A stretch of 64,000 nt of DNA from Chitinophaga pinensis (GTDB taxonomy: Bacteria; Bacteroidota; Bacteroidia; NS11-12g; UBA955), in contig CAMDAF010000001.1 of the NCBI GenBank assembly GCA_945888525.1, positions 160,059 through 224,058 of the forward strand. Reading direction: 5' to 3'. Positions within the stretch are counted from its first letter, which is position 1; each line of letters opens with the position of its first letter. This document shows, in pieces, positions 1-64,000 of this stretch. Under the pieces are notes generated by a model that was not told the origin of the DNA, did no database searches, and worked only from the letters and a program-made list of their open reading frames with translations. Both the position numbers and the translations under genes were made by a program.

Positions 1-2
1 GT

Positions 3-1481
3 GAAAAATGCATTATAGAGGGGGAGTTTGCCCTCGATCTTAAGCAATATGAATCTGTGTTTTCTGCTTTGGATATTGATTTTGAAGATGTCTGTATCAT
101 AAGGCGCGAAATCAATACCAATGGTAAAACAAGGACTTTCATCAACGATACACCAGTTTCACTTCAGCAACTTCGGTTCTTAAGCGCTTCCTTAGTAAGC
201 ATACATTCTCAACACGAGAATACCCAGTTAAATGATAAACACTTCCAATTTGATTTATTAGATTCATTTGCTGAGATTAATAGCGTTGTACAAACGTATC
301 AATCGGGTTTTGTTCTGTATCGAAAAAATCAAAATGAAATACAGCAATTAAATAGTCAACAAAAGGCTTTGCTTAAAGAAAAAGACTATTTTCAATTTCT
401 TTTAAATGAATTTGAACTGGCTGCTCTTCAAGAAAATGAAGAAGACTTATTGGACAATGAACTTTTGATTTTAAATAATGCTGAACAAGTTTCTCAAGTT
501 ACAAGCCAACTTATAAATACTGTTTCTGATTCAGAGCAATCAATCGTGGATACTTTAAATCAACTTAAATCTAAGTTTAAAGCCATTGAGAATGTGCACG
601 TTTCGGCTTCAGATATTTACACGCGATTGCAATCAAGTATCATTGAATTAAAAGATATAGCATCTGAAGCTGCATCTCTTAAAGAACTGGTGCAAGGGGA
701 TCCAAATCGAATTGAGCTCATCAACGAACGCTTGAATTTAATTCAAACGTTAAAGCGAAAGCATGCTGCAAATGGTTTTAATGATTTGTTTGCAATAAAT
801 GAGTCAATAGCTGATCAATTGTTTAATATTGGTAACATTGATCAGAAATTAGAAATTCTTAACGAAGAAAATGCAAAATTGTTTGCAAAGCTTAAAGGTG
901 AGGCCCAATCGATTCATAAATCTAGGATCAAATCTTCACGATCTTTAAAATCAAATATTGAAACAATTTTGCATGGTTTAGAAATGCCAAATGCTCAAAT
1001 TGAATTTGACATGCATGAATTACCCGATTTAAATGAGTTTGGTTGCACAGAATTAGCGCTTAAATTTACCGCCAATTTAGGAATGCCTCTACAAGCACTA
1101 AATAAAGTGGCTTCAGGAGGTGAGCTTAGTCGCCTTGCATTAAGTATTAGAAATATCGAAGCCAAACACAAACAGCTGAATACCCTTGTTTTTGATGAAA
1201 TTGATACGGGTGTATCTGGAAAAGTTGCAGACACCATCGGTCAAGTATTTCGTCAAATTTCCTCTGCTCATCAGATTATTGCTATTACGCACTTGCCCCA
1301 AGTGGCAGGCTATGGCGATGCACACTTTATGGTTTGCAAAAAAGAAGAAGCAAATACCACAGTTTCTTATTTAAAAGAATTAAATTCCAATGAAAGGGTA
1401 GATGAGTTGGCTAAAATGCTTAGCGGTAATGAAGCCACTGAAATCGCCAAACAAAATGCCCTTGAATTGTTAAAAGTATAA
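3..1481 (+). CDS. recN: DNA repair protein RecN, C-terminal ~490 aa; the N-terminus lies upstream of the window
   Basis: Long coiled-coil region followed by an SMC/RecN-type C-terminal ABC signature (LSGGE...) and D-loop (LVFDEIDTGVSG); the reading frame is open to the window edge. Confidence 0.8.
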   Translation, partial: EKCIIEGEFALDLKQYESVFSALDIDFEDVCIIRREINTNGKTRTFINDTPVSLQQLRFLSASLVSIHSQHENTQLNDKHFQFDLLDSFAEINSVVQTYQSGFVLYRKNQNEIQQLNSQQKALLKEKDYFQFLLNEFELAALQENEEDLLDNELLILNNAEQVSQVTSQLINTVSDSEQSIVDTLNQLKSKFKAIENVHVSASDIYTRLQSSIIELKDIASEAASLKELVQGDPNRIELINERLNLIQTLKRKHAANGFNDLFAINESIADQLFNIGNIDQKLEILNEENAKLFAKLKGEAQSIHKSRIKSSRSLKSNIETILHGLEMPNAQIEFDMHELPDLNEFGCTELALKFTANLGMPLQALNKVASGGELSRLALSIRNIEAKHKQLNTLVFDEIDTGVSGKVADTIGQVFRQISSAHQIIAITHLPQVAGYGDAHFMVCKKEEANTTVSYLKELNSNERVDELAKMLSGNEATEIAKQNALELLKV

Positions 1482-1482
1482 T

Positions 1483-1647
1483 ATGTTAGCAACCATACTT
1501 TCCGCATTATTTGTAATCGCTATAGCATTTGCTTATTACAAAGACTACAAAGACCATTTAAAGATTTGGGGTAAGAAGGAATACAAATTATATTTACTTG
1601 TCATTGGCACTATTGTCCTTGTTGTTGTAAAGAAAATATTTTTTTAG
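1483..1647 (+). CDS. Small hypothetical membrane protein, 54 aa with two predicted TM helices; below the 60 aa cutoff of the ORF track
   Basis: The ATG lies 2 nt after the recN stop. Translation MLATILSALFVIAIAFAYYKDYKDHLKIWGKKEYKLYLLVIGTIVLVVVKKIFF has two hydrophobic segments. Confidence 0.25.
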   Translation: MLATILSALFVIAIAFAYYKDYKDHLKIWGKKEYKLYLLVIGTIVLVVVKKIFF

Positions 1648-1650
1648 GTT

Positions 1651-1887
1651 CTACATTTTACCTTGAGACTCTTTGCGCTTAACGTATAGATAGAAACCTT
1701 CAACTTTAGTCCTTGCCCATGGGGTTTTTCTCAGAAAAGTTAAACTCGATTTAAGACTTGGGTTGGTCCTGAAACAATTGATACTGATTTCATCAGAAAG
1801 TTCTTCCCAGCCAAATTTTTCAACCAGATAAACTAAAATAGTTTCTAAAGTTAAACCGTGTAGTGGATTGTTTTTCTGTGTCTCCAT
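1651..1887 (-). CDS. DUF2132 (VF530-like) small conserved protein
   Basis: 78 aa; PLHGLTLE...LV..FGWEEL...I.INCF...[18 protein letters not shown] motifs are typical of the VF530/DUF2132 family. Confidence 0.55.
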
Positions 1888-1942
1888 TTCAATTTCTTAG
1901 TAAATAGCAAATCTAGGGGTAAATTAAATATATCTCTTAACT

Positions 1943-2650
1943 TTATTCCAGTTGCTTTAAAATTGCTTCTTTAGACATGAATCCATTGTGCGACCACTTT
2001 AAAATTCCATTTTGATACAATTGCAATTCTGGTAAACCTTCAATATTTAAAGATTTTAATAAGGCTTGGTTGTCATCAGCATTGATGCGTATTATTTTTA
2101 ATGTGCTTGCTTGTTCTACTGTTAATTCTTCTAAAAATGGTTTCATTCTTAAACAAGGTTCACACCAGTCGGCATAAAAGTCAATCAATACCAGTTTATC
2201 CGATTGAATTAATTTTTGAAAATCTTCTAGCAAATAACCAGCAGGCATTGTCTTGTTCTCTGTAGTTTCTTCAAGATTTTTAGCCCTCCATTTGATGATA
2301 CCTCCTTCGAGTTCATATACTTCTTTAAATCCATCAGAGCGCATTTTACTCGCTGCACTGCCGCTTCTTCCGCCACTTAAGCAGTAAACAAAAACAGGTT
2401 TGTTTTTATCTAGACCTGAAATCTCAGATTCAAAATTACTGCCGTTCCAATCATAGTTTAGTGCATGTGTTAAATGACCTTTTCTAAATTCATCCGGTGT
2501 TCTAACATCTACAATTTGGGCTAATGTTGTTTCACTGATTTTCTTTGAAAATTCAGTAGGGCTTAAAAGCTCTTTTTGTTGGTTTTTATTGGCTTGATTG
2601 CATGAAGCAAGTGACAATATAGCGACCAGTACAATTGTTATTTTATGCAT
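1943..2650 (-). CDS. Lipoprotein with an N-terminal rhodanese domain fused to a C-terminal thioredoxin domain
   Basis: Signal peptide with lipobox (LASCNQ); rhodanese active-site loop YCLSGGRS; thioredoxin WCEPC (CxxC) motif in the C-terminal half. Confidence 0.7.
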   Translation of the reverse strand: MHKITIVLVAILSLASCNQANKNQQKELLSPTEFSKKISETTLAQIVDVRTPDEFRKGHLTHALNYDWNGSNFESEISGLDKNKPVFVYCLSGGRSGSAASKMRSDGFKEVYELEGGIIKWRAKNLEETTENKTMPAGYLLEDFQKLIQSDKLVLIDFYADWCEPCLRMKPFLEELTVEQASTLKIIRINADDNQALLKSLNIEGLPELQLYQNGILKWSHNGFMSKEAILKQLE

Positions 2651-2674
2651 TTTTGATTTTATACTTTTTGTATT

Positions 2675-2926
2675 TTACTTTACTTCTTCAAAGATAACAT
2701 CTTCAATCTTTTTATCAGATTTTTTCATAGGAGGGGTCTCACAATTTCCACCAAAACAATTTCCATTGGCGCATCCAAAAGCAAACAATCCCATAGAAGC
2801 AAAATATACGCCTAAGAGAGTTCCTATGAATTGTTTTGAGATGATTGATTGCACGATAATGGTAATTCCCATTGCCAAATACAATCCTCTTTGAAAGGTC
2901 CAAGCAGTTAAAAGGCGTTTTTTCAT
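2675..2926 (-). CDS. DUF2892 (YgaP C-terminal-like) small membrane protein with a Cys-rich tail
   Basis: 83 aa with two TM helices and a CANGNCFGGNC motif. DUF2892 is the membrane module fused to rhodanese in E. coli YgaP. Confidence 0.5.
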   Translation of the reverse strand: MKKRLLTAWTFQRGLYLAMGITIIVQSIISKQFIGTLLGVYFASMGLFAFGCANGNCFGGNCETPPMKKSDKKIEDVIFEEVK

Positions 2927-2927
2927 T

Positions 2928-3245
2928 TTAATTGATTTTATTTTTTAATCCAATCCAAGAACCACCATTAAATACTTGCTCATAACCATTTGCTTTTAAA
3001 ATGTTTTTGGCTGATGCGCTTCTCATTCCACTTGCGCAGCAGGTGATAATTGGTTTTTGTTTGTCTTTTAATTGGCCAAGGTTTTTACCCAAGGTATCAA
3101 CAGAGATGTTTAACGAGCCTTTTATATGACCTGCTGCAAATTCTCCTTTGCTTCTAACATCCAAAATAATAGCACCTTGTTTTACCAAAGCGGCATAATC
3201 TACCTTAGGACCTAGACCTAATAATTGTTTAATCGTATTTAACAT
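2928..3245 (-). CDS. Single-domain rhodanese-like sulfurtransferase
   Basis: 105 aa; active-site loop CCASGMRS preceded by DVR...EF..GHI.G. Confidence 0.75.
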   Translation of the reverse strand: MLNTIKQLLGLGPKVDYAALVKQGAIILDVRSKGEFAAGHIKGSLNISVDTLGKNLGQLKDKQKPIITCCASGMRSASAKNILKANGYEQVFNGGSWIGLKNKIN

Positions 3246-3253
3246 GACAAGTA

Positions 3254-3517
3254 TTAATTAATGTCCATCCACGAACCACCATTATAACACTCAAGACCTT
3301 GAGCCGTTAAAAATTTTTGTGCCTGTCCACTTCTATTGCCTGATGCACAGCAGAGTATTAATGGTTTTTTTGCTTTTTTTAAGACTTCTATTTGATTAGG
3401 AATGTCTTGAAGCGGAATGTTAATTGACTCGACTACATGACCACCTTGAAATTCTTCTAAAGAGCGCACATCAACAACTGTACATTGCTTGTTTTTTACC
3501 AATTCTTGGATATTCAT
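3254..3517 (-). CDS. Single-domain rhodanese-like sulfurtransferase
   Basis: 87 aa; VVDVRS.EEF..GHV and the CCASGNRS active-site loop; overlaps the upstream gene by 4 nt (ATGA). Confidence 0.75.
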   Translation of the reverse strand: MNIQELVKNKQCTVVDVRSLEEFQGGHVVESINIPLQDIPNQIEVLKKAKKPLILCCASGNRSGQAQKFLTAQGLECYNGGSWMDIN

Positions 3518-3714
3518 TTTTTATTTCTTGATTTAAACATATCTGAAATTAATCCACCCACCAAAGCGCCATAGGCTGAGCTGTTTAATGGCTTTGAAGT
3601 AATAGCGCAAGTACCACTAGCACATCCTACGTAATGGTAGTACAAATATCCAAAGATAGCTCCCAAACCAATGCCAATAAATAACAGTTTATGTGATAGA
3701 AGTTTTTGAATCAT
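3514..3714 (-). CDS. Small membrane protein with a CASGTC motif; first gene of the rhodanese operon
   Basis: 66 aa with two hydrophobic helices and a conserved-looking Cys pair (GCASGTCAITS); translationally coupled to the downstream rhodanese gene. Confidence 0.4.
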   Translation of the reverse strand: MIQKLLSHKLLFIGIGLGAIFGYLYYHYVGCASGTCAITSKPLNSSAYGALVGGLISDMFKSRNKK

Positions 3715-3820
3715 GACTTACAAATAGATTAATTGAGAGGCAAAATTCAAATATTTTCATTTGTGATTCAGTAACTTTTGTTACACAAAGAAAATTTAAC
3801 TTCAATTTTTTATGAAAATA

Positions 3821-4159
3821 TTATCGCTTAGATATTTTGTTGTTGCTAATTAACTTTTGCATGCTGCATTTGAATCGGTCAATTGCTTGATTGCGTTTTG
3901 CTGCATGCTTGGTCTTGCAGGCTTCAACACGCTCACGCCACAGCTTGTAAGAACTGAATTTTAGTTCTTTTTTCATCAGCGACTTAACATCAGATTCTGA
4001 TAAGCCAAATTGCAAGTATATTGCATCAAATGGCGTTCGATCTTCCCAAGCCATTTCGATGATTCTGTCTTTAGATTCTTCGCTTTCCAAGACCAATTTA
4101 ACCTCATCCTCAGTTATTCGGATATGGATTGGCTTTTTCTTTTGAAGCTTTATTGGCAT
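3821..4159 (-). CDS. DUF2805 / TIGR03643-family protein
   Basis: 112 aa; the IIEMAWEDRTPFDAI...FGLSE..V..LM...L....YKLWRERV segment is characteristic of TIGR03643. Confidence 0.5.
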   Translation of the reverse strand: MPIKLQKKKPIHIRITEDEVKLVLESEESKDRIIEMAWEDRTPFDAIYLQFGLSESDVKSLMKKELKFSSYKLWRERVEACKTKHAAKRNQAIDRFKCSMQKLISNNKISKR

Positions 4160-4253
4160 TATTCTAAGAACAATTTTTTACCATAAATGTTTTTTAAAAG
4201 TAAAAAATCATTTCATGGTTTGAATAATCCTTTCTTTCATGTTTTGATTTTTG

Positions 4254-4290
4254 CCATAAAAAAAACATGGTTAATTAAACCATGTTTTCA
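4254..4290 (-). terminator. Rho-independent terminator downstream of pyrG (minus strand)
   Basis: Hairpin aacatggtt/aaccatgtt flanked by an A-run on the plus strand (a U-run on the minus-strand transcript), just 3' of the pyrG stop. Confidence 0.4.
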
Positions 4291-4308
4291 AATATAATTA
4301 CTTATAAA

Positions 4309-5961
<1,653 letters not shown>

Positions 5962-6040
5962 TTAGAATTCAATGAAAAGATGAAGTCTTTTTAGCTTGCA
6001 GATGGAGCAGATAACCGGATGACAAATGTAGGCGTTTTTA

Positions 6041-6796
6041 TTAAATCATCTCAGGATTCATTTTCAAGAAATTGTCAACAGTCAGAAGATCTTCAGGTGT
6101 GTCTATGGCCGGACTGACAAAATTTGTTTCAGTTACATGAATTTTATATCCATTTTCGAGCCACCTTAATTGTTCTAAACTTTCGGCGATTTCCATTTCA
6201 GATGGCTTGAGTTGACTTAGTTCTTTAACCAAATTGGCTCGGAAGGCATAAATGCCAATATGTCTGTAAAAGTGATTTGTGCTTGTCCATTGGTCTTCGG
6301 ATTTACTTCGAATATATGGTATACTATGTCTAGAAAAATACAGGGCCAATCCATTTTTTTGAGTCACAACCTTCACGATGTTTGGATTGAATAACTCAGA
6401 AGAATTTAAAATTGGTTTTTTTAGGGTTGCAATTTCAACCTCTGGGTTTTCAAACGCTTTAACCAAAGCTTCTATCTGACTTGGCAATATAAATGGCTCA
6501 TCGCCTTGCAAGTTAACCACAATATCAAACGGCTCAGTTAATTTTCCTACAACCTCAAAACACCGGTCTGTGCCACTTAGATGCTCTGAGGATGTCATCA
6601 CACTGTCTCCAAATTCTTGAACGTGCTTGTAAATTCTATCATCGTCTGTAGCAACAATTACCTTGGCCTTTAAATTTGTTTTTAAAGCCTGTTCATAGGT
6701 GCGTTTAACCAGAGATTTGCCATGAATATCTACCAATGGTTTGCCTTCAAAACGGCTAGAGCCGAAGCGAGATGGGATAATGATTAAAATATTCAT
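6041..6796 (-). CDS. kdsB: 3-deoxy-manno-octulosonate cytidylyltransferase (CMP-Kdo synthetase)
   Basis: 251 aa; MNILIIIPSRFGSSRFEGKPL N-terminus and overall KdsB-like layout. Confidence 0.85.
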   Translation of the reverse strand: MNILIIIPSRFGSSRFEGKPLVDIHGKSLVKRTYEQALKTNLKAKVIVATDDDRIYKHVQEFGDSVMTSSEHLSGTDRCFEVVGKLTEPFDIVVNLQGDEPFILPSQIEALVKAFENPEVEIATLKKPILNSSELFNPNIVKVVTQKNGLALYFSRHSIPYIRSKSEDQWTSTNHFYRHIGIYAFRANLVKELSQLKPSEMEIAESLEQLRWLENGYKIHVTETNFVSPAIDTPEDLLTVDNFLKMNPEMI

Positions 6797-6810
6797 TTTT
6801 TTACTCTTTA

Positions 6811-9342
6811 TTAAAACGAAACACTCATACCAATCTTGATGCCAAAGCGTCTAACGCCTGGGGTGTTCAATTGTGTTATTCTGTGAACTGCAACTATTTG
6901 CAATACTTTAAAAATATTCTCAATTCCATAAGCAACTTCAACATAAGGATCTCGGTTTATTCTATTGTCAATTGGAGTTACTTCAATGCTTTTGTTGTCC
7001 CATTGTGGAATTAAATCGATGTTCTTTTGACTAATTCCGCCCAAAACAGCGCGCCCTTCACAAAACTCCCTCCACTTTAATTTTTTCATTAAGGGTATAC
7101 GGTTAAAAATTGCACCATTGAAATGATGTTCCATTTTGAAAAATACACTTTTATCTGTTATGAATTCAAAAAAATTCATCAAGTTATAAGAAGATGTACT
7201 GTATACAAAAGATTGGTTACCCCTATGAACCTCCAATAATGGATAGGGAAGTGCTTCGAATATTTTTGTGCCTGACAAAGTAAAATCTGTTCGTCCCCAA
7301 TAGCCAAAACTAAGGCCTTTTTCAATTGTGGCTGTTAAGCGGTTGTAATTAAACCTGCTTCCTAACACGCCTTTTATTCCTCTGGTATAGTTGACAGACA
7401 ATGCAAGTCCTCCTGGTTTTGATTGTCTTACCCTTTCGTTGTCATTTTGTAGATAATATTCTTTTGGTGCCCAGCGCAAACTAAAGGTTGCTGTGGCATT
7501 GGTAAAATTGCTCGATTTATTTAGGGTATCTGATGGGGTATCAAAATAGGCGAAATTGAATTTATTAACAGGCGCAAATTGATATTCTTTGTGCATCAAC
7601 ACAATCTTTGCGTTCCAGCCTTTGGTAAACTCGCTGTTAAACCAAAGCTTAGATTCTTGTGTTCGGTTCAATTGACTTGCGGCGAATACTGAAACGGCCG
7701 TAAACAAATTGCTCGATCCATAATAGTCGTCGGTTACACCTATCTGTTCAACATCTTTTTTGTACGACAACCCCAGCATAGTCCAATGTTTTCGACTTAA
7801 TACCTGCTCAGCCTGAGCCTTGTATTTAAATTGTCTATCGCCAAAACCATAGGCTCCATATCCACTTAAAATGAAGCGTTTGCTGAAACTGAAATTTGTT
7901 TTTGCACCTATTCGTACTCGATTCCCCTCTATTGCATTTCGTCCGTAAACTAAGGCATAAGGACCAAAATCTATTTTACCAAAGGTCTTGTAACCATTAA
8001 ATATAATATTGATAAATTCAACATAGTTTTTAATGACTTTGACATTGGTCAAGGTATCAATCATTGCAATAACCCTTTTCTCATCATCTGATAATTCTTC
8101 ATGCCTGGCACTATCCCAATAGGCATCAGATTTTTGTGTTGCATCCTCTTTTAGTGTGATAGGATAATCGAAAAATTTCCTGGTTTTTTCAGAGTTAACT
8201 AAAATCCTTTCATACGAATTGCTGAACATTGCAATCATTCCAGCTGACTTTTTTGATATTTCTGCTATGTCAATCAAAATTCTTGTTTTAACTGGCATGT
8301 AAGCGCCGCTGCTTGTAGGCTCAAGCACTTGGGTGATTTTAAGTTTTTCAACAAAATTCAAATTGGCCTTGTTGGTGATGCTTAGTGTCAAAGACCGCAA
8401 TGCAAATGTTGAATCTTCAATCCATATATAGCCGGTGAATACCAAATCTAGAGGGTTTTTAGGGGTTACTTCTATTTGGTATATTTTCTTGTTGCTGCCT
8501 TCAGGGTAATTAGACCCAACCAACTTAAAATTATAATAAGTTAATGATGATTTGCTAATTGGCGAGATGAAACTTTTTTCAAGTATTGGCAAAATATTAT
8601 CGTTGAAATTATATTGCTGAAATGTTGAGCCCAATAACTGAGATAAGAAGGTCCCATCCTCTACGCCAACCCCTTTTACCCTAGATGCAACGATTACTTC
8701 CTTAATTTGTTTGGGGTTTTTATTGAAATAAAAATTACTTAAATTCTCGGATAAAAATATTGGTAAAACCAATTTGTTCTTGTCCTCGCTTAAATAAGAA
8801 AGGGTGTCAAATAAGCCTTCAACACTTTTTAACAAGCGTTTGTTTTTGAGTTCTTCCGAAACATTGTTGACAGCAATTTGAATTTTAGTAAAACTTTCGC
8901 ATTCGAATGAATTCAATTTTTCAATATTGTATAAGATCTTATTGCCTTGTGCTTTTTCTATTAACTTAATTGCTCTGTTAACTTTGTTTACCGTCTTCAC
9001 ACCAATTAAGGTGGTCTCCTTCGCATTCATTTTAATTTGAACCACTTGAGTAATGCCTTGGCTGACTTTTATTTTCTGAGTTTCGTACCCAACATAAGAA
9101 ACAATTAAAGTGTCTGAATTGCTTCTGGTTTTGGCTGTAAAAGTACCTTCAAAACTACTGACACATCGGTCTTCTGTGCCGGCAAAAACCATCATAGCTC
9201 CCGTGATAACCTCGTTTGTTTTAAGATCAATTATTTTCCCTTTTACAACTGTCAATTCTTGTGCTCTAAGAATTGAGCTCAAAATTAACAGCAAGCAAGT
9301 CAGTAGTAAACGCATCGAATGCAAATGTAGACTATATTGCAA
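6811..9342 (-). CDS. Outer-membrane-type protein: carboxypeptidase regulatory-like domain followed by a DUF5686-like beta-rich domain
   Basis: 843 aa; signal peptide, N-terminal VKGKIID..T.E...A...FAG CarbopepD_reg-like segment, long Tyr/Gly/Asn-rich beta region ending in an aromatic residue. Confidence 0.5.
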   Translation of the reverse strand: MQYSLHLHSMRLLLTCLLLILSSILRAQELTVVKGKIIDLKTNEVITGAMMVFAGTEDRCVSSFEGTFTAKTRSNSDTLIVSYVGYETQKIKVSQGITQVVQIKMNAKETTLIGVKTVNKVNRAIKLIEKAQGNKILYNIEKLNSFECESFTKIQIAVNNVSEELKNKRLLKSVEGLFDTLSYLSEDKNKLVLPIFLSENLSNFYFNKNPKQIKEVIVASRVKGVGVEDGTFLSQLLGSTFQQYNFNDNILPILEKSFISPISKSSLTYYNFKLVGSNYPEGSNKKIYQIEVTPKNPLDLVFTGYIWIEDSTFALRSLTLSITNKANLNFVEKLKITQVLEPTSSGAYMPVKTRILIDIAEISKKSAGMIAMFSNSYERILVNSEKTRKFFDYPITLKEDATQKSDAYWDSARHEELSDDEKRVIAMIDTLTNVKVIKNYVEFINIIFNGYKTFGKIDFGPYALVYGRNAIEGNRVRIGAKTNFSFSKRFILSGYGAYGFGDRQFKYKAQAEQVLSRKHWTMLGLSYKKDVEQIGVTDDYYGSSNLFTAVSVFAASQLNRTQESKLWFNSEFTKGWNAKIVLMHKEYQFAPVNKFNFAYFDTPSDTLNKSSNFTNATATFSLRWAPKEYYLQNDNERVRQSKPGGLALSVNYTRGIKGVLGSRFNYNRLTATIEKGLSFGYWGRTDFTLSGTKIFEALPYPLLEVHRGNQSFVYSTSSYNLMNFFEFITDKSVFFKMEHHFNGAIFNRIPLMKKLKWREFCEGRAVLGGISQKNIDLIPQWDNKSIEVTPIDNRINRDPYVEVAYGIENIFKVLQIVAVHRITQLNTPGVRRFGIKIGMSVSF

Positions 9343-9475
9343 TATTATTAAGTGGCGAAATATTTAAAAATCATCCCCAAAATGTTGATAATCCTCAATA
9401 GGTGTTTGTTTTGTGCTGACATGCATGTGTAAAAATATCAAGCTAGATATTGTTTAAAAAAAAATGAACAAAAAT

Positions 9476-9505
9476 ATTTTTTGTTTAGTTTTTATTATAT
9501 ATTTG
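9476..9505 (+). promoter_or_regulatory. Putative Bacteroidota sigma-A promoter upstream of the cobalamin riboswitch
   Basis: An exact TAnnTTTG -7 element (tatatttg, 9498-9505) with a T-rich upstream region containing TTTG. Confidence 0.3.
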
Positions 9506-9730
9506 CCTCCGGTAACGGTTCCAAATTTTAAGTAATTAAAATTGGATTAAAAGGGAACAAGGGTGAAAATCCCTGACATTTCCCGATGCTGTATGTTTCT
9601 GTATTTTAGGATACAATTTCCGATTAAACACCACTGTCTATTTTGATGGGAAGGTTCGGAAATCATGAAACGAGTCAGAAGACCTGCCTTGCCAATCATG
9701 TTTCATGGCTTTCGGAGAAAAGGCCTGAGG
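9505..9730 (+). promoter_or_regulatory. Cobalamin (B12) riboswitch, with probable expression platform, in the 5' leader of the btuB-like gene
   Basis: Conserved aptamer elements are present: aaagggaacaagggtgaaaatccc, gctgta, the B12 box caccactgt...gggaaggttcgg and gtcagaagacctgcc. A downstream complementary pair atcatgaaac/gtttcatg is consistent with a sequestering helix. Confidence 0.85.
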
Positions 9731-9790
9731 TGTATCAATACTAAGCCATTGTGCATTTCTGTTTTTCCGCTGCTGTGCGCATTTTGACCA

Positions 9791-11677
9791 ATGAAGGCAT
9801 TATTGCTCATATCGTCTATATTACTTGCACCTCTTTTGCATGCCACAAAAGATGGAGACACTTCTATTTGGAGAAATTTTGAACTTATCGCCAGCAAAGG
9901 GAATCTTAACTCTGGCTCTGTTAAAATCAATTTGCCTAGTGGTCAAGATGGCAGTCTGGCCGATGTGTTAAATAAAAACAGTGCTCTTTTTATTAAATAC
10001 TACAGTCCAGGGAGTTTGGCCAGTTCGTCAATGCGCGGAATGGGAGCTCAACACACAGCAATTTTATGGAATGGAATAAATCTCCAAAGTTGCATGAACA
10101 GTATACTCGACCTGAATCTTTTGCCTATTTTTTTTCTAGACAAAGCCTCGATTGAAACAGGCGCGAACGCCGCTTCTTGTGGAAATGGGGCAATTGCTGG
10201 TGCAATTATCCTCAACAATGAAATTAAAGAAAACCAGAGGGTTTATGGCGAAATTGGTGTTGGTAGTTTTGGACAATTCAATCTTGGTTTTGGCTCCAGT
10301 ATTAAATTGAATAAAATCTTTCTGAATACCCGATTTGTAAGCAGAAAAGCTGATAATGATTTCAAATATTATAATATTTTTAAACCAGACAAACCTAAAG
10401 AAAGACTTCAAAACAACCTGTTTATGCAACATGGTATTATGCAAGAAGCCTCGATAAGTCTAAACAGAAAACATTCATTTTATTTTAACTATTGGTACCT
10501 TGAATCTAAAAGACAACTGCCCTCTGCTATGGGCGTCTCTTTGTTGGCGCAAGAACATCAAGACGATTACAACACGATGGTGCTTTTAAAGCATGACTAT
10601 AAACTAAATCAGAAATCGAGCTTGTTGAATAAAATCGCCTATACCTCTGAAAATATAAATTATTTCAATTTGTTTTATCCAGACGCCTATAATGCTGCAA
10701 AATCCATAATTGTTGAATCGGAATTTAAAACACAATTAAACCGTTCGTTTGAGTTATTAACCTCCTTAAACAACACGCACCAAAAAGCTTGGACAGATGG
10801 ATACCGTTCAGGAATAGAGAGGAATTTAAGCTCTGTTTTTGCAAAATTAACTTGGGTCACTAAATCGCCCAAATTAAAGATTAGTATTGCCGATAGACAA
10901 TTGATTGCCAATTCAGTTTTAGCACCTGTAACCCCTGATTTTGGCGTTGAATTTCAAGCCTCTAAATCTTTAAAAATAAAAGGAAACTCAGCCTATAGCT
11001 TTAGGCTTCCTTCTTTTAACGATTTGTATTGGCAAGGTGGTGGGAATCTGAATTTATTGCCAGAAAAAGGCAAAAAACATGAGTTAAGTGTAGAATTAAA
11101 ATCTAAGAATTTTAAATTAGGGATGACCGGTTTTTACCACCAAGTTGATAATTGGATTTTATGGGTTCCCAGCGGTGGGGCTTCTTCATGGAAGGCCACA
11201 AATGCAAAGGAAATTGAAAGTAAAGGTTTTGAATTAGCCACAGAATGGAAGTATTTAATTAACAGCAATGCTTTTCTTAAATTCTTTGCACGCTACCAAT
11301 TTGTATCGAGTATTAACTCCGATGTATATGGCCCAGACAAATCTATTGTTGGCAAGCAATTGTTTTACACACCTCAACAAACTGGCATTGCCAATATTCA
11401 ATATCTATTTGGTAACAATAAAATCTCTTTAAGTTCTACATTTACCGGTAGTAGATATGCAACTGCAGACAACCACATAGATGGTTTGCTGCCTGCCTAC
11501 ACCTTGTTGAATTTTTCTGTAGCTAGAGATTTTTATTACAAATCTTTTAGGAGTTCCATTGAATTTACGGTCTGCAATCTATTAAACACCAACTATTATG
11601 TGTTTGAAAATAGACCTATGCCACTCAGAAATTATCAAATGACATTTAAATACAACATCAATTATGAACAAAAATAA
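9791..11677 (+). CDS. btuB: TonB-dependent outer membrane receptor, BtuB-like (riboswitch-controlled)
   Basis: 628 aa; signal peptide, plug-domain motifs, long Tyr/Asn/Gly-rich beta-barrel; sits directly downstream of the cobalamin riboswitch. Confidence 0.75.
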   Translation: MKALLLISSILLAPLLHATKDGDTSIWRNFELIASKGNLNSGSVKINLPSGQDGSLADVLNKNSALFIKYYSPGSLASSSMRGMGAQHTAILWNGINLQSCMNSILDLNLLPIFFLDKASIETGANAASCGNGAIAGAIILNNEIKENQRVYGEIGVGSFGQFNLGFGSSIKLNKIFLNTRFVSRKADNDFKYYNIFKPDKPKERLQNNLFMQHGIMQEASISLNRKHSFYFNYWYLESKRQLPSAMGVSLLAQEHQDDYNTMVLLKHDYKLNQKSSLLNKIAYTSENINYFNLFYPDAYNAAKSIIVESEFKTQLNRSFELLTSLNNTHQKAWTDGYRSGIERNLSSVFAKLTWVTKSPKLKISIADRQLIANSVLAPVTPDFGVEFQASKSLKIKGNSAYSFRLPSFNDLYWQGGGNLNLLPEKGKKHELSVELKSKNFKLGMTGFYHQVDNWILWVPSGGASSWKATNAKEIESKGFELATEWKYLINSNAFLKFFARYQFVSSINSDVYGPDKSIVGKQLFYTPQQTGIANIQYLFGNNKISLSSTFTGSRYATADNHIDGLLPAYTLLNFSVARDFYYKSFRSSIEFTVCNLLNTNYYVFENRPMPLRNYQMTFKYNINYEQK

Positions 11678-12695
11678 AATATGCAGTTTCATTGCAGTAG
11701 CGCTAATTGCTTTCTCATCTTGTAAGAAAGACCAAGACCTAAAGGTTGAAACAGAAAATTATAAAGGTGTCTTTGTTGTTAATGAAGGCGGATTTGGAAA
11801 ATCAAATGGAAGTATCGGCCTGTATAAACCTGGGTCAAGAACATATCTCGATGCTTTCAAAAAAGCCAATGGCTTGCCATTAGGCGATGTGGTACAATCT
11901 ATGTCTCTAATTGGGAACAATTTTTACATCGTTGTAAACAATTCAAATAAAATTGAGGTTGTGTCGCAAAGTGAATTCAAATCTGTGAGTACAATTTCAA
12001 CGCCTTCTCCAAGATATGTATTAGATGTATCCTACAACAAAGCTTATGTAAGTAACTTTTACTCCAATTCAATCAAAGTACTAGATCTAAACACTAATAG
12101 TATTTCAAAGTCCATTGAAATATCTCACAACAGCGACCAAATGGCGCTTATGAATAAAAAAGTTTATGTCACCACTTTTGACAATAAATTAATGGTTCTT
12201 AATTCGCTCAACGATGCTATAGTGGATTCAATCGCAACAGCGTCTGGATTAAGTAAAATTGTAAATATTGGGGCTTCAAGACTAGCGGTTCTTTGCACAG
12301 GGGTAGTCGATTGGAACAATGGCAGTGTCATCGAAAATGGAAAAATTCAAATCATCAATCTTGGAAATAGTATTGAAAGTTCGTTTAACTTAAGCTCTGG
12401 TAGTTATGGCGGATCAATGGTATACGTAAGCAACACAGCTCTATTGTATTTTTCTTTGGGAAACAATGTGATTTATAAAATGGATCTTTCAGGAAATATA
12501 TCTGAGTTTAAAACTTTAGAGGCTGGCAGAAACGTTTACAGCTTAACCTATAATTCATCCAATTCAAGTATCTACGTAACCGATGCAGGCGATTTTAACT
12601 CGGCTGGAAAAGTGATGGTATATGACCTTTCGGGAAATAAAACCTTAGAATTTGATGCCGGAATTGCGCCCAATGCGATTTTAATGAACGAATAA
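11664..12695 (+). CDS. Surface lipoprotein with a YncE/DUF5074-like beta-propeller; candidate BtuG-type B12-capturing lipoprotein
   Basis: 343 aa; lipobox (AFSSC), VFVVNEGGFG...NGS motif and repeated blade-like segments; position immediately after btuB, as for btuG in Bacteroidota; overlaps btuB by 14 nt. Confidence 0.5.
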   Translation: MNKNKICSFIAVALIAFSSCKKDQDLKVETENYKGVFVVNEGGFGKSNGSIGLYKPGSRTYLDAFKKANGLPLGDVVQSMSLIGNNFYIVVNNSNKIEVVSQSEFKSVSTISTPSPRYVLDVSYNKAYVSNFYSNSIKVLDLNTNSISKSIEISHNSDQMALMNKKVYVTTFDNKLMVLNSLNDAIVDSIATASGLSKIVNIGASRLAVLCTGVVDWNNGSVIENGKIQIINLGNSIESSFNLSSGSYGGSMVYVSNTALLYFSLGNNVIYKMDLSGNISEFKTLEAGRNVYSLTYNSSNSSIYVTDAGDFNSAGKVMVYDLSGNKTLEFDAGIAPNAILMNE

Positions 12696-13724
12696 TTGAA
12701 GTTCATTTATTGTGCTTTTTGTGTTTTATTCCTAACTGCTTGTAAACCAAATATACAACAGTTAACAATTGAACATCCTATATCTTTTGAAGAAATTGAC
12801 TATTCCAATATGTTTGGAATAGCGAATTTTGATTCTTATTCTCAATTGTTTTTCCTTGATGGAACTGATACCACATGGAGCATTAAAAGTTCTGATCTTC
12901 CTTCAAACCCAAAAATGGTCGTGCTGTCATCAGTTTTTGCTGGTTATGTTGAACTTTTAGAAAAACAAGATCAAATCATTGGCGTTGATAATTATAAATA
13001 TTACTGTGACAGTTTGTTGTTAAAAAGATTTGAGCAACAAAAAACCATAGAAATAGGTGAGGAGGGGCAGCTTAATTTGAGCAAGCTATTGCAGTTGAGG
13101 CCAGATGTTTTGATATGCAGTTCTTTTTCTTCACAAGACCAATCTTTAATTAAACGTTTAAAAAAGTCGGGTATTAAGCTTGTATTCTGCGATAATTTCA
13201 AAGAACAAAATCCTCTGGCCCGCGCAGAATGGATTAAACTATTTGGGTTTTTATTTAACTGCCAAAGCAAAGCCGATAGTTTGTTTGACGGTATAGCGAA
13301 TAGGTATGAAAAACAAATTTCAATTAATAGAGCAAAGTCGTTAAAGCCTCTTGTTTTAACGGATGCCCTTTATTCGGATGTTTGGAATGTTCCGGGTGGC
13401 AATAGTTATACTGCTAAATTAATAGAAGATGCGAATGGCACCTATGTTTTTAAAAATAAAAACGAGTTGTTTTCTTATCCTTTAAGTCTTGAACTTGTGC
13501 TCAAAGCGTCTGAAAATTGCGATATTTGGCTTCATGTAAACCAATATAAAACCAAAGAAGAACTTTTCAAAGCCAATAACAGGTACGCGTTACTAAATGT
13601 GTTCAAACAATCTCGAATTTTCAACAACAACAAAAGGGAAAATAGGTTTGGAGGCAATGGTTTTTGGGAAATAGGGGTCGTTAGGCCTGATTTAGTGCTT
13701 AAAGATTTGATCTCAATTTTTTAA
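12696..13724 (+). CDS. Periplasmic binding protein (class III, BtuF/FhuD-like) lipoprotein
   Basis: 342 aa; lipobox (LTAC); KMVVLSSVFAGYVELL...IIGVD...LRPDVLICS pattern of Peripla_BP_2 cobalamin/siderophore-binding proteins; starts 1 nt after the upstream stop. Confidence 0.6.
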   Translation: MKFIYCAFCVLFLTACKPNIQQLTIEHPISFEEIDYSNMFGIANFDSYSQLFFLDGTDTTWSIKSSDLPSNPKMVVLSSVFAGYVELLEKQDQIIGVDNYKYYCDSLLLKRFEQQKTIEIGEEGQLNLSKLLQLRPDVLICSSFSSQDQSLIKRLKKSGIKLVFCDNFKEQNPLARAEWIKLFGFLFNCQSKADSLFDGIANRYEKQISINRAKSLKPLVLTDALYSDVWNVPGGNSYTAKLIEDANGTYVFKNKNELFSYPLSLELVLKASENCDIWLHVNQYKTKEELFKANNRYALLNVFKQSRIFNNNKRENRFGGNGFWEIGVVRPDLVLKDLISIF

Positions 13725-13790
13725 AATTCAAATATTTCTGATGAGAAATTTTATTTTTATACCCGCGTCGATTAGATTTGCATTTTAATC

Positions 13791-15185
13791 GTGCTGTTTA
13801 ACTCCTGGATATTTTTTCTGTTCCTTCCGCTGGTCTTTGCAGCAGTTTACTCTATTCCTCAAAAGTATAGATGGATTGTCCTTCTTGTTGCATCTTACAT
13901 TTTTTATGGTTGGTGGAAAGCAGAATTTCTTTTAATCATTGCTTTCTCAACCGTATTGGATTATTTCTGTGCACTGAAAATTGAAGACTCCCCCAATCAA
14001 TTTATAAGAAAAAGATGGCTAACTCTAAGTTTAGGTATTAACCTTGGTATACTGTTTTTATTCAAGTATTTTTATTTCTTCATCGGCAGTACCTCATGGA
14101 TGCAAGATCTAGTTAGTCCGCACCAAACACTAAAAGGCCTTCTCGATTTTTTGGGTAAGTCGCTGCCAGTTGGTATTTCATTCTATACCTTCCAAACCAT
14201 GAGTTACACACTGGATGTTTATTACAAAAGGGCCAAACCAGAGAGGCATCTTGGGCAGTTTGCACTTTTTGTGTCGTATTTTCCACAACTGGTAGCTGGA
14301 CCTATTGAACGTTTTAAGCATCTAAATGAGCAATTGAAAGTTGAGCATAAATTAGTATATAAAAATTTGCAGTTAGGCTTTAGACTTATGCTTTACGGTT
14401 TTTTTGTAAAAATGGTTATAGCCGACAATCTTTCTTATACCGTTAGCTCTATTTTTAACGACCCTGGTAAGTGGAAATATTACTGGAATATCATTGGTGT
14501 TTTGAGCTTTGGTTTTCAAATTTACGCCGACTTCTTTGGTTATTCATTAATTGCCCAAGGTGTAGCAAAATTATTTGGCATTGAATTAATGGACAATTTT
14601 AACCGTCCTTACCTCTCTGCTAATATTAGTGAATTTTGGAAACGCTGGCATATTTCTTTGAGTACCTGGTTTCGCGATTATGTATACATTCCATTGGGTG
14701 GAAATAGAGTGTCTCACTCTAAATGGATACTAAACATTATGTTGGTTTTTGTTTTGAGTGGATTATGGCATGGTGCCAATTACACCTTCTTGATTTGGGG
14801 CACTTTGCATGGTGTCTTTTATCTTGTTGAACGTTTCTTCCCATTCTCATTGAAATTTAAATGCTTAAATGTATTGATTACATTTTTTGCAGTATCTTTT
14901 GCTTGGATATTCTTTAGAGCCGAAAATTTAGAACAGGCAATTCAAGTAATAAATGGTTTGCTTGGTGGTCTAGACGGACAAAGGCACTTGGATACACAGC
15001 CCTATATTTTCCTATTGTTATTGATTTTTGGAGTTTTAGAATTAGCCCGGGGAAACAAACGCTTCGATCAATTTTGTGCCTCTTATTCTGGCATTCAACG
15101 GTGGACGCTCTATTGCTTTTTAATCTTTTGTATTCTCACCGTTTGTGGTTCAGAATACAGTGCTTTTATTTATTTTAAATTCTAA
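13791..15185 (+). CDS. MBOAT-family membrane O-acyltransferase (AlgI/DltB/PatA-like)
   Basis: 464 aa polytopic; N-terminal MLFNS..F..F.P.....Y.......R......AS..FYGWW... and the conserved His in [24 protein letters not shown]. Confidence 0.85.
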   Translation: [464 protein letters not shown]

Positions 15186-16210
15186 TGGAAGTAAACATCA
15201 AACATATAAGCTTTAAAGTATTGGCCTTGGCATTGACGGTTTCAATAAGCGCTTTTGTTTACAAAAAAATATATTGGGTTCCTGAGCTCAAAGACCAAGG
15301 TCCAATGTTGTTTAACCTCCTGGAATTTGAATGGCACAATGATGTTTTATATCTTGGAGAGTCTTCAAACTATTGGATTGCACCTGAAGACCAAGACAAA
15401 CGAACCATAAGCGACATGATCAATGACAGTTTGCCAGGCTTTAGATTAAGTGGAATGCAGGTTCCTGCTTACCATGCAGGCATGTTTCTTCCAATTGTAA
15501 ATATGATTGATCCTGCAAGCAGAGTAAAGCATTTGGTTGTTACGATGAATCTAAGGTCATTCGACAAGCCGTGGATATTGTCTACCCAAGAAGGTGCTTT
15601 GATGCGTGCAAAATGTTTCTATTACAACAGCAATCCAATTTACAATAGAATGTGCGCTGCCCTGGGCTACTATGAAAATCCTAGTGCTGAGTCGCAAGAC
15701 AAGAAAATGCTAGAAGCCTTTGAATTCGATACGTTGAAAGTTGATTTTCCATTGCAATTTAAGACCATCAAACGTTGGTGCGAGCAAGAGAAATTTCCAT
15801 TGCCACAAGGGGGTGAAGATTTTCCTAAAAGAGAGTTGGCCGACCATTACATCAAAGCGTATGCCTTTCAAATCGATACCAATACCAATCCAAGAATTAA
15901 AGATTTTGATGCCATCGTAAAGGTTTGCAAACAAAAAAACATCAAATTGTATTTTAATCTAATGGCTGAAAATATTGAATGGGCAGACAGTTTGGTCGGT
16001 AAAGAATTGGTCTATTTTATGAAAGCTAACCGAGATTTGTTGCTTGCCCGTTATAGCAGCATGGGTGTTGTAATGGTCGATAATTTAGAATCTGTTCCTG
16101 GTGGGTATTTCGGTGAAAAGAATTGGACGACCGAGCATTACAATCAATTTGGACGTCTGATTGTTGCTAGGAATGTCGCAAATTCATTAAAGAAAAATCT
16201 AAAACGTTAA
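15185..16210 (+). CDS. Membrane-anchored partner protein of the MBOAT (AlgJ/DltD/PatB-like, SGNH-like fold suspected)
   Basis: 341 aa; single N-terminal TM anchor; GESS (GDS-like) motif near the N-terminus and a TEHY motif near the C-terminus resembling the AlgJ DTHW motif; start overlaps the MBOAT stop (TAATG). Confidence 0.35.
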   Translation: MEVNIKHISFKVLALALTVSISAFVYKKIYWVPELKDQGPMLFNLLEFEWHNDVLYLGESSNYWIAPEDQDKRTISDMINDSLPGFRLSGMQVPAYHAGMFLPIVNMIDPASRVKHLVVTMNLRSFDKPWILSTQEGALMRAKCFYYNSNPIYNRMCAALGYYENPSAESQDKKMLEAFEFDTLKVDFPLQFKTIKRWCEQEKFPLPQGGEDFPKRELADHYIKAYAFQIDTNTNPRIKDFDAIVKVCKQKNIKLYFNLMAENIEWADSLVGKELVYFMKANRDLLLARYSSMGVVMVDNLESVPGGYFGEKNWTTEHYNQFGRLIVARNVANSLKKNLKR

Positions 16211-16328
16211 CTCTTTGTTATCTTATTATGATGCATATCATATTTGTTTAGAATTATTCTAAATAAGTTTTTTTATTAAATTTTTTAGTGATAACATTGC
16301 AGCCTTATTTAAATCGATTCTAAATTAG

Positions 16329-18527
16329 ATGCAAAAAATATATTTTCTAAGCGTTTTATTATTGCTTCACATAGCCGGCTATGCACAAAATTCAAGCTTA
16401 CCTATTCAAAATGAGGATTCCAGTATAAACGATATAAACTCGGTTATCGTTCGTTCAAAAAGTGATGGGTTATTTAAAAGTATAGCAGGTTCAGTCGCAA
16501 CCTTGTCGATGGCCGAAATTAAAAGATCTAACCCAATTTCCGCAAATGAAATGTTTAGAAAGATTTCTGGTGTTCATGTTGTGGATGAGGAGGGTGCTGG
16601 CATGCGCATAAATATAGGCATGCGCGGTATGGATCCAGATCGAAGCAGAGGTGTATTGGTTTTAGAAGACGGAATACCTGTTTCTTTAAATCCTTATGGC
16701 GAACCAGAGATGTATTACAGTCCTGTAATAGATCGAATGTCTGGACTAGAAGTCTTGAAAGGCAGTGGTCAAATTATGTTCGGACCACAAACGATAGGGG
16801 GTGTGGTAAATTACATTACAATGAACCCTACACCAAAACAATCATTGCGATTTAAGCTCGGCATCGGTGAGGGTGGATTTAAGTCTACTTTGCTTAATTA
16901 CAGCAATTCATTTGAGAAATTAGGCATTGTTGCAACATTATTGCACAAACAGGCAGATAAATTAGGCTATGCAAAATTTGGAATAACAGATTTTAGCACA
17001 AAATTAGTCTACGATTTCAACAGGAATACCAAACTCATAGTAAAAATTGGCTTGTATAATGAATTGTCAAATTCTACATATATTGGTTTAACACAAACCA
17101 TGTATGACCAAGGTGGGCAAGATTTTGTTTTGATGGCGCCCGACGACCGTTTAGACATTAAAAGGTATTCTTTAAGCGCTTCCTTTAACAAAAATATAAG
17201 TAAAAAACTTAAGTTCAATACCACAATTTATGGATACACAACCAGTAGAAATTGGCAAAGACAAGATTTTTCATCAAGCAAAACAGCTTCAAAACTAACA
17301 GGTGTTATATGGGGCGATAGCAGTTTGCCAAATGGAGCTGTATTTATGCGAAACTCAAATGCCCATCGAAATAGGCAATTTGAGGTTTTAGGTTCTGAAT
17401 CAAAACTTTTATATCTATACCAGTTGTGGAATGTAAAATCAGAACTAAATGTAGGTGTGAGATACCTTTTTGAAAGGGCTATTGAACAAAGGCTAAATGG
17501 AAAGAAACTTGACTCTAGAACTGGAGATTTGGTAGAAGATGAGATTAGAACAGGTAATGCTTTTAGTGCATATGCACAGAACAAAATGAATTTATCAAAA
17601 AAGTTCATACTTTCATTTGGCCTAAGATTAGAATCTTACAACTACCAAAGGAACATATTTAGAAATACGTTTTTAATTAACAATGTTTCTAAATTGCTTG
17701 ACACAAATCTATTGGCCAGCAATGAAATATTAACACTTATTCCGGGTGCAGGAATTAATTATCAAATGTCTAAGAATTTGACAGTATTTGGTGGTATTCA
17801 CAAAGGCTATGCACCACCGAGGGTAAAAGATGCCATTACCAGTTCAGGTCAAGTTTATCAATTGGATGCGGAAAGCAGTTGGAATTATGAGTTGGGATTG
17901 AGAGGTGCGTTTAAAAAGGTTTTGTCCTATGAATTTACAGGGTTTTATATGGATTTTAGCAATCAAATTATACCTGTCTCCGAGTCTTCAGGTGGCACTG
18001 GTGCAGGACTGATAAATGGCGGTGAAACCATACACAAGGGCCTCGAATTGTCCTATAATGTAAAATTATCTGATTGGTTTAAAACAAAATCTAAAATCGT
18101 TTTTAGCAACAACATAACATATGTTAAAGCATACTTTTCTGAGGATAGATATGTAAAAGATGGTACCGTAAATGTCAATATAAATGGCAATAAAACACCT
18201 TACGCTCCTGGATATTATCTCAACTATGCTTTGAATTATGAAACAAAATTTAATTTAGGATTCCTTTTTAGTGCCAACTATACCGGTAGCCAATTTGGTG
18301 ATGTGCTCAATACTGAATTGCCGTCTTTGGATGGCAGAATTGGCAAAATTAAAGACTATTCGGTATACGATTGCAACCTCTATTATAATGCAAGTAAATT
18401 AAAAACAACCTTTAGCTTTACCATTAAAAATATCTTTGACGAACGTTATATCGTTTCTAGAAGACCTCAAGGCATAAGGGTTGGCCTACCAAGGTACTTT
18501 ATGGGTACTATTCAGATTGACTTGTAA
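16329..18527 (+). CDS. TonB-dependent outer membrane receptor
   Basis: 732 aa; signal peptide, plug-domain motifs (ATLSMAEIKRSNPISANEMFRKISGV, VLEDGIPVS), long beta-barrel. Confidence 0.8.
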   Translation: MQKIYFLSVLLLLHIAGYAQNSSLPIQNEDSSINDINSVIVRSKSDGLFKSIAGSVATLSMAEIKRSNPISANEMFRKISGVHVVDEEGAGMRINIGMRGMDPDRSRGVLVLEDGIPVSLNPYGEPEMYYSPVIDRMSGLEVLKGSGQIMFGPQTIGGVVNYITMNPTPKQSLRFKLGIGEGGFKSTLLNYSNSFEKLGIVATLLHKQADKLGYAKFGITDFSTKLVYDFNRNTKLIVKIGLYNELSNSTYIGLTQTMYDQGGQDFVLMAPDDRLDIKRYSLSASFNKNISKKLKFNTTIYGYTTSRNWQRQDFSSSKTASKLTGVIWGDSSLPNGAVFMRNSNAHRNRQFEVLGSESKLLYLYQLWNVKSELNVGVRYLFERAIEQRLNGKKLDSRTGDLVEDEIRTGNAFSAYAQNKMNLSKKFILSFGLRLESYNYQRNIFRNTFLINNVSKLLDTNLLASNEILTLIPGAGINYQMSKNLTVFGGIHKGYAPPRVKDAITSSGQVYQLDAESSWNYELGLRGAFKKVLSYEFTGFYMDFSNQIIPVSESSGGTGAGLINGGETIHKGLELSYNVKLSDWFKTKSKIVFSNNITYVKAYFSEDRYVKDGTVNVNINGNKTPYAPGYYLNYALNYETKFNLGFLFSANYTGSQFGDVLNTELPSLDGRIGKIKDYSVYDCNLYYNASKLKTTFSFTIKNIFDERYIVSRRPQGIRVGLPRYFMGTIQIDL

Positions 18528-19108
18528 TGTTTTGTTGGTTTAAATCTTTTTTAACTAATATTGCTTTAGTGAAAAAGTTCATTTTATATTCTGTTTTTTT
18601 TACTGCAATAAGTTGTGCTCTATTTGCATGCAATCAAGCATCTTCATTTACATTGTTGTCGGGTACAAAAATCACTTTGAATTCAAAATTGTGTGTTTAT
18701 ATTTTTCTAAATTCAGAATGTCCCATTTGTCAAAAATACCAAGGGACTTTTAAGTCAATGGAATTAGATAGTGTGCAAGTTTACTATGTTTTTCCAGGTT
18801 TACAAAGCAAAGAAATGATCAAAGAAATGTGTGAATTTGATTCTATCAGTTTTAACCGTGTTATCCTAGACTCAGATTATAGATTAACCAAACAATTGAA
18901 AGCGCATACGACTCCGGAGGCAATCATCATAAAGGACAATAAAACATATTACAGTGGTTTGATTGACGACCGTTTCACCTCAATTGGTACATCAAAATCA
19001 AGTGCAAGTATAAATTATATTGAGAATGCACTAAATTCGCTGCATAAAAATGAAGCCATTAAAATACCATATACCAAAGCTGTTGGTTGTTTTATTGAGC
19101 CTAATTAG
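18527..19108 (+). CDS. TlpA-like thioredoxin-fold thiol-disulfide oxidoreductase (membrane-anchored or lipoprotein)
   Basis: 193 aa; N-terminal hydrophobic anchor; CPIC (CxxC) redox motif; C-terminal TPEAIIIKDNKTYYSGLIDD resembling the TlpA/ResA signature; start overlaps the TBDR stop (TAATG). Confidence 0.5.
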   Translation: MFCWFKSFLTNIALVKKFILYSVFFTAISCALFACNQASSFTLLSGTKITLNSKLCVYIFLNSECPICQKYQGTFKSMELDSVQVYYVFPGLQSKEMIKEMCEFDSISFNRVILDSDYRLTKQLKAHTTPEAIIIKDNKTYYSGLIDDRFTSIGTSKSSASINYIENALNSLHKNEAIKIPYTKAVGCFIEPN

Positions 19109-20420
19109 TATTGTTTGGAATGCCTGCAGCCTAAAACCGGTTCCAAACTTTGCAAAAGATATTGCCCCAATTATTCACAGCAAATGTTCTCCTTGCCACC
19201 ATAAAAATGGCACAGCCCCTTTTTCATTAATGACATACAATGACGTATCAAAGAGAGCAAAAATGGTTGCTTTTGTTACAGCTAAAGCTTATATGCCTCC
19301 TTGGCCTGCAGACCATAATTACAGTCATTTTTTAAATGAAAGGGTTTTGTCTGATTTTGAAAAAGAACAAATTCAAAATTGGTTTAAAAACAAATGTCCT
19401 AAAGGTGATTTGTCTGCTTTGAAGTATCCCAATTTTGAAAACAATCTGTCTTCACTTGGTAAGCCAGATTTAATATTGAGCTTTCAAGACATTGAAATTT
19501 TCAATGACAATAAAGACCGTTTTTATGTACTTAAATTGCCTTATCAAATGAACCAAGAGCGCTATGTTAGAGCTTTGGAATTTATTCCAGGGCAATACCA
19601 ATATGCCCACCATGTCAATGGACATTACTTAAGGTTTTCAGATGAAAGCAATCCATTCTCGGGCCTAATGAAAACCGATATCGAATCGGCCAACTATTCA
19701 AAAGAATTTATGGAAATGAATTTAGTGAATGCCGATGGCAGTATTCCTTTTCGTGTGCATTCGGCTGTCAATTATTTGCCAGGAGCCTACGGGGTTAAAT
19801 ATCCAAAAGGAATTGGCGGTTTTTTGATGGGCAAGAAAGGGGCTTTTGTCGCCAATGATTTTCACTTTGGTCCCTCGCGCAAACATTTAATTGACAGTTC
19901 TAAAATCTATGTTTACTTTTCAGACCAAGCGCCTCAGCGGGCAACCTATGAATTGATGATGGGCACCAATGGTGTTTCTGAAATTACCCCTGCGCTGATC
20001 GTTCAAGCAAATACCATTAGTAAACATGTGTCCAAATTGACCATTTACAACGACATCTCAATATTAACGGTTAACCCTCACATGCATTTAATCGGCAAGT
20101 CTGTTAAAGCCTATGCCTTAAAGCCAAATGGGGATACTCTGAAATTAATTTCAATCCCTAAGTGGCAATTTCGTTGGCAATATTTTTACACCTACCAATC
20201 GCCTCAAAAAGTACCAAAAGGAAGTACCATTGTTTTAGAAGCAATATTTGACAACACCTTAAAAAATCCCAATAACCCCAATAATCCGCCGAAAACAATA
20301 AGTGAACGATTTGAGAATGCTGGCGCAAGTATGCGCACCACAGATGAAATGCTTCAGTTCATTATCACATATATGCCGTATCAAAAAGGGGATGAATTAA
20401 TTGACCTATCCAAACCATGA
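19050..20420 (+). CDS. Exported fusion protein: N-terminal single-heme cytochrome c domain (PSCyt-like) plus a PHM/DBH-like type II copper monooxygenase domain
   Basis: 456 aa. Signal peptide/lipobox (IVWNACS). A CxxCH motif sits in the context IAPIIHSKCSPCHHKNG...MPPWPAD. In the C-terminal part, an HH pair (AHHVNGH), further single His residues, an HxH in NPHMHLIGKS (compare HTHLxG of PHM/DBH) and TTDEMLQFIITYMPY (compare the DEMCNLYIMYY CuM Met region of PHM). Confidence 0.5.
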   Translation: MKPLKYHIPKLLVVLLSLISIVWNACSLKPVPNFAKDIAPIIHSKCSPCHHKNGTAPFSLMTYNDVSKRAKMVAFVTAKAYMPPWPADHNYSHFLNERVLSDFEKEQIQNWFKNKCPKGDLSALKYPNFENNLSSLGKPDLILSFQDIEIFNDNKDRFYVLKLPYQMNQERYVRALEFIPGQYQYAHHVNGHYLRFSDESNPFSGLMKTDIESANYSKEFMEMNLVNADGSIPFRVHSAVNYLPGAYGVKYPKGIGGFLMGKKGAFVANDFHFGPSRKHLIDSSKIYVYFSDQAPQRATYELMMGTNGVSEITPALIVQANTISKHVSKLTIYNDISILTVNPHMHLIGKSVKAYALKPNGDTLKLISIPKWQFRWQYFYTYQSPQKVPKGSTIVLEAIFDNTLKNPNNPNNPPKTISERFENAGASMRTTDEMLQFIITYMPYQKGDELIDLSKP

Positions 20421-21061
20421 AATCGCTAAAACCTTTATTTATTTTATTTATTATTCTCCTGTCATTGGTTGTATTTCTGATGTATGCTCTACCTGTCTTA
20501 AAACCTGGTAAATTTTTTGGACCCGGCGATACCCGCGGGGGCAAGGAAATGGTAATTAAAAACTATGGAGCTGCTATCGATAGTGCGGCCAATGTATTTG
20601 GTCTATCAGCTTCCTATCTTAAAGCTTTATGTATGCTGGAATGCAGCGGCAAGAAGAAGTTCCAAGCACGTTTTGAAGACCATGTTTACCGCAAATTAAA
20701 AAAAGTCAAATTCAAACAATTAAGCAATTATGAGCATGTTACACCTGAAATGTTGCAAGATGCAAACGATGAAGCTTTGAGAAATTTAGCCAGCAGCTGG
20801 GGGCCATTTCAGTTAATGGGGTATAAATGTCTATTGTTGAACATTAAAATTAGAGACATTCGCGGAGATCAAGCCGTTTATTATGGTGCAAAATGGATAG
20901 ATTTAACCTATGGGGAAACTTTGAAGGAAAAGAAATTCAAGGATGCATTTCACATTCATAATACAGGTTCTCCATTCCCTGACAATGGGCGCGCAAAAAC
21001 CCATGATCCCAATTATTGCAACAATGGCTTGAAATATATAGATTGGTTTAATAAGCACTAA
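20417..21061 (+). CDS. Lysozyme-like / lytic transglycosylase (SLT)-like domain protein with an N-terminal TM anchor
   Basis: 214 aa; LKALCMLECSG (E-S catalytic-type motif), WGPFQLMGY (a GLMQ-type motif) and AVYYGAKWIDL; start overlaps the upstream stop (ATGA). Confidence 0.4.
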   Translation: MKSLKPLFILFIILLSLVVFLMYALPVLKPGKFFGPGDTRGGKEMVIKNYGAAIDSAANVFGLSASYLKALCMLECSGKKKFQARFEDHVYRKLKKVKFKQLSNYEHVTPEMLQDANDEALRNLASSWGPFQLMGYKCLLLNIKIRDIRGDQAVYYGAKWIDLTYGETLKEKKFKDAFHIHNTGSPFPDNGRAKTHDPNYCNNGLKYIDWFNKH

Positions 21062-21189
21062 AAATATCTTTAAATTATATCTACCTTTGTTGAGATATTT
21101 TTTCATATTGTAATCATTAATCTTTAGTTTCTTTAAAATATAAGTGTGGTTAAATCTGTTTTTAAATCATACACTTAATTTTAAAATAA

Positions 21190-21735
21190 TTGCATATTTC
21201 TCTAGTTTTTCAAACCAATAGGTTGCTCGTTAGGCGCTTAATGAATTCTGACCTTTTGGATTTTTCTGATTTACATGCCGATAATGATGTGATGTTTTAC
21301 ACCGAAACAAATGGCATCGATGCAGCAAGAAGTTTGCTCGATTTTAACCGCATTATTCAACAATACACGAACACCGATAATAAGTTTTGGATTTGGGCCA
21401 TCGAAAATAAATTGACACACGATTTTGTTGGCATTGTTGTTTTATCGACCAATCCTGAGAATGAAATTGAGCTTGGATATAGACTAAATAAAAAGTTTTG
21501 GCGCTTGGGCATAGGCAGCGAAGTTTTCAATGGTTTGGTTAAACATGCATTTGAAAATGAACATGCAGAATCTGTATCTGCAGAATCAGATTCTTTTAAC
21601 ATCGCTTCGCTTAAAATTATCGAGAAGCATCTGAATTTTGTGAGCGAATACTACAATACAGAATTAAAACGTTTGGATTATTTATACAAACTGAGCAAAC
21701 AAGAGTATTTCAAAATTCAAAATGAATGCGCTTAA
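21190..21735 (+). CDS. GNAT-family N-acetyltransferase (RimJ/RimL-like)
   Basis: 181 aa; TNRLLVRRL...D N-terminus and acetyl-CoA-binding GYRLNKKFWRLGIGSE motif. Confidence 0.7.
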   Translation: MHISLVFQTNRLLVRRLMNSDLLDFSDLHADNDVMFYTETNGIDAARSLLDFNRIIQQYTNTDNKFWIWAIENKLTHDFVGIVVLSTNPENEIELGYRLNKKFWRLGIGSEVFNGLVKHAFENEHAESVSAESDSFNIASLKIIEKHLNFVSEYYNTELKRLDYLYKLSKQEYFKIQNECA

Positions 21736-21760
21736 TAAAGCTTTGGGTCATTAATCTAAT

Positions 21761-23437
21761 TTAATAGACTTTAATACCAGCTCTATAGGTTGAAATAATT
21801 TTCGTTTTCAACAGCTCGTCTTTTTTAATGCTTAATAAATTCTTATCCATTACCACAAAGTCAGCATCTTTTCCTAGGGCTAAGCTTCCTTTTCTGTGCT
21901 CTAATTTACAAGCTTTTGCAGCCCAAATGGTCATGCCTTTTAAAGCCTCTAAATGGCTTAAACTCTCATTAGGTAAAAAAGCTTCTTGCTCAGGCATATT
22001 TGCATTTTGTCTGAAAACGGCGCTGTAGAAGGTGAAAATTGGATTGATGTATTCTACCGGAAAATCTGTCCCTAAGGGTAAATATCCATTTTGATTTAAT
22101 AAGGTTTTGTAAGCATATGCGCCCGGCATTCTGTCTTCGCAAATCCTGTCTTTAACCCAAGGAGCATCGCTGCTGGCATGGGTTGGTTGCACACTAGGAA
22201 TAATTCCATATTTGCCAAATAGATAAAAATCTTTAGGATCCAATATTTGTGCGTGTTCAATTCTCCACCGTCTGTCTTCCTTTGGTTTTAATAAACTACC
22301 ATACAATTCTAAAATCAATTTATTGGCTGAATCGCCAATACAATGGGTGTTTACTTGGTATTGGGTTTTATGGTAAACCGTAGTGCAAAAATCTTCATAA
22401 TATTTTGGACTCTTCATCAACATGCCAGTATGCATGCGTTGGTCGCAATAGTCACGCTTCATCTTGGCCCCTCGGCTTCCAAGAGAGCCATCTGCATACA
22501 ATTTAAAACTGCCAATATAGGTGTTGTTGTTTTCTGAAATTCCATTTTCTTGCGCATACTTGAGTCCTGCTTCATTAGGATTTACCATAAGATACAAGTA
22601 AATTGAAATTAATTTTTTCTGTGATATTGAATCTAAAAATTTACAGTCAGAAATATCCAAACCAGCGTCAGCTAAAGTGGTTAATCCAAATGCATAGCAT
22701 TCTTTTTCTGCTTTCTGCAGCACCTTCACCAATTCGTCTAGACTTGGCTCTAAAACAAATTTCTGAACCAAATCAACTGCATTGTCAATGAGTACACCTG
22801 TTGCCATTCCATTTTTTAGAATAATTTCACCTCCTTCAACTTGTCTTATAGAGGGTAGAATCAATGTCTTTATTGATGAATTTTGTTCAGGTATAATCCC
22901 AGCTATTTCTAAAGCTTTGTTGTTGCAAATGGCAGCATGTCCGTCAATTCTTTTTAAGATAACTGGTGTATTGGGATAACGTCTGTTTAAACTGTCATTG
23001 CTTGGGTATTCTTTAATGGTCCAATCGTTTTGATCCCATCCACGGCCTTGAATCCAAGCGCCTGGATTGTTTTTGACAAATGTATCTAGGCGATTTAATA
23101 CATCTCCCCACGACTTGGTTCCAACCAAATTACAAGTTAAAAGTGTCTTGGCATAGCCGTAAAAATGGCAATGGGCATCGATTAAACCTGGATAAACATA
23201 TTGTCCTTTTAGGTCTTGCATATTGCCTCTTCTGCAGGTATATTTCTCTAATAGTGACTTGTTTCCGATTGCAAGTATTTTACCGTCTTTTACCACCATC
23301 ACTTCTGCTTCTTGCATCGAATCGTCCATCGTAATTATATGGGCATTGTAAATAATACGGTCTACCACAGTTTTACTCTTGTTCTGACAAGCAAGCCCAA
23401 AGAAAACAAGGCTGAATGAAATTAAAAATATCTTCAT
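21761..23437 (-). CDS. Secreted amidohydrolase-family (Amidohydro_3) metal-dependent hydrolase
   Basis: 558 aa; signal peptide; N-terminal YPGLIDAHCHF metal-binding motif and a C-terminal GTDFPVE motif. Confidence 0.75.
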   Translation of the reverse strand: MKIFLISFSLVFFGLACQNKSKTVVDRIIYNAHIITMDDSMQEAEVMVVKDGKILAIGNKSLLEKYTCRRGNMQDLKGQYVYPGLIDAHCHFYGYAKTLLTCNLVGTKSWGDVLNRLDTFVKNNPGAWIQGRGWDQNDWTIKEYPSNDSLNRRYPNTPVILKRIDGHAAICNNKALEIAGIIPEQNSSIKTLILPSIRQVEGGEIILKNGMATGVLIDNAVDLVQKFVLEPSLDELVKVLQKAEKECYAFGLTTLADAGLDISDCKFLDSISQKKLISIYLYLMVNPNEAGLKYAQENGISENNNTYIGSFKLYADGSLGSRGAKMKRDYCDQRMHTGMLMKSPKYYEDFCTTVYHKTQYQVNTHCIGDSANKLILELYGSLLKPKEDRRWRIEHAQILDPKDFYLFGKYGIIPSVQPTHASSDAPWVKDRICEDRMPGAYAYKTLLNQNGYLPLGTDFPVEYINPIFTFYSAVFRQNANMPEQEAFLPNESLSHLEALKGMTIWAAKACKLEHRKGSLALGKDADFVVMDKNLLSIKKDELLKTKIISTYRAGIKVY

Positions 23438-23529
23438 AATGAGTCATCAAATATAAAACTTTATTCATTATTACTGTTCATTTTTAGATTCAGTTTCAAT
23501 TTGAAATTCAATCATTTTCAGCACTTCAA

Positions 23530-24987
23530 TTGCCAATTTTAATGTATTTTTGTGCGATGAATTTTCCAAGCCCCAATCTGTTTGAAGAATATGAGGATTT
23601 GTTTCGCCGAATAGGACGTGTTGCCGATAGGGACGGAATAGAAATTTATTTGATTGGCGGTTTTGTAAGAGACATCTATTTGCAAAGAGAAAGTAAGGAC
23701 ATTGATATTGTTGTTGTTGGTAAAGGAATTGATTTTGCTAAAAAAGTAGCGTCGGACTTGAAAAAAGTTAAATTGACTTACTTTGAGAACTTCGGAACGG
23801 CTCAGATTTTATACAACGATTTAATTATTGAATTTGTAGGTGCGCGCAAAGAGAGCTATAGGCGAGATAGCCGAAAACCTCTAGTTGAAGAGGGTACTCT
23901 GAAAGACGACCAAGAAAGGAGAGACCTCAGTATTAATGCAATGGGCATCTCATTGAATGAAATCAATTTCGGACATTTGGTGGATCCATTTGGCGGCATC
24001 GATGATTTAGATAAGCAAATTATTAGAACGCCTCTCGATCCTGATACGACCTTTAGCGACGATCCATTGCGCATGTTACGCGCTATTCGTTTTGCTTCTC
24101 AGTTAGGGTTTAGAATTGATGAAAATACGTTTGATGGCATAGAAAGAAACAAAGAAAGAATTTCAATCATCTCACAAGAAAGGATAACAGACGAGCTTAA
24201 TAAAATAATTCTTTCACCTATGCCTTCCATTGGGTTTGAATATTTATTTGACACCGGTTTGTTGAAATTGATCTTCCCTGAAATGGTCGATATGTTTGGT
24301 GTTGAAACAAAAAACAATTTAAGCCATAAGGATAATTTTTACCACACCCTACAAGTTCTCGATAATCTTGCAATGCTAAGTAAGGACCTGTGGTTGCGTT
24401 GGGCCGCTATTTTACATGATATTGCAAAACCAGCAACCAAGCGCTTTGAACCAGGCATAGGTTGGACTTTTCATGGACATGAAGACAAGGGCAGCAGAAT
24501 GGTAAAACCAATTTTCTCCAAATTAAAATTGCCTCTTAATGAGAAAATGAAATTCGTCGAAAAGATGGTTTTATTGCACCTCAGACCAATTGTCTTGTCT
24601 CAAGAGATTGTTACCGACAGCGCCGTTAGAAGGTTAATGATGGAAGTGGGTGAGGATATCGATTCTTTAATGTTGCTGTGTAAAAGCGATATTACCAGTA
24701 AAAACGAAAAGAAGGTTGAGCGCATCAAAAAGAATTTTGCGCAAGTTGAAATTAAAATCAAAGATGTACTTGAGCGCGATTACTTGAGAAATTGGCAACC
24801 ACCAGTTACTGGTTTAGATATTATGAATGCTTTTATCATCGTTAAAAAACAAGATATTGGCAATCTGAAAGCTATAGTTAAACAAGCAATTCTCGACGGA
24901 GATGTTGAGGATAACAAAGAAACTGCTATGCTTTTTTTAGTTAAAAAAGCCAATGAAATGGGCATAGAAGAAAAAATAAAAATATAA
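23530..24987 (+). CDS. cca: CCA-adding tRNA nucleotidyltransferase with HD domain
   Basis: 485 aa; polymerase beta-like head (GGFVRDIYL...DIDIVV), RxxRxxRF body motif, HD domain (HDIAKP). Confidence 0.8.
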   Translation: MPILMYFCAMNFPSPNLFEEYEDLFRRIGRVADRDGIEIYLIGGFVRDIYLQRESKDIDIVVVGKGIDFAKKVASDLKKVKLTYFENFGTAQILYNDLIIEFVGARKESYRRDSRKPLVEEGTLKDDQERRDLSINAMGISLNEINFGHLVDPFGGIDDLDKQIIRTPLDPDTTFSDDPLRMLRAIRFASQLGFRIDENTFDGIERNKERISIISQERITDELNKIILSPMPSIGFEYLFDTGLLKLIFPEMVDMFGVETKNNLSHKDNFYHTLQVLDNLAMLSKDLWLRWAAILHDIAKPATKRFEPGIGWTFHGHEDKGSRMVKPIFSKLKLPLNEKMKFVEKMVLLHLRPIVLSQEIVTDSAVRRLMMEVGEDIDSLMLLCKSDITSKNEKKVERIKKNFAQVEIKIKDVLERDYLRNWQPPVTGLDIMNAFIIVKKQDIGNLKAIVKQAILDGDVEDNKETAMLFLVKKANEMGIEEKIKI

Positions 24988-25004
24988 TTACATTTGCAGA
25001 GTAT

Positions 25005-25586
25005 ATGATTTACCGTTTTAAAGTTTGGTTTGAAGAAGAAGAAGAAATCTTTCGTGTTATTGACATAGCACCTTCTGCTTCGTTTTTAAGTTTACACGAA
25101 GTCGTGTTAGATTCTATTGGTTTTAAAAAAGATTTACCAAGCTCGTTTTATTGTTCTGATGACAATTGGAGAAAAGGTAAGGAAATAAGCCTAAATGACA
25201 CTGGGAAATTGTTGATGGAAACTTCTAAATTAAAAGACCATATCAACGATCCGCATCAGAAATTCATTTTTATCACAGATTTTAATGAAAATTGGACCTT
25301 AAATATTGAGTTGCAAAGCATTCAAAATGATGTCAGCGGCATTGCATATCCAATTGTTTTTAAATCTGCTGGAAAAGCCCCAAAACAAAATGAGGGTATT
25401 GGAAGATTTAAAACCGTTGATGAAAACGAATTTGATGAAATAGCCAATAAACTGGTGAGCAAGCATGCGCCTATGATTGACGAGGATTTTGATGAGGAAG
25501 GTTTTGGTGAAGAAGGCGAAGATCCTGACGAGGATTCGGATGAATTTGATGGGTCACAAGATGCTGCTTTCGAAGAAGAATTATAA
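25005..25586 (+). CDS. pRiA4b ORF-3-like family protein with a strongly acidic C-terminal tail
   Basis: 193 aa; MIYRFKVWF...FRVIDI...L.....I N-terminal pattern of the PRiA4_ORF3 family; C-terminal ~45 residues almost entirely D/E. Confidence 0.45.
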   Translation: MIYRFKVWFEEEEEIFRVIDIAPSASFLSLHEVVLDSIGFKKDLPSSFYCSDDNWRKGKEISLNDTGKLLMETSKLKDHINDPHQKFIFITDFNENWTLNIELQSIQNDVSGIAYPIVFKSAGKAPKQNEGIGRFKTVDENEFDEIANKLVSKHAPMIDEDFDEEGFGEEGEDPDEDSDEFDGSQDAAFEEEL

Positions 25587-26356
25587 TGCAAACCAAGGTC
25601 ACCTTTTTAGGAACTGGAACTTCTCAAGGTGTGCCCTTAATTGCCTGCCCTTGTCAAATCTGCCAAAGCACTGACCCTTTAAATAAACGTCTCCGTAGCA
25701 GCATTAAAGTTGAATGCGAAGGTAAAACCATCGTTTTCGATAGTGGCCCCGATTTCCGCCAACAAATGTTGCGTTCTGAAACCAAAAAGCTCGATGCCCT
25801 AGTTTTTACCCACGAACACAAAGACCATATTGCAGGTATGGACGATATCCGTGCATTTAATTACATCAATAAAAGAGCCATTGATGTGTACGCAACGCTT
25901 CAAGTTCAAACGGCCCTCAAACGCGAGTATCAATACGTATTCTCCGATTTTAAATACCCAGGAATTCCTGATATACATTTAAATACCATTGAGAACAATT
26001 TGGATTTTCATGTTGGAGATGTTTGCATCAAACCGATTGAAGTCATGCACTATAAATTACCAGTGCTTGGTTTTAGAATCAATGATTTTACCTATATCAC
26101 CGATGCTAATTTTATTTCTGATTCTGAAAAGGAAAAAATCAAAGGCTCTAAAGTATTGGTCCTAAATGCACTTAGAAGAGAAAAGCACATCAGCCATTTT
26201 ACCCTCGATGAGGCAATCGCTTTAGGTAGGGAACTGGAAATACCCGAGGTGTACTTTACACACATTAGCCACCAGTTGGGCTTGCACCATGAAGTGGATG
26301 CGCAGTTGCCCGATGGATTTCACCTGGCCTATGATGGTTTGGAACTGCTCATTTGA
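25586..26356 (+). CDS. MBL-fold metallo-hydrolase (PhnP/GPMB-like)
   Basis: 256 aa; HxHxDH motif (THEHKDHIAG) and downstream His/Asp ligands; start overlaps the upstream stop (TAATG). Confidence 0.75.
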   Translation: MQTKVTFLGTGTSQGVPLIACPCQICQSTDPLNKRLRSSIKVECEGKTIVFDSGPDFRQQMLRSETKKLDALVFTHEHKDHIAGMDDIRAFNYINKRAIDVYATLQVQTALKREYQYVFSDFKYPGIPDIHLNTIENNLDFHVGDVCIKPIEVMHYKLPVLGFRINDFTYITDANFISDSEKEKIKGSKVLVLNALRREKHISHFTLDEAIALGRELEIPEVYFTHISHQLGLHHEVDAQLPDGFHLAYDGLELLI

Positions 26357-26434
26357 GGTTTGTTTTCTGCACCTTTATTTTGACTTGCTTCAATCCAAAT
26401 TCAACAAAGTCTTTTGGTGTCAATTTGCTAAAAT

Positions 26435-27625
26435 TTAGTTATGAATTAATTTCAAATAAAATTCTTCCCAACGCTTTGATACAGCCTGATTGCTGAAATT
26501 TTGCAAGGCTAAATGGTAGCCGTTTTCTGCAATTTTATTTCGTAAGTCCAAGTCTTCTGTTAGAGAAATGATTGCTTGAGCAAACTGTTCTGAGTTATCT
26601 GCAATTAAACAATGTTCATTATCCTTTATTGGTAAACCTAAAGCACCTTGGCTGCTGGTAACAATTGCCTTTTTGGCCAACATGGCTTCAATGGTTTTTA
26701 TACGTATGCCACTGCCACTTTTTAACGGCACAACCAAAATTGATTTATTGGATTTAAACGCTTCTTGGTCTTTTACCTCTCCAGCAACAATAAATTGATT
26801 GGTGTTCCATGCATTATAAGATTCAGCCATATTCTTGCCTGCCATGTAAAATTTAACAAGCTTATTCTTGCTGGTAACTTTTGGCCAAATGTCGTTGTGA
26901 AACCATGCCATTGCCTCTTGATTGGGCATCCATTCCATTGACCCAATATGGTAAATAGAATGGTAATCAATATTGCAATCTTTGTTCTTTCTAATCTCTA
27001 TCCCTGCAGGTATAGCGCATTGAAAGCCCTTAAAGTTTTGGGCTGAAATGAAATGATTGTCTTCTTCAGTAATGCTAACAACGGCATCAAATTTTTGAAT
27101 GATTCGCTTTTCAAATTTTTCAAGACGTTTGGCGAGAAAATTTAAATAGATTTTTTTAGGAATAAATTGAGTGGTGTTTGCAAGTGTCTTCCAAATATGG
27201 AATTCAATATTGTGCTGCCTCAGTAAAGTAGGGGTATTAGTTTTTATTAAATCTTTGTACTGAGATACAAACAGACCTTCAAAATGCAGTAAATCGAAAT
27301 TGTTTTCAATGATATACGCTTGAATAGTGTCTCTAAATTCTAATGAAGTAAAACGGTCAATGTTGTAAGAACGGGTTTGAAATACATTTAACAATGCTTT
27401 GATTGGAGAAATACTGGTGTCAATTGTAAATGGCTTTATGGCCTTTAAAAATGAAAGTTCTTTGGCGATTGTCGCTTCATCTACAAAATGTTTTTTGGTA
27501 TTAAGGCTCATGTAATGCACCTCAATGCCAAGCTCCGACAAGCCTTTCAAGAGGCTGTATGTGGCAATTGCACCGCCATCATTGAGTGGCCAAGGAATCC
27601 TACTTCCAATTATTAATACCTTCAA
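26435..27625 (-). CDS. Glycosyltransferase family 4 (GT-B, RfaG-like)
   Basis: 396 aa; C-terminal GT1/GT4 EX7E-type region (VVPLKSGSGIRIKTIEAM...) and an N-terminal GT4-like domain. Confidence 0.75.
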   Translation of the reverse strand: MKVLIIGSRIPWPLNDGGAIATYSLLKGLSELGIEVHYMSLNTKKHFVDEATIAKELSFLKAIKPFTIDTSISPIKALLNVFQTRSYNIDRFTSLEFRDTIQAYIIENNFDLLHFEGLFVSQYKDLIKTNTPTLLRQHNIEFHIWKTLANTTQFIPKKIYLNFLAKRLEKFEKRIIQKFDAVVSITEEDNHFISAQNFKGFQCAIPAGIEIRKNKDCNIDYHSIYHIGSMEWMPNQEAMAWFHNDIWPKVTSKNKLVKFYMAGKNMAESYNAWNTNQFIVAGEVKDQEAFKSNKSILVVPLKSGSGIRIKTIEAMLAKKAIVTSSQGALGLPIKDNEHCLIADNSEQFAQAIISLTEDLDLRNKIAENGYHLALQNFSNQAVSKRWEEFYLKLIHN

Positions 27626-27728
27626 ATCGGGTCAAAATTAAGACGAAAACTTAGGGAATAAATCTTTTTTTTAAAAAAAGTTTGGATTTTTGTCTTTAAT
27701 TCGTACTTTTGCAGTCCTATTTTAAGAA

Positions 27729-27983
27729 ATGGCAAATCATAAATCATCGATCAAAAGAATCAGGCAAACTGAAGTGAAGAACGAAAGAAACCGTTACCAG
27801 CACAAGACTACACGTAATTTGGTAAGAAAACTTCGCGAAACAACTGATAAAACAGCTGCTGTTGCACTATATGTGGAAACAGCTAGCATGCTTGACAAAC
27901 TGGCCAAACGCAATGTCATCCACAAGAACAAAGCGTCTAACCTTAAATCAAGCCTATCGGTTCATATCAATAGCTTGAATTAA
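27729..27983 (+). CDS. rpsT: 30S ribosomal protein S20
   Basis: 84 aa; [13 protein letters not shown]... with a basic alpha-helical composition typical of S20. Confidence 0.9.
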
Positions 27984-28003
27984 AAAATTATTTTTATAAT
28001 AGA

Positions 28004-28028
28004 GCCTCCGGAAACGGGGGCTTTTTTT
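28004..28028 (+). terminator. Rho-independent terminator after rpsT
   Basis: Hairpin gcctccg/cgggggc with a gaaa loop followed by ttttttt. Confidence 0.5.
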
Positions 28029-28098
28029 ATGTGCTTTTTTGATAAAAAAAATCTATTTTTGCGGCAACATTAACTAATCATTAAAAAAAATAAATTAT

Positions 28099-29349
28099 AT
28101 GGCTGATATTTTTGAAAAAGTAATTAGAAACATGGGACCATTAGGGGCCCATATCAAGGAAGCGCACGGTTATTTTACTTTCCCTAAATTGGAAGGTGAA
28201 ATAGGACCTAAGATGGTATTCAACGGTAAAGAAAAATTAAATTGGAGTTTGAACAATTATTTGGGATTGGCAAACCATCCTGAAGTTAGAAAAGCAGACG
28301 CTGATGCAGCTGCTCAATACGGTATGGCTTACCCAATGGGTGCGCGTATGATGAGCGGAAACAGCAATCCACACGAACAGCTTGAAAAAGAATTGGCTGC
28401 TTTTGTAGGCAAAGAAGATGCAATATTGTTGAATTTTGGTTACCAAGGCGTAGTGTCTATCATTGATGCAATGGTGGATCGCCATGATGTAATCGTTTAT
28501 GACGCTGAATCACATGCTTGTATTGTAGATGGTGTAAGATTGCACCAAGGACATCGTTTCCAGTTCAAACACAATGATATGGAAAGCTGTGAAAAACAAT
28601 TGCAAAGAGCCACCCGTTTGGTTGAAAAAACTGGCGGTGGAATTTTTGTGATCACCGAAGGTGTATTTGGTATGAGCGGCAACCAAGGTGATTTAAGAGG
28701 TGTTGTTGCGCTTAAAGACAAATATAATTTTAGATTGTTTATAGATGATGCACATGGTTTTGGTACAATTGGAAAGACGGGTAGTGGTGCGGCTGAAGAG
28801 CAAGGTGTTGTTGATCAAGTTGACTTACACTTTTCTACTTTTGCAAAATCAATGGCCAGTATTGGTGCTTTTGTAGCTGGTCCTAAACCCATCTTAGATT
28901 TTTTAAGATACAATCTGCGCTCGCAAATTTACGCCAAATCATTGCCAATGCCACTTGTGGTTGGTGCTTTAAAACGTTTGGATTTAATCCGTTCACAACC
29001 TGAGCACAAAGAAAATCTTTGGAAGATTGTCAATGCCTTGCAAAGTGGTTTAAAAGAAGCAGGGTTCAACATTGGCACCACATCTACCCCAGTAACACCG
29101 GTGGTTTTAAGTGGCACAGTTGCAGAATCTACCCACTTGACATTTGACTTAAGAGAAAAATATGATATTTTCTGTTCAATCGTAGTGTATCCCGTTATTC
29201 CTAAGGGTCTAATTATTTTACGCTTAATTCCTACTGCAGCCCATAGCTTAGCAGACGTAGAAAGAACAATAAAAGCATTTAAAGAAATTAAACAAAACCT
29301 AGAATCAGGCAAGTACAACCAAGATGAGGTTGTAAATGCATTTTTGTAA
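28099..29349 (+). CDS. Alpha-oxoamine synthase family PLP enzyme (KBL/AONS/serine palmitoyltransferase/cysteate acyltransferase family)
   Basis: 416 aa; class II aminotransferase layout and a PLP-lysine motif STFAKSMAS (compare TFSKA of AONS/KBL); the sequence alone does not decide substrate specificity. Confidence 0.8.
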   Translation: MADIFEKVIRNMGPLGAHIKEAHGYFTFPKLEGEIGPKMVFNGKEKLNWSLNNYLGLANHPEVRKADADAAAQYGMAYPMGARMMSGNSNPHEQLEKELAAFVGKEDAILLNFGYQGVVSIIDAMVDRHDVIVYDAESHACIVDGVRLHQGHRFQFKHNDMESCEKQLQRATRLVEKTGGGIFVITEGVFGMSGNQGDLRGVVALKDKYNFRLFIDDAHGFGTIGKTGSGAAEEQGVVDQVDLHFSTFAKSMASIGAFVAGPKPILDFLRYNLRSQIYAKSLPMPLVVGALKRLDLIRSQPEHKENLWKIVNALQSGLKEAGFNIGTTSTPVTPVVLSGTVAESTHLTFDLREKYDIFCSIVVYPVIPKGLIILRLIPTAAHSLADVERTIKAFKEIKQNLESGKYNQDEVVNAFL

Positions 29350-29388
29350 TTGTTAAAAATTATTCATAAATTTGGTTAAACTAAATTT

Positions 29389-30273
29389 ATGAATAATTTA
29401 AAATCCTATTTCGATTTTACAAAAGGCGAGCGTAATGCCGCCTTTTTTTTGTTGCTCATTATTTCTTTTTTTTCAATTTTACCCTGTTTTGATCAGCCAA
29501 TTAAATATTCCAGATCAGATTTTTCAGAATTAATGCTCTTGGCAAAATTAGATTCTATCGAGAAAAACACTCCGATTTTTGATAAACAAAAGCCATTTAA
29601 AAGGAAAATAAAGTTTATTCCATTCGATCCCAATACTGCGTCTTATCAAACATTTCTAGACAACGGATTTAGTTCCTACTTAGCGCAAAGGATACAAAGA
29701 TACAGAGCTGCAGGGGGGCGATTTAAAACAAAATCAGATCTTTTAAAAGTATATGGCATTGATTCAAATCTAATCCGCCAGCTTTGGTCTTGTGTGAAAT
29801 TACCTGAAAGCAACAATATAGGCACCAGAAAAAATGACCAAAAGGAGGCCTATTTAAATTCAAAAAAGCCAGTTGAAATTCTCGAATTAAATACCGCAGA
29901 TACCAACCAATTGATTTCACTCCCAATGATTGGAAGCAAATTGGCGAATAGAATTGTGGCCTTTCGGAACAAATTAGGTGGGTTTTATTCAAGCAATCAA
30001 TTGCTAGAGGTTTATGGTGTAAAACCGGAGACCTACGAGGCAGTATTGAACAAAATCAGCGTAAATGAAGATTTAATAGTAAAAATTGATTTAAATAATT
30101 GCAAAAAAGACCAATTGGATAAACATCCTTACTTTGGGTATAAAATTTCAAGTCAAATAATCAATTACCGAACGCAGCACGGGCCATATAAAAGTATTGA
30201 TGACTTTAAAAAAATCCTGAATTTGCCCAAAGAATCGATAGAACAGATAAAATTCTATATTAAATTTATGTGA
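29389..30273 (+). CDS. ComEA-like helix-hairpin-helix repeat protein with an N-terminal membrane anchor
   Basis: 294 aa; TM anchor, then three repeats of an HhH-type motif (NTAS..., NTADTNQLISLPMIGSKLANRIV.FR...GGF, DLNNCKKDQL...). Confidence 0.5.
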   Translation: MNNLKSYFDFTKGERNAAFFLLLIISFFSILPCFDQPIKYSRSDFSELMLLAKLDSIEKNTPIFDKQKPFKRKIKFIPFDPNTASYQTFLDNGFSSYLAQRIQRYRAAGGRFKTKSDLLKVYGIDSNLIRQLWSCVKLPESNNIGTRKNDQKEAYLNSKKPVEILELNTADTNQLISLPMIGSKLANRIVAFRNKLGGFYSSNQLLEVYGVKPETYEAVLNKISVNEDLIVKIDLNNCKKDQLDKHPYFGYKISSQIINYRTQHGPYKSIDDFKKILNLPKESIEQIKFYIKFM

Positions 30274-30316
30274 ATCAGATAATCTTGGCGTATTATTTTT
30301 TATTTTTGCAAACTTT

Positions 30317-31456
30317 ATGAACTTCACTGTATCCGAAAACCAAACAATGATTAGGCAAATGTGCCGCGACTTTGCCGAAAAAAATATCAGACCTAATGTG
30401 ATGGTTTGGGATGAAGCCCAAACTTTTCCTGCTGATTTGTTTAGAGAAATGGGAAAACTAGGAATGATGGGGATATTGGTGCCCGAAGAATACGGCGGAT
30501 CAGGCCTAGGATACTATGAATACGTTGAGGCAATCGTTGAGACTTCTAAGGTCTGTGGTTCCATTGGATTAAGTTTGGCCGCTCACAATAGTTTGTGTAC
30601 CGGTCATATTTTAGCCTTTGGAAACCATGAACAAAAAAGCAAATGGTTGCCAAAATTGGCCAGTGGTGAATGGATAGGAGCGTGGGGTTTAACGGAAGCC
30701 AATACAGGCAGTGATGCTTTGCGCATGCAGGTTACAGCCAAAAAAGACGGTGATACTTGGGTTTTAAACGGGGCTAAGAATTGGATTACCCATGGTTCAA
30801 CCGGAAATATTGCTGTTGTTTTGGCAAGAACTGGAGAATTATTAGACTCAAGAGGTATCACTGCGTTTGTGGTAGAAAGAGGAACGCATGGATTCAATGC
30901 AGGCAAAAAAGAAAACAAATTGGGCATGCGCGCAAGTGAAACGGCTGAGATGGTTTTTGAAGATTGCCGCATTCCCGAATCAAATGTATTAGGAGAAATT
31001 GGGGATGGGTTTATTCAAGCTATGAAGATTTTAGATGGTGGCAGAATATCGATTGCAGCATTGTCCTTAGGGATAGCAAAAGGCGCTTATGAGGCATCGC
31101 TTAAATACGCTCAAGAACGCCAGCAATTCGGACAACCTATCGCAAATTTCCAAGCCATAGGCTTTAAATTGGCCGATATGGCCACACAAATTGAAGCATC
31201 AGAATTGCTTATACACGAAGCCTGTCACTTAAAAAACAATGGTCAAAATGTCAATAAGGTTTCTGCAATGGCGAAGTACTATGCCAGTGAAACCTGTGTC
31301 AGAGTGTCTACAGAGGCAGTGCAAATATTCGGTGGATATGGCTACACCAAAGATTTTCCGGTTGAGAAGTTTTACCGTGACAGCAAACTTTGCACCATAG
31401 GAGAAGGGACATCTGAAATACAAAAATTAGTTATTTCTCGAGCCGTATTGAAATAA
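30317..31456 (+). CDS. Acyl-CoA dehydrogenase (short/medium-chain type)
   Basis: 379 aa; the characteristic ACAD motifs are present, including GAWGLTE...GSDA, the YASE catalytic-base region and QIFGGYGY. Confidence 0.9.
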   Translation: MNFTVSENQTMIRQMCRDFAEKNIRPNVMVWDEAQTFPADLFREMGKLGMMGILVPEEYGGSGLGYYEYVEAIVETSKVCGSIGLSLAAHNSLCTGHILAFGNHEQKSKWLPKLASGEWIGAWGLTEANTGSDALRMQVTAKKDGDTWVLNGAKNWITHGSTGNIAVVLARTGELLDSRGITAFVVERGTHGFNAGKKENKLGMRASETAEMVFEDCRIPESNVLGEIGDGFIQAMKILDGGRISIAALSLGIAKGAYEASLKYAQERQQFGQPIANFQAIGFKLADMATQIEASELLIHEACHLKNNGQNVNKVSAMAKYYASETCVRVSTEAVQIFGGYGYTKDFPVEKFYRDSKLCTIGEGTSEIQKLVISRAVLK

Positions 31457-31515
31457 TTTGTTTGGAATAAAAATTTTATTATCTTTGCAATCCTAAATTT
31501 TTAAAATAAGTACAC

Positions 31516-31710
31516 ATGATTTATATCAACGTAAAAGACAACGAGAATCTCGACAAAGCACTTAAGAAGTACAAAAAGAAGTACGAAAAAATTGGTGTTA
31601 TGAAAGAATTAAGAAGCCGTCAAGCTTTTGAAAAGCCATCGATCACAAGAAGAATGGAAATCAAAAAAGCAGCATACAGAAGTTTTATGCAAAGTCAAGA
31701 GAACAACTAA
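31516..31710 (+). CDS. rpsU: 30S ribosomal protein S21
   Basis: 64 aa; MIYINVKDNENLDKALKKYKKK...LRSRQAFEKPS..RR typical of S21. Confidence 0.9.
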   Translation: MIYINVKDNENLDKALKKYKKKYEKIGVMKELRSRQAFEKPSITRRMEIKKAAYRSFMQSQENN

Positions 31711-31731
31711 TCAAAAAAAATATTAATTTAG

Positions 31732-31765
31732 CGTCCGATAATTCAAATTGTCGGACGTTTTTTTT
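31732..31765 (+). terminator. Rho-independent terminator after rpsU; it overlaps the start codon of the downstream recombinase gene
   Basis: Stem cgtccga/tcggacg with a 12-nt loop followed by tttttttt; the ATG of the next CDS (31748) lies in the 3' arm of the stem. Confidence 0.5.
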
Positions 31766-32641
31766 ATACAAAGGTTTGAGGTGTATTTGAGTGCAGAGAA
31801 GAAAATGTCTGCGCACACGGTAAAGGCATATACGGCCGATATTAATTCGTGTTTTAAATATGCCCAAGAAAATTTTGAAATTAGCTCAATAGAGGAGCTT
31901 TCACATTTATTTATTAAATCGTGGTTAAGCGGGATGCTTTCCACAGGTATGGATGGGAAAAGTGTGAGAAGGAAAATCTCGTCCCTTAAAACCTATTTTA
32001 AATATTTATTGCGTCATAAATTGCTTGAAATAGATCCAATGATAAAGGTGAGTTCACCTAAAATTTCTAAAAAATTGCCCAGTTTCATTGAGGAGGACAA
32101 AATGAAAGATATTATGAGCAATATTATCGATGAAAAAAACAATAAAAATGAATTAGCTAACGATATCTTATTAACTTTGTACCACACGGGCATAAGATTG
32201 AATGAATTGATTAATCTGGAAAAGCGAAATGTCGATTTAACGCATTCTACAATAAAGGTATTGGGAAAGCGCAACAAAGAGAGAATAATACCAATAACCG
32301 AGGAGTTAAATACCCGCTTAGAATTTTACATAAAAGAAGGAACAGAAAGTATCTATGTATTTAATACCCCTAAGAACCAGAAATTATATCCAAATTATGT
32401 TTACCGTTGTGTGAAAGAGCTACTCAGTCAGCACAGCACCATCCGCAAAAAGAGTCCGCATGTATTAAGACATACGTTCGCGACACATCTTCTAAATAAT
32501 GGCAGCGATTTAAATGCAATAAAAGAATTGCTGGGTCATGCCAATCTTTCAGCCACACAAATTTATACCCATAATAGTGTGGAGCGACTAAAATCAATTC
32601 ACAAACAAGCACATCCTAAAGGAAGTAAAAATAACCTTTAA
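31748..32641 (+). CDS. xerC: Tyrosine site-specific recombinase (XerC/XerD-like) conserved between rpsU and hpf
   Basis: 297 aa; N-terminal SAM-like domain (FIQRFEVYLSAEKKMSAHTVKAY aligns with the XerD N-terminus); catalytic domain with R...HVLRHTFAT...LLGH...TQIYTH (the R-H-R-Y tetrad elements). Confidence 0.85.
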   Translation: MSDVFFIQRFEVYLSAEKKMSAHTVKAYTADINSCFKYAQENFEISSIEELSHLFIKSWLSGMLSTGMDGKSVRRKISSLKTYFKYLLRHKLLEIDPMIKVSSPKISKKLPSFIEEDKMKDIMSNIIDEKNNKNELANDILLTLYHTGIRLNELINLEKRNVDLTHSTIKVLGKRNKERIIPITEELNTRLEFYIKEGTESIYVFNTPKNQKLYPNYVYRCVKELLSQHSTIRKKSPHVLRHTFATHLLNNGSDLNAIKELLGHANLSATQIYTHNSVERLKSIHKQAHPKGSKNNL

Positions 32642-32658
32642 AAAACAACCTCAATAAC

Positions 32659-32964
32659 ATGGAAATCCTATTTCAAAACACCAATTTTCGCGCCGATCAA
32701 AAGTTATTAGATTTAATTACCCAAAAACTAACAAAATTGGAACATTATTATGATAAAATCATTGATGCTTCCGTTTATTTGAAGGTTCAGAAGTCTGATG
32801 ATAAAATAAATAAGGTTTTAGAGATAAAATTAAACGTATTAAACAGCACTTTATTTGTAGAAGAACACGATAAAACATTTGAGTGTGCACTTGACAAAGC
32901 GGAAGACGCTTTAAAAACACAATTAATTAAATACAAACAAAAAATCCATGGAGCTAATGCTTGA
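32659..32964 (+). CDS. hpf: Ribosome hibernation promoting factor (short HPF/RaiA form)
   Basis: 101 aa; sigma-54 modulation protein/S30EA fold pattern (DASVYLKV...KVLEIKLNV......E.HD.....ALD.A.D.L..QL.KYK). Confidence 0.75.
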   Translation: MEILFQNTNFRADQKLLDLITQKLTKLEHYYDKIIDASVYLKVQKSDDKINKVLEIKLNVLNSTLFVEEHDKTFECALDKAEDALKTQLIKYKQKIHGANA

Positions 32965-33026
32965 TAGGGTTTGAGCTATTTTAAATCAAAGAATCAAAAA
33001 CATTAATTCCATTAAATAAGACAATC

Positions 33027-33064
33027 AACATTAGCCTCGGTGAAAATCGAGGCTAATGTTTTAA
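33027..33064 (+). terminator. Rho-independent terminator after hpf
   Basis: 13-bp stem aacattagcctcg/cgaggctaatgtt with loop gtgaaaat, followed by a T-run. Confidence 0.5.
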
Positions 33065-33169
33065 AATATTTTTCGTGATTCGCTTTGAAATATCAATAAT
33101 ATTACCTTTTTTTGCAGTCCTTTTTACAGAAATCTAAAAGATGGAAGTAAAAAGACAGTTCTTTAACAA

Positions 33170-33242
33170 GCCACTTTAGCTCAGCTGGTAGAGCAACTGA
33201 TTTGTAATCAGTAGGTCGTTGGTTCGATCCCGACAAGTGGCT
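33170..33242 (+). tRNA. tRNA-Thr (anticodon TGT)
   Basis: Manual cloverleaf fold: acceptor gccactt/aagtggc, anticodon loop tttgtaa, T-loop ggttcgatcc; no encoded CCA. Confidence 0.85.
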
Positions 33243-33257
33243 CAGAGAATGAAATTT

Positions 33258-33338
33258 GGGAAGTTTCCAGAGTGGCTAAATGGGACAGACTGTAAATCTG
33301 TTGCTTCGGCTTCGGTGGTTCGAATCCACCACTTCCCA
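33258..33338 (+). tRNA. tRNA-Tyr (anticodon GTA), long variable arm
   Basis: Acceptor gggaagt/acttccc, anticodon loop actgtaaat, extended variable arm (gttgcttcggcttcgg), T-loop ggttcgaatcc. Confidence 0.85.
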
Positions 33339-33394
33339 CAAATTAAGAGAAAGAAAACAGTGATGAACGTTGAAGAAGAAACTGTTTTTGATAT

Positions 33395-33467
33395 GCGGGA
33401 GTAGCTCAGTTGGTAGAGCGACAGCCTTCCAAGCTGTAGGTCGCGGGTTCGAGCCTCGTCTCCCGCT
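33395..33467 (+). tRNA. tRNA-Gly (anticodon TCC)
   Basis: Acceptor gcgggag/ctcccgc, anticodon loop cttccaa, T-loop ggttcgagcc. Confidence 0.85.
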
Positions 33468-33580
33468 CTTTATCGAGGGTTATCACTTAACAATGAGAAC
33501 CTGCTCTCTCTTAAGAAAACCGATTGCCAATAGAATTGTCTGGCTAACAATTTTGTGAAGCGGTCAAAAAAAAGTTACCA

Positions 33581-33652
33581 GCCGTTGTAGCTCAGGGGTA
33601 GAGCACTTCCTTGGTAAGGAAGAGGCCAAGGGTTCAAATCCCTTCAATGGCT
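33581..33652 (+). tRNA. tRNA-Thr (anticodon GGT)
   Basis: Acceptor gccgttg/caatggc (one G-U pair), anticodon loop ttggtaa, T-loop ggttcaaatcc. Confidence 0.85.
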
Positions 33653-33708
33653 CAAAAGACTAGAAATAAAGAAATTTAAATAATAACAATAAAAAAATCA
33701 AATTAATC

Positions 33709-34896
33709 ATGGCAAAAGAAACATTTGACCGCTCCAAAGCCCACGTTAACATTGGCACTATTGGTCACGTTGACCACGGTAAAACCACATTAACTGCGGC
33801 CATCACTACAGTATTAGCTTCTAAAGGACTAGCCGAAAAGTCATCATTTGAATCTATCGACTCAGCTCCAGAAGAAAAAGAAAGAGGTATTACCATTAAT
33901 ACTGCACACGTAGAATACAATACAGATACCAGACACTATGCACACGTAGATTGTCCAGGCCACGCTGACTATGTTAAGAACATGGTTACTGGTGCTGCAC
34001 AAATGGACGGAGCAATTATCGTAGTTGCTGCAACTGATGGACCAATGCCACAAACACGTGAGCACATTCTATTAGCCCGTCAGGTTGGTGTACCTAAGCT
34101 TGTTGTTTTTATGAACAAATGCGACATGGTTGACGATGAAGAATTATTAGACTTAGTTGAAATGGAAGTTCGTGAACTTTTAAGTTTCTACAATTTTGAT
34201 GGTGACAACACGCCAATCATCCGTGGTTCTGCCTTAGGTGGATTAAACGGTGATCCAGCATGGGTTGACAAAATCATGGATTTAATGAACGCTGTTGATA
34301 CTTGGATTCCAATTCCTCCACGTTTGGTTGATCTACCATTCTTGATGCCAGTTGAAGACGTATTCTCGATCACAGGTCGTGGTACAGTTGCTACAGGTCG
34401 TATCGAAAGAGGTGTTACCAACGTAGGTGATGTAGTTGACATCATTGGCTTAGGTGATGAGAAATTAACTTCAACTGTAACCGGTGTTGAAATGTTCCGT
34501 AAATTATTAGATAGAGGTGAAGCTGGTGACAACGCAGGTTTATTATTGCGTGGTATCGACAAAACCCAAATCAAAAGAGGTATGGTTATATGTAAGCCAG
34601 GTTCTGTTGCTCCTCACGCTAAATTCAAAGCTGAAGTTTACGTATTGAGCAAAGAAGAAGGTGGTCGTCATACGCCATTCTTTAACAAATACCGTCCACA
34701 ATTCTACTTCCGTACCACAGATATTACAGGTGAAGTAACTTTACCAGAAGGTGTAGAAATGTGTATGCCTGGTGATAACATCACTGTGACTGTACAATTG
34801 ATCGCTCCAATCGCAATGGAAAAAACTTTAAAATTCGCTATTCGTGAAGGTGGAAGAACCATTGGTGCTGGTCAAGTAACTGAAATTTTAGATTAA
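33709..34896 (+). CDS. tuf: Translation elongation factor Tu
   Basis: 395 aa; [18 protein letters not shown] and NKCD GTPase motifs. Confidence 0.97.
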
Positions 34897-34918
34897 TAAT
34901 ATTAAACAATAAGGATGT

Positions 34919-34957
34919 TAGTCACCCTGGTCCTAAATCAGGGTGACTAATGTTTTT
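34919..34957 (+). terminator. Terminator or attenuator hairpin after tuf
   Basis: Stem gtcaccctg/cagggtgac with a 9-nt loop followed by taatgttttt; ends immediately before tRNA-Trp. Confidence 0.45.
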
Positions 34958-35028
34958 ACGAGAGTAGTTCAAGGGTAGAATAGAGGTCTCCAAAACCTTT
35001 GATGGGAGTTCGAATCTCTCCTCTCGTG
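34958..35028 (+). tRNA. tRNA-Trp (anticodon CCA)
   Basis: Acceptor acgagag/ctctcgt (A1:U72 as in E. coli tRNA-Trp), anticodon loop ctccaaa, T-loop gagttcgaatctc; conserved tuf-tRNATrp-secE position. Confidence 0.8.
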
Positions 35029-35043
35029 CTAAAAAACATTGAA

Positions 35044-35238
35044 ATGGAAAAATTAAGAAACATGTGGAATCATTCGGCAGATGAGTTGCTTAACAAAGTA
35101 ACTTGGCCTACATGGGATGAATTACGCGAAAGTGCAATAATCGTATTGATTGCTTCCCTTATATTCGCTTTGATGGTATGGGTATTAGACTATACGCTAG
35201 GCAATGGTCTTGACTTTTTTTATAGTTTGTTTAAATAA
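35044..35238 (+). CDS. secE: Preprotein translocase subunit SecE
   Basis: The 64-aa version starts at the internal ATG (MEKLRNMWNH...); single C-terminal TM helix; the tracked ORF start at 34999 would overlap tRNA-Trp. Confidence 0.8.
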   Translation: MEKLRNMWNHSADELLNKVTWPTWDELRESAIIVLIASLIFALMVWVLDYTLGNGLDFFYSLFK

Positions 35239-35240
35239 TA

Positions 35241-35789
35241 ATGGCAATGGAAGCAATAGACTTGCAATGGTATGTGGTTAGAGCGGTTTCCGGTCAGGAA
35301 AAAAAAGTTAAAGCTAACTTAGAGAGTATGCTTATTAAGTCTAAATTAACTGATTACGTTCCGCAAATCCTTATCCCAATGGAAAAGGTCTACCAAATTA
35401 AAAATGGTAAAAAGATAGCTAAAGAAAGAAACTACTTTCCTGGTTATATTTTAATCCAAGCTAAATTTCATGGTGAAGTTGCTGCAACGATTAAAGGCAT
35501 AAACGGTGTAGTTGGTTTTTTAGGTTCAAAAGATAATCCAGTACCTCTAAGACAAGCTGAGGTAAATAGAATCCTTGGAAATGCAGACGAGAATGGGGGA
35601 GTAGATATCGAAACTACAGAGCCATTTATTGTTGGCGAACCAATCAAAGTTACTGATGGACCATTCTCTGGTTTCAGCGGTATCATTGAAGAGGTAAACG
35701 AAGAGAAGAAAAAATTAAAGGTAATGGTGAAAATTTTCGGAAGAAGAACTCCTCTGGAATTAAACTATACTCAAGTAGATAAAGAATAA
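35241..35789 (+). CDS. nusG: Transcription termination/antitermination factor NusG
   Basis: 182 aa; N-terminal NGN domain (WYVVRAVSGQEKKV) and C-terminal KOW motif (GEPIKVTDGPFSGFSGIIEEV). Confidence 0.95.
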   Translation: MAMEAIDLQWYVVRAVSGQEKKVKANLESMLIKSKLTDYVPQILIPMEKVYQIKNGKKIAKERNYFPGYILIQAKFHGEVAATIKGINGVVGFLGSKDNPVPLRQAEVNRILGNADENGGVDIETTEPFIVGEPIKVTDGPFSGFSGIIEEVNEEKKKLKVMVKIFGRRTPLELNYTQVDKE

Positions 35790-35807
35790 CAAATAAATAG
35801 CTATATC

Positions 35808-36245
35808 ATGGCAAAAGAAATAACAGGATACGTAAAATTACAAGTAAAAGGCGGACAAGCAAATCCCGCACCTCCCATTGGACCTGCTCTGGGCTCAAAA
35901 GGTGTAAACATCATGGAATTTTGTAAACAGTTTAACGCGCGTACACAAGATAGAATGGGTAAAGTATTACCAGTAGTTCTAACTGTATACGGCGATAAAT
36001 CGTTCGAATTCATCATCAAAACCCCACCCGTTGCAACTCAAATTATTGAGGCGACTAAAGCTGCTAAAGGTTCTGCCGAACCTAACAGAAAGAAAGTTGC
36101 TGAACTAACATGGGATCAAGTAAAGCAAATTGCAGAAGACAAAATGCCAGATTTAAACTGTTTCAAAATTGAATCAGCTATGAATATGGTTGCTGGAACT
36201 GCCAGAAGTATGGGTGTAACAATCGCAGGAAATAAACCTTTTTAA
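35808..36245 (+). CDS. rplK: 50S ribosomal protein L11
   Basis: 145 aa; [20 protein letters not shown] signature. Confidence 0.97.
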
Positions 36246-36255
36246 TTAACAGACA

Positions 36256-36951
36256 ATGGCACTTACAAAAAACAGAAAAAAAGTTTTAGAAAAAATTGAC
36301 AGTTCTAAAGTTTATTCATTAGAAGAAGCAACAAAACTTATAAAGGATATTTCTTTCACCAAATTTGATTCATCGGTAGACGTCGATGTTAAATTGGGTG
36401 TAGATCCTAAACAAGCTAGCCAAATGGTTAGAGGTGTAGCAACATTGCCACATGGTACAGGTAAAACTGTTCGTGTTTTGGTATTGTGTTCTCCAGATAA
36501 AGAAGCAGAAGCAAAAGCTGCTGGAGCCGATTATGTAGGTCTTGACGATTATATCGAAAAGATTGCAAATGGTTGGTTAGACATTGACATTATCATTACC
36601 ATGCCTGCTGTAATGGCAAAGCTAGGTAAGTTAGGAAAAATATTAGGCCCACGTAACTTAATGCCAAATCCAAAATCAGGAACTGTTACTCCTGATGTGG
36701 CAAAAGCCGTAACTGAAGTGAAAGCTGGTAAAATTGACTTTAAAGTTGACAAAACTGGAATCATTCACACATCAATCGGTAAAGTTAGCTTCCAACCTAA
36801 TCAAATCGCAGAAAATGCTATAGAAATTATGCAAACTCTAAGTAAACTGAAGCCCTCTTCTTCCAAAGGGACGTATTTCAGAAGTCTTTACTTGAGTTCT
36901 ACTATGAGTCCAAGCATCTGCATCGACATCAAATCAATTCCAGGAATTTAA
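36256..36951 (+). CDS. rplA: 50S ribosomal protein L1
   Basis: 231 aa; typical L1 core ([29 protein letters not shown]). Confidence 0.95.
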
Positions 36952-36960
36952 ATCACTTAA

Positions 36961-37479
36961 ATGAACAGAGAAGAAAAAAACGCAGCAATTGCCGAATTAA
37001 CTGAAAAATTCAAAAATGCTAATTGTTTGTATATTGCCGATACATCAAGTATCAGTGCAATAGATACAAATAATTTCAGACGTGAACTATTCAAAAACGA
37101 CATTGAAATGCTGGTAGCCAAAAATACATTGATATTAAAGGCTATGAGAAATTCCGGTAAAGAATTCGGTGAATTAGAAGGTGCACTTAAAGGAACATCT
37201 GCTCTGTTATTCAGTGCTAATTTTAAAAGCCCAGCCCAAGCCATTCTGAAATTCAGAAAGAAAGGTACTAAGCCAGCTTTGAAAGGTGCATATGTTGACA
37301 GCGCTATATTTATTGGTGATGACCAATTAATAGCCTTGAGTAACTTGAAATCTAAAGAAGACTTAATCGGTGAAATTATGGGATTATTACAATCTCCTGC
37401 ACAAAACGTTATTTCAGCGTTGCAGAGCGGTGGTGGCAAAATTGCCGGTATCGTTAAAACATTATCAGAAAGAAATTAA
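36961..37479 (+). CDS. rplJ: 50S ribosomal protein L10
   Basis: 172 aa; position between rplA and rplL with L10-like composition. Confidence 0.9.
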   Translation: MNREEKNAAIAELTEKFKNANCLYIADTSSISAIDTNNFRRELFKNDIEMLVAKNTLILKAMRNSGKEFGELEGALKGTSALLFSANFKSPAQAILKFRKKGTKPALKGAYVDSAIFIGDDQLIALSNLKSKEDLIGEIMGLLQSPAQNVISALQSGGGKIAGIVKTLSERN

Positions 37480-37509
37480 AAACAATTTAAAAAAAAACAA
37501 TTAAGAAAA

Positions 37510-37887
37510 ATGGCTGACTTAAAAGCATTTGCTGAACAATTGGTTAATCTTACCGTTAAAGAGGTAAACGAATTAGCCCAAATTTTGAAAGATGAATATG
37601 GTATCGAACCTGCAGCTGCTGCTGTAGCCGTTGCTGCCCCAGCTTCTGCTGGTGCTGGCGAAGCTGCTGCCGTTCAAACAGAATTCACTGTAATCCTAAA
37701 AAGCGCTGGTCCTAACAAATTAAACGTAGTTAAAGTTGTTAAAGACTTAACCGGACTTGGCTTGAAAGAAGCAAAAGACTTGGTAGACGGAGCTCCAAAA
37801 CCTGTAAAAGAAAACATTGCTAAAGACGAAGCTGAAGCATTGATGGCAAAACTTACAGAAACTGGTGCTGAAGTTGAGATCAAGTAA
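37510..37887 (+). CDS. rplL: 50S ribosomal protein L7/L12
   Basis: 125 aa; Ala-rich hinge followed by a C-terminal domain ([27 protein letters not shown]...). Confidence 0.97.
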
Positions 37888-37911
37888 TTCAATATTTAGC
37901 TCTATTTAACT

Positions 37912-37960
37912 CCAATAGACCCACTGTAACCGATGGGTCTATTGGTGTTTTTGTTTTTTT
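37912..37960 (+). terminator. rplL-rpoB intergenic hairpin (partial terminator/attenuator)
   Basis: 11-bp stem ccaatagaccc/gggtctattgg followed by tgtttttgttttttt, at the classical attenuator position upstream of rpoB. Confidence 0.6.
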
Positions 37961-38004
37961 ATAAAAATCGGTTTAACCAACACAAAATTTAATATTTTAC
38001 AAAA

Positions 38005-41000
38005 TTGGCAACAAAAGTAAAACAACCAAAAAGAATCAATTTCGCATCAATCGATAAAGTAATTGATTATCCGGATTTCCTTGACGTGCAATTGCAATCT
38101 TTTAAAGAGTTCTTTCAACTGGAAACCCACGTTGATAAAAGAACTGACGAAGGTCTATTCAAGGTTTTTCAGGAAAATTTTCCTATAAACGATACTAGAA
38201 ACATCTTCAACTTAGAATTTTTAGACTATTTTGTTGACCCACCTCGATACGAGATTACTGAATGTATCGAAAGAGGCCTCACTTATTCTGTGCCTCTAAA
38301 AGCCAAACTAAAACTTTCTTGTAACGATCCGGAACATGAAGATTTTGAAACCATCGTTCAAGATGTTTATTTAGGTACAATTCCATACATGACACCAAGC
38401 GGTACCTTTGTAATCAATGGTGCCGAAAGAGTTATTGTTTCTCAGCTACACCGTTCACCTGGTGTATTCTTTGGTCAATCGTACCACACCAATGGAACTA
38501 AATTGTATTCAGCCCGTGTAATTCCTTTTAAAGGTTCATGGATTGAATTTGCTACTGACGTAAACAACGTTATGTACGCATATATAGACCGTAAAAAGAA
38601 ATTTCCTGTAACTACTTTACTTAGAGCAATTGGATTTGAGTCTGACAAAGACATCTTAAACATATTTGGTCTAGCTGAAGAAGTTAAAGTTTCTAAAACC
38701 GGTCTCAAAAAATTTGTAGGCAGAAAACTATCTGCAAGAGTTTTGCGCACTTGGGTTGAAGATTTTGTGGATGAGGATACTGGAGAGGTTGTATCTATTG
38801 AACGTAACGAAGTTATAATCGAACGCGATACAATTCTTGAAGCTTCTCATATCGATGAAATCGTTGAAGCAGGTGTAAAAACAATTATCCTAAACAAAGA
38901 AGAAGAAGGAAAAAATGATTTCACCATCATTTACAATACTCTACAAAAGGATACTTCTAACAATGGTAAAGAAGCAGTTGAGCATATTTACCGTCAATTG
39001 AGGAATACTGATCCACCAGATGAAGAAACAGCTCGTGGTATTATTGAAAGATTGTTCTTTTCCGATAAACGTTATGATTTAGGTGAAGTTGGTCGTTATA
39101 GAATCAACAAAAAGTTAAATCTTACCACCGGAATGGAAGTTAAAGTTTTAACGAATGAAGACATCATTAAAATTATAACTTACCTAATCGAACTAAGCAA
39201 TAGCCGTTCTGAAGTCGATGATATTGACCACTTAAGTAACAGACGTGTAAGAACAGTTGGAGAGCAATTGTATGCTCAATTTGGTGTTGGTTTAGCCCGT
39301 ATGGCTAGAACCATTCGTGAGAAAATGAATATCCGTGACAATGAAGTATTTACGCCGACTGATTTAATCAATGCGCGTTCATTGTCATCTGTAATAAATT
39401 CATTCTTTGGTACCAACCAATTATCTCAGTTCATGGACCAAACAAATCCATTGGCTGAAATAACCCACAAAAGAAGAATGTCAGCACTTGGACCAGGTGG
39501 TCTTTCACGTGAAAGAGCTGGTTTTGAGGTACGTGACGTACACTATACGCACTATGGTCGTTTATGTACGATTGAAACTCCAGAGGGTCCAAACATCGGT
39601 TTGATTTCATCTCTTTGTGTGCATGCAAAAATTAACAGTATGGGATTCATTGAAACACCATACAGACCTGTAGAAAATGGCCGTGTTAATTTCGCAAAAC
39701 CTGTTGTTTATCTTAGTGCAGAAGAGGAAGATGGCAAAATCATCGCCCAATGTAATGTCGATATCAGCGAAAAAGGTGAATTCAAAGAAAAGGAAATCAA
39801 GGCACGTTTTGAAGGTGACTTCCCGCTTGTAGAAGCTGAGAAATTAAATTTCATGGACGTTGCTCCAAACCAGATTGTTTCTATCGCGGCCTCTTTGATT
39901 CCTTTCCTTGAGCATGATGATGCGAACAGGGCTTTGATGGGATCAAACATGCAACGTCAAGCAGTTCCTTTGTTAAGACCTGAATCTCCAATTGTTGGAA
40001 CAGGTCTTGAAGAGAGAGTTGCAAGAGATTCGCGCGCATTAGTTATGGCCGAAGGTGATGGTGTTGTAGATTATGTTGATGCAAATGAAATCAAAATTCG
40101 TTATGACTATACAGCTGATGATGAATTGTTGAATTTTGCTAGCAATATTAAGACTTATGCATTAACTAAATTCTTAAGAACCAACCAAAGCACTTGTATT
40201 AACCTAAGACCAATCGTAAGCAAAGGTCAGAGGGTAAGCAAAGGTGAAGTTTTATGTGAAGGTTATGCAACACAAGATGGAGAATTAGCGATTGGAAGAA
40301 ACTTGAAAGTTGCATTCATGCCTTGGCAAGGATACAACTTCGAGGATGCGATCGTTATATCTGAAAAAGTAGTTAGCGACGATTGGTATACTTCAATTCA
40401 CATTGATGAATTCGAATTGGAAGTGCGTGATACCAAACGCGGTGAAGAAGAATTAACCAATGATATTCCTAACGTTAGTGAAGAAGCTACAAGAAACTTA
40501 GATGAAAATGGTCTAATTAGAATTGGCGCTGAATTAAAAGAAGGTGATATCATTATCGGTAAAATAACACCAAAAGGTGAAACTGAACCTTCTCCAGAAG
40601 AGAAATTGTTGAGGGCTATCTTTGGTGATAAAGCTGGTGATGTCAAAGATGCTTCATTGAAAGCGCCACCATCAACTGAGGGTATCGTTATCGATAAAAA
40701 ATTATTCACTAAAACCAAAAAAGAAAAAGGCGCAAAAACTGAGGAAAAAGCTAAATTAGCTAAGAACGAAGTTGATTACAGAAAGAATAAAGAAAAATTA
40801 ATTGAAATTTTGGTTCAAAAATTATTCAAAGTTCTTAATGGCAAAACTTCTGCTGGTGTTAAAGCCGTTTATGGTGATGACATGATTCCTAAAGGAACCA
40901 AATTCACGCTTAAAAACCTTTCTTCTGTAGATTACGATAACGTAAACTTTGGAAGTTGGACTTCTGATGCGGATAAAAACGTTCAGGTTAATACCATTCT

Positions 41001-41820
41001 TAAAAACTTTAAGTCTCAATTAACTGAACTTTATGCTTCATTTAGACGTGAATATTATGCCATAACTGTAGGCGATGAATTGCCAACTGGTATTTTGAAA
41101 ATGGCTAAAGTTTATGTTGCAGTAAAACGTAAATTAAAAGTAGGTGATAAGATGGCGGGAAGACACGGTAACAAAGGTATTGTTGCCCGTATTGTTCGTG
41201 CTGAGGATATGCCTTTCTTAGAAGATGGAACTCCAGTAGATATCGTATTGAATCCACTAGGTGTGCCTTCAAGGATGAACTTGGGTCAAATTTATGAGAC
41301 CGTATTAGGTTGGGCAGGAAAAGAATTAGGTTTGAAATTTGCTACGCCAATTTTTGATGGAGCAACTCCAACTCAAATAGATGAGTATAGCAAACAAGCC
41401 AATATTCCAATCAATGGCCAAGTATTCTTATACGATGGATTAACAGGTGATCGATTCCACCAACCGACGACTGTAGGCATTATCTATATGCTGAAGTTGG
41501 GCCACATGGTTGATGATAAGATGCACGCCCGTTCAATCGGACCGTATTCAATGATTACCCAACAGCCTCTAGGTGGTAAAGCACAATTTGGTGGCCAGCG
41601 TTTTGGTGAAATGGAGGTTTGGGCACTTGAAGCATTCGGTGCAGCAAATATCTTAAGAGAAATCTTAACCATTAAGTCAGACGATATCTTGGGTCGATCT
41701 AAAACATACGAAGCTATTGTTAAAGGTGATAACATTACCCAAATTGGAATTCCTGAATCATTCAATGTACTAATACATGAATTAAGAGGTTTGGGTATCG
41801 AAATGACCTTTGAAGAATAG
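38005..41820 (+). CDS. rpoB: DNA-directed RNA polymerase beta subunit
   Basis: 1271 aa; conserved beta-subunit blocks are present, including [11 protein letters not shown] and NMQRQAVPL. Confidence 0.98.
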
Positions 41821-41858
41821 GCTAAAATTTACATTCACAAAAAAAAAGCAGAACATTA

Positions 41859-44800
41859 ATGTCAACGATTAAAAAGAATCAAAAGATAAAAAGCAATTTC
41901 ACCAAAATCCGAATTGGTCTTGCTTCTCCTGAAAGTATTTTACAAAAATCTTTTGGTGAAGTAATCAAGCCGGAAACAATCAACTACCGTAGTTACAAAC
42001 CTGAAATGGGTGGATTATTCTGTGAAAGAATTTTCGGACCTATTAAAGACTACGAATGTCATTGTGGAAAATACAAACGTATCCGTTACAAAGGCATCGT
42101 TTGCGACCGCTGTGGTGTTGAGGTAACTGAGAAAAAGGTGAGACGCGAGAGAATGGGTCACATCAATTTGGTGGTGCCTGTTGCGCATATTTGGTATTTC
42201 CGCTCATTGCCAAATAAAATTGGCTATTTGTTGGGTCTAAGCAGTAAAAAATTAGATTTAGTAGTTTACTACGAAAGATACATTGTTATTCAAAGTGGTG
42301 AATATGAAGGAATCAACAGATTAGATTTGCTATCTGAAGAAGAATATCTAGATATTTTAGATAAACTTCCTAAGGAAAATCAATATTTAGATGATTCTGA
42401 TCCTAAAAAGTTTGTAGCCAAAATGGGTGCAGATGCATTATGGGAACTATTAACCAGTATTGATTTAGATGGTTTAAGTTACAGTTTGAGAAACCAAGCA
42501 GCAACAGAAACATCTCAACAACGTAAAGCTGAAGCATTGAAACGTTTGAAGGTAATTGAAAGTTTCAGATCGGCTAATAGAGAAGGAAACGTTAACCGTC
42601 CGGAATGGATGATTATGCGTATGCTTCCTGTTATTCCGCCAGAATTACGTCCGTTAGTTCCGCTTGAGGGTGGTCGTTTTGCGACATCAGACTTAAACGA
42701 TTTATACCGTCGCGTAATTATAAGAAACAACCGTTTGAAGCGTTTAATGGAAATTAAGGCTCCAGAGGTAATCTTGCGCAACGAAAAAAGGATGCTACAA
42801 GAGTCTGTTGATTCATTGTTAGACAACACAAGAAGATCGAGCGCCGTTAAATCTGATGGCAACAGACCATTAAAATCTTTAAGTGATATGCTTAAAGGTA
42901 AACAAGGTCGTTTCCGTTTAAATTTATTGGGTAAACGTGTTGACTATTCTGGTCGTTCAGTTATTGTCGTAGGACCTAAACTTAAATTAAGTGAGTGTGG
43001 TCTGCCAAAAGCGATGGCTGCAGAATTGTTCAAGCCATTTATTATCAGAAAACTGATAGAAAGAGGTGTTGTAAAAACGGTTAAGTCAGCTAAGAAAATA
43101 GTAGACAAAAAAGAACCAGTAATTTGGGAAATTCTTGAAAATATTTTGAAAGGTCATCCTGTTCTCCTTAACCGTGCTCCTACATTGCACAGATTGGGTA
43201 TACAAGCTTTCCAACCAAAACTAATTGAAGGAAAAGCAATTCAGTTGCACCCATTGACTTGTACTGGTTTTAACGCTGACTTTGATGGTGACCAAATGGC
43301 TGTTCACGTTCCACTTGGAAATGCAGCAATATTGGAAGCCCAATTGTTGATGTTAGCGCCACACAATATCTTGAACCCTGCAAATGGATCGCCAATTACA
43401 GTTCCATCTCAAGACATGGTGCTTGGTCTTTATTACATTACCAAGGGAAGAAAAAACACACCTCAAAAATTAGTTAAAGGTGAAGGTATTACGTTTTATT
43501 CTCCAGAGGAAGTAATCATTGCTTTAAATGAAGGAAAGGCAGACTTACACGCCCACATAAAATGTAAATTATTGGATAAAGATGGCAATGGCAATTTTAC
43601 TTACCAGTTAATTGAAACAACTGTTGGCCGTGTATTGTTTAACCAAGTTGTTCCAGAAGGTGTGGGATACATCAACCAATTGTTGACTAAGAAATCATTG
43701 CGTGATATCATCAGCAACTTTGTTAAAGAAGTTGGTGTTGCTAGAACCTCTAAATTCTTGGATGATATCAAAGACTTAGGTTTCCATTATGCATTTAAAG
43801 GTGGTTTATCGTTTAACTTAAACTATGTTCAAATACCTGATGCTAAAGAAAAACTAATCGATCAAGCTAGATCTGAAGTTGAAGAAATCAAATTCAATTA
43901 CGAGAATGGATTTATCACCAACAATGAACGTTACAACCAAGTAATCGATATTTGGACAAGAATTAACTCTCAAGTGGGTGAAATTCTATTAAAAGAATTG
44001 GCTGAAAACGACCAAGGATTTAATCCGATTTATATGATGCTTGACTCTGGTGCGAGGGGTTCTAAAGAACAAATTCGTCAGTTAGGTGGAATGAGGGGAT
44101 TGATGGCAAAACCACAAAAGAATATTGGTGGTGGTGTCGGTGAAATCATTGAAAATCCAATCTTATCAAACTTTAAAGAAGGTTTATCTGTATTAGAGTA
44201 TTTCATTTCTACCCACGGTGCGCGTAAGGGTCTTGCCGATACAGCGTTAAAAACTGCGGATGCTGGTTATTTGACTAGAAGATTGCATGATGTTGCTCAG
44301 GATGTAATTATCACTGAACACGATTGTGATACGCTAAGAGGATTGTCATTAACTGCTTTGAAAGACAACGATGATGTTGTAGAAAGTTTATACGAACGCA
44401 TATTAGGTAGAACTGGTTTATACGATACCTTCCATCCTGAAACTGGTGCTTTAATTGTTGCTGCAGGTTCTGAAATTACTGAAGAAGTTGCTAGAGAAAT
44501 AGAAAGTTCTGGTATTGAAGAAATGGAAATACGTTCAGTTTTAACTTGCGAAACCAAAAGTGGAGTTTGTTCTAGATGTTACGGACGTAACCTAACCAAC
44601 GGAAGAATGGTTCAAATCGGGGAGGCTGTGGGCGTAATTGCTGCACAATCAATCGGTGAGCCAGGTACACAGTTAACACTTCGTACTTTCCACGTGGGTG
44701 GTACTGCATCTAGTATTGCCGCTGAATCTCAAATCGTTTCTAGATTTGATGGAATAGTAAGTTTTGATGAGCTTAAAACGGTAACAACTGAAAAAACTGA

Positions 44801-46178
44801 CGAAGCATCTGGTTCAGCTCAAAAAGTTGAGTTAAACTTAAGCCGTAGTGCAGAGGTAAGAATTCTAGATCCTAAAAATAAAAATATCCTTATCACTTTC
44901 GTTGTTCCTTATGGTTCATTCGTATACTTGAAAGAAGGGGATAAAGTTAAAAAAGGAGATTTGATTTGTGCTTGGGATCCATACAACGCAGTTATCTTAT
45001 CTGACTTAGCTGGTAAAATTCAATATGACAATGTTATTGATGGTATCACATTCAGAGAAGAAAATGACGAAGTAACGGGTTATGGTGAAAAAGTAATTAT
45101 CGAAACTAAGGATAAAACCAAATCACCTTCAATTAAAATCATTGGCAAAGACAAAACAGTGCTAAAAGAAATCAGCTTACCAGTAGGTGCTCACATCTCG
45201 GTAAATGATGGAAAAGCTATTAGGGCAGGTGATATTATTGCCAAAATACCTAGGTCAGCCCGTGGAACTCGAGATATCACTGGTGGTCTTCCTCGTGTAA
45301 CAGAATTGTTTGAAGCTAGAAATCCATCAAATCCTGCTACAGTTTCAGAAATAGACGGGGTTGTAACCTATGGCGGTATCAAACGTGGTAACAGAGAAAT
45401 TACAGTTACAAGTAAAGATGGCGAATTAAAGCACTATATGATTCCATTGTCTAAACACATTTTCGTGCAAGACAATGATTATATTAAAGCTGGTGCTCCA
45501 CTTTCCGACGGTGCAATTACGCCTCAAGATATTCTAAGAATTCAAGGTCCAACTGCGGTTCAAAGATATATTTTGAATGGTATTCAAGAAGTTTACCGCC
45601 TTCAAGGTGTTAAGATCAATGACAAGCACATCGAAATTATCGTAAGACAAATGATGCAAAAGATGATCATAGAGCAGCCAGGTGATACCCAATTCTTAGA
45701 AAATGAAATTGTTGAAAAAAGAGAATTGTTTGAAGAAAACGATTGGATTTTTGATAGAAAAGTAGTTCTAGAAGCTGGAGACTCTGATAAGCTTAAAGTG
45801 GGTCAAATTGTTTCATTGCGTGAATTAAGAGAAGAAAATAGTTCTTTGAAACGCCAAGATAAAACCCAAGTATTTGTTAGAGACGCTGTTACAGCAACCG
45901 CCGACTCTGTGCTCCAAGGTATAACAAGAGCTTCATTGGCAACAAGAAGTTTCATGAGTGCTGCATCATTCCAAGAAACAACTAAAGTATTAAACGAAGC
46001 TGCAATTGCAGGTAAAGTAGACTTTATGCGTGGATTAAAAGAGAACGTTATCGTTGGTCATTTAATTCCTGCTGGAACAGGTATGAGAGCTTATGACAAC
46101 ATTGTTGTAGGTAGCAAAGAAGAATTTGAGCGCTTAATGGCTTCAAAAGAAGAAGGTGAAGTAGCAAGTTCTAACTAA
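41859..46178 (+). CDS. rpoC: DNA-directed RNA polymerase beta' subunit
   Basis: 1439 aa; zinc-binding Cys cluster near the N-terminus (CHCGKYKRI...CDRCGVEV) and the [12 protein letters not shown] catalytic motif. Confidence 0.98.
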
Positions 46179-46197
46179 GATTTAAATTTATAGATTA

Positions 46198-46230
46198 AAA
46201 AGCCTTAACAATTGTTAAGGCTTTTTTTTT
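46198..46230 (+). terminator. Rho-independent terminator after rpoC
   Basis: Stem agccttaaca/tgttaaggct followed by nine T. Confidence 0.7.
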
Positions 46231-46363
46231 GAATTAATTCCAAATCAGCAACTTAAATAAAAACCAAAATTTGACTTAAAGATTGCTGCTATATTTCAAT
46301 GATCTTTTTGTATTTTTGTTTAAAATTATGCTGAAAACACCTTGTAAAGTTCTACTCTCTATA

Positions 46364-46717
46364 CAAATGATAGAGGGTAATATTTGTGAAATTATTTTTA
46401 AGGACCATGTTCGTATCGAGCTTCAAGATATGGTTGAATCTTTTGATTTGGTCAATTCATTTACAAACCACAAGCCTGTAAAAAAAATAGTAATTACAGG
46501 TGAAAGAACAGAAATAAGCAAAGAAGCCAGACTTTTCGGGCATGAGGCAAGCCTAAAAATCAAACATAATATTATTGCAGAAGCAATTATTGTGCATTCA
46601 TTGTATCAAAAAATGGTAATTAATTTTTATTCAAAATTTATAAAAGACAATTATCCAACTCAGTTTTTTGTAGATACCGCAAAAGCCATGGATTGGCTTA
46701 AAAGTATACCTAATTGA
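46364..46717 (+). CDS. Hypothetical protein, possibly STAS/SpoIIAA-like fold
   Basis: The ORF is open from 46283. I place the start at the internal MIEGNICEIIFKD because the upstream segment is hydrophobic junk-like. The C-terminal FFVDTAKAMDWLKS resembles STAS-domain ends. Confidence 0.3.
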   Translation, partial: QMIEGNICEIIFKDHVRIELQDMVESFDLVNSFTNHKPVKKIVITGERTEISKEARLFGHEASLKIKHNIIAEAIIVHSLYQKMVINFYSKFIKDNYPTQFFVDTAKAMDWLKSIPN

Positions 46718-46773
46718 TGCTACAATGTTTGGTAATGAAGTGAATTCAAGCTATTTTCGCATCATTAATTAAT

Positions 46774-47337
46774 ATGGCAACAGCATCAGATTTATCAGTA
46801 GGACAATTTATTCGTCATAACGGCGAATTGGTACAAATTATCGAATACATTCACCGTACACCAGGTAACTTAAGGGCATTTTATCAAGGTAAAATGAAAA
46901 ATGTAAAGACTGGAAAATCTGTAGAAAACAGATTCAATCCTGGCGAAAAAGTAGACATTGTTAGAGTGGAAATAAGAGAATTGTCCTACCTATATAAAGA
47001 AGGAAATTCATTGGTTTGTATGGACAATGAATCTTTTGAGCAATATAATATAGCAGAAACTTATTTTGGTGATGCAGCGCCTTTCATGATAGAGGGTATG
47101 ACTGTATTGGTTTCATTTGAAGAAGGCGATAATCCAATTGGCGGAACCCCACCAACACATGTTGAACTTGAAGTTACCTACACCGAACCTGGGGTTCGGG
47201 GTGATACTGCAACAAATACACTTAAACCTGCAACCGTTTCAACTGGCGCTAGTTTGATGGTTCCTTTATTCGTAGATATGGGTGACAAAATCAAAATTGA
47301 TTTACGCACAATTCAATATGTTGAAAGAGTAAAATAA
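46774..47337 (+). CDS. efp: Translation elongation factor P
   Basis: 187 aa; KPGKG-type loop region (NVKTGKS) and three-domain EF-P layout. Confidence 0.9.
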   Translation: MATASDLSVGQFIRHNGELVQIIEYIHRTPGNLRAFYQGKMKNVKTGKSVENRFNPGEKVDIVRVEIRELSYLYKEGNSLVCMDNESFEQYNIAETYFGDAAPFMIEGMTVLVSFEEGDNPIGGTPPTHVELEVTYTEPGVRGDTATNTLKPATVSTGASLMVPLFVDMGDKIKIDLRTIQYVERVK

Positions 47338-47357
47338 TTTCATTCAAGAACATTTTT

Positions 47358-47396
47358 AAATAACTGAATAAAATTTTTATTCAGTTATTTTATTTT
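47358..47396 (+). terminator. Rho-independent terminator after efp
   Basis: Long AT-rich stem aataactgaataaaa/ttttattcagttatt followed by a T-run. Confidence 0.45.
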
Positions 47397-47413
47397 AGAA
47401 CCTAACATATATT

Positions 47414-48310
47414 TTGAAACAAATTTATAACACAGAGAATAACTTTTTAGGCATTGATGATTCAACGCTTTATAACTATGAAACTAGTAAAGTTGTTATA
47501 CAATCGGCTCCTTACGAATATACTTCTTCTTATCTTCAAGGCAGTGACTTAGGACCTGCGGCGATAATTGAAGCAAGTCATTTTGTAGAGTTTTTTGACG
47601 AAGAAACAGCGCAAGAGGCATACAAAAAAGTTGGAATTGCAACCTTGCATCCAATGGATTTTGAAGGCAAATACAATCAAGACGCCATCGACTTAATCGA
47701 AAGTGAAACACTTGAACACCTTAACAACAATAAATTCGTTATTTCATTGGGTGCAGAGCATACGGTTAGTTTGGGTTTTGTAAAAGCATTTCAACAAAAA
47801 TTCACCGATTTTTCTGTTCTACAAATTGATGCTCACAGCGACCTTAGGTCTGCTTACAATGACAATCCATACTCCCACGCGAGTGTTTTGGCAAGAATAC
47901 ATGATTTAAACATTCCTATATGCCAAGTTGGAATAAGAGCCCAATGCAAAGAGGAGTATGATTTGATTCAATCTTCAGAAAACATTCATACTTGGTATGC
48001 TCACATGATTCAAGAAAATGATGCTTGGATGGATGAGTGCATTGATAAATTGAATGATAAAGTATACGTAACCATTGATGCGGATGGATTTGATCCGTCT
48101 GTGATGCCTGCTGTTGGAACAGCTGAACCAGGTGGTTTAATGTGGCACCAAGGTTTAAAGTTTCTAAGAAAAGTAGCTGAGAAAAAACAAATTATTGGAT
48201 TTGATATCGTGGAATGTGCACCTAAGGAGGGAGAGATATTAACCCAATTTAACTTGGCTAAATTGTTGTATAAATTATTGGGTTATTGCTGCCATTACAA
48301 TAAGGTATAA
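47414..48310 (+). CDS. Arginase-family hydrolase (agmatinase/formimidoylglutamase-like)
   Basis: 298 aa; Mn-binding motifs of the arginase fold: GAEHTVS, DAHSDLR, VTIDADGFDP. Confidence 0.75.
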   Translation: MKQIYNTENNFLGIDDSTLYNYETSKVVIQSAPYEYTSSYLQGSDLGPAAIIEASHFVEFFDEETAQEAYKKVGIATLHPMDFEGKYNQDAIDLIESETLEHLNNNKFVISLGAEHTVSLGFVKAFQQKFTDFSVLQIDAHSDLRSAYNDNPYSHASVLARIHDLNIPICQVGIRAQCKEEYDLIQSSENIHTWYAHMIQENDAWMDECIDKLNDKVYVTIDADGFDPSVMPAVGTAEPGGLMWHQGLKFLRKVAEKKQIIGFDIVECAPKEGEILTQFNLAKLLYKLLGYCCHYNKV

Positions 48311-48312
48311 TC

Positions 48313-49449
48313 ATGAAAGTTTATTTTGACCATGCTGCGACAACCCCATTAGACAATGAAGTTTATGAAGCAATTTTGCCTGTATTGAAAAATGATTTTG
48401 GCAATCCTTCATCTTCTCATGCATTTGGCCGCAAAGTAAAAGCCCATTTGGAAATTAGCAGAAGAACGATCGCTAAACTTCTTAATGTAACACCTTCTGA
48501 AATTATTTTTACTTCTGGAGGAACAGAAGCCGATAACATGGCAATAAGGGGAAGTGTCGATATTTTAAATGTTAAAAATATAATAACATCTCCAATCGAA
48601 CACCATGCAGTGCTTCATACCATTGAAGAATTGGCCAATGCAAATAAAGTGAAAATGCATTTGCTGGAACCGCTTTCAAATGGACATCTTGATTTATCGC
48701 AGTTGGAATCATTGTTAAAATCAAATTCCGATGTCTTGGTTTCATTAATGCACGGAAACAATGAAGTTGGGAATTTGCTTGACATCGAATTGGTAAGTAA
48801 ATTGTGCCGACAATACAATGCTCTTTTTCATTGCGATACAGTGCAAACAATGTCCCATTACCCATTTGATTTTCAAAAAATCGATTTGGATTTTGCAGTT
48901 GGTGCAGCCCATAAGTTTAATGGCCCTAAGGGTGTTGGTTTTTTATACTATAACAAACGCAACCGTGTCAAACCTCTAATTACTGGGGGCTCTCAAGAGC
49001 GTGAACTAAGAGCTGGTACTGAAAATGTATACGGCATTGTGGGTTTGGCTAAAGCCATGGAAATTTCATACCGCGATTTGGAAAAAAAACAAAAACACAT
49101 TTCTTCATTAAAAAGCTATTTTATTGATCGAGTTAAATCCGATTTTCCTAAAATTAAATTCAATGGCGACCCTGAGGGATTGAGTTTGTATACCGTTTTA
49201 AGTTTGGCTTTTCCACCTGAATTGGCAAGTGATATACTTTTGTTTAGCTTTGATTTAAATGGTATAGCCGTGTCTGGAGGAAGTGCTTGTAGTGCTGGCA
49301 GCAATGCAGGTTCACATGTCATAAGAGCGATTGGTCAGAACCTCGACCATGCGCCTGTCCGATTCTCTTTCGGTAAATCGAATACATTTGAAGAAGTTGA
49401 TTATGCTTTGAATTATATTAAACAGTTGTTTGATAATGTAAAATCTTAA
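48313..49449 (+). CDS. Cysteine desulfurase (NifS/IscS-like class V aminotransferase)
   Basis: 378 aa; PLP-lysine region (GAAHKFNGPKG) and active-site Cys loop SGGSACSAGS. Confidence 0.85.
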   Translation: MKVYFDHAATTPLDNEVYEAILPVLKNDFGNPSSSHAFGRKVKAHLEISRRTIAKLLNVTPSEIIFTSGGTEADNMAIRGSVDILNVKNIITSPIEHHAVLHTIEELANANKVKMHLLEPLSNGHLDLSQLESLLKSNSDVLVSLMHGNNEVGNLLDIELVSKLCRQYNALFHCDTVQTMSHYPFDFQKIDLDFAVGAAHKFNGPKGVGFLYYNKRNRVKPLITGGSQERELRAGTENVYGIVGLAKAMEISYRDLEKKQKHISSLKSYFIDRVKSDFPKIKFNGDPEGLSLYTVLSLAFPPELASDILLFSFDLNGIAVSGGSACSAGSNAGSHVIRAIGQNLDHAPVRFSFGKSNTFEEVDYALNYIKQLFDNVKS

Positions 49450-49451
49450 AA

Positions 49452-50141
49452 TTGACCAAGAAGATAAATATAGCAATTGACGGTTATTCAAGTTGCGGCA
49501 AAGGCACCTTGGCTAAGTTTTTAGCAAAATCGCTTAATTATATTTTTATAGACAGTGGTGCGATGTACAGAGCAGTTACTTTTGCAATGATTCAAGCGGG
49601 TATTGGTTTTGACAATGCAATTGAATTAGAAGCCTTGTTGCCTAAACTAAAAATCACATTCAAACACATTCCTGAGGATGATTTTTACCATACCATACTG
49701 AATGGTGAAGACATAGAAACTGAAATTAGAAGTATGGCAGTTTCCAATATGGTGAGCCCTGTAAGTAAAATTCAATTGGTAAGGGATTTTTTAGTGAAGC
49801 AACAACAAGAAATTGGATTAAATAAAGGCGTGGTAATGGATGGCAGAGACATTGGAACCGTTGTTTTTCCTGATGCTGAACTTAAAATCTTTATGACTGC
49901 AAAGGCAGAAATTAGGGCACACAGAAGATTAAATGAATTGAGAGAAAATGGGAATCTTGCAATTTCTTACGAGGAGGTTTTGAAGAATTTAAATGACCGT
50001 GATTACAGCGATTCAAATAGGGTTAACAGCCCTCTTTTAAAAGCAGAGAGCGCAGTAATTATAGACAATTCAGAACTTAGTAAATCAGAGCAAAACGAAT
50101 TGGCCTTGGCTATTGCCAACAAAACAATTTCGACTATTTAA
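49452..50141 (+). CDS. cmk: Cytidylate kinase
   Basis: 229 aa; P-loop IAIDGYSSCGKGT and a DGRDIGTVVFPDA NMP-binding segment. Confidence 0.9.
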   Translation: MTKKINIAIDGYSSCGKGTLAKFLAKSLNYIFIDSGAMYRAVTFAMIQAGIGFDNAIELEALLPKLKITFKHIPEDDFYHTILNGEDIETEIRSMAVSNMVSPVSKIQLVRDFLVKQQQEIGLNKGVVMDGRDIGTVVFPDAELKIFMTAKAEIRAHRRLNELRENGNLAISYEEVLKNLNDRDYSDSNRVNSPLLKAESAVIIDNSELSKSEQNELALAIANKTISTI

Positions 50142-50142
50142 A

Positions 50143-50736
50143 TTACATTTTACTGTAACGTTTTACGTAATAGGTTTTATTGTTTTTCTCCTTGCGGATA
50201 ACTAAACCAATATTTTTGGCAAAATAAATTTCCTTGTATTTAATGTTGTTGTAAAGTTTTACGCGAACAACATCCTCATAGATGGTCGAATTGATTTGAT
50301 AAGTTGGATATTGAAAAACAGAATCACCGCTGCCCAAACTTGGTGCAAATTCCCCGCCTAAATTGAAAACAATAGGTCCAATAACCGAAGAATCATTCTT
50401 TTTAGTGATCAAGGCAATTTGGTCTTTAAATTGAGTCCCGCCAGATTGACAGCGCATGGTAAGTGTAGCTTGATTCGATGCATTCAAATCATAAAATAAA
50501 ATTTCAGTGTTTTCAATATCAGGATTCGACCTGCCATTGGTATAGTTACTAGAAGTATATTCGATGTTGAGGTTGGTGTCGCTCAATTCAGTGAAAATAA
50601 ATTTTGAATTGTTTTTAACCTCGAAGTATGCTTTGGTAGAAGAATCAAGGTCGTGTTGCTGTTGATCCTGAGGTTGGCAAGAAAAAAATATGCTTAACCC
50701 AAAAATATTCAAAATAAAATAGTTGATTGCTTTCAT
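50143..50736 (-). CDS. Hypothetical lipoprotein
   Basis: 197 aa; signal peptide with lipobox (IFFSCQ); no recognisable catalytic motif; convergent with cmk with a 1-nt gap. Confidence 0.5.
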   Translation of the reverse strand: MKAINYFILNIFGLSIFFSCQPQDQQQHDLDSSTKAYFEVKNNSKFIFTELSDTNLNIEYTSSNYTNGRSNPDIENTEILFYDLNASNQATLTMRCQSGGTQFKDQIALITKKNDSSVIGPIVFNLGGEFAPSLGSGDSVFQYPTYQINSTIYEDVVRVKLYNNIKYKEIYFAKNIGLVIRKEKNNKTYYVKRYSKM

Positions 50737-50798
50737 TTAATAGTGCAAATTTGAGGAATTATTTTGTATCCATAAAATAACAGATAAACACAAGGTAT

Positions 50799-51983
50799 AT
50801 GAAAGCAAGAATTAAATCGTTAGCTAAGGAAATAAAATCAGAAGTAATTGGCATTAGGCAAAGCATCCACAGCAATCCGGAATTGTCTTTCCAAGAAGAA
50901 AACACAGCAAAATTGGTGGAAAACTATTTGCAAAGTTTGGGTCTTGAGACCCACAGAATTTCAGGAACTGGCGTTTGGGCAATGATTCAAGGTGGATTGG
51001 GGGAGGGCAAAACCATTGCATTGCGTGCTGATTTGGATGCTTTGCCAATACAAGAGTTAAGTAACAAGCCTTATGCCTCAAAAAACAATGGGATAATGCA
51101 TGCATGCGGTCACGATGTGCATACCAGTTCTTTGTTGGGAGCGGCCAAAATCCTAAACAGTCTAAGGGCTGAATTTAAAGGGGCCATAAAACTTGTTTTT
51201 CAGCCTGGTGAAGAAAAATTACCTGGTGGTGCAAGTCTTTTAATTAAAGAAGGTATTCTTGAAAATCCTAAAGTCGACGCTATAATAGGTCAACATGTAA
51301 TGCCTTTTCTTAACACCGGTAATGTTGGTTTCAGAAAAGGTCTATATATGGCAAGCACCGATGAAATATACATAACTATAAACGGTAAAGGGGGGCATGG
51401 TGCGATGCCTCATCTTTGTGTTGATCCAGTTGCTACCGCAGCTCAAGTGATTGTCTCTTTGCAACAAATAGTGAGCAGAAAGGCCAAACCAATTTTGCCA
51501 ACAGTATTAAGTTTTGGTAAAATTAATTCAAACGGAGGAGCAACCAATGTTATTCCAAATTCAGTGTCATTTGAAGGCACATTAAGGACTTTAGATGAAG
51601 AATGGAGGGGTCAGGCTAAGGTGCTAATAGAAAAGATTGTCAACAGCACAGCAGAAGCTTTTGGTGCCACGGCAGAAATAAGAATAGAACACGGTTATCC
51701 ATATTTGAAAAATGATGAACATTTTACCGCTGCGCTTTGGCAATTTGCAAATGATTACATGGGCGCTGAACATGTTGAATCCTTAGACATTTGGATGGCT
51801 GCAGAGGATTTTGCCTATTATAGTCAAGTTGTTCCTGCTTGCTTTTACCGATTAGGAACCAGAAATGAAGGTAAAGGCATTGTTTCTTCGGTGCACACCA
51901 ATACTTTTGATATTGATGAAAATGCGCTTGAAGATGGGTGTGGCCTTTTGGCATTTCTAGCTGTTTCGGCATTGAATAATTAA
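50799..51983 (+). CDS. M20D-family amidohydrolase (N-acyl-L-amino acid amidohydrolase/hippuricase-like)
   Basis: 394 aa; MHACGHD metal-binding motif and M20 layout. Confidence 0.85.
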   Translation: MKARIKSLAKEIKSEVIGIRQSIHSNPELSFQEENTAKLVENYLQSLGLETHRISGTGVWAMIQGGLGEGKTIALRADLDALPIQELSNKPYASKNNGIMHACGHDVHTSSLLGAAKILNSLRAEFKGAIKLVFQPGEEKLPGGASLLIKEGILENPKVDAIIGQHVMPFLNTGNVGFRKGLYMASTDEIYITINGKGGHGAMPHLCVDPVATAAQVIVSLQQIVSRKAKPILPTVLSFGKINSNGGATNVIPNSVSFEGTLRTLDEEWRGQAKVLIEKIVNSTAEAFGATAEIRIEHGYPYLKNDEHFTAALWQFANDYMGAEHVESLDIWMAAEDFAYYSQVVPACFYRLGTRNEGKGIVSSVHTNTFDIDENALEDGCGLLAFLAVSALNN

Positions 51984-52073
51984 TTTGATTTGCCCTTTAT
52001 AATGGAAATAAGGCCTTCGCTTGGTGGATATTTACAGTAATGCAGTCGGTTGTTTTTAATTAAATTTGTTTCA

Positions 52074-53141
52074 ATGAAATCTATTGCGATTATTACCGGA
52101 GGCAAATCACCTGAACACGACGTGGCAATTGTGTCTTCTCGAAATATTTTCAAAGCCCTCGACCACAACAAATACCATGTTAGTGTAATCGGTATTTCCA
52201 GAAAAGGAGAATGGTTTCATTTGCCAGAAGATGCTTTATTTGAGGAAGGTATTGAAATAGGGGCATCTGAACAGCATTTTCCTCTGTGTTTATTGCCCTT
52301 TGATGATCAACCAATAAGACACAAAGACAATATTGATATTGCAGTGTCTGTAGATGTGTTTTTTCCAATTGCTCATGGTGTTTATGGAGAAGATGGTTTA
52401 TTACAAGGTGTTCTCGAATACCTAAACCGTCCTTATGTTGGTCCGGGTGTTTTAGGTTCATCTATTGGCATGGATAAAGATGTGACCAAATTACTTTTGC
52501 AGCAAAATGGCATTCTGGTGACTCCATGGCAAACGTATTTCAAAGGAGATGAAATCAACTTTACAGAACTTGAAAAATTAGGTTATCCGTTATTCGTGAA
52601 ACCTGCCAATATGGGCAGTGGTGTTGGGGTTGAAAAGGCTAGTAATATTGATGAATTAAAACATGCCATCAAAATCGCTTTCGATTATGATATTAAGATT
52701 TTAATTGAAAAAGGAATTTCTGGTAGAGAAGTTGAAACTGCTGTATTGGGTAACTTAAAACCAGAAGCAAGTGGAGTAGGGGAAATCGTTGTAAATAGTG
52801 GCTTCTATACCTATGAAAACAAATATGTAAACAACGAAACAAAAGTCATTATCCCAGCTGAAAACTTAAATGAGGCTGCCGTTCAATTAATTCGCAGCAC
52901 AGCCTTGAAGGCCTATAGATGTTTACAATTAGAGGGTATGAGTAGGGTAGACTTCTTTTATGTGAGTGACAATGAATTCTATCTAAATGAAGTGAATACC
53001 TTGCCAGGATTTACCAATATAAGCATGTATCCAAAATTATGGGAAGCAGCAGGGTTATCTTATTCTAACTTACTAAGTAAATTGGTAGAAACCGCTGAGG
53101 AAAGATTTAATTTAAGAAATGAATTAAGAAGGGTTAGATAG
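52074..53141 (+). CDS. ddl: D-alanine--D-alanine ligase
   Basis: Start at MKSIAIITGG (internal to the tracked ORF); ATP-grasp motifs and a C-terminal EVNTLPGFT motif. Confidence 0.9.
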   Translation: MKSIAIITGGKSPEHDVAIVSSRNIFKALDHNKYHVSVIGISRKGEWFHLPEDALFEEGIEIGASEQHFPLCLLPFDDQPIRHKDNIDIAVSVDVFFPIAHGVYGEDGLLQGVLEYLNRPYVGPGVLGSSIGMDKDVTKLLLQQNGILVTPWQTYFKGDEINFTELEKLGYPLFVKPANMGSGVGVEKASNIDELKHAIKIAFDYDIKILIEKGISGREVETAVLGNLKPEASGVGEIVVNSGFYTYENKYVNNETKVIIPAENLNEAAVQLIRSTALKAYRCLQLEGMSRVDFFYVSDNEFYLNEVNTLPGFTNISMYPKLWEAAGLSYSNLLSKLVETAEERFNLRNELRRVR

Positions 53142-53147
53142 AAATAT

Positions 53148-53591
53148 CTACCAAGTATGGTCGACTATAATCTTCCAATCAGTCTCAACTTTTTTAAATA
53201 ACAAAGAGAAAAAACCGCTCGTATTATTGGTGCCTGTAATTTTCCATTGCCCAGTTACATTGGCAATTTTGTCGTTACCTGATATTTGGGTGAACACTAA
53301 AGAGTCAAAACTTAAATGCCCCATTTTTTCAATGCTGTTGTAGTTTTTTAGATAATTAGATTCAACAGATTTATAACTGAAGCGAACGCCCTTTCTGCCA
53401 ATGAATCTCAATGAGTCTGAATTCCAATAACCTTTCATGAAAGTTTTTATATCGCCTTTGTTCCAGGCACCCACTTGGCTATCCAAAACGACTTTAATGG
53501 ATTTGAAATCCTCTGCGGATAAATTTGTATTTACCTTTTTAGTGCAAGCAAATGAAAATAGAAGCAATGTCGTTATAAATAAAAACCTCAT
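53148..53591 (-). CDS. SnoaL/NTF2-like (DUF4440-type) secreted protein
   Basis: 147 aa; signal peptide/lipobox (SFAC); NTF2-like fold pattern; 4-nt overlap with the upstream amine oxidase gene. Confidence 0.5.
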   Translation of the reverse strand: MRFLFITTLLLFSFACTKKVNTNLSAEDFKSIKVVLDSQVGAWNKGDIKTFMKGYWNSDSLRFIGRKGVRFSYKSVESNYLKNYNSIEKMGHLSFDSLVFTQISGNDKIANVTGQWKITGTNNTSGFFSLLFKKVETDWKIIVDHTW

Positions 53592-54991
53592 ACTGACATT
53601 GAAATAATTTCTTTACCCACATTGTATGCTGTTTCTAAAGCACCGTGCACAGTACCACTGTTTTTGTTGGTGTTGCATGCTTCACCAGCAAAGAATATTT
53701 TTGAGTTTACAGATTTGGCTAACTCTTTTCTGGTTTCAGATTCTCCGCCCAATTTATGGTATGAAAATGCACCCTTAATAAAAGGTTCTTTACTCCAGTT
53801 TTTTACATGACATGAAACCAAAGAGTCAGATGCAGTTGTGCCAATGTAAGTAGCCCACTCGTTTTGAATTAGATTCAATATTTCTGATTCTCTCATTGAA
53901 TTCAATACATTTTCCGCGTATGCACCCATTACAGTTGCTGTCAGTATATATGAATTGTTTGCAGGGTCTTCACTTACAATCTCATATTTACCTATTTGGC
54001 CTTTGCAATAAATGGCTTTTGAATCTTCATGCCAAAATTTCCTATTGGTTTTTAGAGCGATTTTGATTGCCCCATCCATACCAATTTTATTCATTGCCGC
54101 AATTTTTGATTCTGGTAAAGTAGGAAGAAATTTAATTGAATTTACATCATCACTTTGTAATTTCAATATCGAAATTGGAACGGTCACAACCACATAATCA
54201 TATTCTCTTAATACTTGATTTTGATCCCGTACTTTTACTTTGCTTCCTGAATAATCGATAGCACTAATAGCAGTATTGTTTAAAACATAAGGCAATATTT
54301 TGCTGTATTCTCTGTACAAGATTTTATCACTGTTGGTGCCTGAAATTTGGTACATGTTTGAATCGATTTTACTCAAACCTTCACCTGAATTTAATGCAAT
54401 TGATGCGCGTTCAATACTGGTGCCGATTTTTTCTTCTGACCTGTTTTGGAAAATAAACTTAACACGCTCAGGTATATTCTTAGATTCAATATACTGAGCA
54501 ACAGAAACCTCTGCACTGCCATTGTAATCGCATACATCTTTGGTAGAGTTAATCATTTTTAAATAATCTGAATCTTGATTTAATTCGGTCAAATTAAATG
54601 AATTGCCATTGATGTAATACGAAGTGGGGCTTTTTGAATTTGTTTCTAAAGTTTGTGCTGACCTTAACATATCATACCATTGATTCTGATTTCCATAGGC
54701 GGCAGATGCACCCATTTCAATATTGTATGAGCCAAATACTTGTTCGTCTAAATTGATTCTTCCGCCTATTTTGTCGCTAGCTTCAAGTATTTCAACATCA
54801 AATTGGTTTTGCTCAAATAAAATTTTTGCAGTCTGTAAACCTGAAATTCCTGCACCAATGATTCCGACTCTAAGTTTCTTTTTGGGAGCAATGATTTCAC
54901 TCTTGCTACATGAGCTTAAGAGTATGCTAGCCAATGACATAGCTGGCAAAGCCATCGCAGTGATTTTAATAAATTCTCTTCGTGTTTGCAT
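53588..54991 (-). CDS. Tat-exported flavin-containing amine oxidase (FAD-dependent; MAO/L-amino-acid oxidase/protoporphyrinogen oxidase superfamily) lipoprotein
   Basis: 467 aa; twin-arginine motif TRREFIK; lipobox LSSCS; Rossmann GIIGAGISGL...E.....GGR FAD-binding start; C-terminal FFAGEA motif. Confidence 0.75.
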   Translation of the reverse strand: MQTRREFIKITAMALPAMSLASILLSSCSKSEIIAPKKKLRVGIIGAGISGLQTAKILFEQNQFDVEILEASDKIGGRINLDEQVFGSYNIEMGASAAYGNQNQWYDMLRSAQTLETNSKSPTSYYINGNSFNLTELNQDSDYLKMINSTKDVCDYNGSAEVSVAQYIESKNIPERVKFIFQNRSEEKIGTSIERASIALNSGEGLSKIDSNMYQISGTNSDKILYREYSKILPYVLNNTAISAIDYSGSKVKVRDQNQVLREYDYVVVTVPISILKLQSDDVNSIKFLPTLPESKIAAMNKIGMDGAIKIALKTNRKFWHEDSKAIYCKGQIGKYEIVSEDPANNSYILTATVMGAYAENVLNSMRESEILNLIQNEWATYIGTTASDSLVSCHVKNWSKEPFIKGAFSYHKLGGESETRKELAKSVNSKIFFAGEACNTNKNSGTVHGALETAYNVGKEIISMSV

Positions 54992-55085
54992 TTGTGTATA
55001 ACGCAGTGATAGTTTTGTATCTTTGCAAAGATAAGGTAAAAAATACTAGATTTAAAAATAGTAAGTAAAAATACTTAGTGATTAA

Positions 55086-56129
55086 ATGCAAAAATTTGAT
55101 AATCTGATAGTTGGTGCTGGCTTAGCAGGTGTTTGGACAGCCTACAGATTTATGCAAGAAAATAAAACTTTTGTACTTTTAGATCTTAAAGAAAAAAACA
55201 CCTCCTCACGTGTCGCAGCAGGTATTTACAATCCTTTATTGGCAAAAAGACAAAAGGTTTCTTACAATGCTAAAAATTTGTATCCTAATCTTTATTCAAA
55301 TTACCATGAATTGGAAGTTTTGTTGCAAGAAAAGTTTTGCTACAAGCACCACGTTTCATACATTATCGAAAATTTACGTGAACTAAATGATTGGGCCTCA
55401 TTGTCGGATTCAGATTGGTTCAGCGATTTTGTAAGGGTTAAAAATGAAAGAATATCTGACCTCGTGGTTTCAGACTTTGGATACATCGATATTCTCGATT
55501 CCGGATGGGTGGATATACCTCTTTTTTTAGATGCTTTTTTGTCTAAAATCCATGCGCCAAACATGTTTTTAAACCAAGCATTTGATGACAATTCTTTAGT
55601 TGTTAACCAGGATAATTTCCAATATGAAGATTTTCTTTTTAACCATGTGGTCTTTTGTCAAGGTACGGCAATTGATCAAAATAAATATACTTCAAATATA
55701 CGATTAAAGCCTGCAAAAGGAGAGATTTTGACCATTGAATCCCAGGAGCATCTCTCACAAATGATTCCTCAAAATGGCGTATTTTTATTGCCAGTTTCTG
55801 AGAAAAAATACAAAGTTGGTTCAAATTTTACTTGGGACAACTTAGACAACATTCCAAGTGAATCAGCCAAATTGGAGATTATTCAAAAGTTATGCAAATG
55901 GTATAAAGCGCCATTCGAAATAACAAACCATGTAGCCGGAGTGAGGCCATCTTCCCTAGACAGAAGACCAATACTTGGACGCTTGGATTTTCATCCTAAG
56001 GCCTTTGTTTTAAATGGATTTGGTTCCAAAGGCGTATCGCATGCACCATATTACAGTAAAATGCTTTCTAGGCTAATTTACGGTGATGTAAATGTAGACA
56101 AAGACGTCGATGTAAGCAGATTTAAATAG
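55086..56129 (+). CDS. FAD-dependent oxidoreductase (DAO family, MnmC C-terminal-domain-like)
   Basis: 347 aa; N-terminal dinucleotide-binding motif LIVGAGLAGVW; DAO-like length and organisation. Confidence 0.6.
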   Translation: MQKFDNLIVGAGLAGVWTAYRFMQENKTFVLLDLKEKNTSSRVAAGIYNPLLAKRQKVSYNAKNLYPNLYSNYHELEVLLQEKFCYKHHVSYIIENLRELNDWASLSDSDWFSDFVRVKNERISDLVVSDFGYIDILDSGWVDIPLFLDAFLSKIHAPNMFLNQAFDDNSLVVNQDNFQYEDFLFNHVVFCQGTAIDQNKYTSNIRLKPAKGEILTIESQEHLSQMIPQNGVFLLPVSEKKYKVGSNFTWDNLDNIPSESAKLEIIQKLCKWYKAPFEITNHVAGVRPSSLDRRPILGRLDFHPKAFVLNGFGSKGVSHAPYYSKMLSRLIYGDVNVDKDVDVSRFK

Positions 56130-56850
56130 CCAACAGAACACAAGATTTTTCACTTGCTATTTCTTCTGCAATCTTTTTAGAATGGTTTTTACCGGTTACA
56201 AGTTCTTCTCCATCTAATAAAATAGAAACTTCGTAAATCTTTCGTTTGTGTTCAATGTCAACACTTTTCAAATTGAAATCAATTATTCTTTTTTCCTTTT
56301 GTGCCCATTTTACAAGTTTGGCCTTATAACTCAATTCTTGCAAGAGCAATGCTTCAAAATCTATATGCTGCTCTAAAATTTTATTAATTATAAATATTTT
56401 AGTAAATTCAAATCCTTTGTCTAAATAGATAGCACCGACTAATGATTCGAAAGCATTTCCTGAGATAGAATCCAAAAATACTGGATTGTTTTTAAGCTTA
56501 CTGTCAAACAACAAAATCTGGTGTATCCCCATTTTTCTTGCAATTTGATTTAACTTCGTCCTTCCTACAATTTTTGACCTGGTTTCGGTTAGGAAACCTT
56601 CATTTTGATATGGGAATTTTAAATACAATTTCTCAGCCACTATCATGCCAAGAACGGCGTCGCCAAGGAATTCTAAACGTTCATTATTGCCCGTTTTGGA
56701 ATCTTTACTTAAATGGTGTTTAAAAGAATTATGGGTTATTGCAACCTTGTACAGACTAATATTACTAGGATAAAATCCAAGTATATTGTAAAGCTTTTGA
56801 TAAAGTTTTTTGTCTTTTGAAAAATTGGCTTTAAAAAAATCTAAAATCAA
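56122..56850 (-). CDS. rnc: Ribonuclease III
   Basis: 242 aa; ERLEFLGDAVL RNase III signature and C-terminal dsRBD. Confidence 0.9.
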   Translation of the reverse strand: MILDFFKANFSKDKKLYQKLYNILGFYPSNISLYKVAITHNSFKHHLSKDSKTGNNERLEFLGDAVLGMIVAEKLYLKFPYQNEGFLTETRSKIVGRTKLNQIARKMGIHQILLFDSKLKNNPVFLDSISGNAFESLVGAIYLDKGFEFTKIFIINKILEQHIDFEALLLQELSYKAKLVKWAQKEKRIIDFNLKSVDIEHKRKIYEVSILLDGEELVTGKNHSKKIAEEIASEKSCVLLAI

Positions 56851-56871
56851 ATTACATTTCTGTTTTAATGA

Positions 56872-58119
56872 TTAGATCTTTTTGAATATCACTGACGCAT
56901 TGTGTCCACCGAATCCAAACGTATTGCTGATTGCAACTTTAATGTCTCTCTTTTGAGCGGTATTAAATGTTAGGTTCAGTTTTGAATCGATGTTTTCATC
57001 ATCCGTAAAATGGTTAATCGTTGGAGGCACCAAGCTATGTTGCATAGCCATAATTGACGCTACGGCCTCAACAGCACCTGCACCGCCAAGAAGGTGACCA
57101 GTCATCGACTTAGTTGAGCTGATATTAAGTTTGTATGCTTGTTCTCCAAAAACAGACTGAATGGCTTTTAATTCTGCGATGTCTCCCAATGGAGTCGAAG
57201 TGCCATGAACATTAATGTAATCAATATCATTAATGTTTAAATTGGCCTCTTCTAATGCCCAATTCATGCATCTTATAACGCCCAATCCTTCCGGATGTGG
57301 GGCAGTCATATGGTAGGCATCCGCACTCATTCCTGTTCCGACAACCTCACAATAAATGCGCGCGCCTCTTGATATTGCATGCTCGTATTCTTCCAATACT
57401 AAAGCAGCAGAACCTTCGCCTAAAACAAACCCATCTCTATCTTTATCGAAAGGACGCGATGCAGTTTTAGGTGAATCATTTCTTTCACTTAATGCTTTCA
57501 TGCTGGTAAAACCACCAACTGCTGGTTCGTTCACACTAGCTTCTGATCCGCCTGTAATGATTACAGGGCTTTTGCCTAACCGTATTAAATTGAATGCATC
57601 GATTAAGGCGTTGTTACTTGATGCGCAAGCTGATACTGTCGTATAGTTTGGGCCACCAAATCCATATTTTATACTCACCAAACCACCAGCAATGTCGGAT
57701 ATCATTTTGGTGATAAAGAAAGGAGAGAATCTTGGCGTGCCATCGCCTGTTGCAAAATCAGCACTTTCATGAAAAAAGGAGGTTAATCCCCCAATTCCCG
57801 AACCCCAAATTACACCGACTCTTGTTTTGTCAATTTTTTCAAGATCTAAACCTGAGTCTTTAATGGCTTCTTCTGTTGTTACGTTGGCAAATTGAGCAAA
57901 GCGATCCATTTTTCTAGCTTCTTTGCGGTCCATGAAATTTTCAGGATTGAAATTTTTCACTTCACAAGCAAAATTGGCTTTGAACTTGGTCGTATCGAAG
58001 AGCGTAATCTTGTCGGCTCCACTTACACCATTGGCCAATCCATTCCAATACGATTGGAGGTCGTTGCCCAATGGCGTAAGGGCTCCCATTCCTGTAACTA
58101 CTACACGTTTAAATTGCAT
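56872..58119 (-). CDS. fabF: 3-oxoacyl-ACP synthase II
   Basis: 415 aa; active-site Cys in TVSACASS and the two His of the Cys-His-His triad (HGTSTP, GHLLGGAG). Confidence 0.95.
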   Translation of the reverse strand: MQFKRVVVTGMGALTPLGNDLQSYWNGLANGVSGADKITLFDTTKFKANFACEVKNFNPENFMDRKEARKMDRFAQFANVTTEEAIKDSGLDLEKIDKTRVGVIWGSGIGGLTSFFHESADFATGDGTPRFSPFFITKMISDIAGGLVSIKYGFGGPNYTTVSACASSNNALIDAFNLIRLGKSPVIITGGSEASVNEPAVGGFTSMKALSERNDSPKTASRPFDKDRDGFVLGEGSAALVLEEYEHAISRGARIYCEVVGTGMSADAYHMTAPHPEGLGVIRCMNWALEEANLNINDIDYINVHGTSTPLGDIAELKAIQSVFGEQAYKLNISSTKSMTGHLLGGAGAVEAVASIMAMQHSLVPPTINHFTDDENIDSKLNLTFNTAQKRDIKVAISNTFGFGGHNASVIFKKI

Positions 58120-58140
58120 GTATATGTTATAGGATAAAAA

Positions 58141-58377
58141 TTACTTAGAGTTGTTTTCGATGTATGAAATCGCATCGCCAACAGTACCGATTTTTTCGGC
58201 TTGCTCATCAGGAATTGCAATGTTGAATTCTTTTTCAAATTCCATAATCAATTCAACTGTATCTAATGAATCTGCACCTAGGTCGTTAGTGAAACTCGCT
58301 TCTGGTGTTACTTCGCTTTCTTCAACTCCTAATTTGTCAACGATGATTGACTTTACTTTTTCTGCTACTTCTGACAT
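58141..58377 (-). CDS. acpP: Acyl carrier protein
   Basis: 78 aa; phosphopantetheine attachment motif [11 protein letters not shown]. Confidence 0.97.
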
Positions 58378-58542
58378 GATGTATTTTTTTTTGTTGGTGC
58401 AAATAACTATATTTTTGAAATAAAATCACAATTTTTTTTCAAAAATTTATTAGTCCTATGTCCTAACTCATAAATATTGATGCCCTCTTTGCTGTTATTA
58501 AAGATAAATTTCAAGAGATTTAGTTTATTTTTGAATGTTTAA

Positions 58543-59808
58543 ATGAAATATCCAATCTCTTTTCTACTCATTATATTTATTTCTACGAACCTTTTTGGCC
58601 AAGATTCAATCTATACCCACAAAATTATTGAAGCACTTTGCAGCAATAAAATGTCTGGCAGAGCTTATGTCAAGCGTGGCGACCAAGTTGCAGCCAATTA
58701 TATTGCGAAAGAGTTTAATGCTATAGGATTAAGCAAATTTGGAAAAGATTATTTTCAAGAATTCACCTTTTCTGTCAATACTTTTCCAAGTCAAATGGAA
58801 GTGAAATACAACGGTAGAGTGCTGATACCCGGAATAGAATACCTTGTTGACCCCGCTTCTCCTTCAATTGATTTTCATGGGAAAGTTAAATATGTTGGTA
58901 TAAAATCGCTCGATTCTAATACCCATTATGACCATTGGGGATCCAAAATCCATTCAGCAGTGATTGATACTTTTACAAGTAAATATTATAGTGATGCGGC
59001 AATTAACTTAAAACAATACACCTCAGATCAGAGAAATTTGCTACTTGTAAAGCTAAGCAATGAAAAATTAACCTGGTCGTGCAGCCAAAAACAATCTAAA
59101 GTCCCAGTTATTACTTTAAAATCAGAAGTCTTCAATAGAAACGAAACGGCCAATTTTGAAATACAAATTAAAAATAAGTTTATCCCTAAATATGTGTCAA
59201 GAAATGTCATCGGTTTTATAGAAGGAACTAAATTTAAAGATAGTTTCATATATGTCACCGCCCACTATGACCATTTGGGAATGATGGGTAGTAGTACCAT
59301 GTTTCCTGGCGCTAATGACAATGCAAGCGGTATTGCAATGATGCTCAACTTAGCAAAGTATTTCAAAATCAATAAACCAAAATACTCAATTGTCTTTATA
59401 GCCTTTTCTGGTGAAGAAGCTGGCCTAATTGGTTCCCATCACTATGTCGAAAATCCATTGACACCTTTATCTGATATTAAGTTTTTAGTCAATTTAGATC
59501 TAATGGCCAATGGGGCTGAGGGGGTAATGGTTGTCAATGGCACAATAAATCCTTCCGAGTTTCAATTGCTTAAAACCATTAATGACAAAGAAAAATATTT
59601 GCCTGAGGTTAAAATCAGAGGCAAGGCCGCCAACAGCGACCATTATTGGTTTGCCCAATCGGGCGTGCCTGCATTTTTCTTTTATTTAATGGGGCCATAC
59701 CCATTTTACCACGATGTTAATGATCAGGCTACAGCATTGCCGCTAACTAATTTTGAGCAAGCGTTTATGCTGTTTCAGTCGTTTATTTCGCAACTTCAAA
59801 ATCAATAA
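58543..59808 (+). CDS. M28-family zinc peptidase (secreted)
   Basis: 421 aa; signal peptide; zinc ligand motifs TAHYDH, NDNASG, SGEEAG. Confidence 0.8.
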   Translation: MKYPISFLLIIFISTNLFGQDSIYTHKIIEALCSNKMSGRAYVKRGDQVAANYIAKEFNAIGLSKFGKDYFQEFTFSVNTFPSQMEVKYNGRVLIPGIEYLVDPASPSIDFHGKVKYVGIKSLDSNTHYDHWGSKIHSAVIDTFTSKYYSDAAINLKQYTSDQRNLLLVKLSNEKLTWSCSQKQSKVPVITLKSEVFNRNETANFEIQIKNKFIPKYVSRNVIGFIEGTKFKDSFIYVTAHYDHLGMMGSSTMFPGANDNASGIAMMLNLAKYFKINKPKYSIVFIAFSGEEAGLIGSHHYVENPLTPLSDIKFLVNLDLMANGAEGVMVVNGTINPSEFQLLKTINDKEKYLPEVKIRGKAANSDHYWFAQSGVPAFFFYLMGPYPFYHDVNDQATALPLTNFEQAFMLFQSFISQLQNQ

Positions 59809-59854
59809 TTTGCTCAAAATCAAAACTTTCACCTACCCAAATGAGGCATCAGTA

Positions 59855-60091
59855 ATGATGGCGTTTCTAGATGCACAAGGCATTCAAGCTGTTTTGAACA
59901 ATGCCATCAACACCCAAGTAGATCCGATGCTCTCAAATGCGCTTGGAGGAGTTCAGTTGTTTGTGCCTAATTCTCAAGCCGAATTGGCCATTGCTTTGTT
60001 GCGCGAAAATGGTTTTGATATAGGCTACGAATCAACTGAAAATAAATTGGTGTCCTGGATCAATAAATTAATGGCTGGTAAAAAGAAATGA
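59855..60091 (+). CDS. DUF2007-family small protein
   Basis: Start placed at the internal MMAFLDAQGIQAV, because the tracked ORF start would overlap the M28 gene by ~55 nt; pattern of the DUF2007 putative signalling domain. Confidence 0.4.
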   Translation: MMAFLDAQGIQAVLNNAINTQVDPMLSNALGGVQLFVPNSQAELAIALLRENGFDIGYESTENKLVSWINKLMAGKKK

Positions 60092-60180
60092 ATGTAAGGC
60101 ATTCTAAAAGCTTGGATGATTTTTCAATTTGAATCTTTCAAATTGGATATCCTGTTAAATTAATTGTTTTCATTAATACA

Positions 60181-60216
60181 AAAAAAAGCCCAAGCAGAAA
60201 TATGCTTGAGCTTTTG
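60181..60216. terminator. Bidirectional terminator between the convergent DUF2007 and metB/metC-like genes
   Basis: A-run, then stem ccaagca/tgcttgag, then T-run, so a terminator-like structure is present on both strands. Confidence 0.4.
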
Positions 60217-60235
60217 TAACGATATCTTAAAAGGT

Positions 60236-61381
60236 TTATACCTTAGAAAGGGCTAATTCAATGTCAGCAATCAAATCTTCAATATCTTCAACACCAACGC
60301 TTAATCGCAATAAACCATCTACAACACCAGCCTTTTCTCTCTCTTCTTTAGGGATACTGGCATGGGTCATACTTGCAGGGTGGTTTACCAAACTTTCGAC
60401 TCCACCCAATGATTCTGCTAAGGTGAAAATTTCTACATTGGTGGCAAAACGCATGGCCGCTTCAAAATCGTCACCTTTCAAAGTAAATGAAACCATACCG
60501 CCAAAGCCGCGCATTTGTTTTTTAGCGATTTCATGACCTGCGGCATCTTCAAAACCTGGCCAGTATACTTTTCCAATTTTAGGATGGTTTCTTAAGTAAT
60601 GGGCAACCTGTTTTCCATTTTCGCAGTGCGCTTTCATTCTCAAATGCAAAGTTTTAATCCCTCTAATTACAAGGAAGCTATCCATAGGGCCGGGGTTGGC
60701 GCCACAGCTATTTAAAATAAACGCCAGGCGCTCATGTAAAGTTTGATCCTTTGTTACCAAAGCACCCATTACCACATCGCTGTGGCCGCCTAGATATTTT
60801 GTCGCACTGTGCATGACGATATCTGCACCTAAGTCTAATGGGTTTTGTAGATATGGAGAGGCAAAAGTATTGTCAATAGCTAATATTAAATTGTGCTTTT
60901 TTGCAAGGGTCGCTACTGCTTCAATATCAACTATCTTTAATGTCGGATTGGTTGGGGTTTCAGCCCAAATTAATTTGGTGTTTGAGTTGATATACTTTTC
61001 GATATTGCTTGCATCGTATAAATCAATATAATGAAACTTTATTCCAAATGGTTCGTATATTTTAGAAAACATTCTGTATGAACCACCGTAAATATCATCG
61101 CCAGTAATAACCTCGTCACCTGGCTTCATTAACTTGATCACTGCATCTACAGCACCCATTCCACTGCTAAAACAAAGCGCATTTGTGCCGTTTTCTAGCG
61201 CTGCTAAATTGTTTTCCAATTGTGTTCTGGTCGGGTTTTTACCGCGCGCATAGGCATAGCCCTTGTGTTTGCCAGGATATTCTTGAACAAAAGTAGACGT
61301 TTGAAAGATTGGAGTCATAATCGCTCCAGTAGTAGGATCTGGTTCTATGCCCGCATGCAAGGCTTTGGTTCCGAATTTCAT
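60236..61381 (-). CDS. Cys/Met-metabolism PLP-dependent enzyme (cystathionine gamma-synthase/beta-lyase/methionine gamma-lyase family)
   Basis: 381 aa; PLP-lysine motif SATKYLGGHSD. Confidence 0.85.
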   Translation of the reverse strand: MKFGTKALHAGIEPDPTTGAIMTPIFQTSTFVQEYPGKHKGYAYARGKNPTRTQLENNLAALENGTNALCFSSGMGAVDAVIKLMKPGDEVITGDDIYGGSYRMFSKIYEPFGIKFHYIDLYDASNIEKYINSNTKLIWAETPTNPTLKIVDIEAVATLAKKHNLILAIDNTFASPYLQNPLDLGADIVMHSATKYLGGHSDVVMGALVTKDQTLHERLAFILNSCGANPGPMDSFLVIRGIKTLHLRMKAHCENGKQVAHYLRNHPKIGKVYWPGFEDAAGHEIAKKQMRGFGGMVSFTLKGDDFEAAMRFATNVEIFTLAESLGGVESLVNHPASMTHASIPKEEREKAGVVDGLLRLSVGVEDIEDLIADIELALSKV

Positions 61382-61425
61382 ATTGCAGCAAAAATACGGA
61401 ATTCGTAAATATCTAAAGTTAATAT

Positions 61426-62082
61426 TTAAGCAATTTCTATTTGCTTAAGATTTGGACTAATTACCAATCTGCCCTCAGTTTTTGACTTTACGTCTTCTAC
61501 CGTAACACCTGGCGCTATTTCCATTAACACAAATCCTTCTTCCGTAATTTCAAAAAAGCCCAATTCACTCACTACTTTTTTAACACAGGCAATACCTGTT
61601 ATTGGCAAACTGCATTCTTTTAATAGCTTTGACTCACCAGCTTTGTTTACATGTTGCATGGCTACAATGATATTCTTTGCACTTGCTACTAGATCCATTG
61701 CACCGCCCATGCCTTTAACCATTTTACCTGGTATTTTCCAATTGGCAATGTCCCCTCTGTCGTTCACTTCCATAGCGCCGAGCACAGTTAGGTCAACTTT
61801 ACCGGCCCTTATCATTCCAAAGCTCATAGCTGAGTCAAAAAATGCTGATCCAGGAATGGTGGTAATGGTCTGCTTGCCTGCGTTAATTAAATCTGGATCT
61901 TCTTCGCCTTCAAAAGGGAATGGGCCCATTCCTAGCAAACCGTTCTCAGATTGTAAAATTACTTCAACGCCTTCAGGGATATAATTTGCCACCAAGGTTG
62001 GTATGCCTATGCCTAAGTTTACATAGTAGCCATCTTTTAGCTCTAGGGCAATGCGTTTAGCAATTTGTTCTTTTGTTAACAT
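61426..62082 (-). CDS. scoB: 3-oxoacid CoA-transferase subunit B
   Basis: 218 aa; typical subunit B sequence (GIGIPTLVANY..., SENG active-site Glu region, GGAMDLV). Confidence 0.85.
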   Translation of the reverse strand: MLTKEQIAKRIALELKDGYYVNLGIGIPTLVANYIPEGVEVILQSENGLLGMGPFPFEGEEDPDLINAGKQTITTIPGSAFFDSAMSFGMIRAGKVDLTVLGAMEVNDRGDIANWKIPGKMVKGMGGAMDLVASAKNIIVAMQHVNKAGESKLLKECSLPITGIACVKKVVSELGFFEITEEGFVLMEIAPGVTVEDVKSKTEGRLVISPNLKQIEIA

Positions 62083-62204
62083 GGTTCTTGCTGCAAATCA
62101 AATGCTTTTTTGAAAATTTACCTTAAAAAACATTGAGTTATTTTTTTGTGAACTCAAATGGATTGTTCTTGCAAATGCTCTGTTTTAGGTTTATGAATTT
62201 ACAA

Positions 62205-64000
62205 TCAATTCTTTAGTATCACTTGGTATTCAATGTCAGATCGTCTTAGTTCATCCAATAGCTCCGGACAAATATCTATTTTCCTATCGCTGCTATACAA
62301 CTCGAATTTATGGTTCTTGCTTCTATTGCTTACATTGAAATTAATGGGCATTTCTCCTTCGAATTTTTTAAATATTTTTTCCAAATCATCCAGCAATGTT
62401 GCACTCAAATGCTCTAATTGCATATTAATGCCAAGACCTTTAATATAGCGGTCTTTTACATCCTCCATTTTCTCGCCAGAAGCAATATTTAATTCAAATG
62501 GTTTTCCACCTTCTTTTGCCCATCTAGGTTTCTCAATTTTACATCTTAAGACAATAAATTGATTCGGGTATAAAATTAATCGAAGTGCATCAAAAGCAGG
62601 GCCAAATGCAAAGAAGGTAAATGAACCTGAATAATCTTGCAAAGTGAATTTAGAATAGTTTTTTCCCGTTTTGGTGATCAAATTGTCAACCCTCGTAACA
62701 ATGCCGGCTACAACTGGGTTTGGTTTGGTCTTTACCAATTCAATAATGTCTTCTAAATCGGTAAGTTTAGTGGTCGTCAAAGCATCAAATTCAACTTTAA
62801 ACGTATCCATAGGATGTCGATTGATAAAAATACCAACCATTTCTTTTTCCATTTGACATTCTTCAAGTATTGAATAGGTTTCAGCTTTAGGCAATGAGGG
62901 CTCTGCAAAGGTTTCTTTGCTGCTTTCTCCAAACAATGAGCCTTGGTTGCTTAAATTGTTTTCTTGGGTTCTAGCGCCATATCTCAATGCAATTTCGATT
63001 CCAGTTCCATTCTCAGTTTCTGCAAGGTATTGGGCTTTGTGGTAGTTTGGGTCAAAATCAAATCCACCACCTTTCACCAAAGCTTCTAAGGTTCTTCTAT
63101 TGACATTCCTAAGATTACAACGCGCGCACAAATCAAAAATATTTTTAAATGGACCGTTTAATTCTCGTTCTTCGATTAAGTTAATGGCTGGGGCATCACC
63201 AACACCCTTTACAGCGCACAATCCAAACCGTATCTGTCCTTTGCTGTTTACCGAAAACAATCGATCACTCTCATTAACACTAGGACCCAATACAGGTGTG
63301 CCCATTCGGGTGCATTCTTGCATCATTAAACTGATTTTTTCGATGTTGCTGCTGTTGTTACTCAAAACAGCTGCCATATACTCAGCAGGGTAGTGGGCTT
63401 TTAAATAACCTGTCTGATAGGCCACAAATGCGTAACAAGTGGAGTGCGATTTGTTGAATGCATAGGAGGCAAATGCTTCCCAGTCTTTCCAAACTTTTTC
63501 ACATTTGATAGGATCCAACCCTTTATTCGCAATGCCCGACATAAATTCGTCCTTTAATTTCATCAAATCTGCCAAGTTCTTTTTCCCCATGGCCTTTCTC
63601 AAAGAGTCTGCTTTGCCTTTACTGAAACCTGCAAGTGATTGGCTTAACAGCATTACCTGCTCTTGGTAGACGGTTATGCCATAAGTGTCGGACAAGTATA
63701 CTTCCAGTTCGGCAATATCATACGTCACAGGTTCCAATCCATGTTTGCGCTTGACATATGTTGGGATGTATTCCATCGGACCTGGACGATAGAGTGCATT
63801 CATCGCAATTAAATCTTCAAACTTATCTGGCTTTAACTCCCTCAAATATTTTTGCATACCTGGACTTTCAAATTGGAAAGTCCCTGTTGTCTCTGCTCTT
63901 TGATACAATTCAAACGTTTTTAGATCATCTAAAGGAATGTTGTCTATGTCGATATCTACATTGTGGTTTTTCTTTATCAATTCCATTGCGGTCTTAATAA
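62205..64000 (-). CDS. dnaE: DNA polymerase III alpha subunit, C-terminal ~600 aa; the N-terminus lies beyond the window
   Basis: PolIIIalpha fingers motifs (FQFESPGMQ, RPGPME, GYLKAHYP), HhH and OB-fold regions; the reading frame is open to the window edge. Confidence 0.9.
   Translation of the reverse strand, partial: IKTAMELIKKNHNVDIDIDNIPLDDLKTFELYQRAETTGTFQFESPGMQKYLRELKPDKFEDLIAMNALYRPGPMEYIPTYVKRKHGLEPVTYDIAELEVYLSDTYGITVYQEQVMLLSQSLAGFSKGKADSLRKAMGKKNLADLMKLKDEFMSGIANKGLDPIKCEKVWKDWEAFASYAFNKSHSTCYAFVAYQTGYLKAHYPAEYMAAVLSNNSSNIEKISLMMQECTRMGTPVLGPSVNESDRLFSVNSKGQIRFGLCAVKGVGDAPAINLIEERELNGPFKNIFDLCARCNLRNVNRRTLEALVKGGGFDFDPNYHKAQYLAETENGTGIEIALRYGARTQENNLSNQGSLFGESSKETFAEPSLPKAETYSILEECQMEKEMVGIFINRHPMDTFKVEFDALTTTKLTDLEDIIELVKTKPNPVVAGIVTRVDNLITKTGKNYSKFTLQDYSGSFTFFAFGPAFDALRLILYPNQFIVLRCKIEKPRWAKEGGKPFELNIASGEKMEDVKDRYIKGLGINMQLEHLSATLLDDLEKIFKKFEGEMPINFNVSNRSKNHKFELYSSDRKIDICPELLDELRRSDIEYQVILKN

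Follow-up and report, generated by a model that had tools for sequence, protein, structure and literature searches.

A conserved thioredoxin-fold and cytochrome c::copper monooxygenase gene pair downstream of a TonB-dependent receptor gene in an uncultured freshwater Bacteroidia genome

Four genes are packed end to end on the plus strand of a genome from an uncultured freshwater member of the Bacteroidia, which raises the question of whether they constitute one envelope system. The window (the whole stretch of DNA analysed, 64,000 nucleotides) holds them at 16329-18527, 18527-19108, 19050-20420 and 20417-21061, the same coordinates as those of an earlier sequence-only reading in which they were taken for a translationally coupled operon. 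We consider the best explanation, with a probability of about 0.65, to be a stand-alone siderophore-type TonB-dependent receptor (TBDR) gene followed by a three-gene chain with a two-gene periplasmic redox core (ORF2 and ORF3), and not one four-gene machine. The features of the locus are as follows.

13791-15185, plus strand: MBOAT O-acyltransferase (Pfam MBOAT 101 bits; NCBIfam DltB-like 144 bits, below cut-off)
15185-16210, plus strand: P341, a 341-aa membrane-anchored MBOAT partner with an LYLGESS motif
16329-18527, plus strand: ORF1, TonB-dependent receptor, siderophore/FecA-like, 732 aa, with Pfam Plug and barrel domains
18528-18568, plus strand: spacer of 41 nt from the receptor stop to the probable ORF2 start, with TAATATTG at 18556-18563
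18569-19108, plus strand: ORF2, thioredoxin (Trx)-fold lipoprotein, 179 aa from a GTG (the longest ORF begins at ATG 18527), with CPIC, cis-Pro and a C-terminal GCFIE
19050-19108, plus strand: ORF2/ORF3 overlap, both frames coding
19050-20420, plus strand: ORF3, cytochrome c::PHM/DBH-type copper monooxygenase (CUMO) lipoprotein, 456 aa, with signal peptide and lipobox Cys26
20417-21061, plus strand: ORF4, lysozyme-like protein (LYZ) of the PF11860-type muramidase fold, 214 aa, with a membrane anchor (N-terminal helix 2-28)

A total of 78 distinct related loci with a CUMO gene were compared, with 71 loci serving for LYZ and 48 being informative for the receptor. The Trx gene lies immediately 5' of CUMO in 56 of the 78 loci and within 5 kb of it in 67, whereas LYZ is the next gene after CUMO in 18 of 71 and is restricted to the clade of the window (clade A). 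When the co-occurrence of the four genes was checked across these relatives, the Trx-CUMO pair was found to be kept but the four-gene order was not. The conserved unit is therefore two genes, or three in the clade of the window, and the tight packing seen in one genome had overstated it. Natural single-polypeptide Trx::cytochrome c::PHM-like fusions were also found (P0266, with 627 aa, P0374, P0398 and P0399), all of those seen carrying CPIS, and these fusions speak against a Trx-CUMO adjacency confined to one syntenic lineage.

The sequence reads TAATG at 18525-18529 and ATGA at 20417-20420, and between these two junctions, at 19050-19108, lies an out-of-frame overlap of 59 nt. The overlap-chained arrangement described for all four ORFs holds for ORF2, ORF3 and ORF4, where it is tight and conserved in relatives, but the TAATG between ORF1 and ORF2 is an artefact of ORF extension. 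A check of the 59-nt overlap for sequencing errors had been proposed; 21 distinct related loci have such an overlap, 53-59 nt in length, with both frames kept, which rules out an error or a frameshift. In the ORF2 frame the overlap encodes the C-terminal tail with the family-wide invariant GC.IE motif, and in the ORF3 frame a conserved signal peptide and the lipobox Cys26. A programmed frameshift giving a Trx-CUMO fusion in this genome was likewise ruled out, as ORF3 has its own signal peptide and lipobox within the overlap, whereas true fusions in other organisms are without an ORF3-type signal peptide. The ATGA overlap of ORF3 and ORF4 was found again in 16 distinct loci.

Translational coupling through the TAATG was rejected as it is not conserved in relatives and the lengths of the homologues disagree with it. 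In the two closest TBDR-containing relatives (L008 and L016), the frame that begins at the ATG of TAATG is closed by a TAG and a TGA respectively, both preceding the GTG aligned with position 18569 of the window. The ORF2 homologues predicted by gene callers are 174-180 aa long, which agrees with the GTG start and not with a length of 193 aa, and ORF2 read from this GTG opens with a lipoprotein signal peptide, (M)KKFILYSVFFTAISCALFAC. The true start of ORF2 is on these three grounds probably GTG 18569, 41 nt past the receptor stop. Within this spacer, TAATATTG has one mismatch to the Bacteroidetes -7 box TAnnTTTG and no perfect box is present; a perfect TAATTTTG occurs at the aligned position in L008, L016 and L009, 5 nt ahead of the GTG or TTG start. 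In sister loci TAnnTTTG is found 11-13 nt upstream of the Trx ATG, and its position just upstream of the gene implies that the Trx gene has a promoter of its own. The role of the candidate box in the window is uncertain because its 5-nt spacing to the start is very short, and the receptor gene and ORF2 may be co-transcribed there. A scan for sigma-70 promoters and terminators gave no excess over the shuffled expectation, and no terminator-like site was found between the genes on the plus strand.

The assignment of ORF3 as a cytochrome c joined to a copper monooxygenase is borne out by its domains, fold and ligand motifs. A monoheme cytochrome c domain with the cytochrome fold occupies residues ~30-120, with CSPCH as the CxxCH motif (19185-19199) and Met82 in MPPWPAD as a plausible distal ligand, and residues ~140-445 form the two-domain beta-sandwich core of a PHM/DBH-type copper monooxygenase. 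The CuH ligands H187, H188 and H272 (HH...H) and the CuM ligands H344, H346 and M434 (HxH...M) are invariant in 60 ORF3 homologues, and their order and spacing agree with H107/H108/H172 and H242/H244/M314 of PHM, an equivalence drawn from motif order, spacing and overall fold rather than from residue-level superposition. Pfam PF03712, the C-terminal domain, matches ORF3 with 27.3 bits (GA 23), whereas PF01082 (Cu2_monoox, the N-terminal domain) gave no match even at E<=10. A sequence-level link from ORF3 to PHM in the PDB was sought by phmmer and by profile and none was obtained; the connection between the two comes solely from the fold search and the C-terminal Pfam domain. ORF3 is predicted to attach heme, load copper and act as a catalyst.

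PHM and DBH are eukaryotic ascorbate-dependent copper enzymes (copper type II monooxygenases) that animals use for noradrenaline and amidated peptides. In contrast to them, ORF3 is a bacterial periplasmic lipoprotein with 15-17% sequence identity to these enzymes, and it carries an N-terminal fused c-type heme domain where the eukaryotic enzymes use soluble ascorbate and DBH has a DOMON domain instead. The fused heme domain and the periplasmic location suggest an electron donor other than ascorbate. ORF3 also differs in having a dedicated Trx-fold partner, sometimes fused to it, and in the substrate clamp: the carboxylate clamp of PHM, Arg240/Asn316/Tyr318 (PMC12164859), is not conserved, and the residues in register with HxH and M are the invariant N342, Q436 and I438.

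A profile search for the family of ORF3 gave 16,801 clusters at 50% identity, of which 2,569 have E<=1e-30. Literature searches for bacterial PHM/DBH-like enzymes turned up no paper describing this large family, which is apparently uncharacterised. What makes it of interest is that a very large bacterial family keeps the two-copper site of PHM and DBH, yet has it wired to a covalent heme c and a Trx-fold partner. It would show how PHM/DBH chemistry can be powered in a compartment free of ascorbate, and it should lend itself well to study by enzymology.

ORF2 had been called a TlpA-like dithiol oxidoreductase. The Trx fold is present (Pfam Thioredoxin_2 23.9 bits, under GA), but the CxxC dithiol is not conserved: C51, P52, P116, Y128, G130, G173 and C174 are invariant in the family, while the second Cys of CxxC varies as C, S or A over the orthologues. 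The nearest solved structures are 2ywi of Geobacillus kaustophilus (E=2e-16) and 2cvb of Thermus thermophilus (E=5e-15), matched by the ORF2 profile over the full length through GC[ST]I. The same profile matches ResA and StoA more weakly (1e-6 to 1e-11). With the CP cysteine, the cis-Pro and the GC[ST]I in place, ORF2 is assigned by its sequence to the 2ywi/2cvb-like 'CP...GC' Trx-fold family. It resembles 2ywi, 2cvb and 3u5r, which we take to form CDD 'PRX_like1', a group of unknown function, in that the first Cys, that of CP, is conserved, the second position varies and a GC[ST]I motif is present at the C-terminal end; it differs in being a lipoprotein genetically coupled or fused to a heme-copper monooxygenase, and the protein of the window keeps the full CPIC. 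With TlpA, ResA and CcsX it has in common the Trx fold, the extracytoplasmic location and the cis-Pro, and the CxxCH of its partner is the classical substrate of ResA and CcsX. The idea that ORF2 keeps copper-site cysteines reduced, as TlpA does, does not hold for this pair: PHM-type copper sites have His and Met ligands, and the only conserved cysteines of ORF3 are those of the lipobox and CxxCH. The analogy with TlpA-Sco/CoxB is for this reason not transferable.

The analysis shows the folds, the invariance of the ligand sets, the conserved gene order, the existence of natural fusions and that the overlaps are genuine; how the pair might work, in terms of electron path, catalytic activity, role of the Trx partner and substrate, we infer as follows. 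Since the periplasm is without ascorbate, the covalent heme c would take over from it in donating single electrons to the CuH site (His187/His188/His272), from which electrons would pass to CuM (His344/His346/Met434), the presumed site of O2 activation, and an envelope or periplasmic substrate would be hydroxylated at a C-H bond. The Trx-like partner would be either required for maturation of the enzyme or a supplier of electrons to ORF3. In the first case its task would be to maintain the CxxCH cysteines in the reduced form needed to attach heme, or to handle Cu(I); in the second it would supply the heme with reducing equivalents drawn from the CcdA/DsbD thiol pathway. ORF4, translationally chained to ORF3 in the clade of the window, probably shares its envelope target or locale. 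In its most extended form, which we regard as speculative with the odds clearly against it, the model would make this a PHM/DBH-type system without precedent in prokaryotes, independent of ascorbate, running from cytoplasmic thioredoxin and CcdA-DsbD through the 'CP...GC' Trx partner and heme c to CuH/CuM and oxidising a stem-peptide terminus or an N-acyl-glycine lipid of the envelope.

The neighbouring genes give weak hints that point to the cell envelope, namely MBOAT-SGNH/LysM genes and, in one clade, glsBA. The lysozyme-like assignment of ORF4 was upheld by a lysozyme/SLT/endolysin fold with a catalytic Glu in a helix-end E-S/C motif, although its Pfam PF11860 score is 13.5 bits against a gathering threshold of 22.3 (E=0.087). 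Unlike the PF11860 phage muramidases (Pae87, 7q4s; AP3 endolysin, 5nm7) and the SLT-type lytic transglycosylases, it is chromosomal, occurs at one locus in 18+ genomes and has an N-terminal membrane helix; it may be a hydrolase, a lytic transglycosylase or a protein that only binds glycan. A reading in which the monooxygenase hydroxylates a peptidoglycan-associated group, such as the C-terminal D-Ala or Gly of the stem peptide, alongside ORF4 and an MBOAT-SGNH pair is in our view unlikely. A C-terminal D-Ala or Gly would offer the pro-S hydrogen that is also the point of attack of PHM, and PHM was reportedly found by Landymore-Lim et al. in 1983 to accept C-terminal D-Ala. The muramidase or lytic-transglycosylase fold of ORF4, chained by ATGA, would suit such a target, as would the upstream genes: L010 reads MBOAT[-1]P341[-4]TRX[-59]CUMO[-4]LYZ, with the same arrangement in L023, and MBOAT genes with SGNH partners are also found near the pair in other clades, MBOAT being divergent at 189 nt from CUMO in L057 and accompanied by a GDSL protein with two LysM domains and a second GDSL protein in L049, L058 and L065. 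PatA/PatB is an example of the MBOAT-SGNH pairs that O-acetylate peptidoglycan (PMC12148441, PMC6174289), and the window resembles them in having an MBOAT with an overlapping membrane-anchored partner directly upstream. However, P341 matches no SGNH model and nothing in Pfam, NCBIfam or the PDB, and as it has no detectable family, a PatB-like role is no more than conceivable for it. All of this evidence is guilt by association, drawn from syntenic clades. Loci outside clade A lack ORF4 and have an unrelated, apparently cytoplasmic 369-aa protein in its place, and the clamp of PHM is replaced in ORF3. The 369-aa protein was considered as a divergent ORF4 and rejected, as it has no similarity to ORF4; it gave no PDB or Pfam match. 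Were the envelope-oxidation reading true, the family, with its thousands of members, would point to a previously unknown oxidative modification of the bacterial envelope.

The proposal that the four genes are one dedicated system, with the receptor importing a substrate or copper to be processed jointly by the TlpA-like, heme-copper and lysozyme-like proteins, appears quite improbable. ORF1 is indeed a TonB-dependent receptor, a class built of a Plug domain and a 22-strand barrel (Plug PF07715, 55.6 bits; TonB_dep_Rec_b-barrel PF00593, 122 bits), and its top NCBIfam matches are TonB-siderophore and FecA, every one under cut-off; against the copper-type model NF049946 (CU motif-type) it scores 41 bits where the cut-off is 700. 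In the window, L008, L009 and L016 all four genes run in one direction with little space between them, the plus strand is free of terminator-like sites between them, and 20 of 48 loci have an orthologous receptor in the 6 kb upstream, a nearness that could reflect function rather than mere synteny. Yet the receptor directly adjoins the Trx gene in only 4 of the 48, all of them the nearest relatives of the window, and the TAATG coupling is not conserved. In L010, whose CUMO is 85% identical, and in L023 no receptor lies between P341 and the Trx gene, and P341 overlaps the latter. An oppositely oriented ECF-sigma module splits the receptor from the Trx gene in L014, L015 and L026 (L015 reads MBOAT-P341-TBDR, the divergently transcribed module, then TRX-CUMO-LYZ), and the module genes c6-c7 also intervene in L025, L027 and L030; the module (c10-c7-c6) is absent from the 64-kb window. 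No such receptor stands beside the pair in the other two CUMO clades, and the upstream btu-like genes and MBOAT are as syntenic as the receptor, so that the neighbourhood is explained by shared ancestry. The receptor is thus a lineage-specific neighbour and not a conserved or obligate member of the module. Two candidates for an alternative receptor were discarded: the large upstream protein of cluster c5 is a histidine kinase, and c22_709 has neither a Plug or barrel signal nor similarity to the ORF1 receptor.

It is very unlikely that ORF3, instead of hydroxylating a substrate, is a copper-handling or electron-transfer lipoprotein, active for instance in periplasmic copper homeostasis or as an oxidase, with the Trx partner as a Sco-like Cu(I) chaperone acting through its two conserved Cys. 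Sco proteins are Trx-fold copper binders, the partner keeps exactly two invariant Cys (in CP and GC) and not a CxxC dithiol, and the composition of heme and copper is like that of electron-transfer proteins. Nevertheless, the full sets of CuH and CuM ligands, with the catalytic Met among them, do not vary across thousands of homologues and the two-domain PHM geometry is kept, which together are the signature of monooxygenase chemistry, and no metal-resistance genes are adjacent.

The least probable reading is that, by analogy with PHM, which oxidises N-acylglycines, the enzyme would oxidise the N-acyl-glycines made by GlsB and GlsA. The glsB and glsA genes, whose function is described in PMC12971839, both match NCBIfam equivalogs above cut-off (457 bits for NF053696 and 329 bits for NF053697). 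In 13 loci, 11 of which have a called CUMO ORF, the two genes are found upstream of CUMO and on the other strand, mostly directly adjacent, but these loci belong to a single clade with a CUMO pairwise identity of 69-96% and so amount effectively to one evolutionary event, neither gene is found within the 64-kb window, the residues of the carboxylate clamp are not kept in register and no oxidised glycine lipid appears in the review cited.

As a side observation on ORF2, the variable second Cys of its family and the CPIS of the fusion proteins are a poor fit to a classical ResA-like heme-maturation reductase.

Four genes on the plus strand at 16329-21061, encoding a TonB-dependent receptor (ORF1), a thioredoxin-like (Trx) protein (ORF2), a heme-copper monooxygenase (ORF3) and a lysozyme-like protein (ORF4), agree in their coordinates and junction sequences (TAATG at 18525-18529, a 59-nt overlap at 19050-19108 and ATGA at 20417-20420) with the sequence-only reading, which took them for a single translationally coupled envelope operon. 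They close a co-directional gene array that begins with a cobalamin riboswitch, after which come the genes for a receptor of 628 aa, a DUF5074 protein, a periplasmic binding protein, an MBOAT protein and P341, a protein of 341 aa. The stretch directly upstream of the MBOAT gene (9498-13724) looks like a B12-type uptake locus. The GC content of the window is 35%; exact-match lookups placed it on lake-metagenome scaffolds, and its relatives all come from uncultured Bacteroidia MAGs.

Features of the gene array and of related loci
9498-9705: cobalamin riboswitch (RF00174, 87 bits)
Within 9498-13724, after the riboswitch: 628-aa TonB-dependent receptor
11664-12695: DUF5074 beta-propeller
12696-13724: Peripla_BP_2 binding protein
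13791-16210: overlapping MBOAT and P341 genes (also L010:5104-7529 and L023:1000-3395)
16329-18527, plus strand: ORF1, TonB-dependent receptor (Plug and barrel domains)
18527-19108 as longest ORF, probable GTG start at 18569, plus strand: ORF2, Trx-fold lipoprotein (start alignment with relatives)
19050-20420, plus strand: ORF3, cytochrome c::PHM/DBH-type monooxygenase (ligand motifs, Pfam C-terminal domain)
20417-21061, plus strand: ORF4, lysozyme-like protein (PHROG match, motif alignment)
L049:13751-16896, L058:13017-16165 and L065:3655-8925: MBOAT-GDSL/LysM-GDSL cluster

The conserved unit consists of the Trx-like protein and the heme-copper monooxygenase, with the lysozyme-fold protein added in the clade of the window. 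In a genome-collection scan ORF3 had 377 relatives. The analysis covered 80 loci, whose ORFs were all clustered and whose recurrent clusters were annotated, and the counts were taken over 78 distinct loci. The Trx gene lies directly upstream of the monooxygenase gene in 56 of the 78 loci and within 5 kb of it in 67. The next gene downstream is ORF4 in 18 of 71 loci and an unrelated 369-aa protein in 23 of the 71, and the monooxygenase tree contains three large clades, each having its own syntenic neighbours. A full-library profile search for the ORF3 family, counted in clusters at 50% identity, yielded 16,801 clusters at E<=1e-3, of which 2,569 reached E<=1e-30. Among the best matches are four single-chain fusions (library proteins P0266, P0374, P0398 and P0399) that join the same Trx-like domain (CPIS...GC[FYIT][FI]E) to a cytochrome c-PHM-like part. 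These natural fusions, taken with the gene order, are strong evidence for a joint function of ORF2 and ORF3. An additional C-terminal extension of 200-300 aa, apparently made of helical repeats, was observed in P0398 and P0399.

The first reading was confirmed in part as an observation and supported in part as an interpretation: the ORF2-ORF3(-ORF4) chain stands and the membership of the receptor does not. A TBDR-like gene was found directly upstream of the Trx gene in 4 of 48 loci, all from the immediate lineage of the window, and the proposed four-gene order is not kept across relatives. In the related locus L015, which likely retains the ancestral layout of the clade, MBOAT, P341 and TBDR genes are followed by an oppositely oriented module of ECF sigma, anti-sigma-like and periplasmic proteins and then by Trx, monooxygenase and lysozyme-like genes. 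This module was lost in the lineage of the window, where the receptor abuts the Trx gene as a result, and no ECF-sigma module was found within the 64-kb window. In L010 (monooxygenase 85% identical) and L023, both the module and the receptor were lost, and the MBOAT-P341 pair overlaps straight into the Trx gene without a receptor between (MBOAT[-1]P341[-4 or -11]Trx[-59 or -53]CUMO[-4]LYZ, where CUMO is the monooxygenase and bracketed numbers are nucleotide overlaps). The receptor neighbours the unit without being part of it. By domain search it is a TonB-dependent receptor of the standard kind, having both the Plug and the barrel; its nearest models are of the siderophore/FecA type, yet it scores under every equivalog cut-off, and it falls far short of the copper-type model (41 bits against a cut-off of 700).

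The ECF sigma gene (Sigma70_r2/r4) is divergent from the Trx gene in ten loci (L011, L012, L014, L015, L017, L020, L022, L026, L028 and L031; for example L015:6876-7349, minus strand). Most of these loci have two further genes behind it, one for an apparent anti-sigma factor (a membrane protein of 146 aa) and one for a secreted protein of 165 aa that is rich in lysine. L011, L012, L014 and L015 share a conserved spacer of 110 nt that contains a TAnnTTTG box.

The junctions inside the array differ in their standing. TAATG had been taken to couple the receptor to ORF2, but ATG 18527 is not a conserved start: the frame it opens is closed by TAG or TGA in L008 and L016 before the GTG aligned to 18569, the called homologues are 174-180 aa long, and the protein read from GTG 18569 opens with a textbook lipoprotein signal. 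ORF2 therefore probably starts at GTG 18569, which would leave 41 nt between it and the receptor. The 59-nt overlap of ORF2 and ORF3 is real, as an overlap of 53-59 nt recurs in 21 distinct loci and codes twice, for the invariant GC.IE tail in the ORF2 frame and for the signal peptide in the ORF3 frame. The ATGA overlap of ORF3 and ORF4 likewise recurs, in 16 distinct loci. In sister loci the Bacteroidetes -7 box (TAnnTTTG) precedes the Trx ATG by 11-13 nt, and a perfect TAATTTTG occurs 5 nt before the Trx start in L008, L016 and L009. The counterpart in the window, TAATATTG at 18556-18563, is a candidate -7 box of very short spacing and uncertain promoter role.

ORF3, whose Trx-fold partner is obligate and which in the clade of the window is chained to a lysozyme-fold protein, is a secreted lipoprotein that combines a motif for heme-c attachment with a full CuH/CuM site, set on a PHM fold. 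Cys26 of its lipoprotein signal peptide is kept in 90% or more of sequences, and the CxxCH motif (C46, C49, H50) and Met82, inside an MPPWPAD motif, are invariant, as is the PHM/DBH-type ligand pattern H187-H188...H272, H344-x-H346...M434 (60 homologues, 47-86% identity). The Pfam C-terminal domain of the PHM/DBH family matches above threshold (27.3 against 23 bits). The substrate clamp that accompanies the ligand set in PHM (R240, N316, Y318; PMC12164859), which holds the glycine carboxylate, is not conserved in ORF3, where the in-register residues are N342, Q436 and I438. Eukaryotic PHM and DBH are the closest known enzymes and have the fold and metal sites in common with the ORF3 family, whereas the heme c domain architecture, cellular location, partner protein and probably the electron donor are different. 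A literature search on the family found no describing paper, and its members are named in the sources only as 'cytochrome c', 'c-type cytochrome' or 'hypothetical protein'.

The calling of ORF2 as TlpA-like holds at the level of the Trx superfamily. It fails on mechanism because only the first Cys of the CxxC (in 'CP') is invariant among orthologues, the second position being C, S or A, and because the family profile matches 2ywi (2e-16), 2cvb (5e-15) and 3u5r over full length, including the GC of the likewise invariant C-terminal GC.IE motif, better than it does ResA, StoA and related reductases (1e-6 to 1e-11). Such variation at the second Cys speaks against the simple role of a ResA-like reductase. 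In many loci of the clade with the 369-aa protein the Trx-like gene is tandemly duplicated upstream of the monooxygenase (e.g. L072:6779-7897 and L052:6907-7995). In L052 and L053 the gene that precedes the monooxygenase, taken as its longest ORF, would encode 362 aa, with a C-terminal Trx-like domain and an unrelated N-terminal half.

ORF4 has a membrane helix at its N-terminus and a domain of lysozyme-like type (predicted structure, pLDDT 92.9). Its lysozyme-like assignment was upheld by a match to a PHROG endolysin family (E=1.1e-4) and by the invariant E75, E87 and SWGPFQLMG, which align with the VES and SWGlFQIMG motifs of Pae87; the Pfam muramidase model remained under threshold.

In the mechanism we propose, heme c would stand in for ascorbate as the one-electron donor to CuH, and O2 activation at CuM would be followed by C-H hydroxylation of an envelope substrate. 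The Trx partner might reduce the CxxCH pair, the sole conserved thiols of ORF3, for heme attachment, or it could handle Cu(I), or pass electrons from a periplasmic thiol pathway to the heme.

Two substrates are weakly suggested by neighbourhood association, and the missing PHM carboxylate clamp counts against both. A cell-wall target is hinted at by the cell-wall-enzyme fold of ORF4, the MBOAT-P341 pair chained to the conserved genes in L010 and L023, a divergent MBOAT gene 189 nt from the monooxygenase in L057, and, in L049, L058 and L065, a nearby MBOAT gene accompanied by genes for two GDSL proteins, one of them bearing two LysM domains. These MBOAT/GDSL neighbourhoods resemble PatA/PatB-type systems (PMC12148441), and the last cluster resembles a peptidoglycan O-acetylation (patA-patB-ape) cluster. 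It lies 1.5-5 kb downstream of the Trx and monooxygenase genes, in another clade, and a DUF218 protein was seen with it in L065. P341 is membrane-anchored, contains an 'LYLGESS' motif and gave no match in family searches.

Glycine lipids are the other possible target. In 13 loci of one clade (L036, L038-L042, L046, L055, L056, L061, L063, L068 and L070; e.g. L038:1915-3664), the glsB and glsA genes, each above the cut-off of its NCBIfam equivalog, occur upstream of the monooxygenase and face the other way, in most cases as its immediate neighbours; monooxygenase identity is 69-96% among 11 of these loci. PHM oxidises N-acylglycines, which makes the pairing suggestive.

Elsewhere in the window, five clustered tRNA genes were found on the plus strand at 33170-35028, and a PRiA4_ORF3-like gene followed by a metallo-beta-lactamase-fold gene with a Pfam match to Anti-Pycsar Apyc1 at 25005-26356. 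In scaffold L002 the metallo-beta-lactamase-fold gene and the adjoining glycosyltransferase of L001 (around 16537-18576) were not called, and the downstream coordinates are shifted by ~0.5 kb, which suggests a strain-level indel.

Follow-up and report, generated by a model that had tools for sequence, protein, structure and literature searches.

We describe an exported bacterial lipoprotein and putative enzyme, encoded in a 64,000-nucleotide stretch of DNA (the window), in which a lipoprotein signal and a monoheme cytochrome c domain precede a two-copper core resembling that of peptidylglycine alpha-hydroxylating monooxygenase (PHM) and dopamine beta-hydroxylase (DBH), which in animals serve to make amidated peptide hormones and noradrenaline, respectively. 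The folds of both parts, the cofactor ligands and their conservation, the export signals, and the linkage and fusion of the enzyme to a partner gene are all directly supported. We consider it moderately probable that the protein is a self-contained PHM/DBH-type (noncoupled binuclear copper) monooxygenase that receives its electrons through the tethered heme c and not from ascorbate. An earlier note on this DNA, made from the letters alone, had described the same combination of parts; we confirm that observation, and its interpretation as a heme c plus PHM/DBH-like copper monooxygenase is supported.

According to a published account (PMC4846438), the PHM/DBH class is small, with four enzymes that occur only in eukaryotes. 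The family described here comprises 16,843 clusters at 50% identity, and a relative occurs in at least 595 species genomes. Source databases name its members “hypothetical protein” or “cytochrome c.” The earlier note took the architecture to be uncharacterized, and indeed the literature yields eukaryotic members only: no paper on prokaryotic members was found in open-access full text or bioRxiv, although a description in a subscription journal is possible.

Heme c domain and copper core of the enzyme

The open reading frame had been placed exactly by the earlier note, and all the motifs quoted there lie inside it (Table 1). We compared the protein with a close alignment of 42 sequences (47 to 86% identity) and with two further sets, namely, 80 species loci and 150 representatives clustered at 50% identity. 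Ten putative cofactor residues (C46, C49, H50, M82, H187, H188, H272, H344, H346, and M434) are invariant in the 42-sequence alignment, and every complete sequence from the 80 species loci retains them. With hundreds of genomes keeping all ten unchanged, chance is ruled out.

TABLE 1 Features of the enzyme gene and neighboring genes, with positions in the window
Feature	Position	Strand	Evidence or conservation
FecA-like TonB-dependent receptor, first gene of local four-gene run	16329..18527	+	Pfam Plug and barrel; PDB FecA 1pnz, 7e-29
Conserved partner, thioredoxin-fold lipoprotein, 193 aa	18527..19108	+	Cys65 in CP(I)C, cis-Pro130, Cys188 in VGCxIE
Whole enzyme gene: lipoprotein signal, monoheme cytochrome c domain, PHM/DBH-like two-copper core, 456 aa	19050..20420	+	
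Signal peptide up to lipobox Cys26, MKPLKYHIPKLLVVLLSLISIVWNAC	19050..19127	+	Sequence reading; Cys26 in 79/79 complete close relatives
Monoheme class-I-type cytochrome c domain, about residues 30-125	19137..19424	+	
CxxCH heme c attachment motif, C46-S-P-C49-H50	19185..19199	+	Invariant in close set; 144/144 diverse representatives
MPPWPAD motif (within YMPPWPAD), M82	19293..19313	+	M82 invariant in close set; 147/147 diverse representatives
CuH (electron-transfer) domain, about residues 138-295	19461..19934	+	
H187-H188, PHM CuH ligands H107-H108 by alignment	19608..19613	+	Invariant in close set; 147/149 and 146/149 diverse representatives
H272 (in NDFHFGP), PHM CuH ligand H172 by alignment	19863..19865	+	148/150 diverse representatives
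CuM (O2-binding, catalytic) domain, about residues 296-445	19935..20384	+	Pfam Cu2_monoox_C, hhalign
H344-x-H346 (NPHMHLIGK), PHM CuM ligands H242 and H244 by alignment	20079..20087	+	150/151 and 150/151 diverse representatives
M434 in DEM motif (TTDEMLQF), PHM CuM ligand M314 by alignment	20349..20351	+	136/138 diverse representatives
Membrane-anchored protein, 214 aa	20417..21061	+	Start overlaps enzyme stop by 4 nt

The signal peptide claimed by the earlier note is present but is of the lipoprotein type, with its lipobox Cys26 kept in every complete close relative. In the wider family Cys26 is not conserved, and many members carry a type IX secretion system (T9SS) tail instead; T9SS secretion was found for 36 of 85 relatives. 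With either a lipobox cysteine or, in relatives, a T9SS tail, the enzyme sits where heme c gets attached and where ascorbate is not expected. We thus propose that the protein encoded in the window is an exported, periplasm-facing lipoprotein.

The N-terminal domain combines a single CxxCH motif, as the earlier note had stated, with a signal peptide and lipobox cysteine, as expected of an exported c-type cytochrome. Its fold is that of a cytochrome c in which Met or His serves as the distal ligand, here probably the invariant M82. Among solved structures, PccH has the nearest fold. Curated Pfam cytochrome c models matched the window protein below their cutoff of 27 bits (Haem_bd, 16.2 bits; Cytochrome_CBB3, 13.4 bits), and Cytochrome_CBB3 is passed by some relatives (P0171, 34.1 bits; P0183, 37.1 bits). 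The description of this domain as PSCyt-like did not survive the Pfam scan, in which no PSCyt model matched at an E value of ≤1, and we rejected that assignment.

The remainder of the protein is a two-domain beta-sandwich of the type that forms the catalytic core of the copper type II ascorbate-dependent monooxygenases (PHM, DBH, tyramine beta-hydroxylase [TBH], and MOXD1). The match to models of this group anticipated by the earlier note was obtained for the catalytic domain, with Cu2_monoox_C aligned over residues 301 to 404 at 27.3 bits (curated cutoff, 23). The N-domain model, Cu2_monooxygen, gave no match to the window protein at an E value of ≤1 in Pfam; it was matched by 23 of 85 relatives at an E value of ≤1e-3 (best, 5.6e-12), and P0253 reached 34.1 bits (cutoff, 30). 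Single-sequence phmmer against the PDB returned nothing relevant, so that solved relatives had to be sought by profile and fold. The whole-family profile against the PDB returned weak cytochrome matches only, and hhalign of the enzyme with PHM gave an E value of only 2.7e-4, at 41% probability. The lack of an N-domain match, the cytochrome scores below cutoff, and this hhalign result weigh against the monooxygenase reading.

In the alignment to rat PHM, whose sequence was verified against PDB 5wm0_A, the six candidate ligands land on H107, H108, H172, H242, H244, and M314, as the earlier note had supposed. All six are at least 97% conserved among the 150 representatives, and further cleft residues (NYLPG, GTNG, FRWQYFYT, and NPNNP) are invariant in the 42-sequence alignment. 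The spacings H188-H344, H188-H272, and H346-M434 are 156, 84, and 88 residues, compared with 134, 64, and 70 in PHM. The first agrees with the earlier claim for HH to HxH; the distance from HxH to Met had been given as about 84, which reaches only the start of TTDEM.

Although PHM is the closest solved structure and has an identical ligand set, we regard it as very improbable that the enzyme is a true bacterial PHM that amidates the C termini of secreted peptides. PHM holds the glycine carboxylate and the backbone of its peptide substrate with R240, N316, and Y318; these align to N342, Q436, and I438, and the three positions vary across the family. Furthermore, identity to PHM is 14 to 17%, and neither a nearby lyase resembling peptidylglycine amidating lyase (PAL) nor a precursor-peptide gene is conserved in a neighbor survey of the 80 species loci.

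The thioredoxin-like partner and other neighboring genes

The sole broadly conserved neighbor of the enzyme gene encodes a thioredoxin-like protein, which the earlier note had overlooked. Its gene overlaps that of the enzyme by 59 nt, and it is present in 69 of 80 species, mostly on the same strand and directly upstream. The same module occurs in the cultured Chondrinema litorale WSW3-B12 (WP_284688968.1 and WP_284688969.1). In three proteins (P0167, P0274, and P0293) the partner is fused N-terminally to the enzyme, in the same order as the genes, and in P0183 the whole partner-enzyme unit is duplicated in tandem and fused 1:1. The partner probably belongs to the same redox machine as the enzyme.

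PDB profile searches matched the partner to 2ywi_A (5.9e-8) and 2cvb_A (8.2e-6). Its AlphaFold model (pLDDT, 91.2) has a helix beginning at residue 66, and Foldseek ranked 2cvb, 2ywo, 3u5r, and 2ywi first, followed by ResA, StoA, and TlpA. The partner thus has a thioredoxin fold in which the active-site cysteine caps the N terminus of helix 1 and a loop carries the cis-Pro; C65, P66, and P130 are invariant, and so is Cys188, in a GC motif. The window protein has CPIC as its CxxC motif, but relatives may carry C, A, or S at the second cysteine position, and the fused forms have S or A there.

A thioredoxin fold next to a heme protein could also belong to a biogenesis factor, either a Sco/TlpA-like chaperone for Cu(I) or a ResA/CcsX-like protein that reduces the CxxCH of the apocytochrome; the only donors of catalytic electrons to the heme would then be soluble respiratory cytochromes or quinol-linked ones, and the identity of the enzyme would be unchanged. 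Sco copper chaperones do use the thioredoxin fold, and ResA, StoA, TlpA, and DsbF come next after the uncharacterized 2cvb/2ywi/3u5r group among the structural matches of the partner model. We nevertheless consider this variant of our preferred reading improbable: maturation factors are not usually fused permanently and 1:1 to their targets or duplicated with them as one unit, the second CxxC cysteine needed by ResA-type reductases is often Ala or Ser here, and the partner lacks a Sco-type CxxxC plus His motif.

The other neighbors are much less constant. In this genome the enzyme gene comes after that of a TonB-dependent receptor within four closely packed genes, and TonB-dependent copper importers exist (PMC12914433), so a non-catalytic copper-binding or trafficking protein tied to TonB-dependent metal uptake can be envisaged. 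That role is highly doubtful, as the receptor is FecA-like, just 8 of 87 loci, all from close relatives, link it to the enzyme, and a complete two-site catalytic ligand set plus heme exceeds what a chaperone needs. On the same grounds (best solved relative FecA; linkage in 8/87 loci) we rejected identification of the receptor as a CrtA-type copper importer (PMC12914433).

The 214-aa protein encoded downstream is present only in relatives of at least 58% identity. For this protein Pfam gave only a sub-threshold Muramidase match and the PDB none, and we do not count it as part of the system, given the lack of informative homology and conservation confined to close relatives. In 24 of 80 loci the gene immediately downstream belongs to a 369-aa family of GNAT acetyltransferases; its position was judged to reflect shared gene order, and a functional link to the enzyme was rejected. 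A promoter and terminator scan, which does not model Bacteroidota promoters, found no more than expected by chance.

Proposed electron route and significance

Chemistry of the PHM/DBH type requires two one-electron deliveries via CuH (PMC4846438). In the mechanism that we prefer, a periplasmic reductant would pass electrons singly to an N-terminal His/Met heme c (C46xxC49H50, M82), from which they would move to CuH (H187, H188, and H272) and then across a solvent cleft to CuM (H344, H346, and M434). There O2 would bind, and a C-H bond would be hydroxylated in a substrate other than a glycine-extended peptide. Candidate reductants are the co-encoded thioredoxin-fold lipoprotein, acting via its Cys65/Cys188 pair, or a respiratory-chain cytochrome. 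We infer the occupancy of the sites by heme and copper, the direction of electron flow, the monooxygenase chemistry, and the kind of substrate.

It is reasonable to suppose that heme c would serve as the built-in electron donor for the copper sites, and the periplasmic location together with a tethered heme would argue for a donor other than ascorbate. The partner and its fusions suggest a relay from thiol to heme to copper; to our knowledge, none has been described before. With two possible electron-input modules, thiol and heme, the electron route is ambiguous.

The same three modules could work in the reverse sense, as a thiol oxidase or oxygen reductase in which oxidation of Cys65/Cys188 sends electrons through heme c and the two coppers to O2, yielding H2O2 or water. 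Such a protein would generate periplasmic disulfides or handle O2 and reactive oxygen species, and no organic substrate would be hydroxylated. The thiol protein is the sole conserved partner, fused 1:1 even in the tandem duplicate; only two of its cysteines are conserved, suggesting one redox pair; and no candidate substrate-supplying gene is conserved near the enzyme. We still find a thiol oxidase unlikely. A tightly coupled hydroxylase, and not a simple oxidase, is what a CuM site with Met, a CuH site with all its ligands, and the numerous invariant residues of the cleft would fit, and O2 reduction is coupled to substrate hydroxylation in the known members of the class (PMC4846438). In addition, among the T9SS-secreted relatives (36/85), the T9SS-tailed P0196, P0209, and P0253, which were scanned individually, carry no fused thiol domain.

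Extending the monooxygenase reading to the whole family, we propose a very large bacterial class, chiefly in Bacteroidota, of extracytoplasmic noncoupled binuclear copper monooxygenases, a proposal whose chances we judge to be evenly balanced. In this class the thiol module, the c-type heme, and CuH/CuM would form one electron chain wired to cellular redox pools and not to ascorbate, and each subfamily would have its own substrate pocket and its own location, as a periplasmic lipoprotein or a T9SS-exported surface enzyme. If so, many hydroxylations of envelope or environmental substrates may await discovery, and a prokaryotic origin of the PHM/DBH fold would be implied.

If a bacterial version with a built-in heme holds, the PHM/DBH class would be abundant in prokaryotes and would include a form for which expression in bacteria, with no need for glycosylation, is possible in principle. 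There is continuing debate on the way in which electron transfer between two coppers separated by more than 11 Å is coupled to hydroxylation of a C-H bond, and the heme would offer an optical and redox handle with which to trigger and follow single-electron delivery to CuH. Bacteroidota break down much of the organic matter in marine, freshwater, and soil environments, and the enzyme would point to unknown oxidative chemistry in their periplasm and on their cell surface.

Comparison with known systems

Compared with PHM, the catalytic core of PAM (PDB 1PHM, 1SDW, and 5WM0), the enzyme is bacterial and lipid anchored, shares only 14 to 17% identity, and carries an N-terminal heme c domain. It has N342, Q436, and I438 at the peptide-site positions R240, N316, and Y318, it lacks a PAL partner, and a thioredoxin-like partner takes the place of ascorbate and cytochrome b561. 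Relative to DBH, TBH, and MOXD1 (PDB 4ZEL), its accessory domain is a c-type cytochrome and not a DOMON domain, and there is no dimerization domain. PccH, a monoheme cytochrome c of Geobacter sulfurreducens (PDB 4RLR), is a free-standing periplasmic carrier, whereas the corresponding domain here is tethered to an enzyme; the sequence match between them is below significance.

For the partner, both profile and fold match the thioredoxin-fold proteins 2YWI (Geobacillus), 2CVB/2YWO (Thermus), and 3U5R (Sinorhizobium), which we take to belong to the CDD group PRX_like1, and Y-x-G-x-(I/L)-D-D and G-C-x-I motifs are shared. Unlike these proteins, the partner is a lipoprotein that is genetically coupled or fused to a heme-copper enzyme, and it can do without the second cysteine of its CxxC motif. 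Functional analogues of the whole system are the cytochrome c-fused copper nitrite reductases and the cytochrome domain of cellobiose dehydrogenase, which reduces the copper of lytic polysaccharide monooxygenases (LPMOs). Their copper folds are unrelated (cupredoxin and LPMO), and they differ in heme type and chemistry, but they share the logic of a tethered or partner heme domain that feeds single electrons to an extracytoplasmic copper site.

Domain architecture of the enzyme

The earlier note had proposed, from sequence alone, a c-type cytochrome fused to a PHM/DBH-like copper monooxygenase, and all of the motifs that it quoted are found in a 456-aa ORF (the enzyme) at exactly 19050-20420 (+). 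Given an alignment of 42 homologues (47-86% identity), AlphaFold returned a confident model (pLDDT 86.7, pTM 0.77) in which an N-terminal four-helix domain is followed by two beta-sandwich domains. The top 31 matches of this model in the PDB were all PHM or DBH (Foldseek; E ~1e-12, probability 1.0, 330-370 aligned columns), followed only by unrelated jelly-roll capsids at E >1e-4. In a Pfam search, Cu2_monoox_C passed its curated cutoff over residues 301-404 (27.3 bits versus 23), as the proposal anticipated, and the N-domain model Cu2_monooxygen did not match the enzyme. Among the many residues invariant across the 42 homologues are C46, C49, H50, M82-P-P-W-P-A, H187, H188, H272, H344, H346, and D432-E-M434. 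Predicted fold, putative ligands, and the C-domain match together place the core in the type II copper monooxygenase superfamily. In fold and motif the N-terminal domain matches c-type cytochromes, yet it passes no curated cytochrome model, the Pfam models Haem_bd and Cytochrome_CBB3 scoring below threshold.

The same note held this architecture to be uncharacterized, and our searches of open-access full text and bioRxiv preprints for prokaryotic literature on these Pfam families or on “noncoupled binuclear copper” enzymes likewise returned eukaryotic work only. No NCBIfam family covers the enzyme, and databases name the protein “hypothetical,” “c-type cytochrome,” or “mono/diheme cytochrome c family protein”; the domain matches are already present in precomputed annotations. 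As far as could be found, the architecture is detectable yet uncharacterized.

A large family with variable export signals

Searched with a profile, 1.84 billion cluster representatives yielded 16,843 clusters at E<=1e-3, of which 9,768 remained at E<=1e-10 and 2,550 at E<=1e-30. At least 595 species genomes encode a relative. Across 80 species genomes, the heme and copper ligands and lipobox Cys26 are kept wherever the sequence is complete. In a more diverse sample, the best 150 of the 16,843 clusters (~25-45% identity with the query), C46, C49, and H50 are present in 144/144 sequences and M82 in 147/147, with each copper ligand conserved at >=97%. Pfam models matched in 85 representatives (E<=1e-3) included Cu2_monoox_C (57), the T9SS sorting domain Por_Secre_tail (36), Cu2_monooxygen (23; best E, 5.6e-12), and AhpC-TSA, a fused thioredoxin-like domain (4). 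Given these ligands and counts, the pairing of heme c with a PHM-like core is both constant and abundant in bacteria, and it is predicted to reach either the periplasm (as a lipoprotein, as in the window) or the cell surface. Por_Secre_tail terminates a large subclass of ~510-535 aa and longer (P0196, P0253, and P0209 among them), sometimes with PKD or Ig domains, which implies putative cytochrome c-copper enzymes exported to the Bacteroidota cell surface. Other relatives carry four matched stretches of the core with EF-hand motifs (P0171, 1064 aa) or a C-terminal Kunitz/BPTI domain (P0219, 775 aa). The interest lies with this very large unstudied family, of which the window gene is an ordinary member.

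Gene order, the thioredoxin-like partner, and a proposed electron supply

The window carries rpoB and rpoC and is therefore chromosomal; at ~35-37% G+C, it comes from a low-GC member of the Bacteroidota. Freshwater metagenome assemblies contain identical or near-identical copies of the enzyme, and among the matches listed the nearest genomes are uncultured Bacteroidota MAGs.

Window positions of the enzyme gene and surrounding features
Feature	Position	Strand	Product or remark
Second uptake-type cluster	9791-16210		TonB-dependent receptor, DUF5074, Peripla_BP_2 binding protein, MBOAT acyltransferase, 341-aa protein
FecA-like TonB-dependent receptor	16329-18527		First of four head-to-tail genes
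Thioredoxin-like lipoprotein (partner)	18527-19108	+	193 aa
Partner/enzyme overlap	19050-19108		59 nt, different reading frames
Enzyme	19050-20420	+	456 aa
214-aa protein	20417-21061		N-terminal membrane helix; last of four
rpoB	38005-41820		
rpoC	41859-46178		

The four head-to-tail genes overlap by 1, 59, and 4 nt, respectively. In the 59-nt overlap, one frame encodes the partner's invariant VGCxIE tail and the other the enzyme signal peptide; at least 14 related loci show an overlap of 58-59 nt as well, which suggests that translation of the two genes is coupled and that both frames are constrained. The 214-aa gene, probably translationally coupled to the enzyme via the 4-nt overlap, occurs in 12/87 loci, only with relatives >=58% identical; its product has no PDB relative and, in Pfam, a sole sub-threshold match to N-acetylmuramidase. 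The receptor is found in 8/87 loci, close relatives only, and this weak linkage disfavors a copper-trafficking role. The second uptake-type cluster also lies upstream of a 63%-identical relative (L004).

Unbiased clustering of neighboring genes across 80 species identified the thioredoxin-like gene as the only broadly conserved neighbor (69/80 species, position -1 or -2, same strand, sometimes two copies). The pair is present in Chondrinema litorale, a cultured strain of the Cytophagales, where its members are annotated “redoxin domain-containing protein” and “hypothetical protein”; there it lies on a 163-kb plasmid (L088; NZ_CP111057.1, 1047-10774), flanked by a gene for cytochrome c peroxidase on one side and by porU, which encodes the T9SS sortase, on the other. 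The partner's profile matches the uncharacterized thioredoxin-fold proteins 2ywi_A (5.9e-8) and 2cvb_A (8.2e-6), by motifs common to all, and its model (pLDDT 91.2) lies nearest to 2cvb, 2ywo, 3u5r, and 2ywi, then ResA, StoA, and TlpA. Conserved residues are C65-P66, cis-Pro130, Y142-x-G144-x-x-D-D, and G187-C188, the second CPxC cysteine being C, A, or S among relatives. The module is fused N-terminally to the enzyme, in gene order, in P0167, P0274, and P0293, and P0183 (1251 aa) carries all three modules (thioredoxin-like, cytochrome c, PHM-like) twice, as a tandem duplication of the complete unit; these fusions retain only the CP and GC cysteines, with a ~15-25-residue linker to the heme domain. 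In L031, L032, and L076, the partner forms the C-terminal part of a larger upstream ORF (362-451 aa).

PHM/DBH turnover requires two single electrons via CuH, the electron-transfer copper, normally from two ascorbates (PMC4846438). Because the enzyme is exported and a one-electron heme carrier immediately precedes the CuH domain, CuH would, on the simplest reading, receive its electrons directly from heme c instead of from ascorbate. More speculatively, since the thiol module is tightly associated, sometimes fused, and retains one conserved cysteine pair, it may be a two-electron entry point whose electrons the heme would split into one-electron steps. The same association could instead reflect reverse electron flow, as in a thiol oxidase or O2 reductase, or a partner acting solely as a maturation factor.

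Comparison with PHM

The class is defined by a three-His CuH site and a two-His-plus-Met CuM site (PMC4846438). We aligned the family profile to rat PHM (rat PAM residues 36-356 as in PDB 5wm0_A, canonical numbering) with hhalign (245 aligned columns; E 2.7e-4, modest significance taken alone). The six predicted copper ligands fall on those of PHM, in keeping with the original proposal: H187 and H188 pair with H107 and H108 and H272 with H172 (CuH), and H344 and H346 pair with H242 and H244 and M434 with M314 (CuM). Positions 342, 436, and 438 vary in the best 150 of the 16,843 clusters, which suggests that substrates may differ between subfamilies. Despite the shared ligands, true PHM activity is disfavored, as the pocket residues differ and a lyase partner is lacking, and the enzyme failed as PHM proper: the PHM substrate anchors R240, N316, and Y318 are replaced by N342, Q436, and I438, so it does not strictly qualify as a peptidylglycine hydroxylase.
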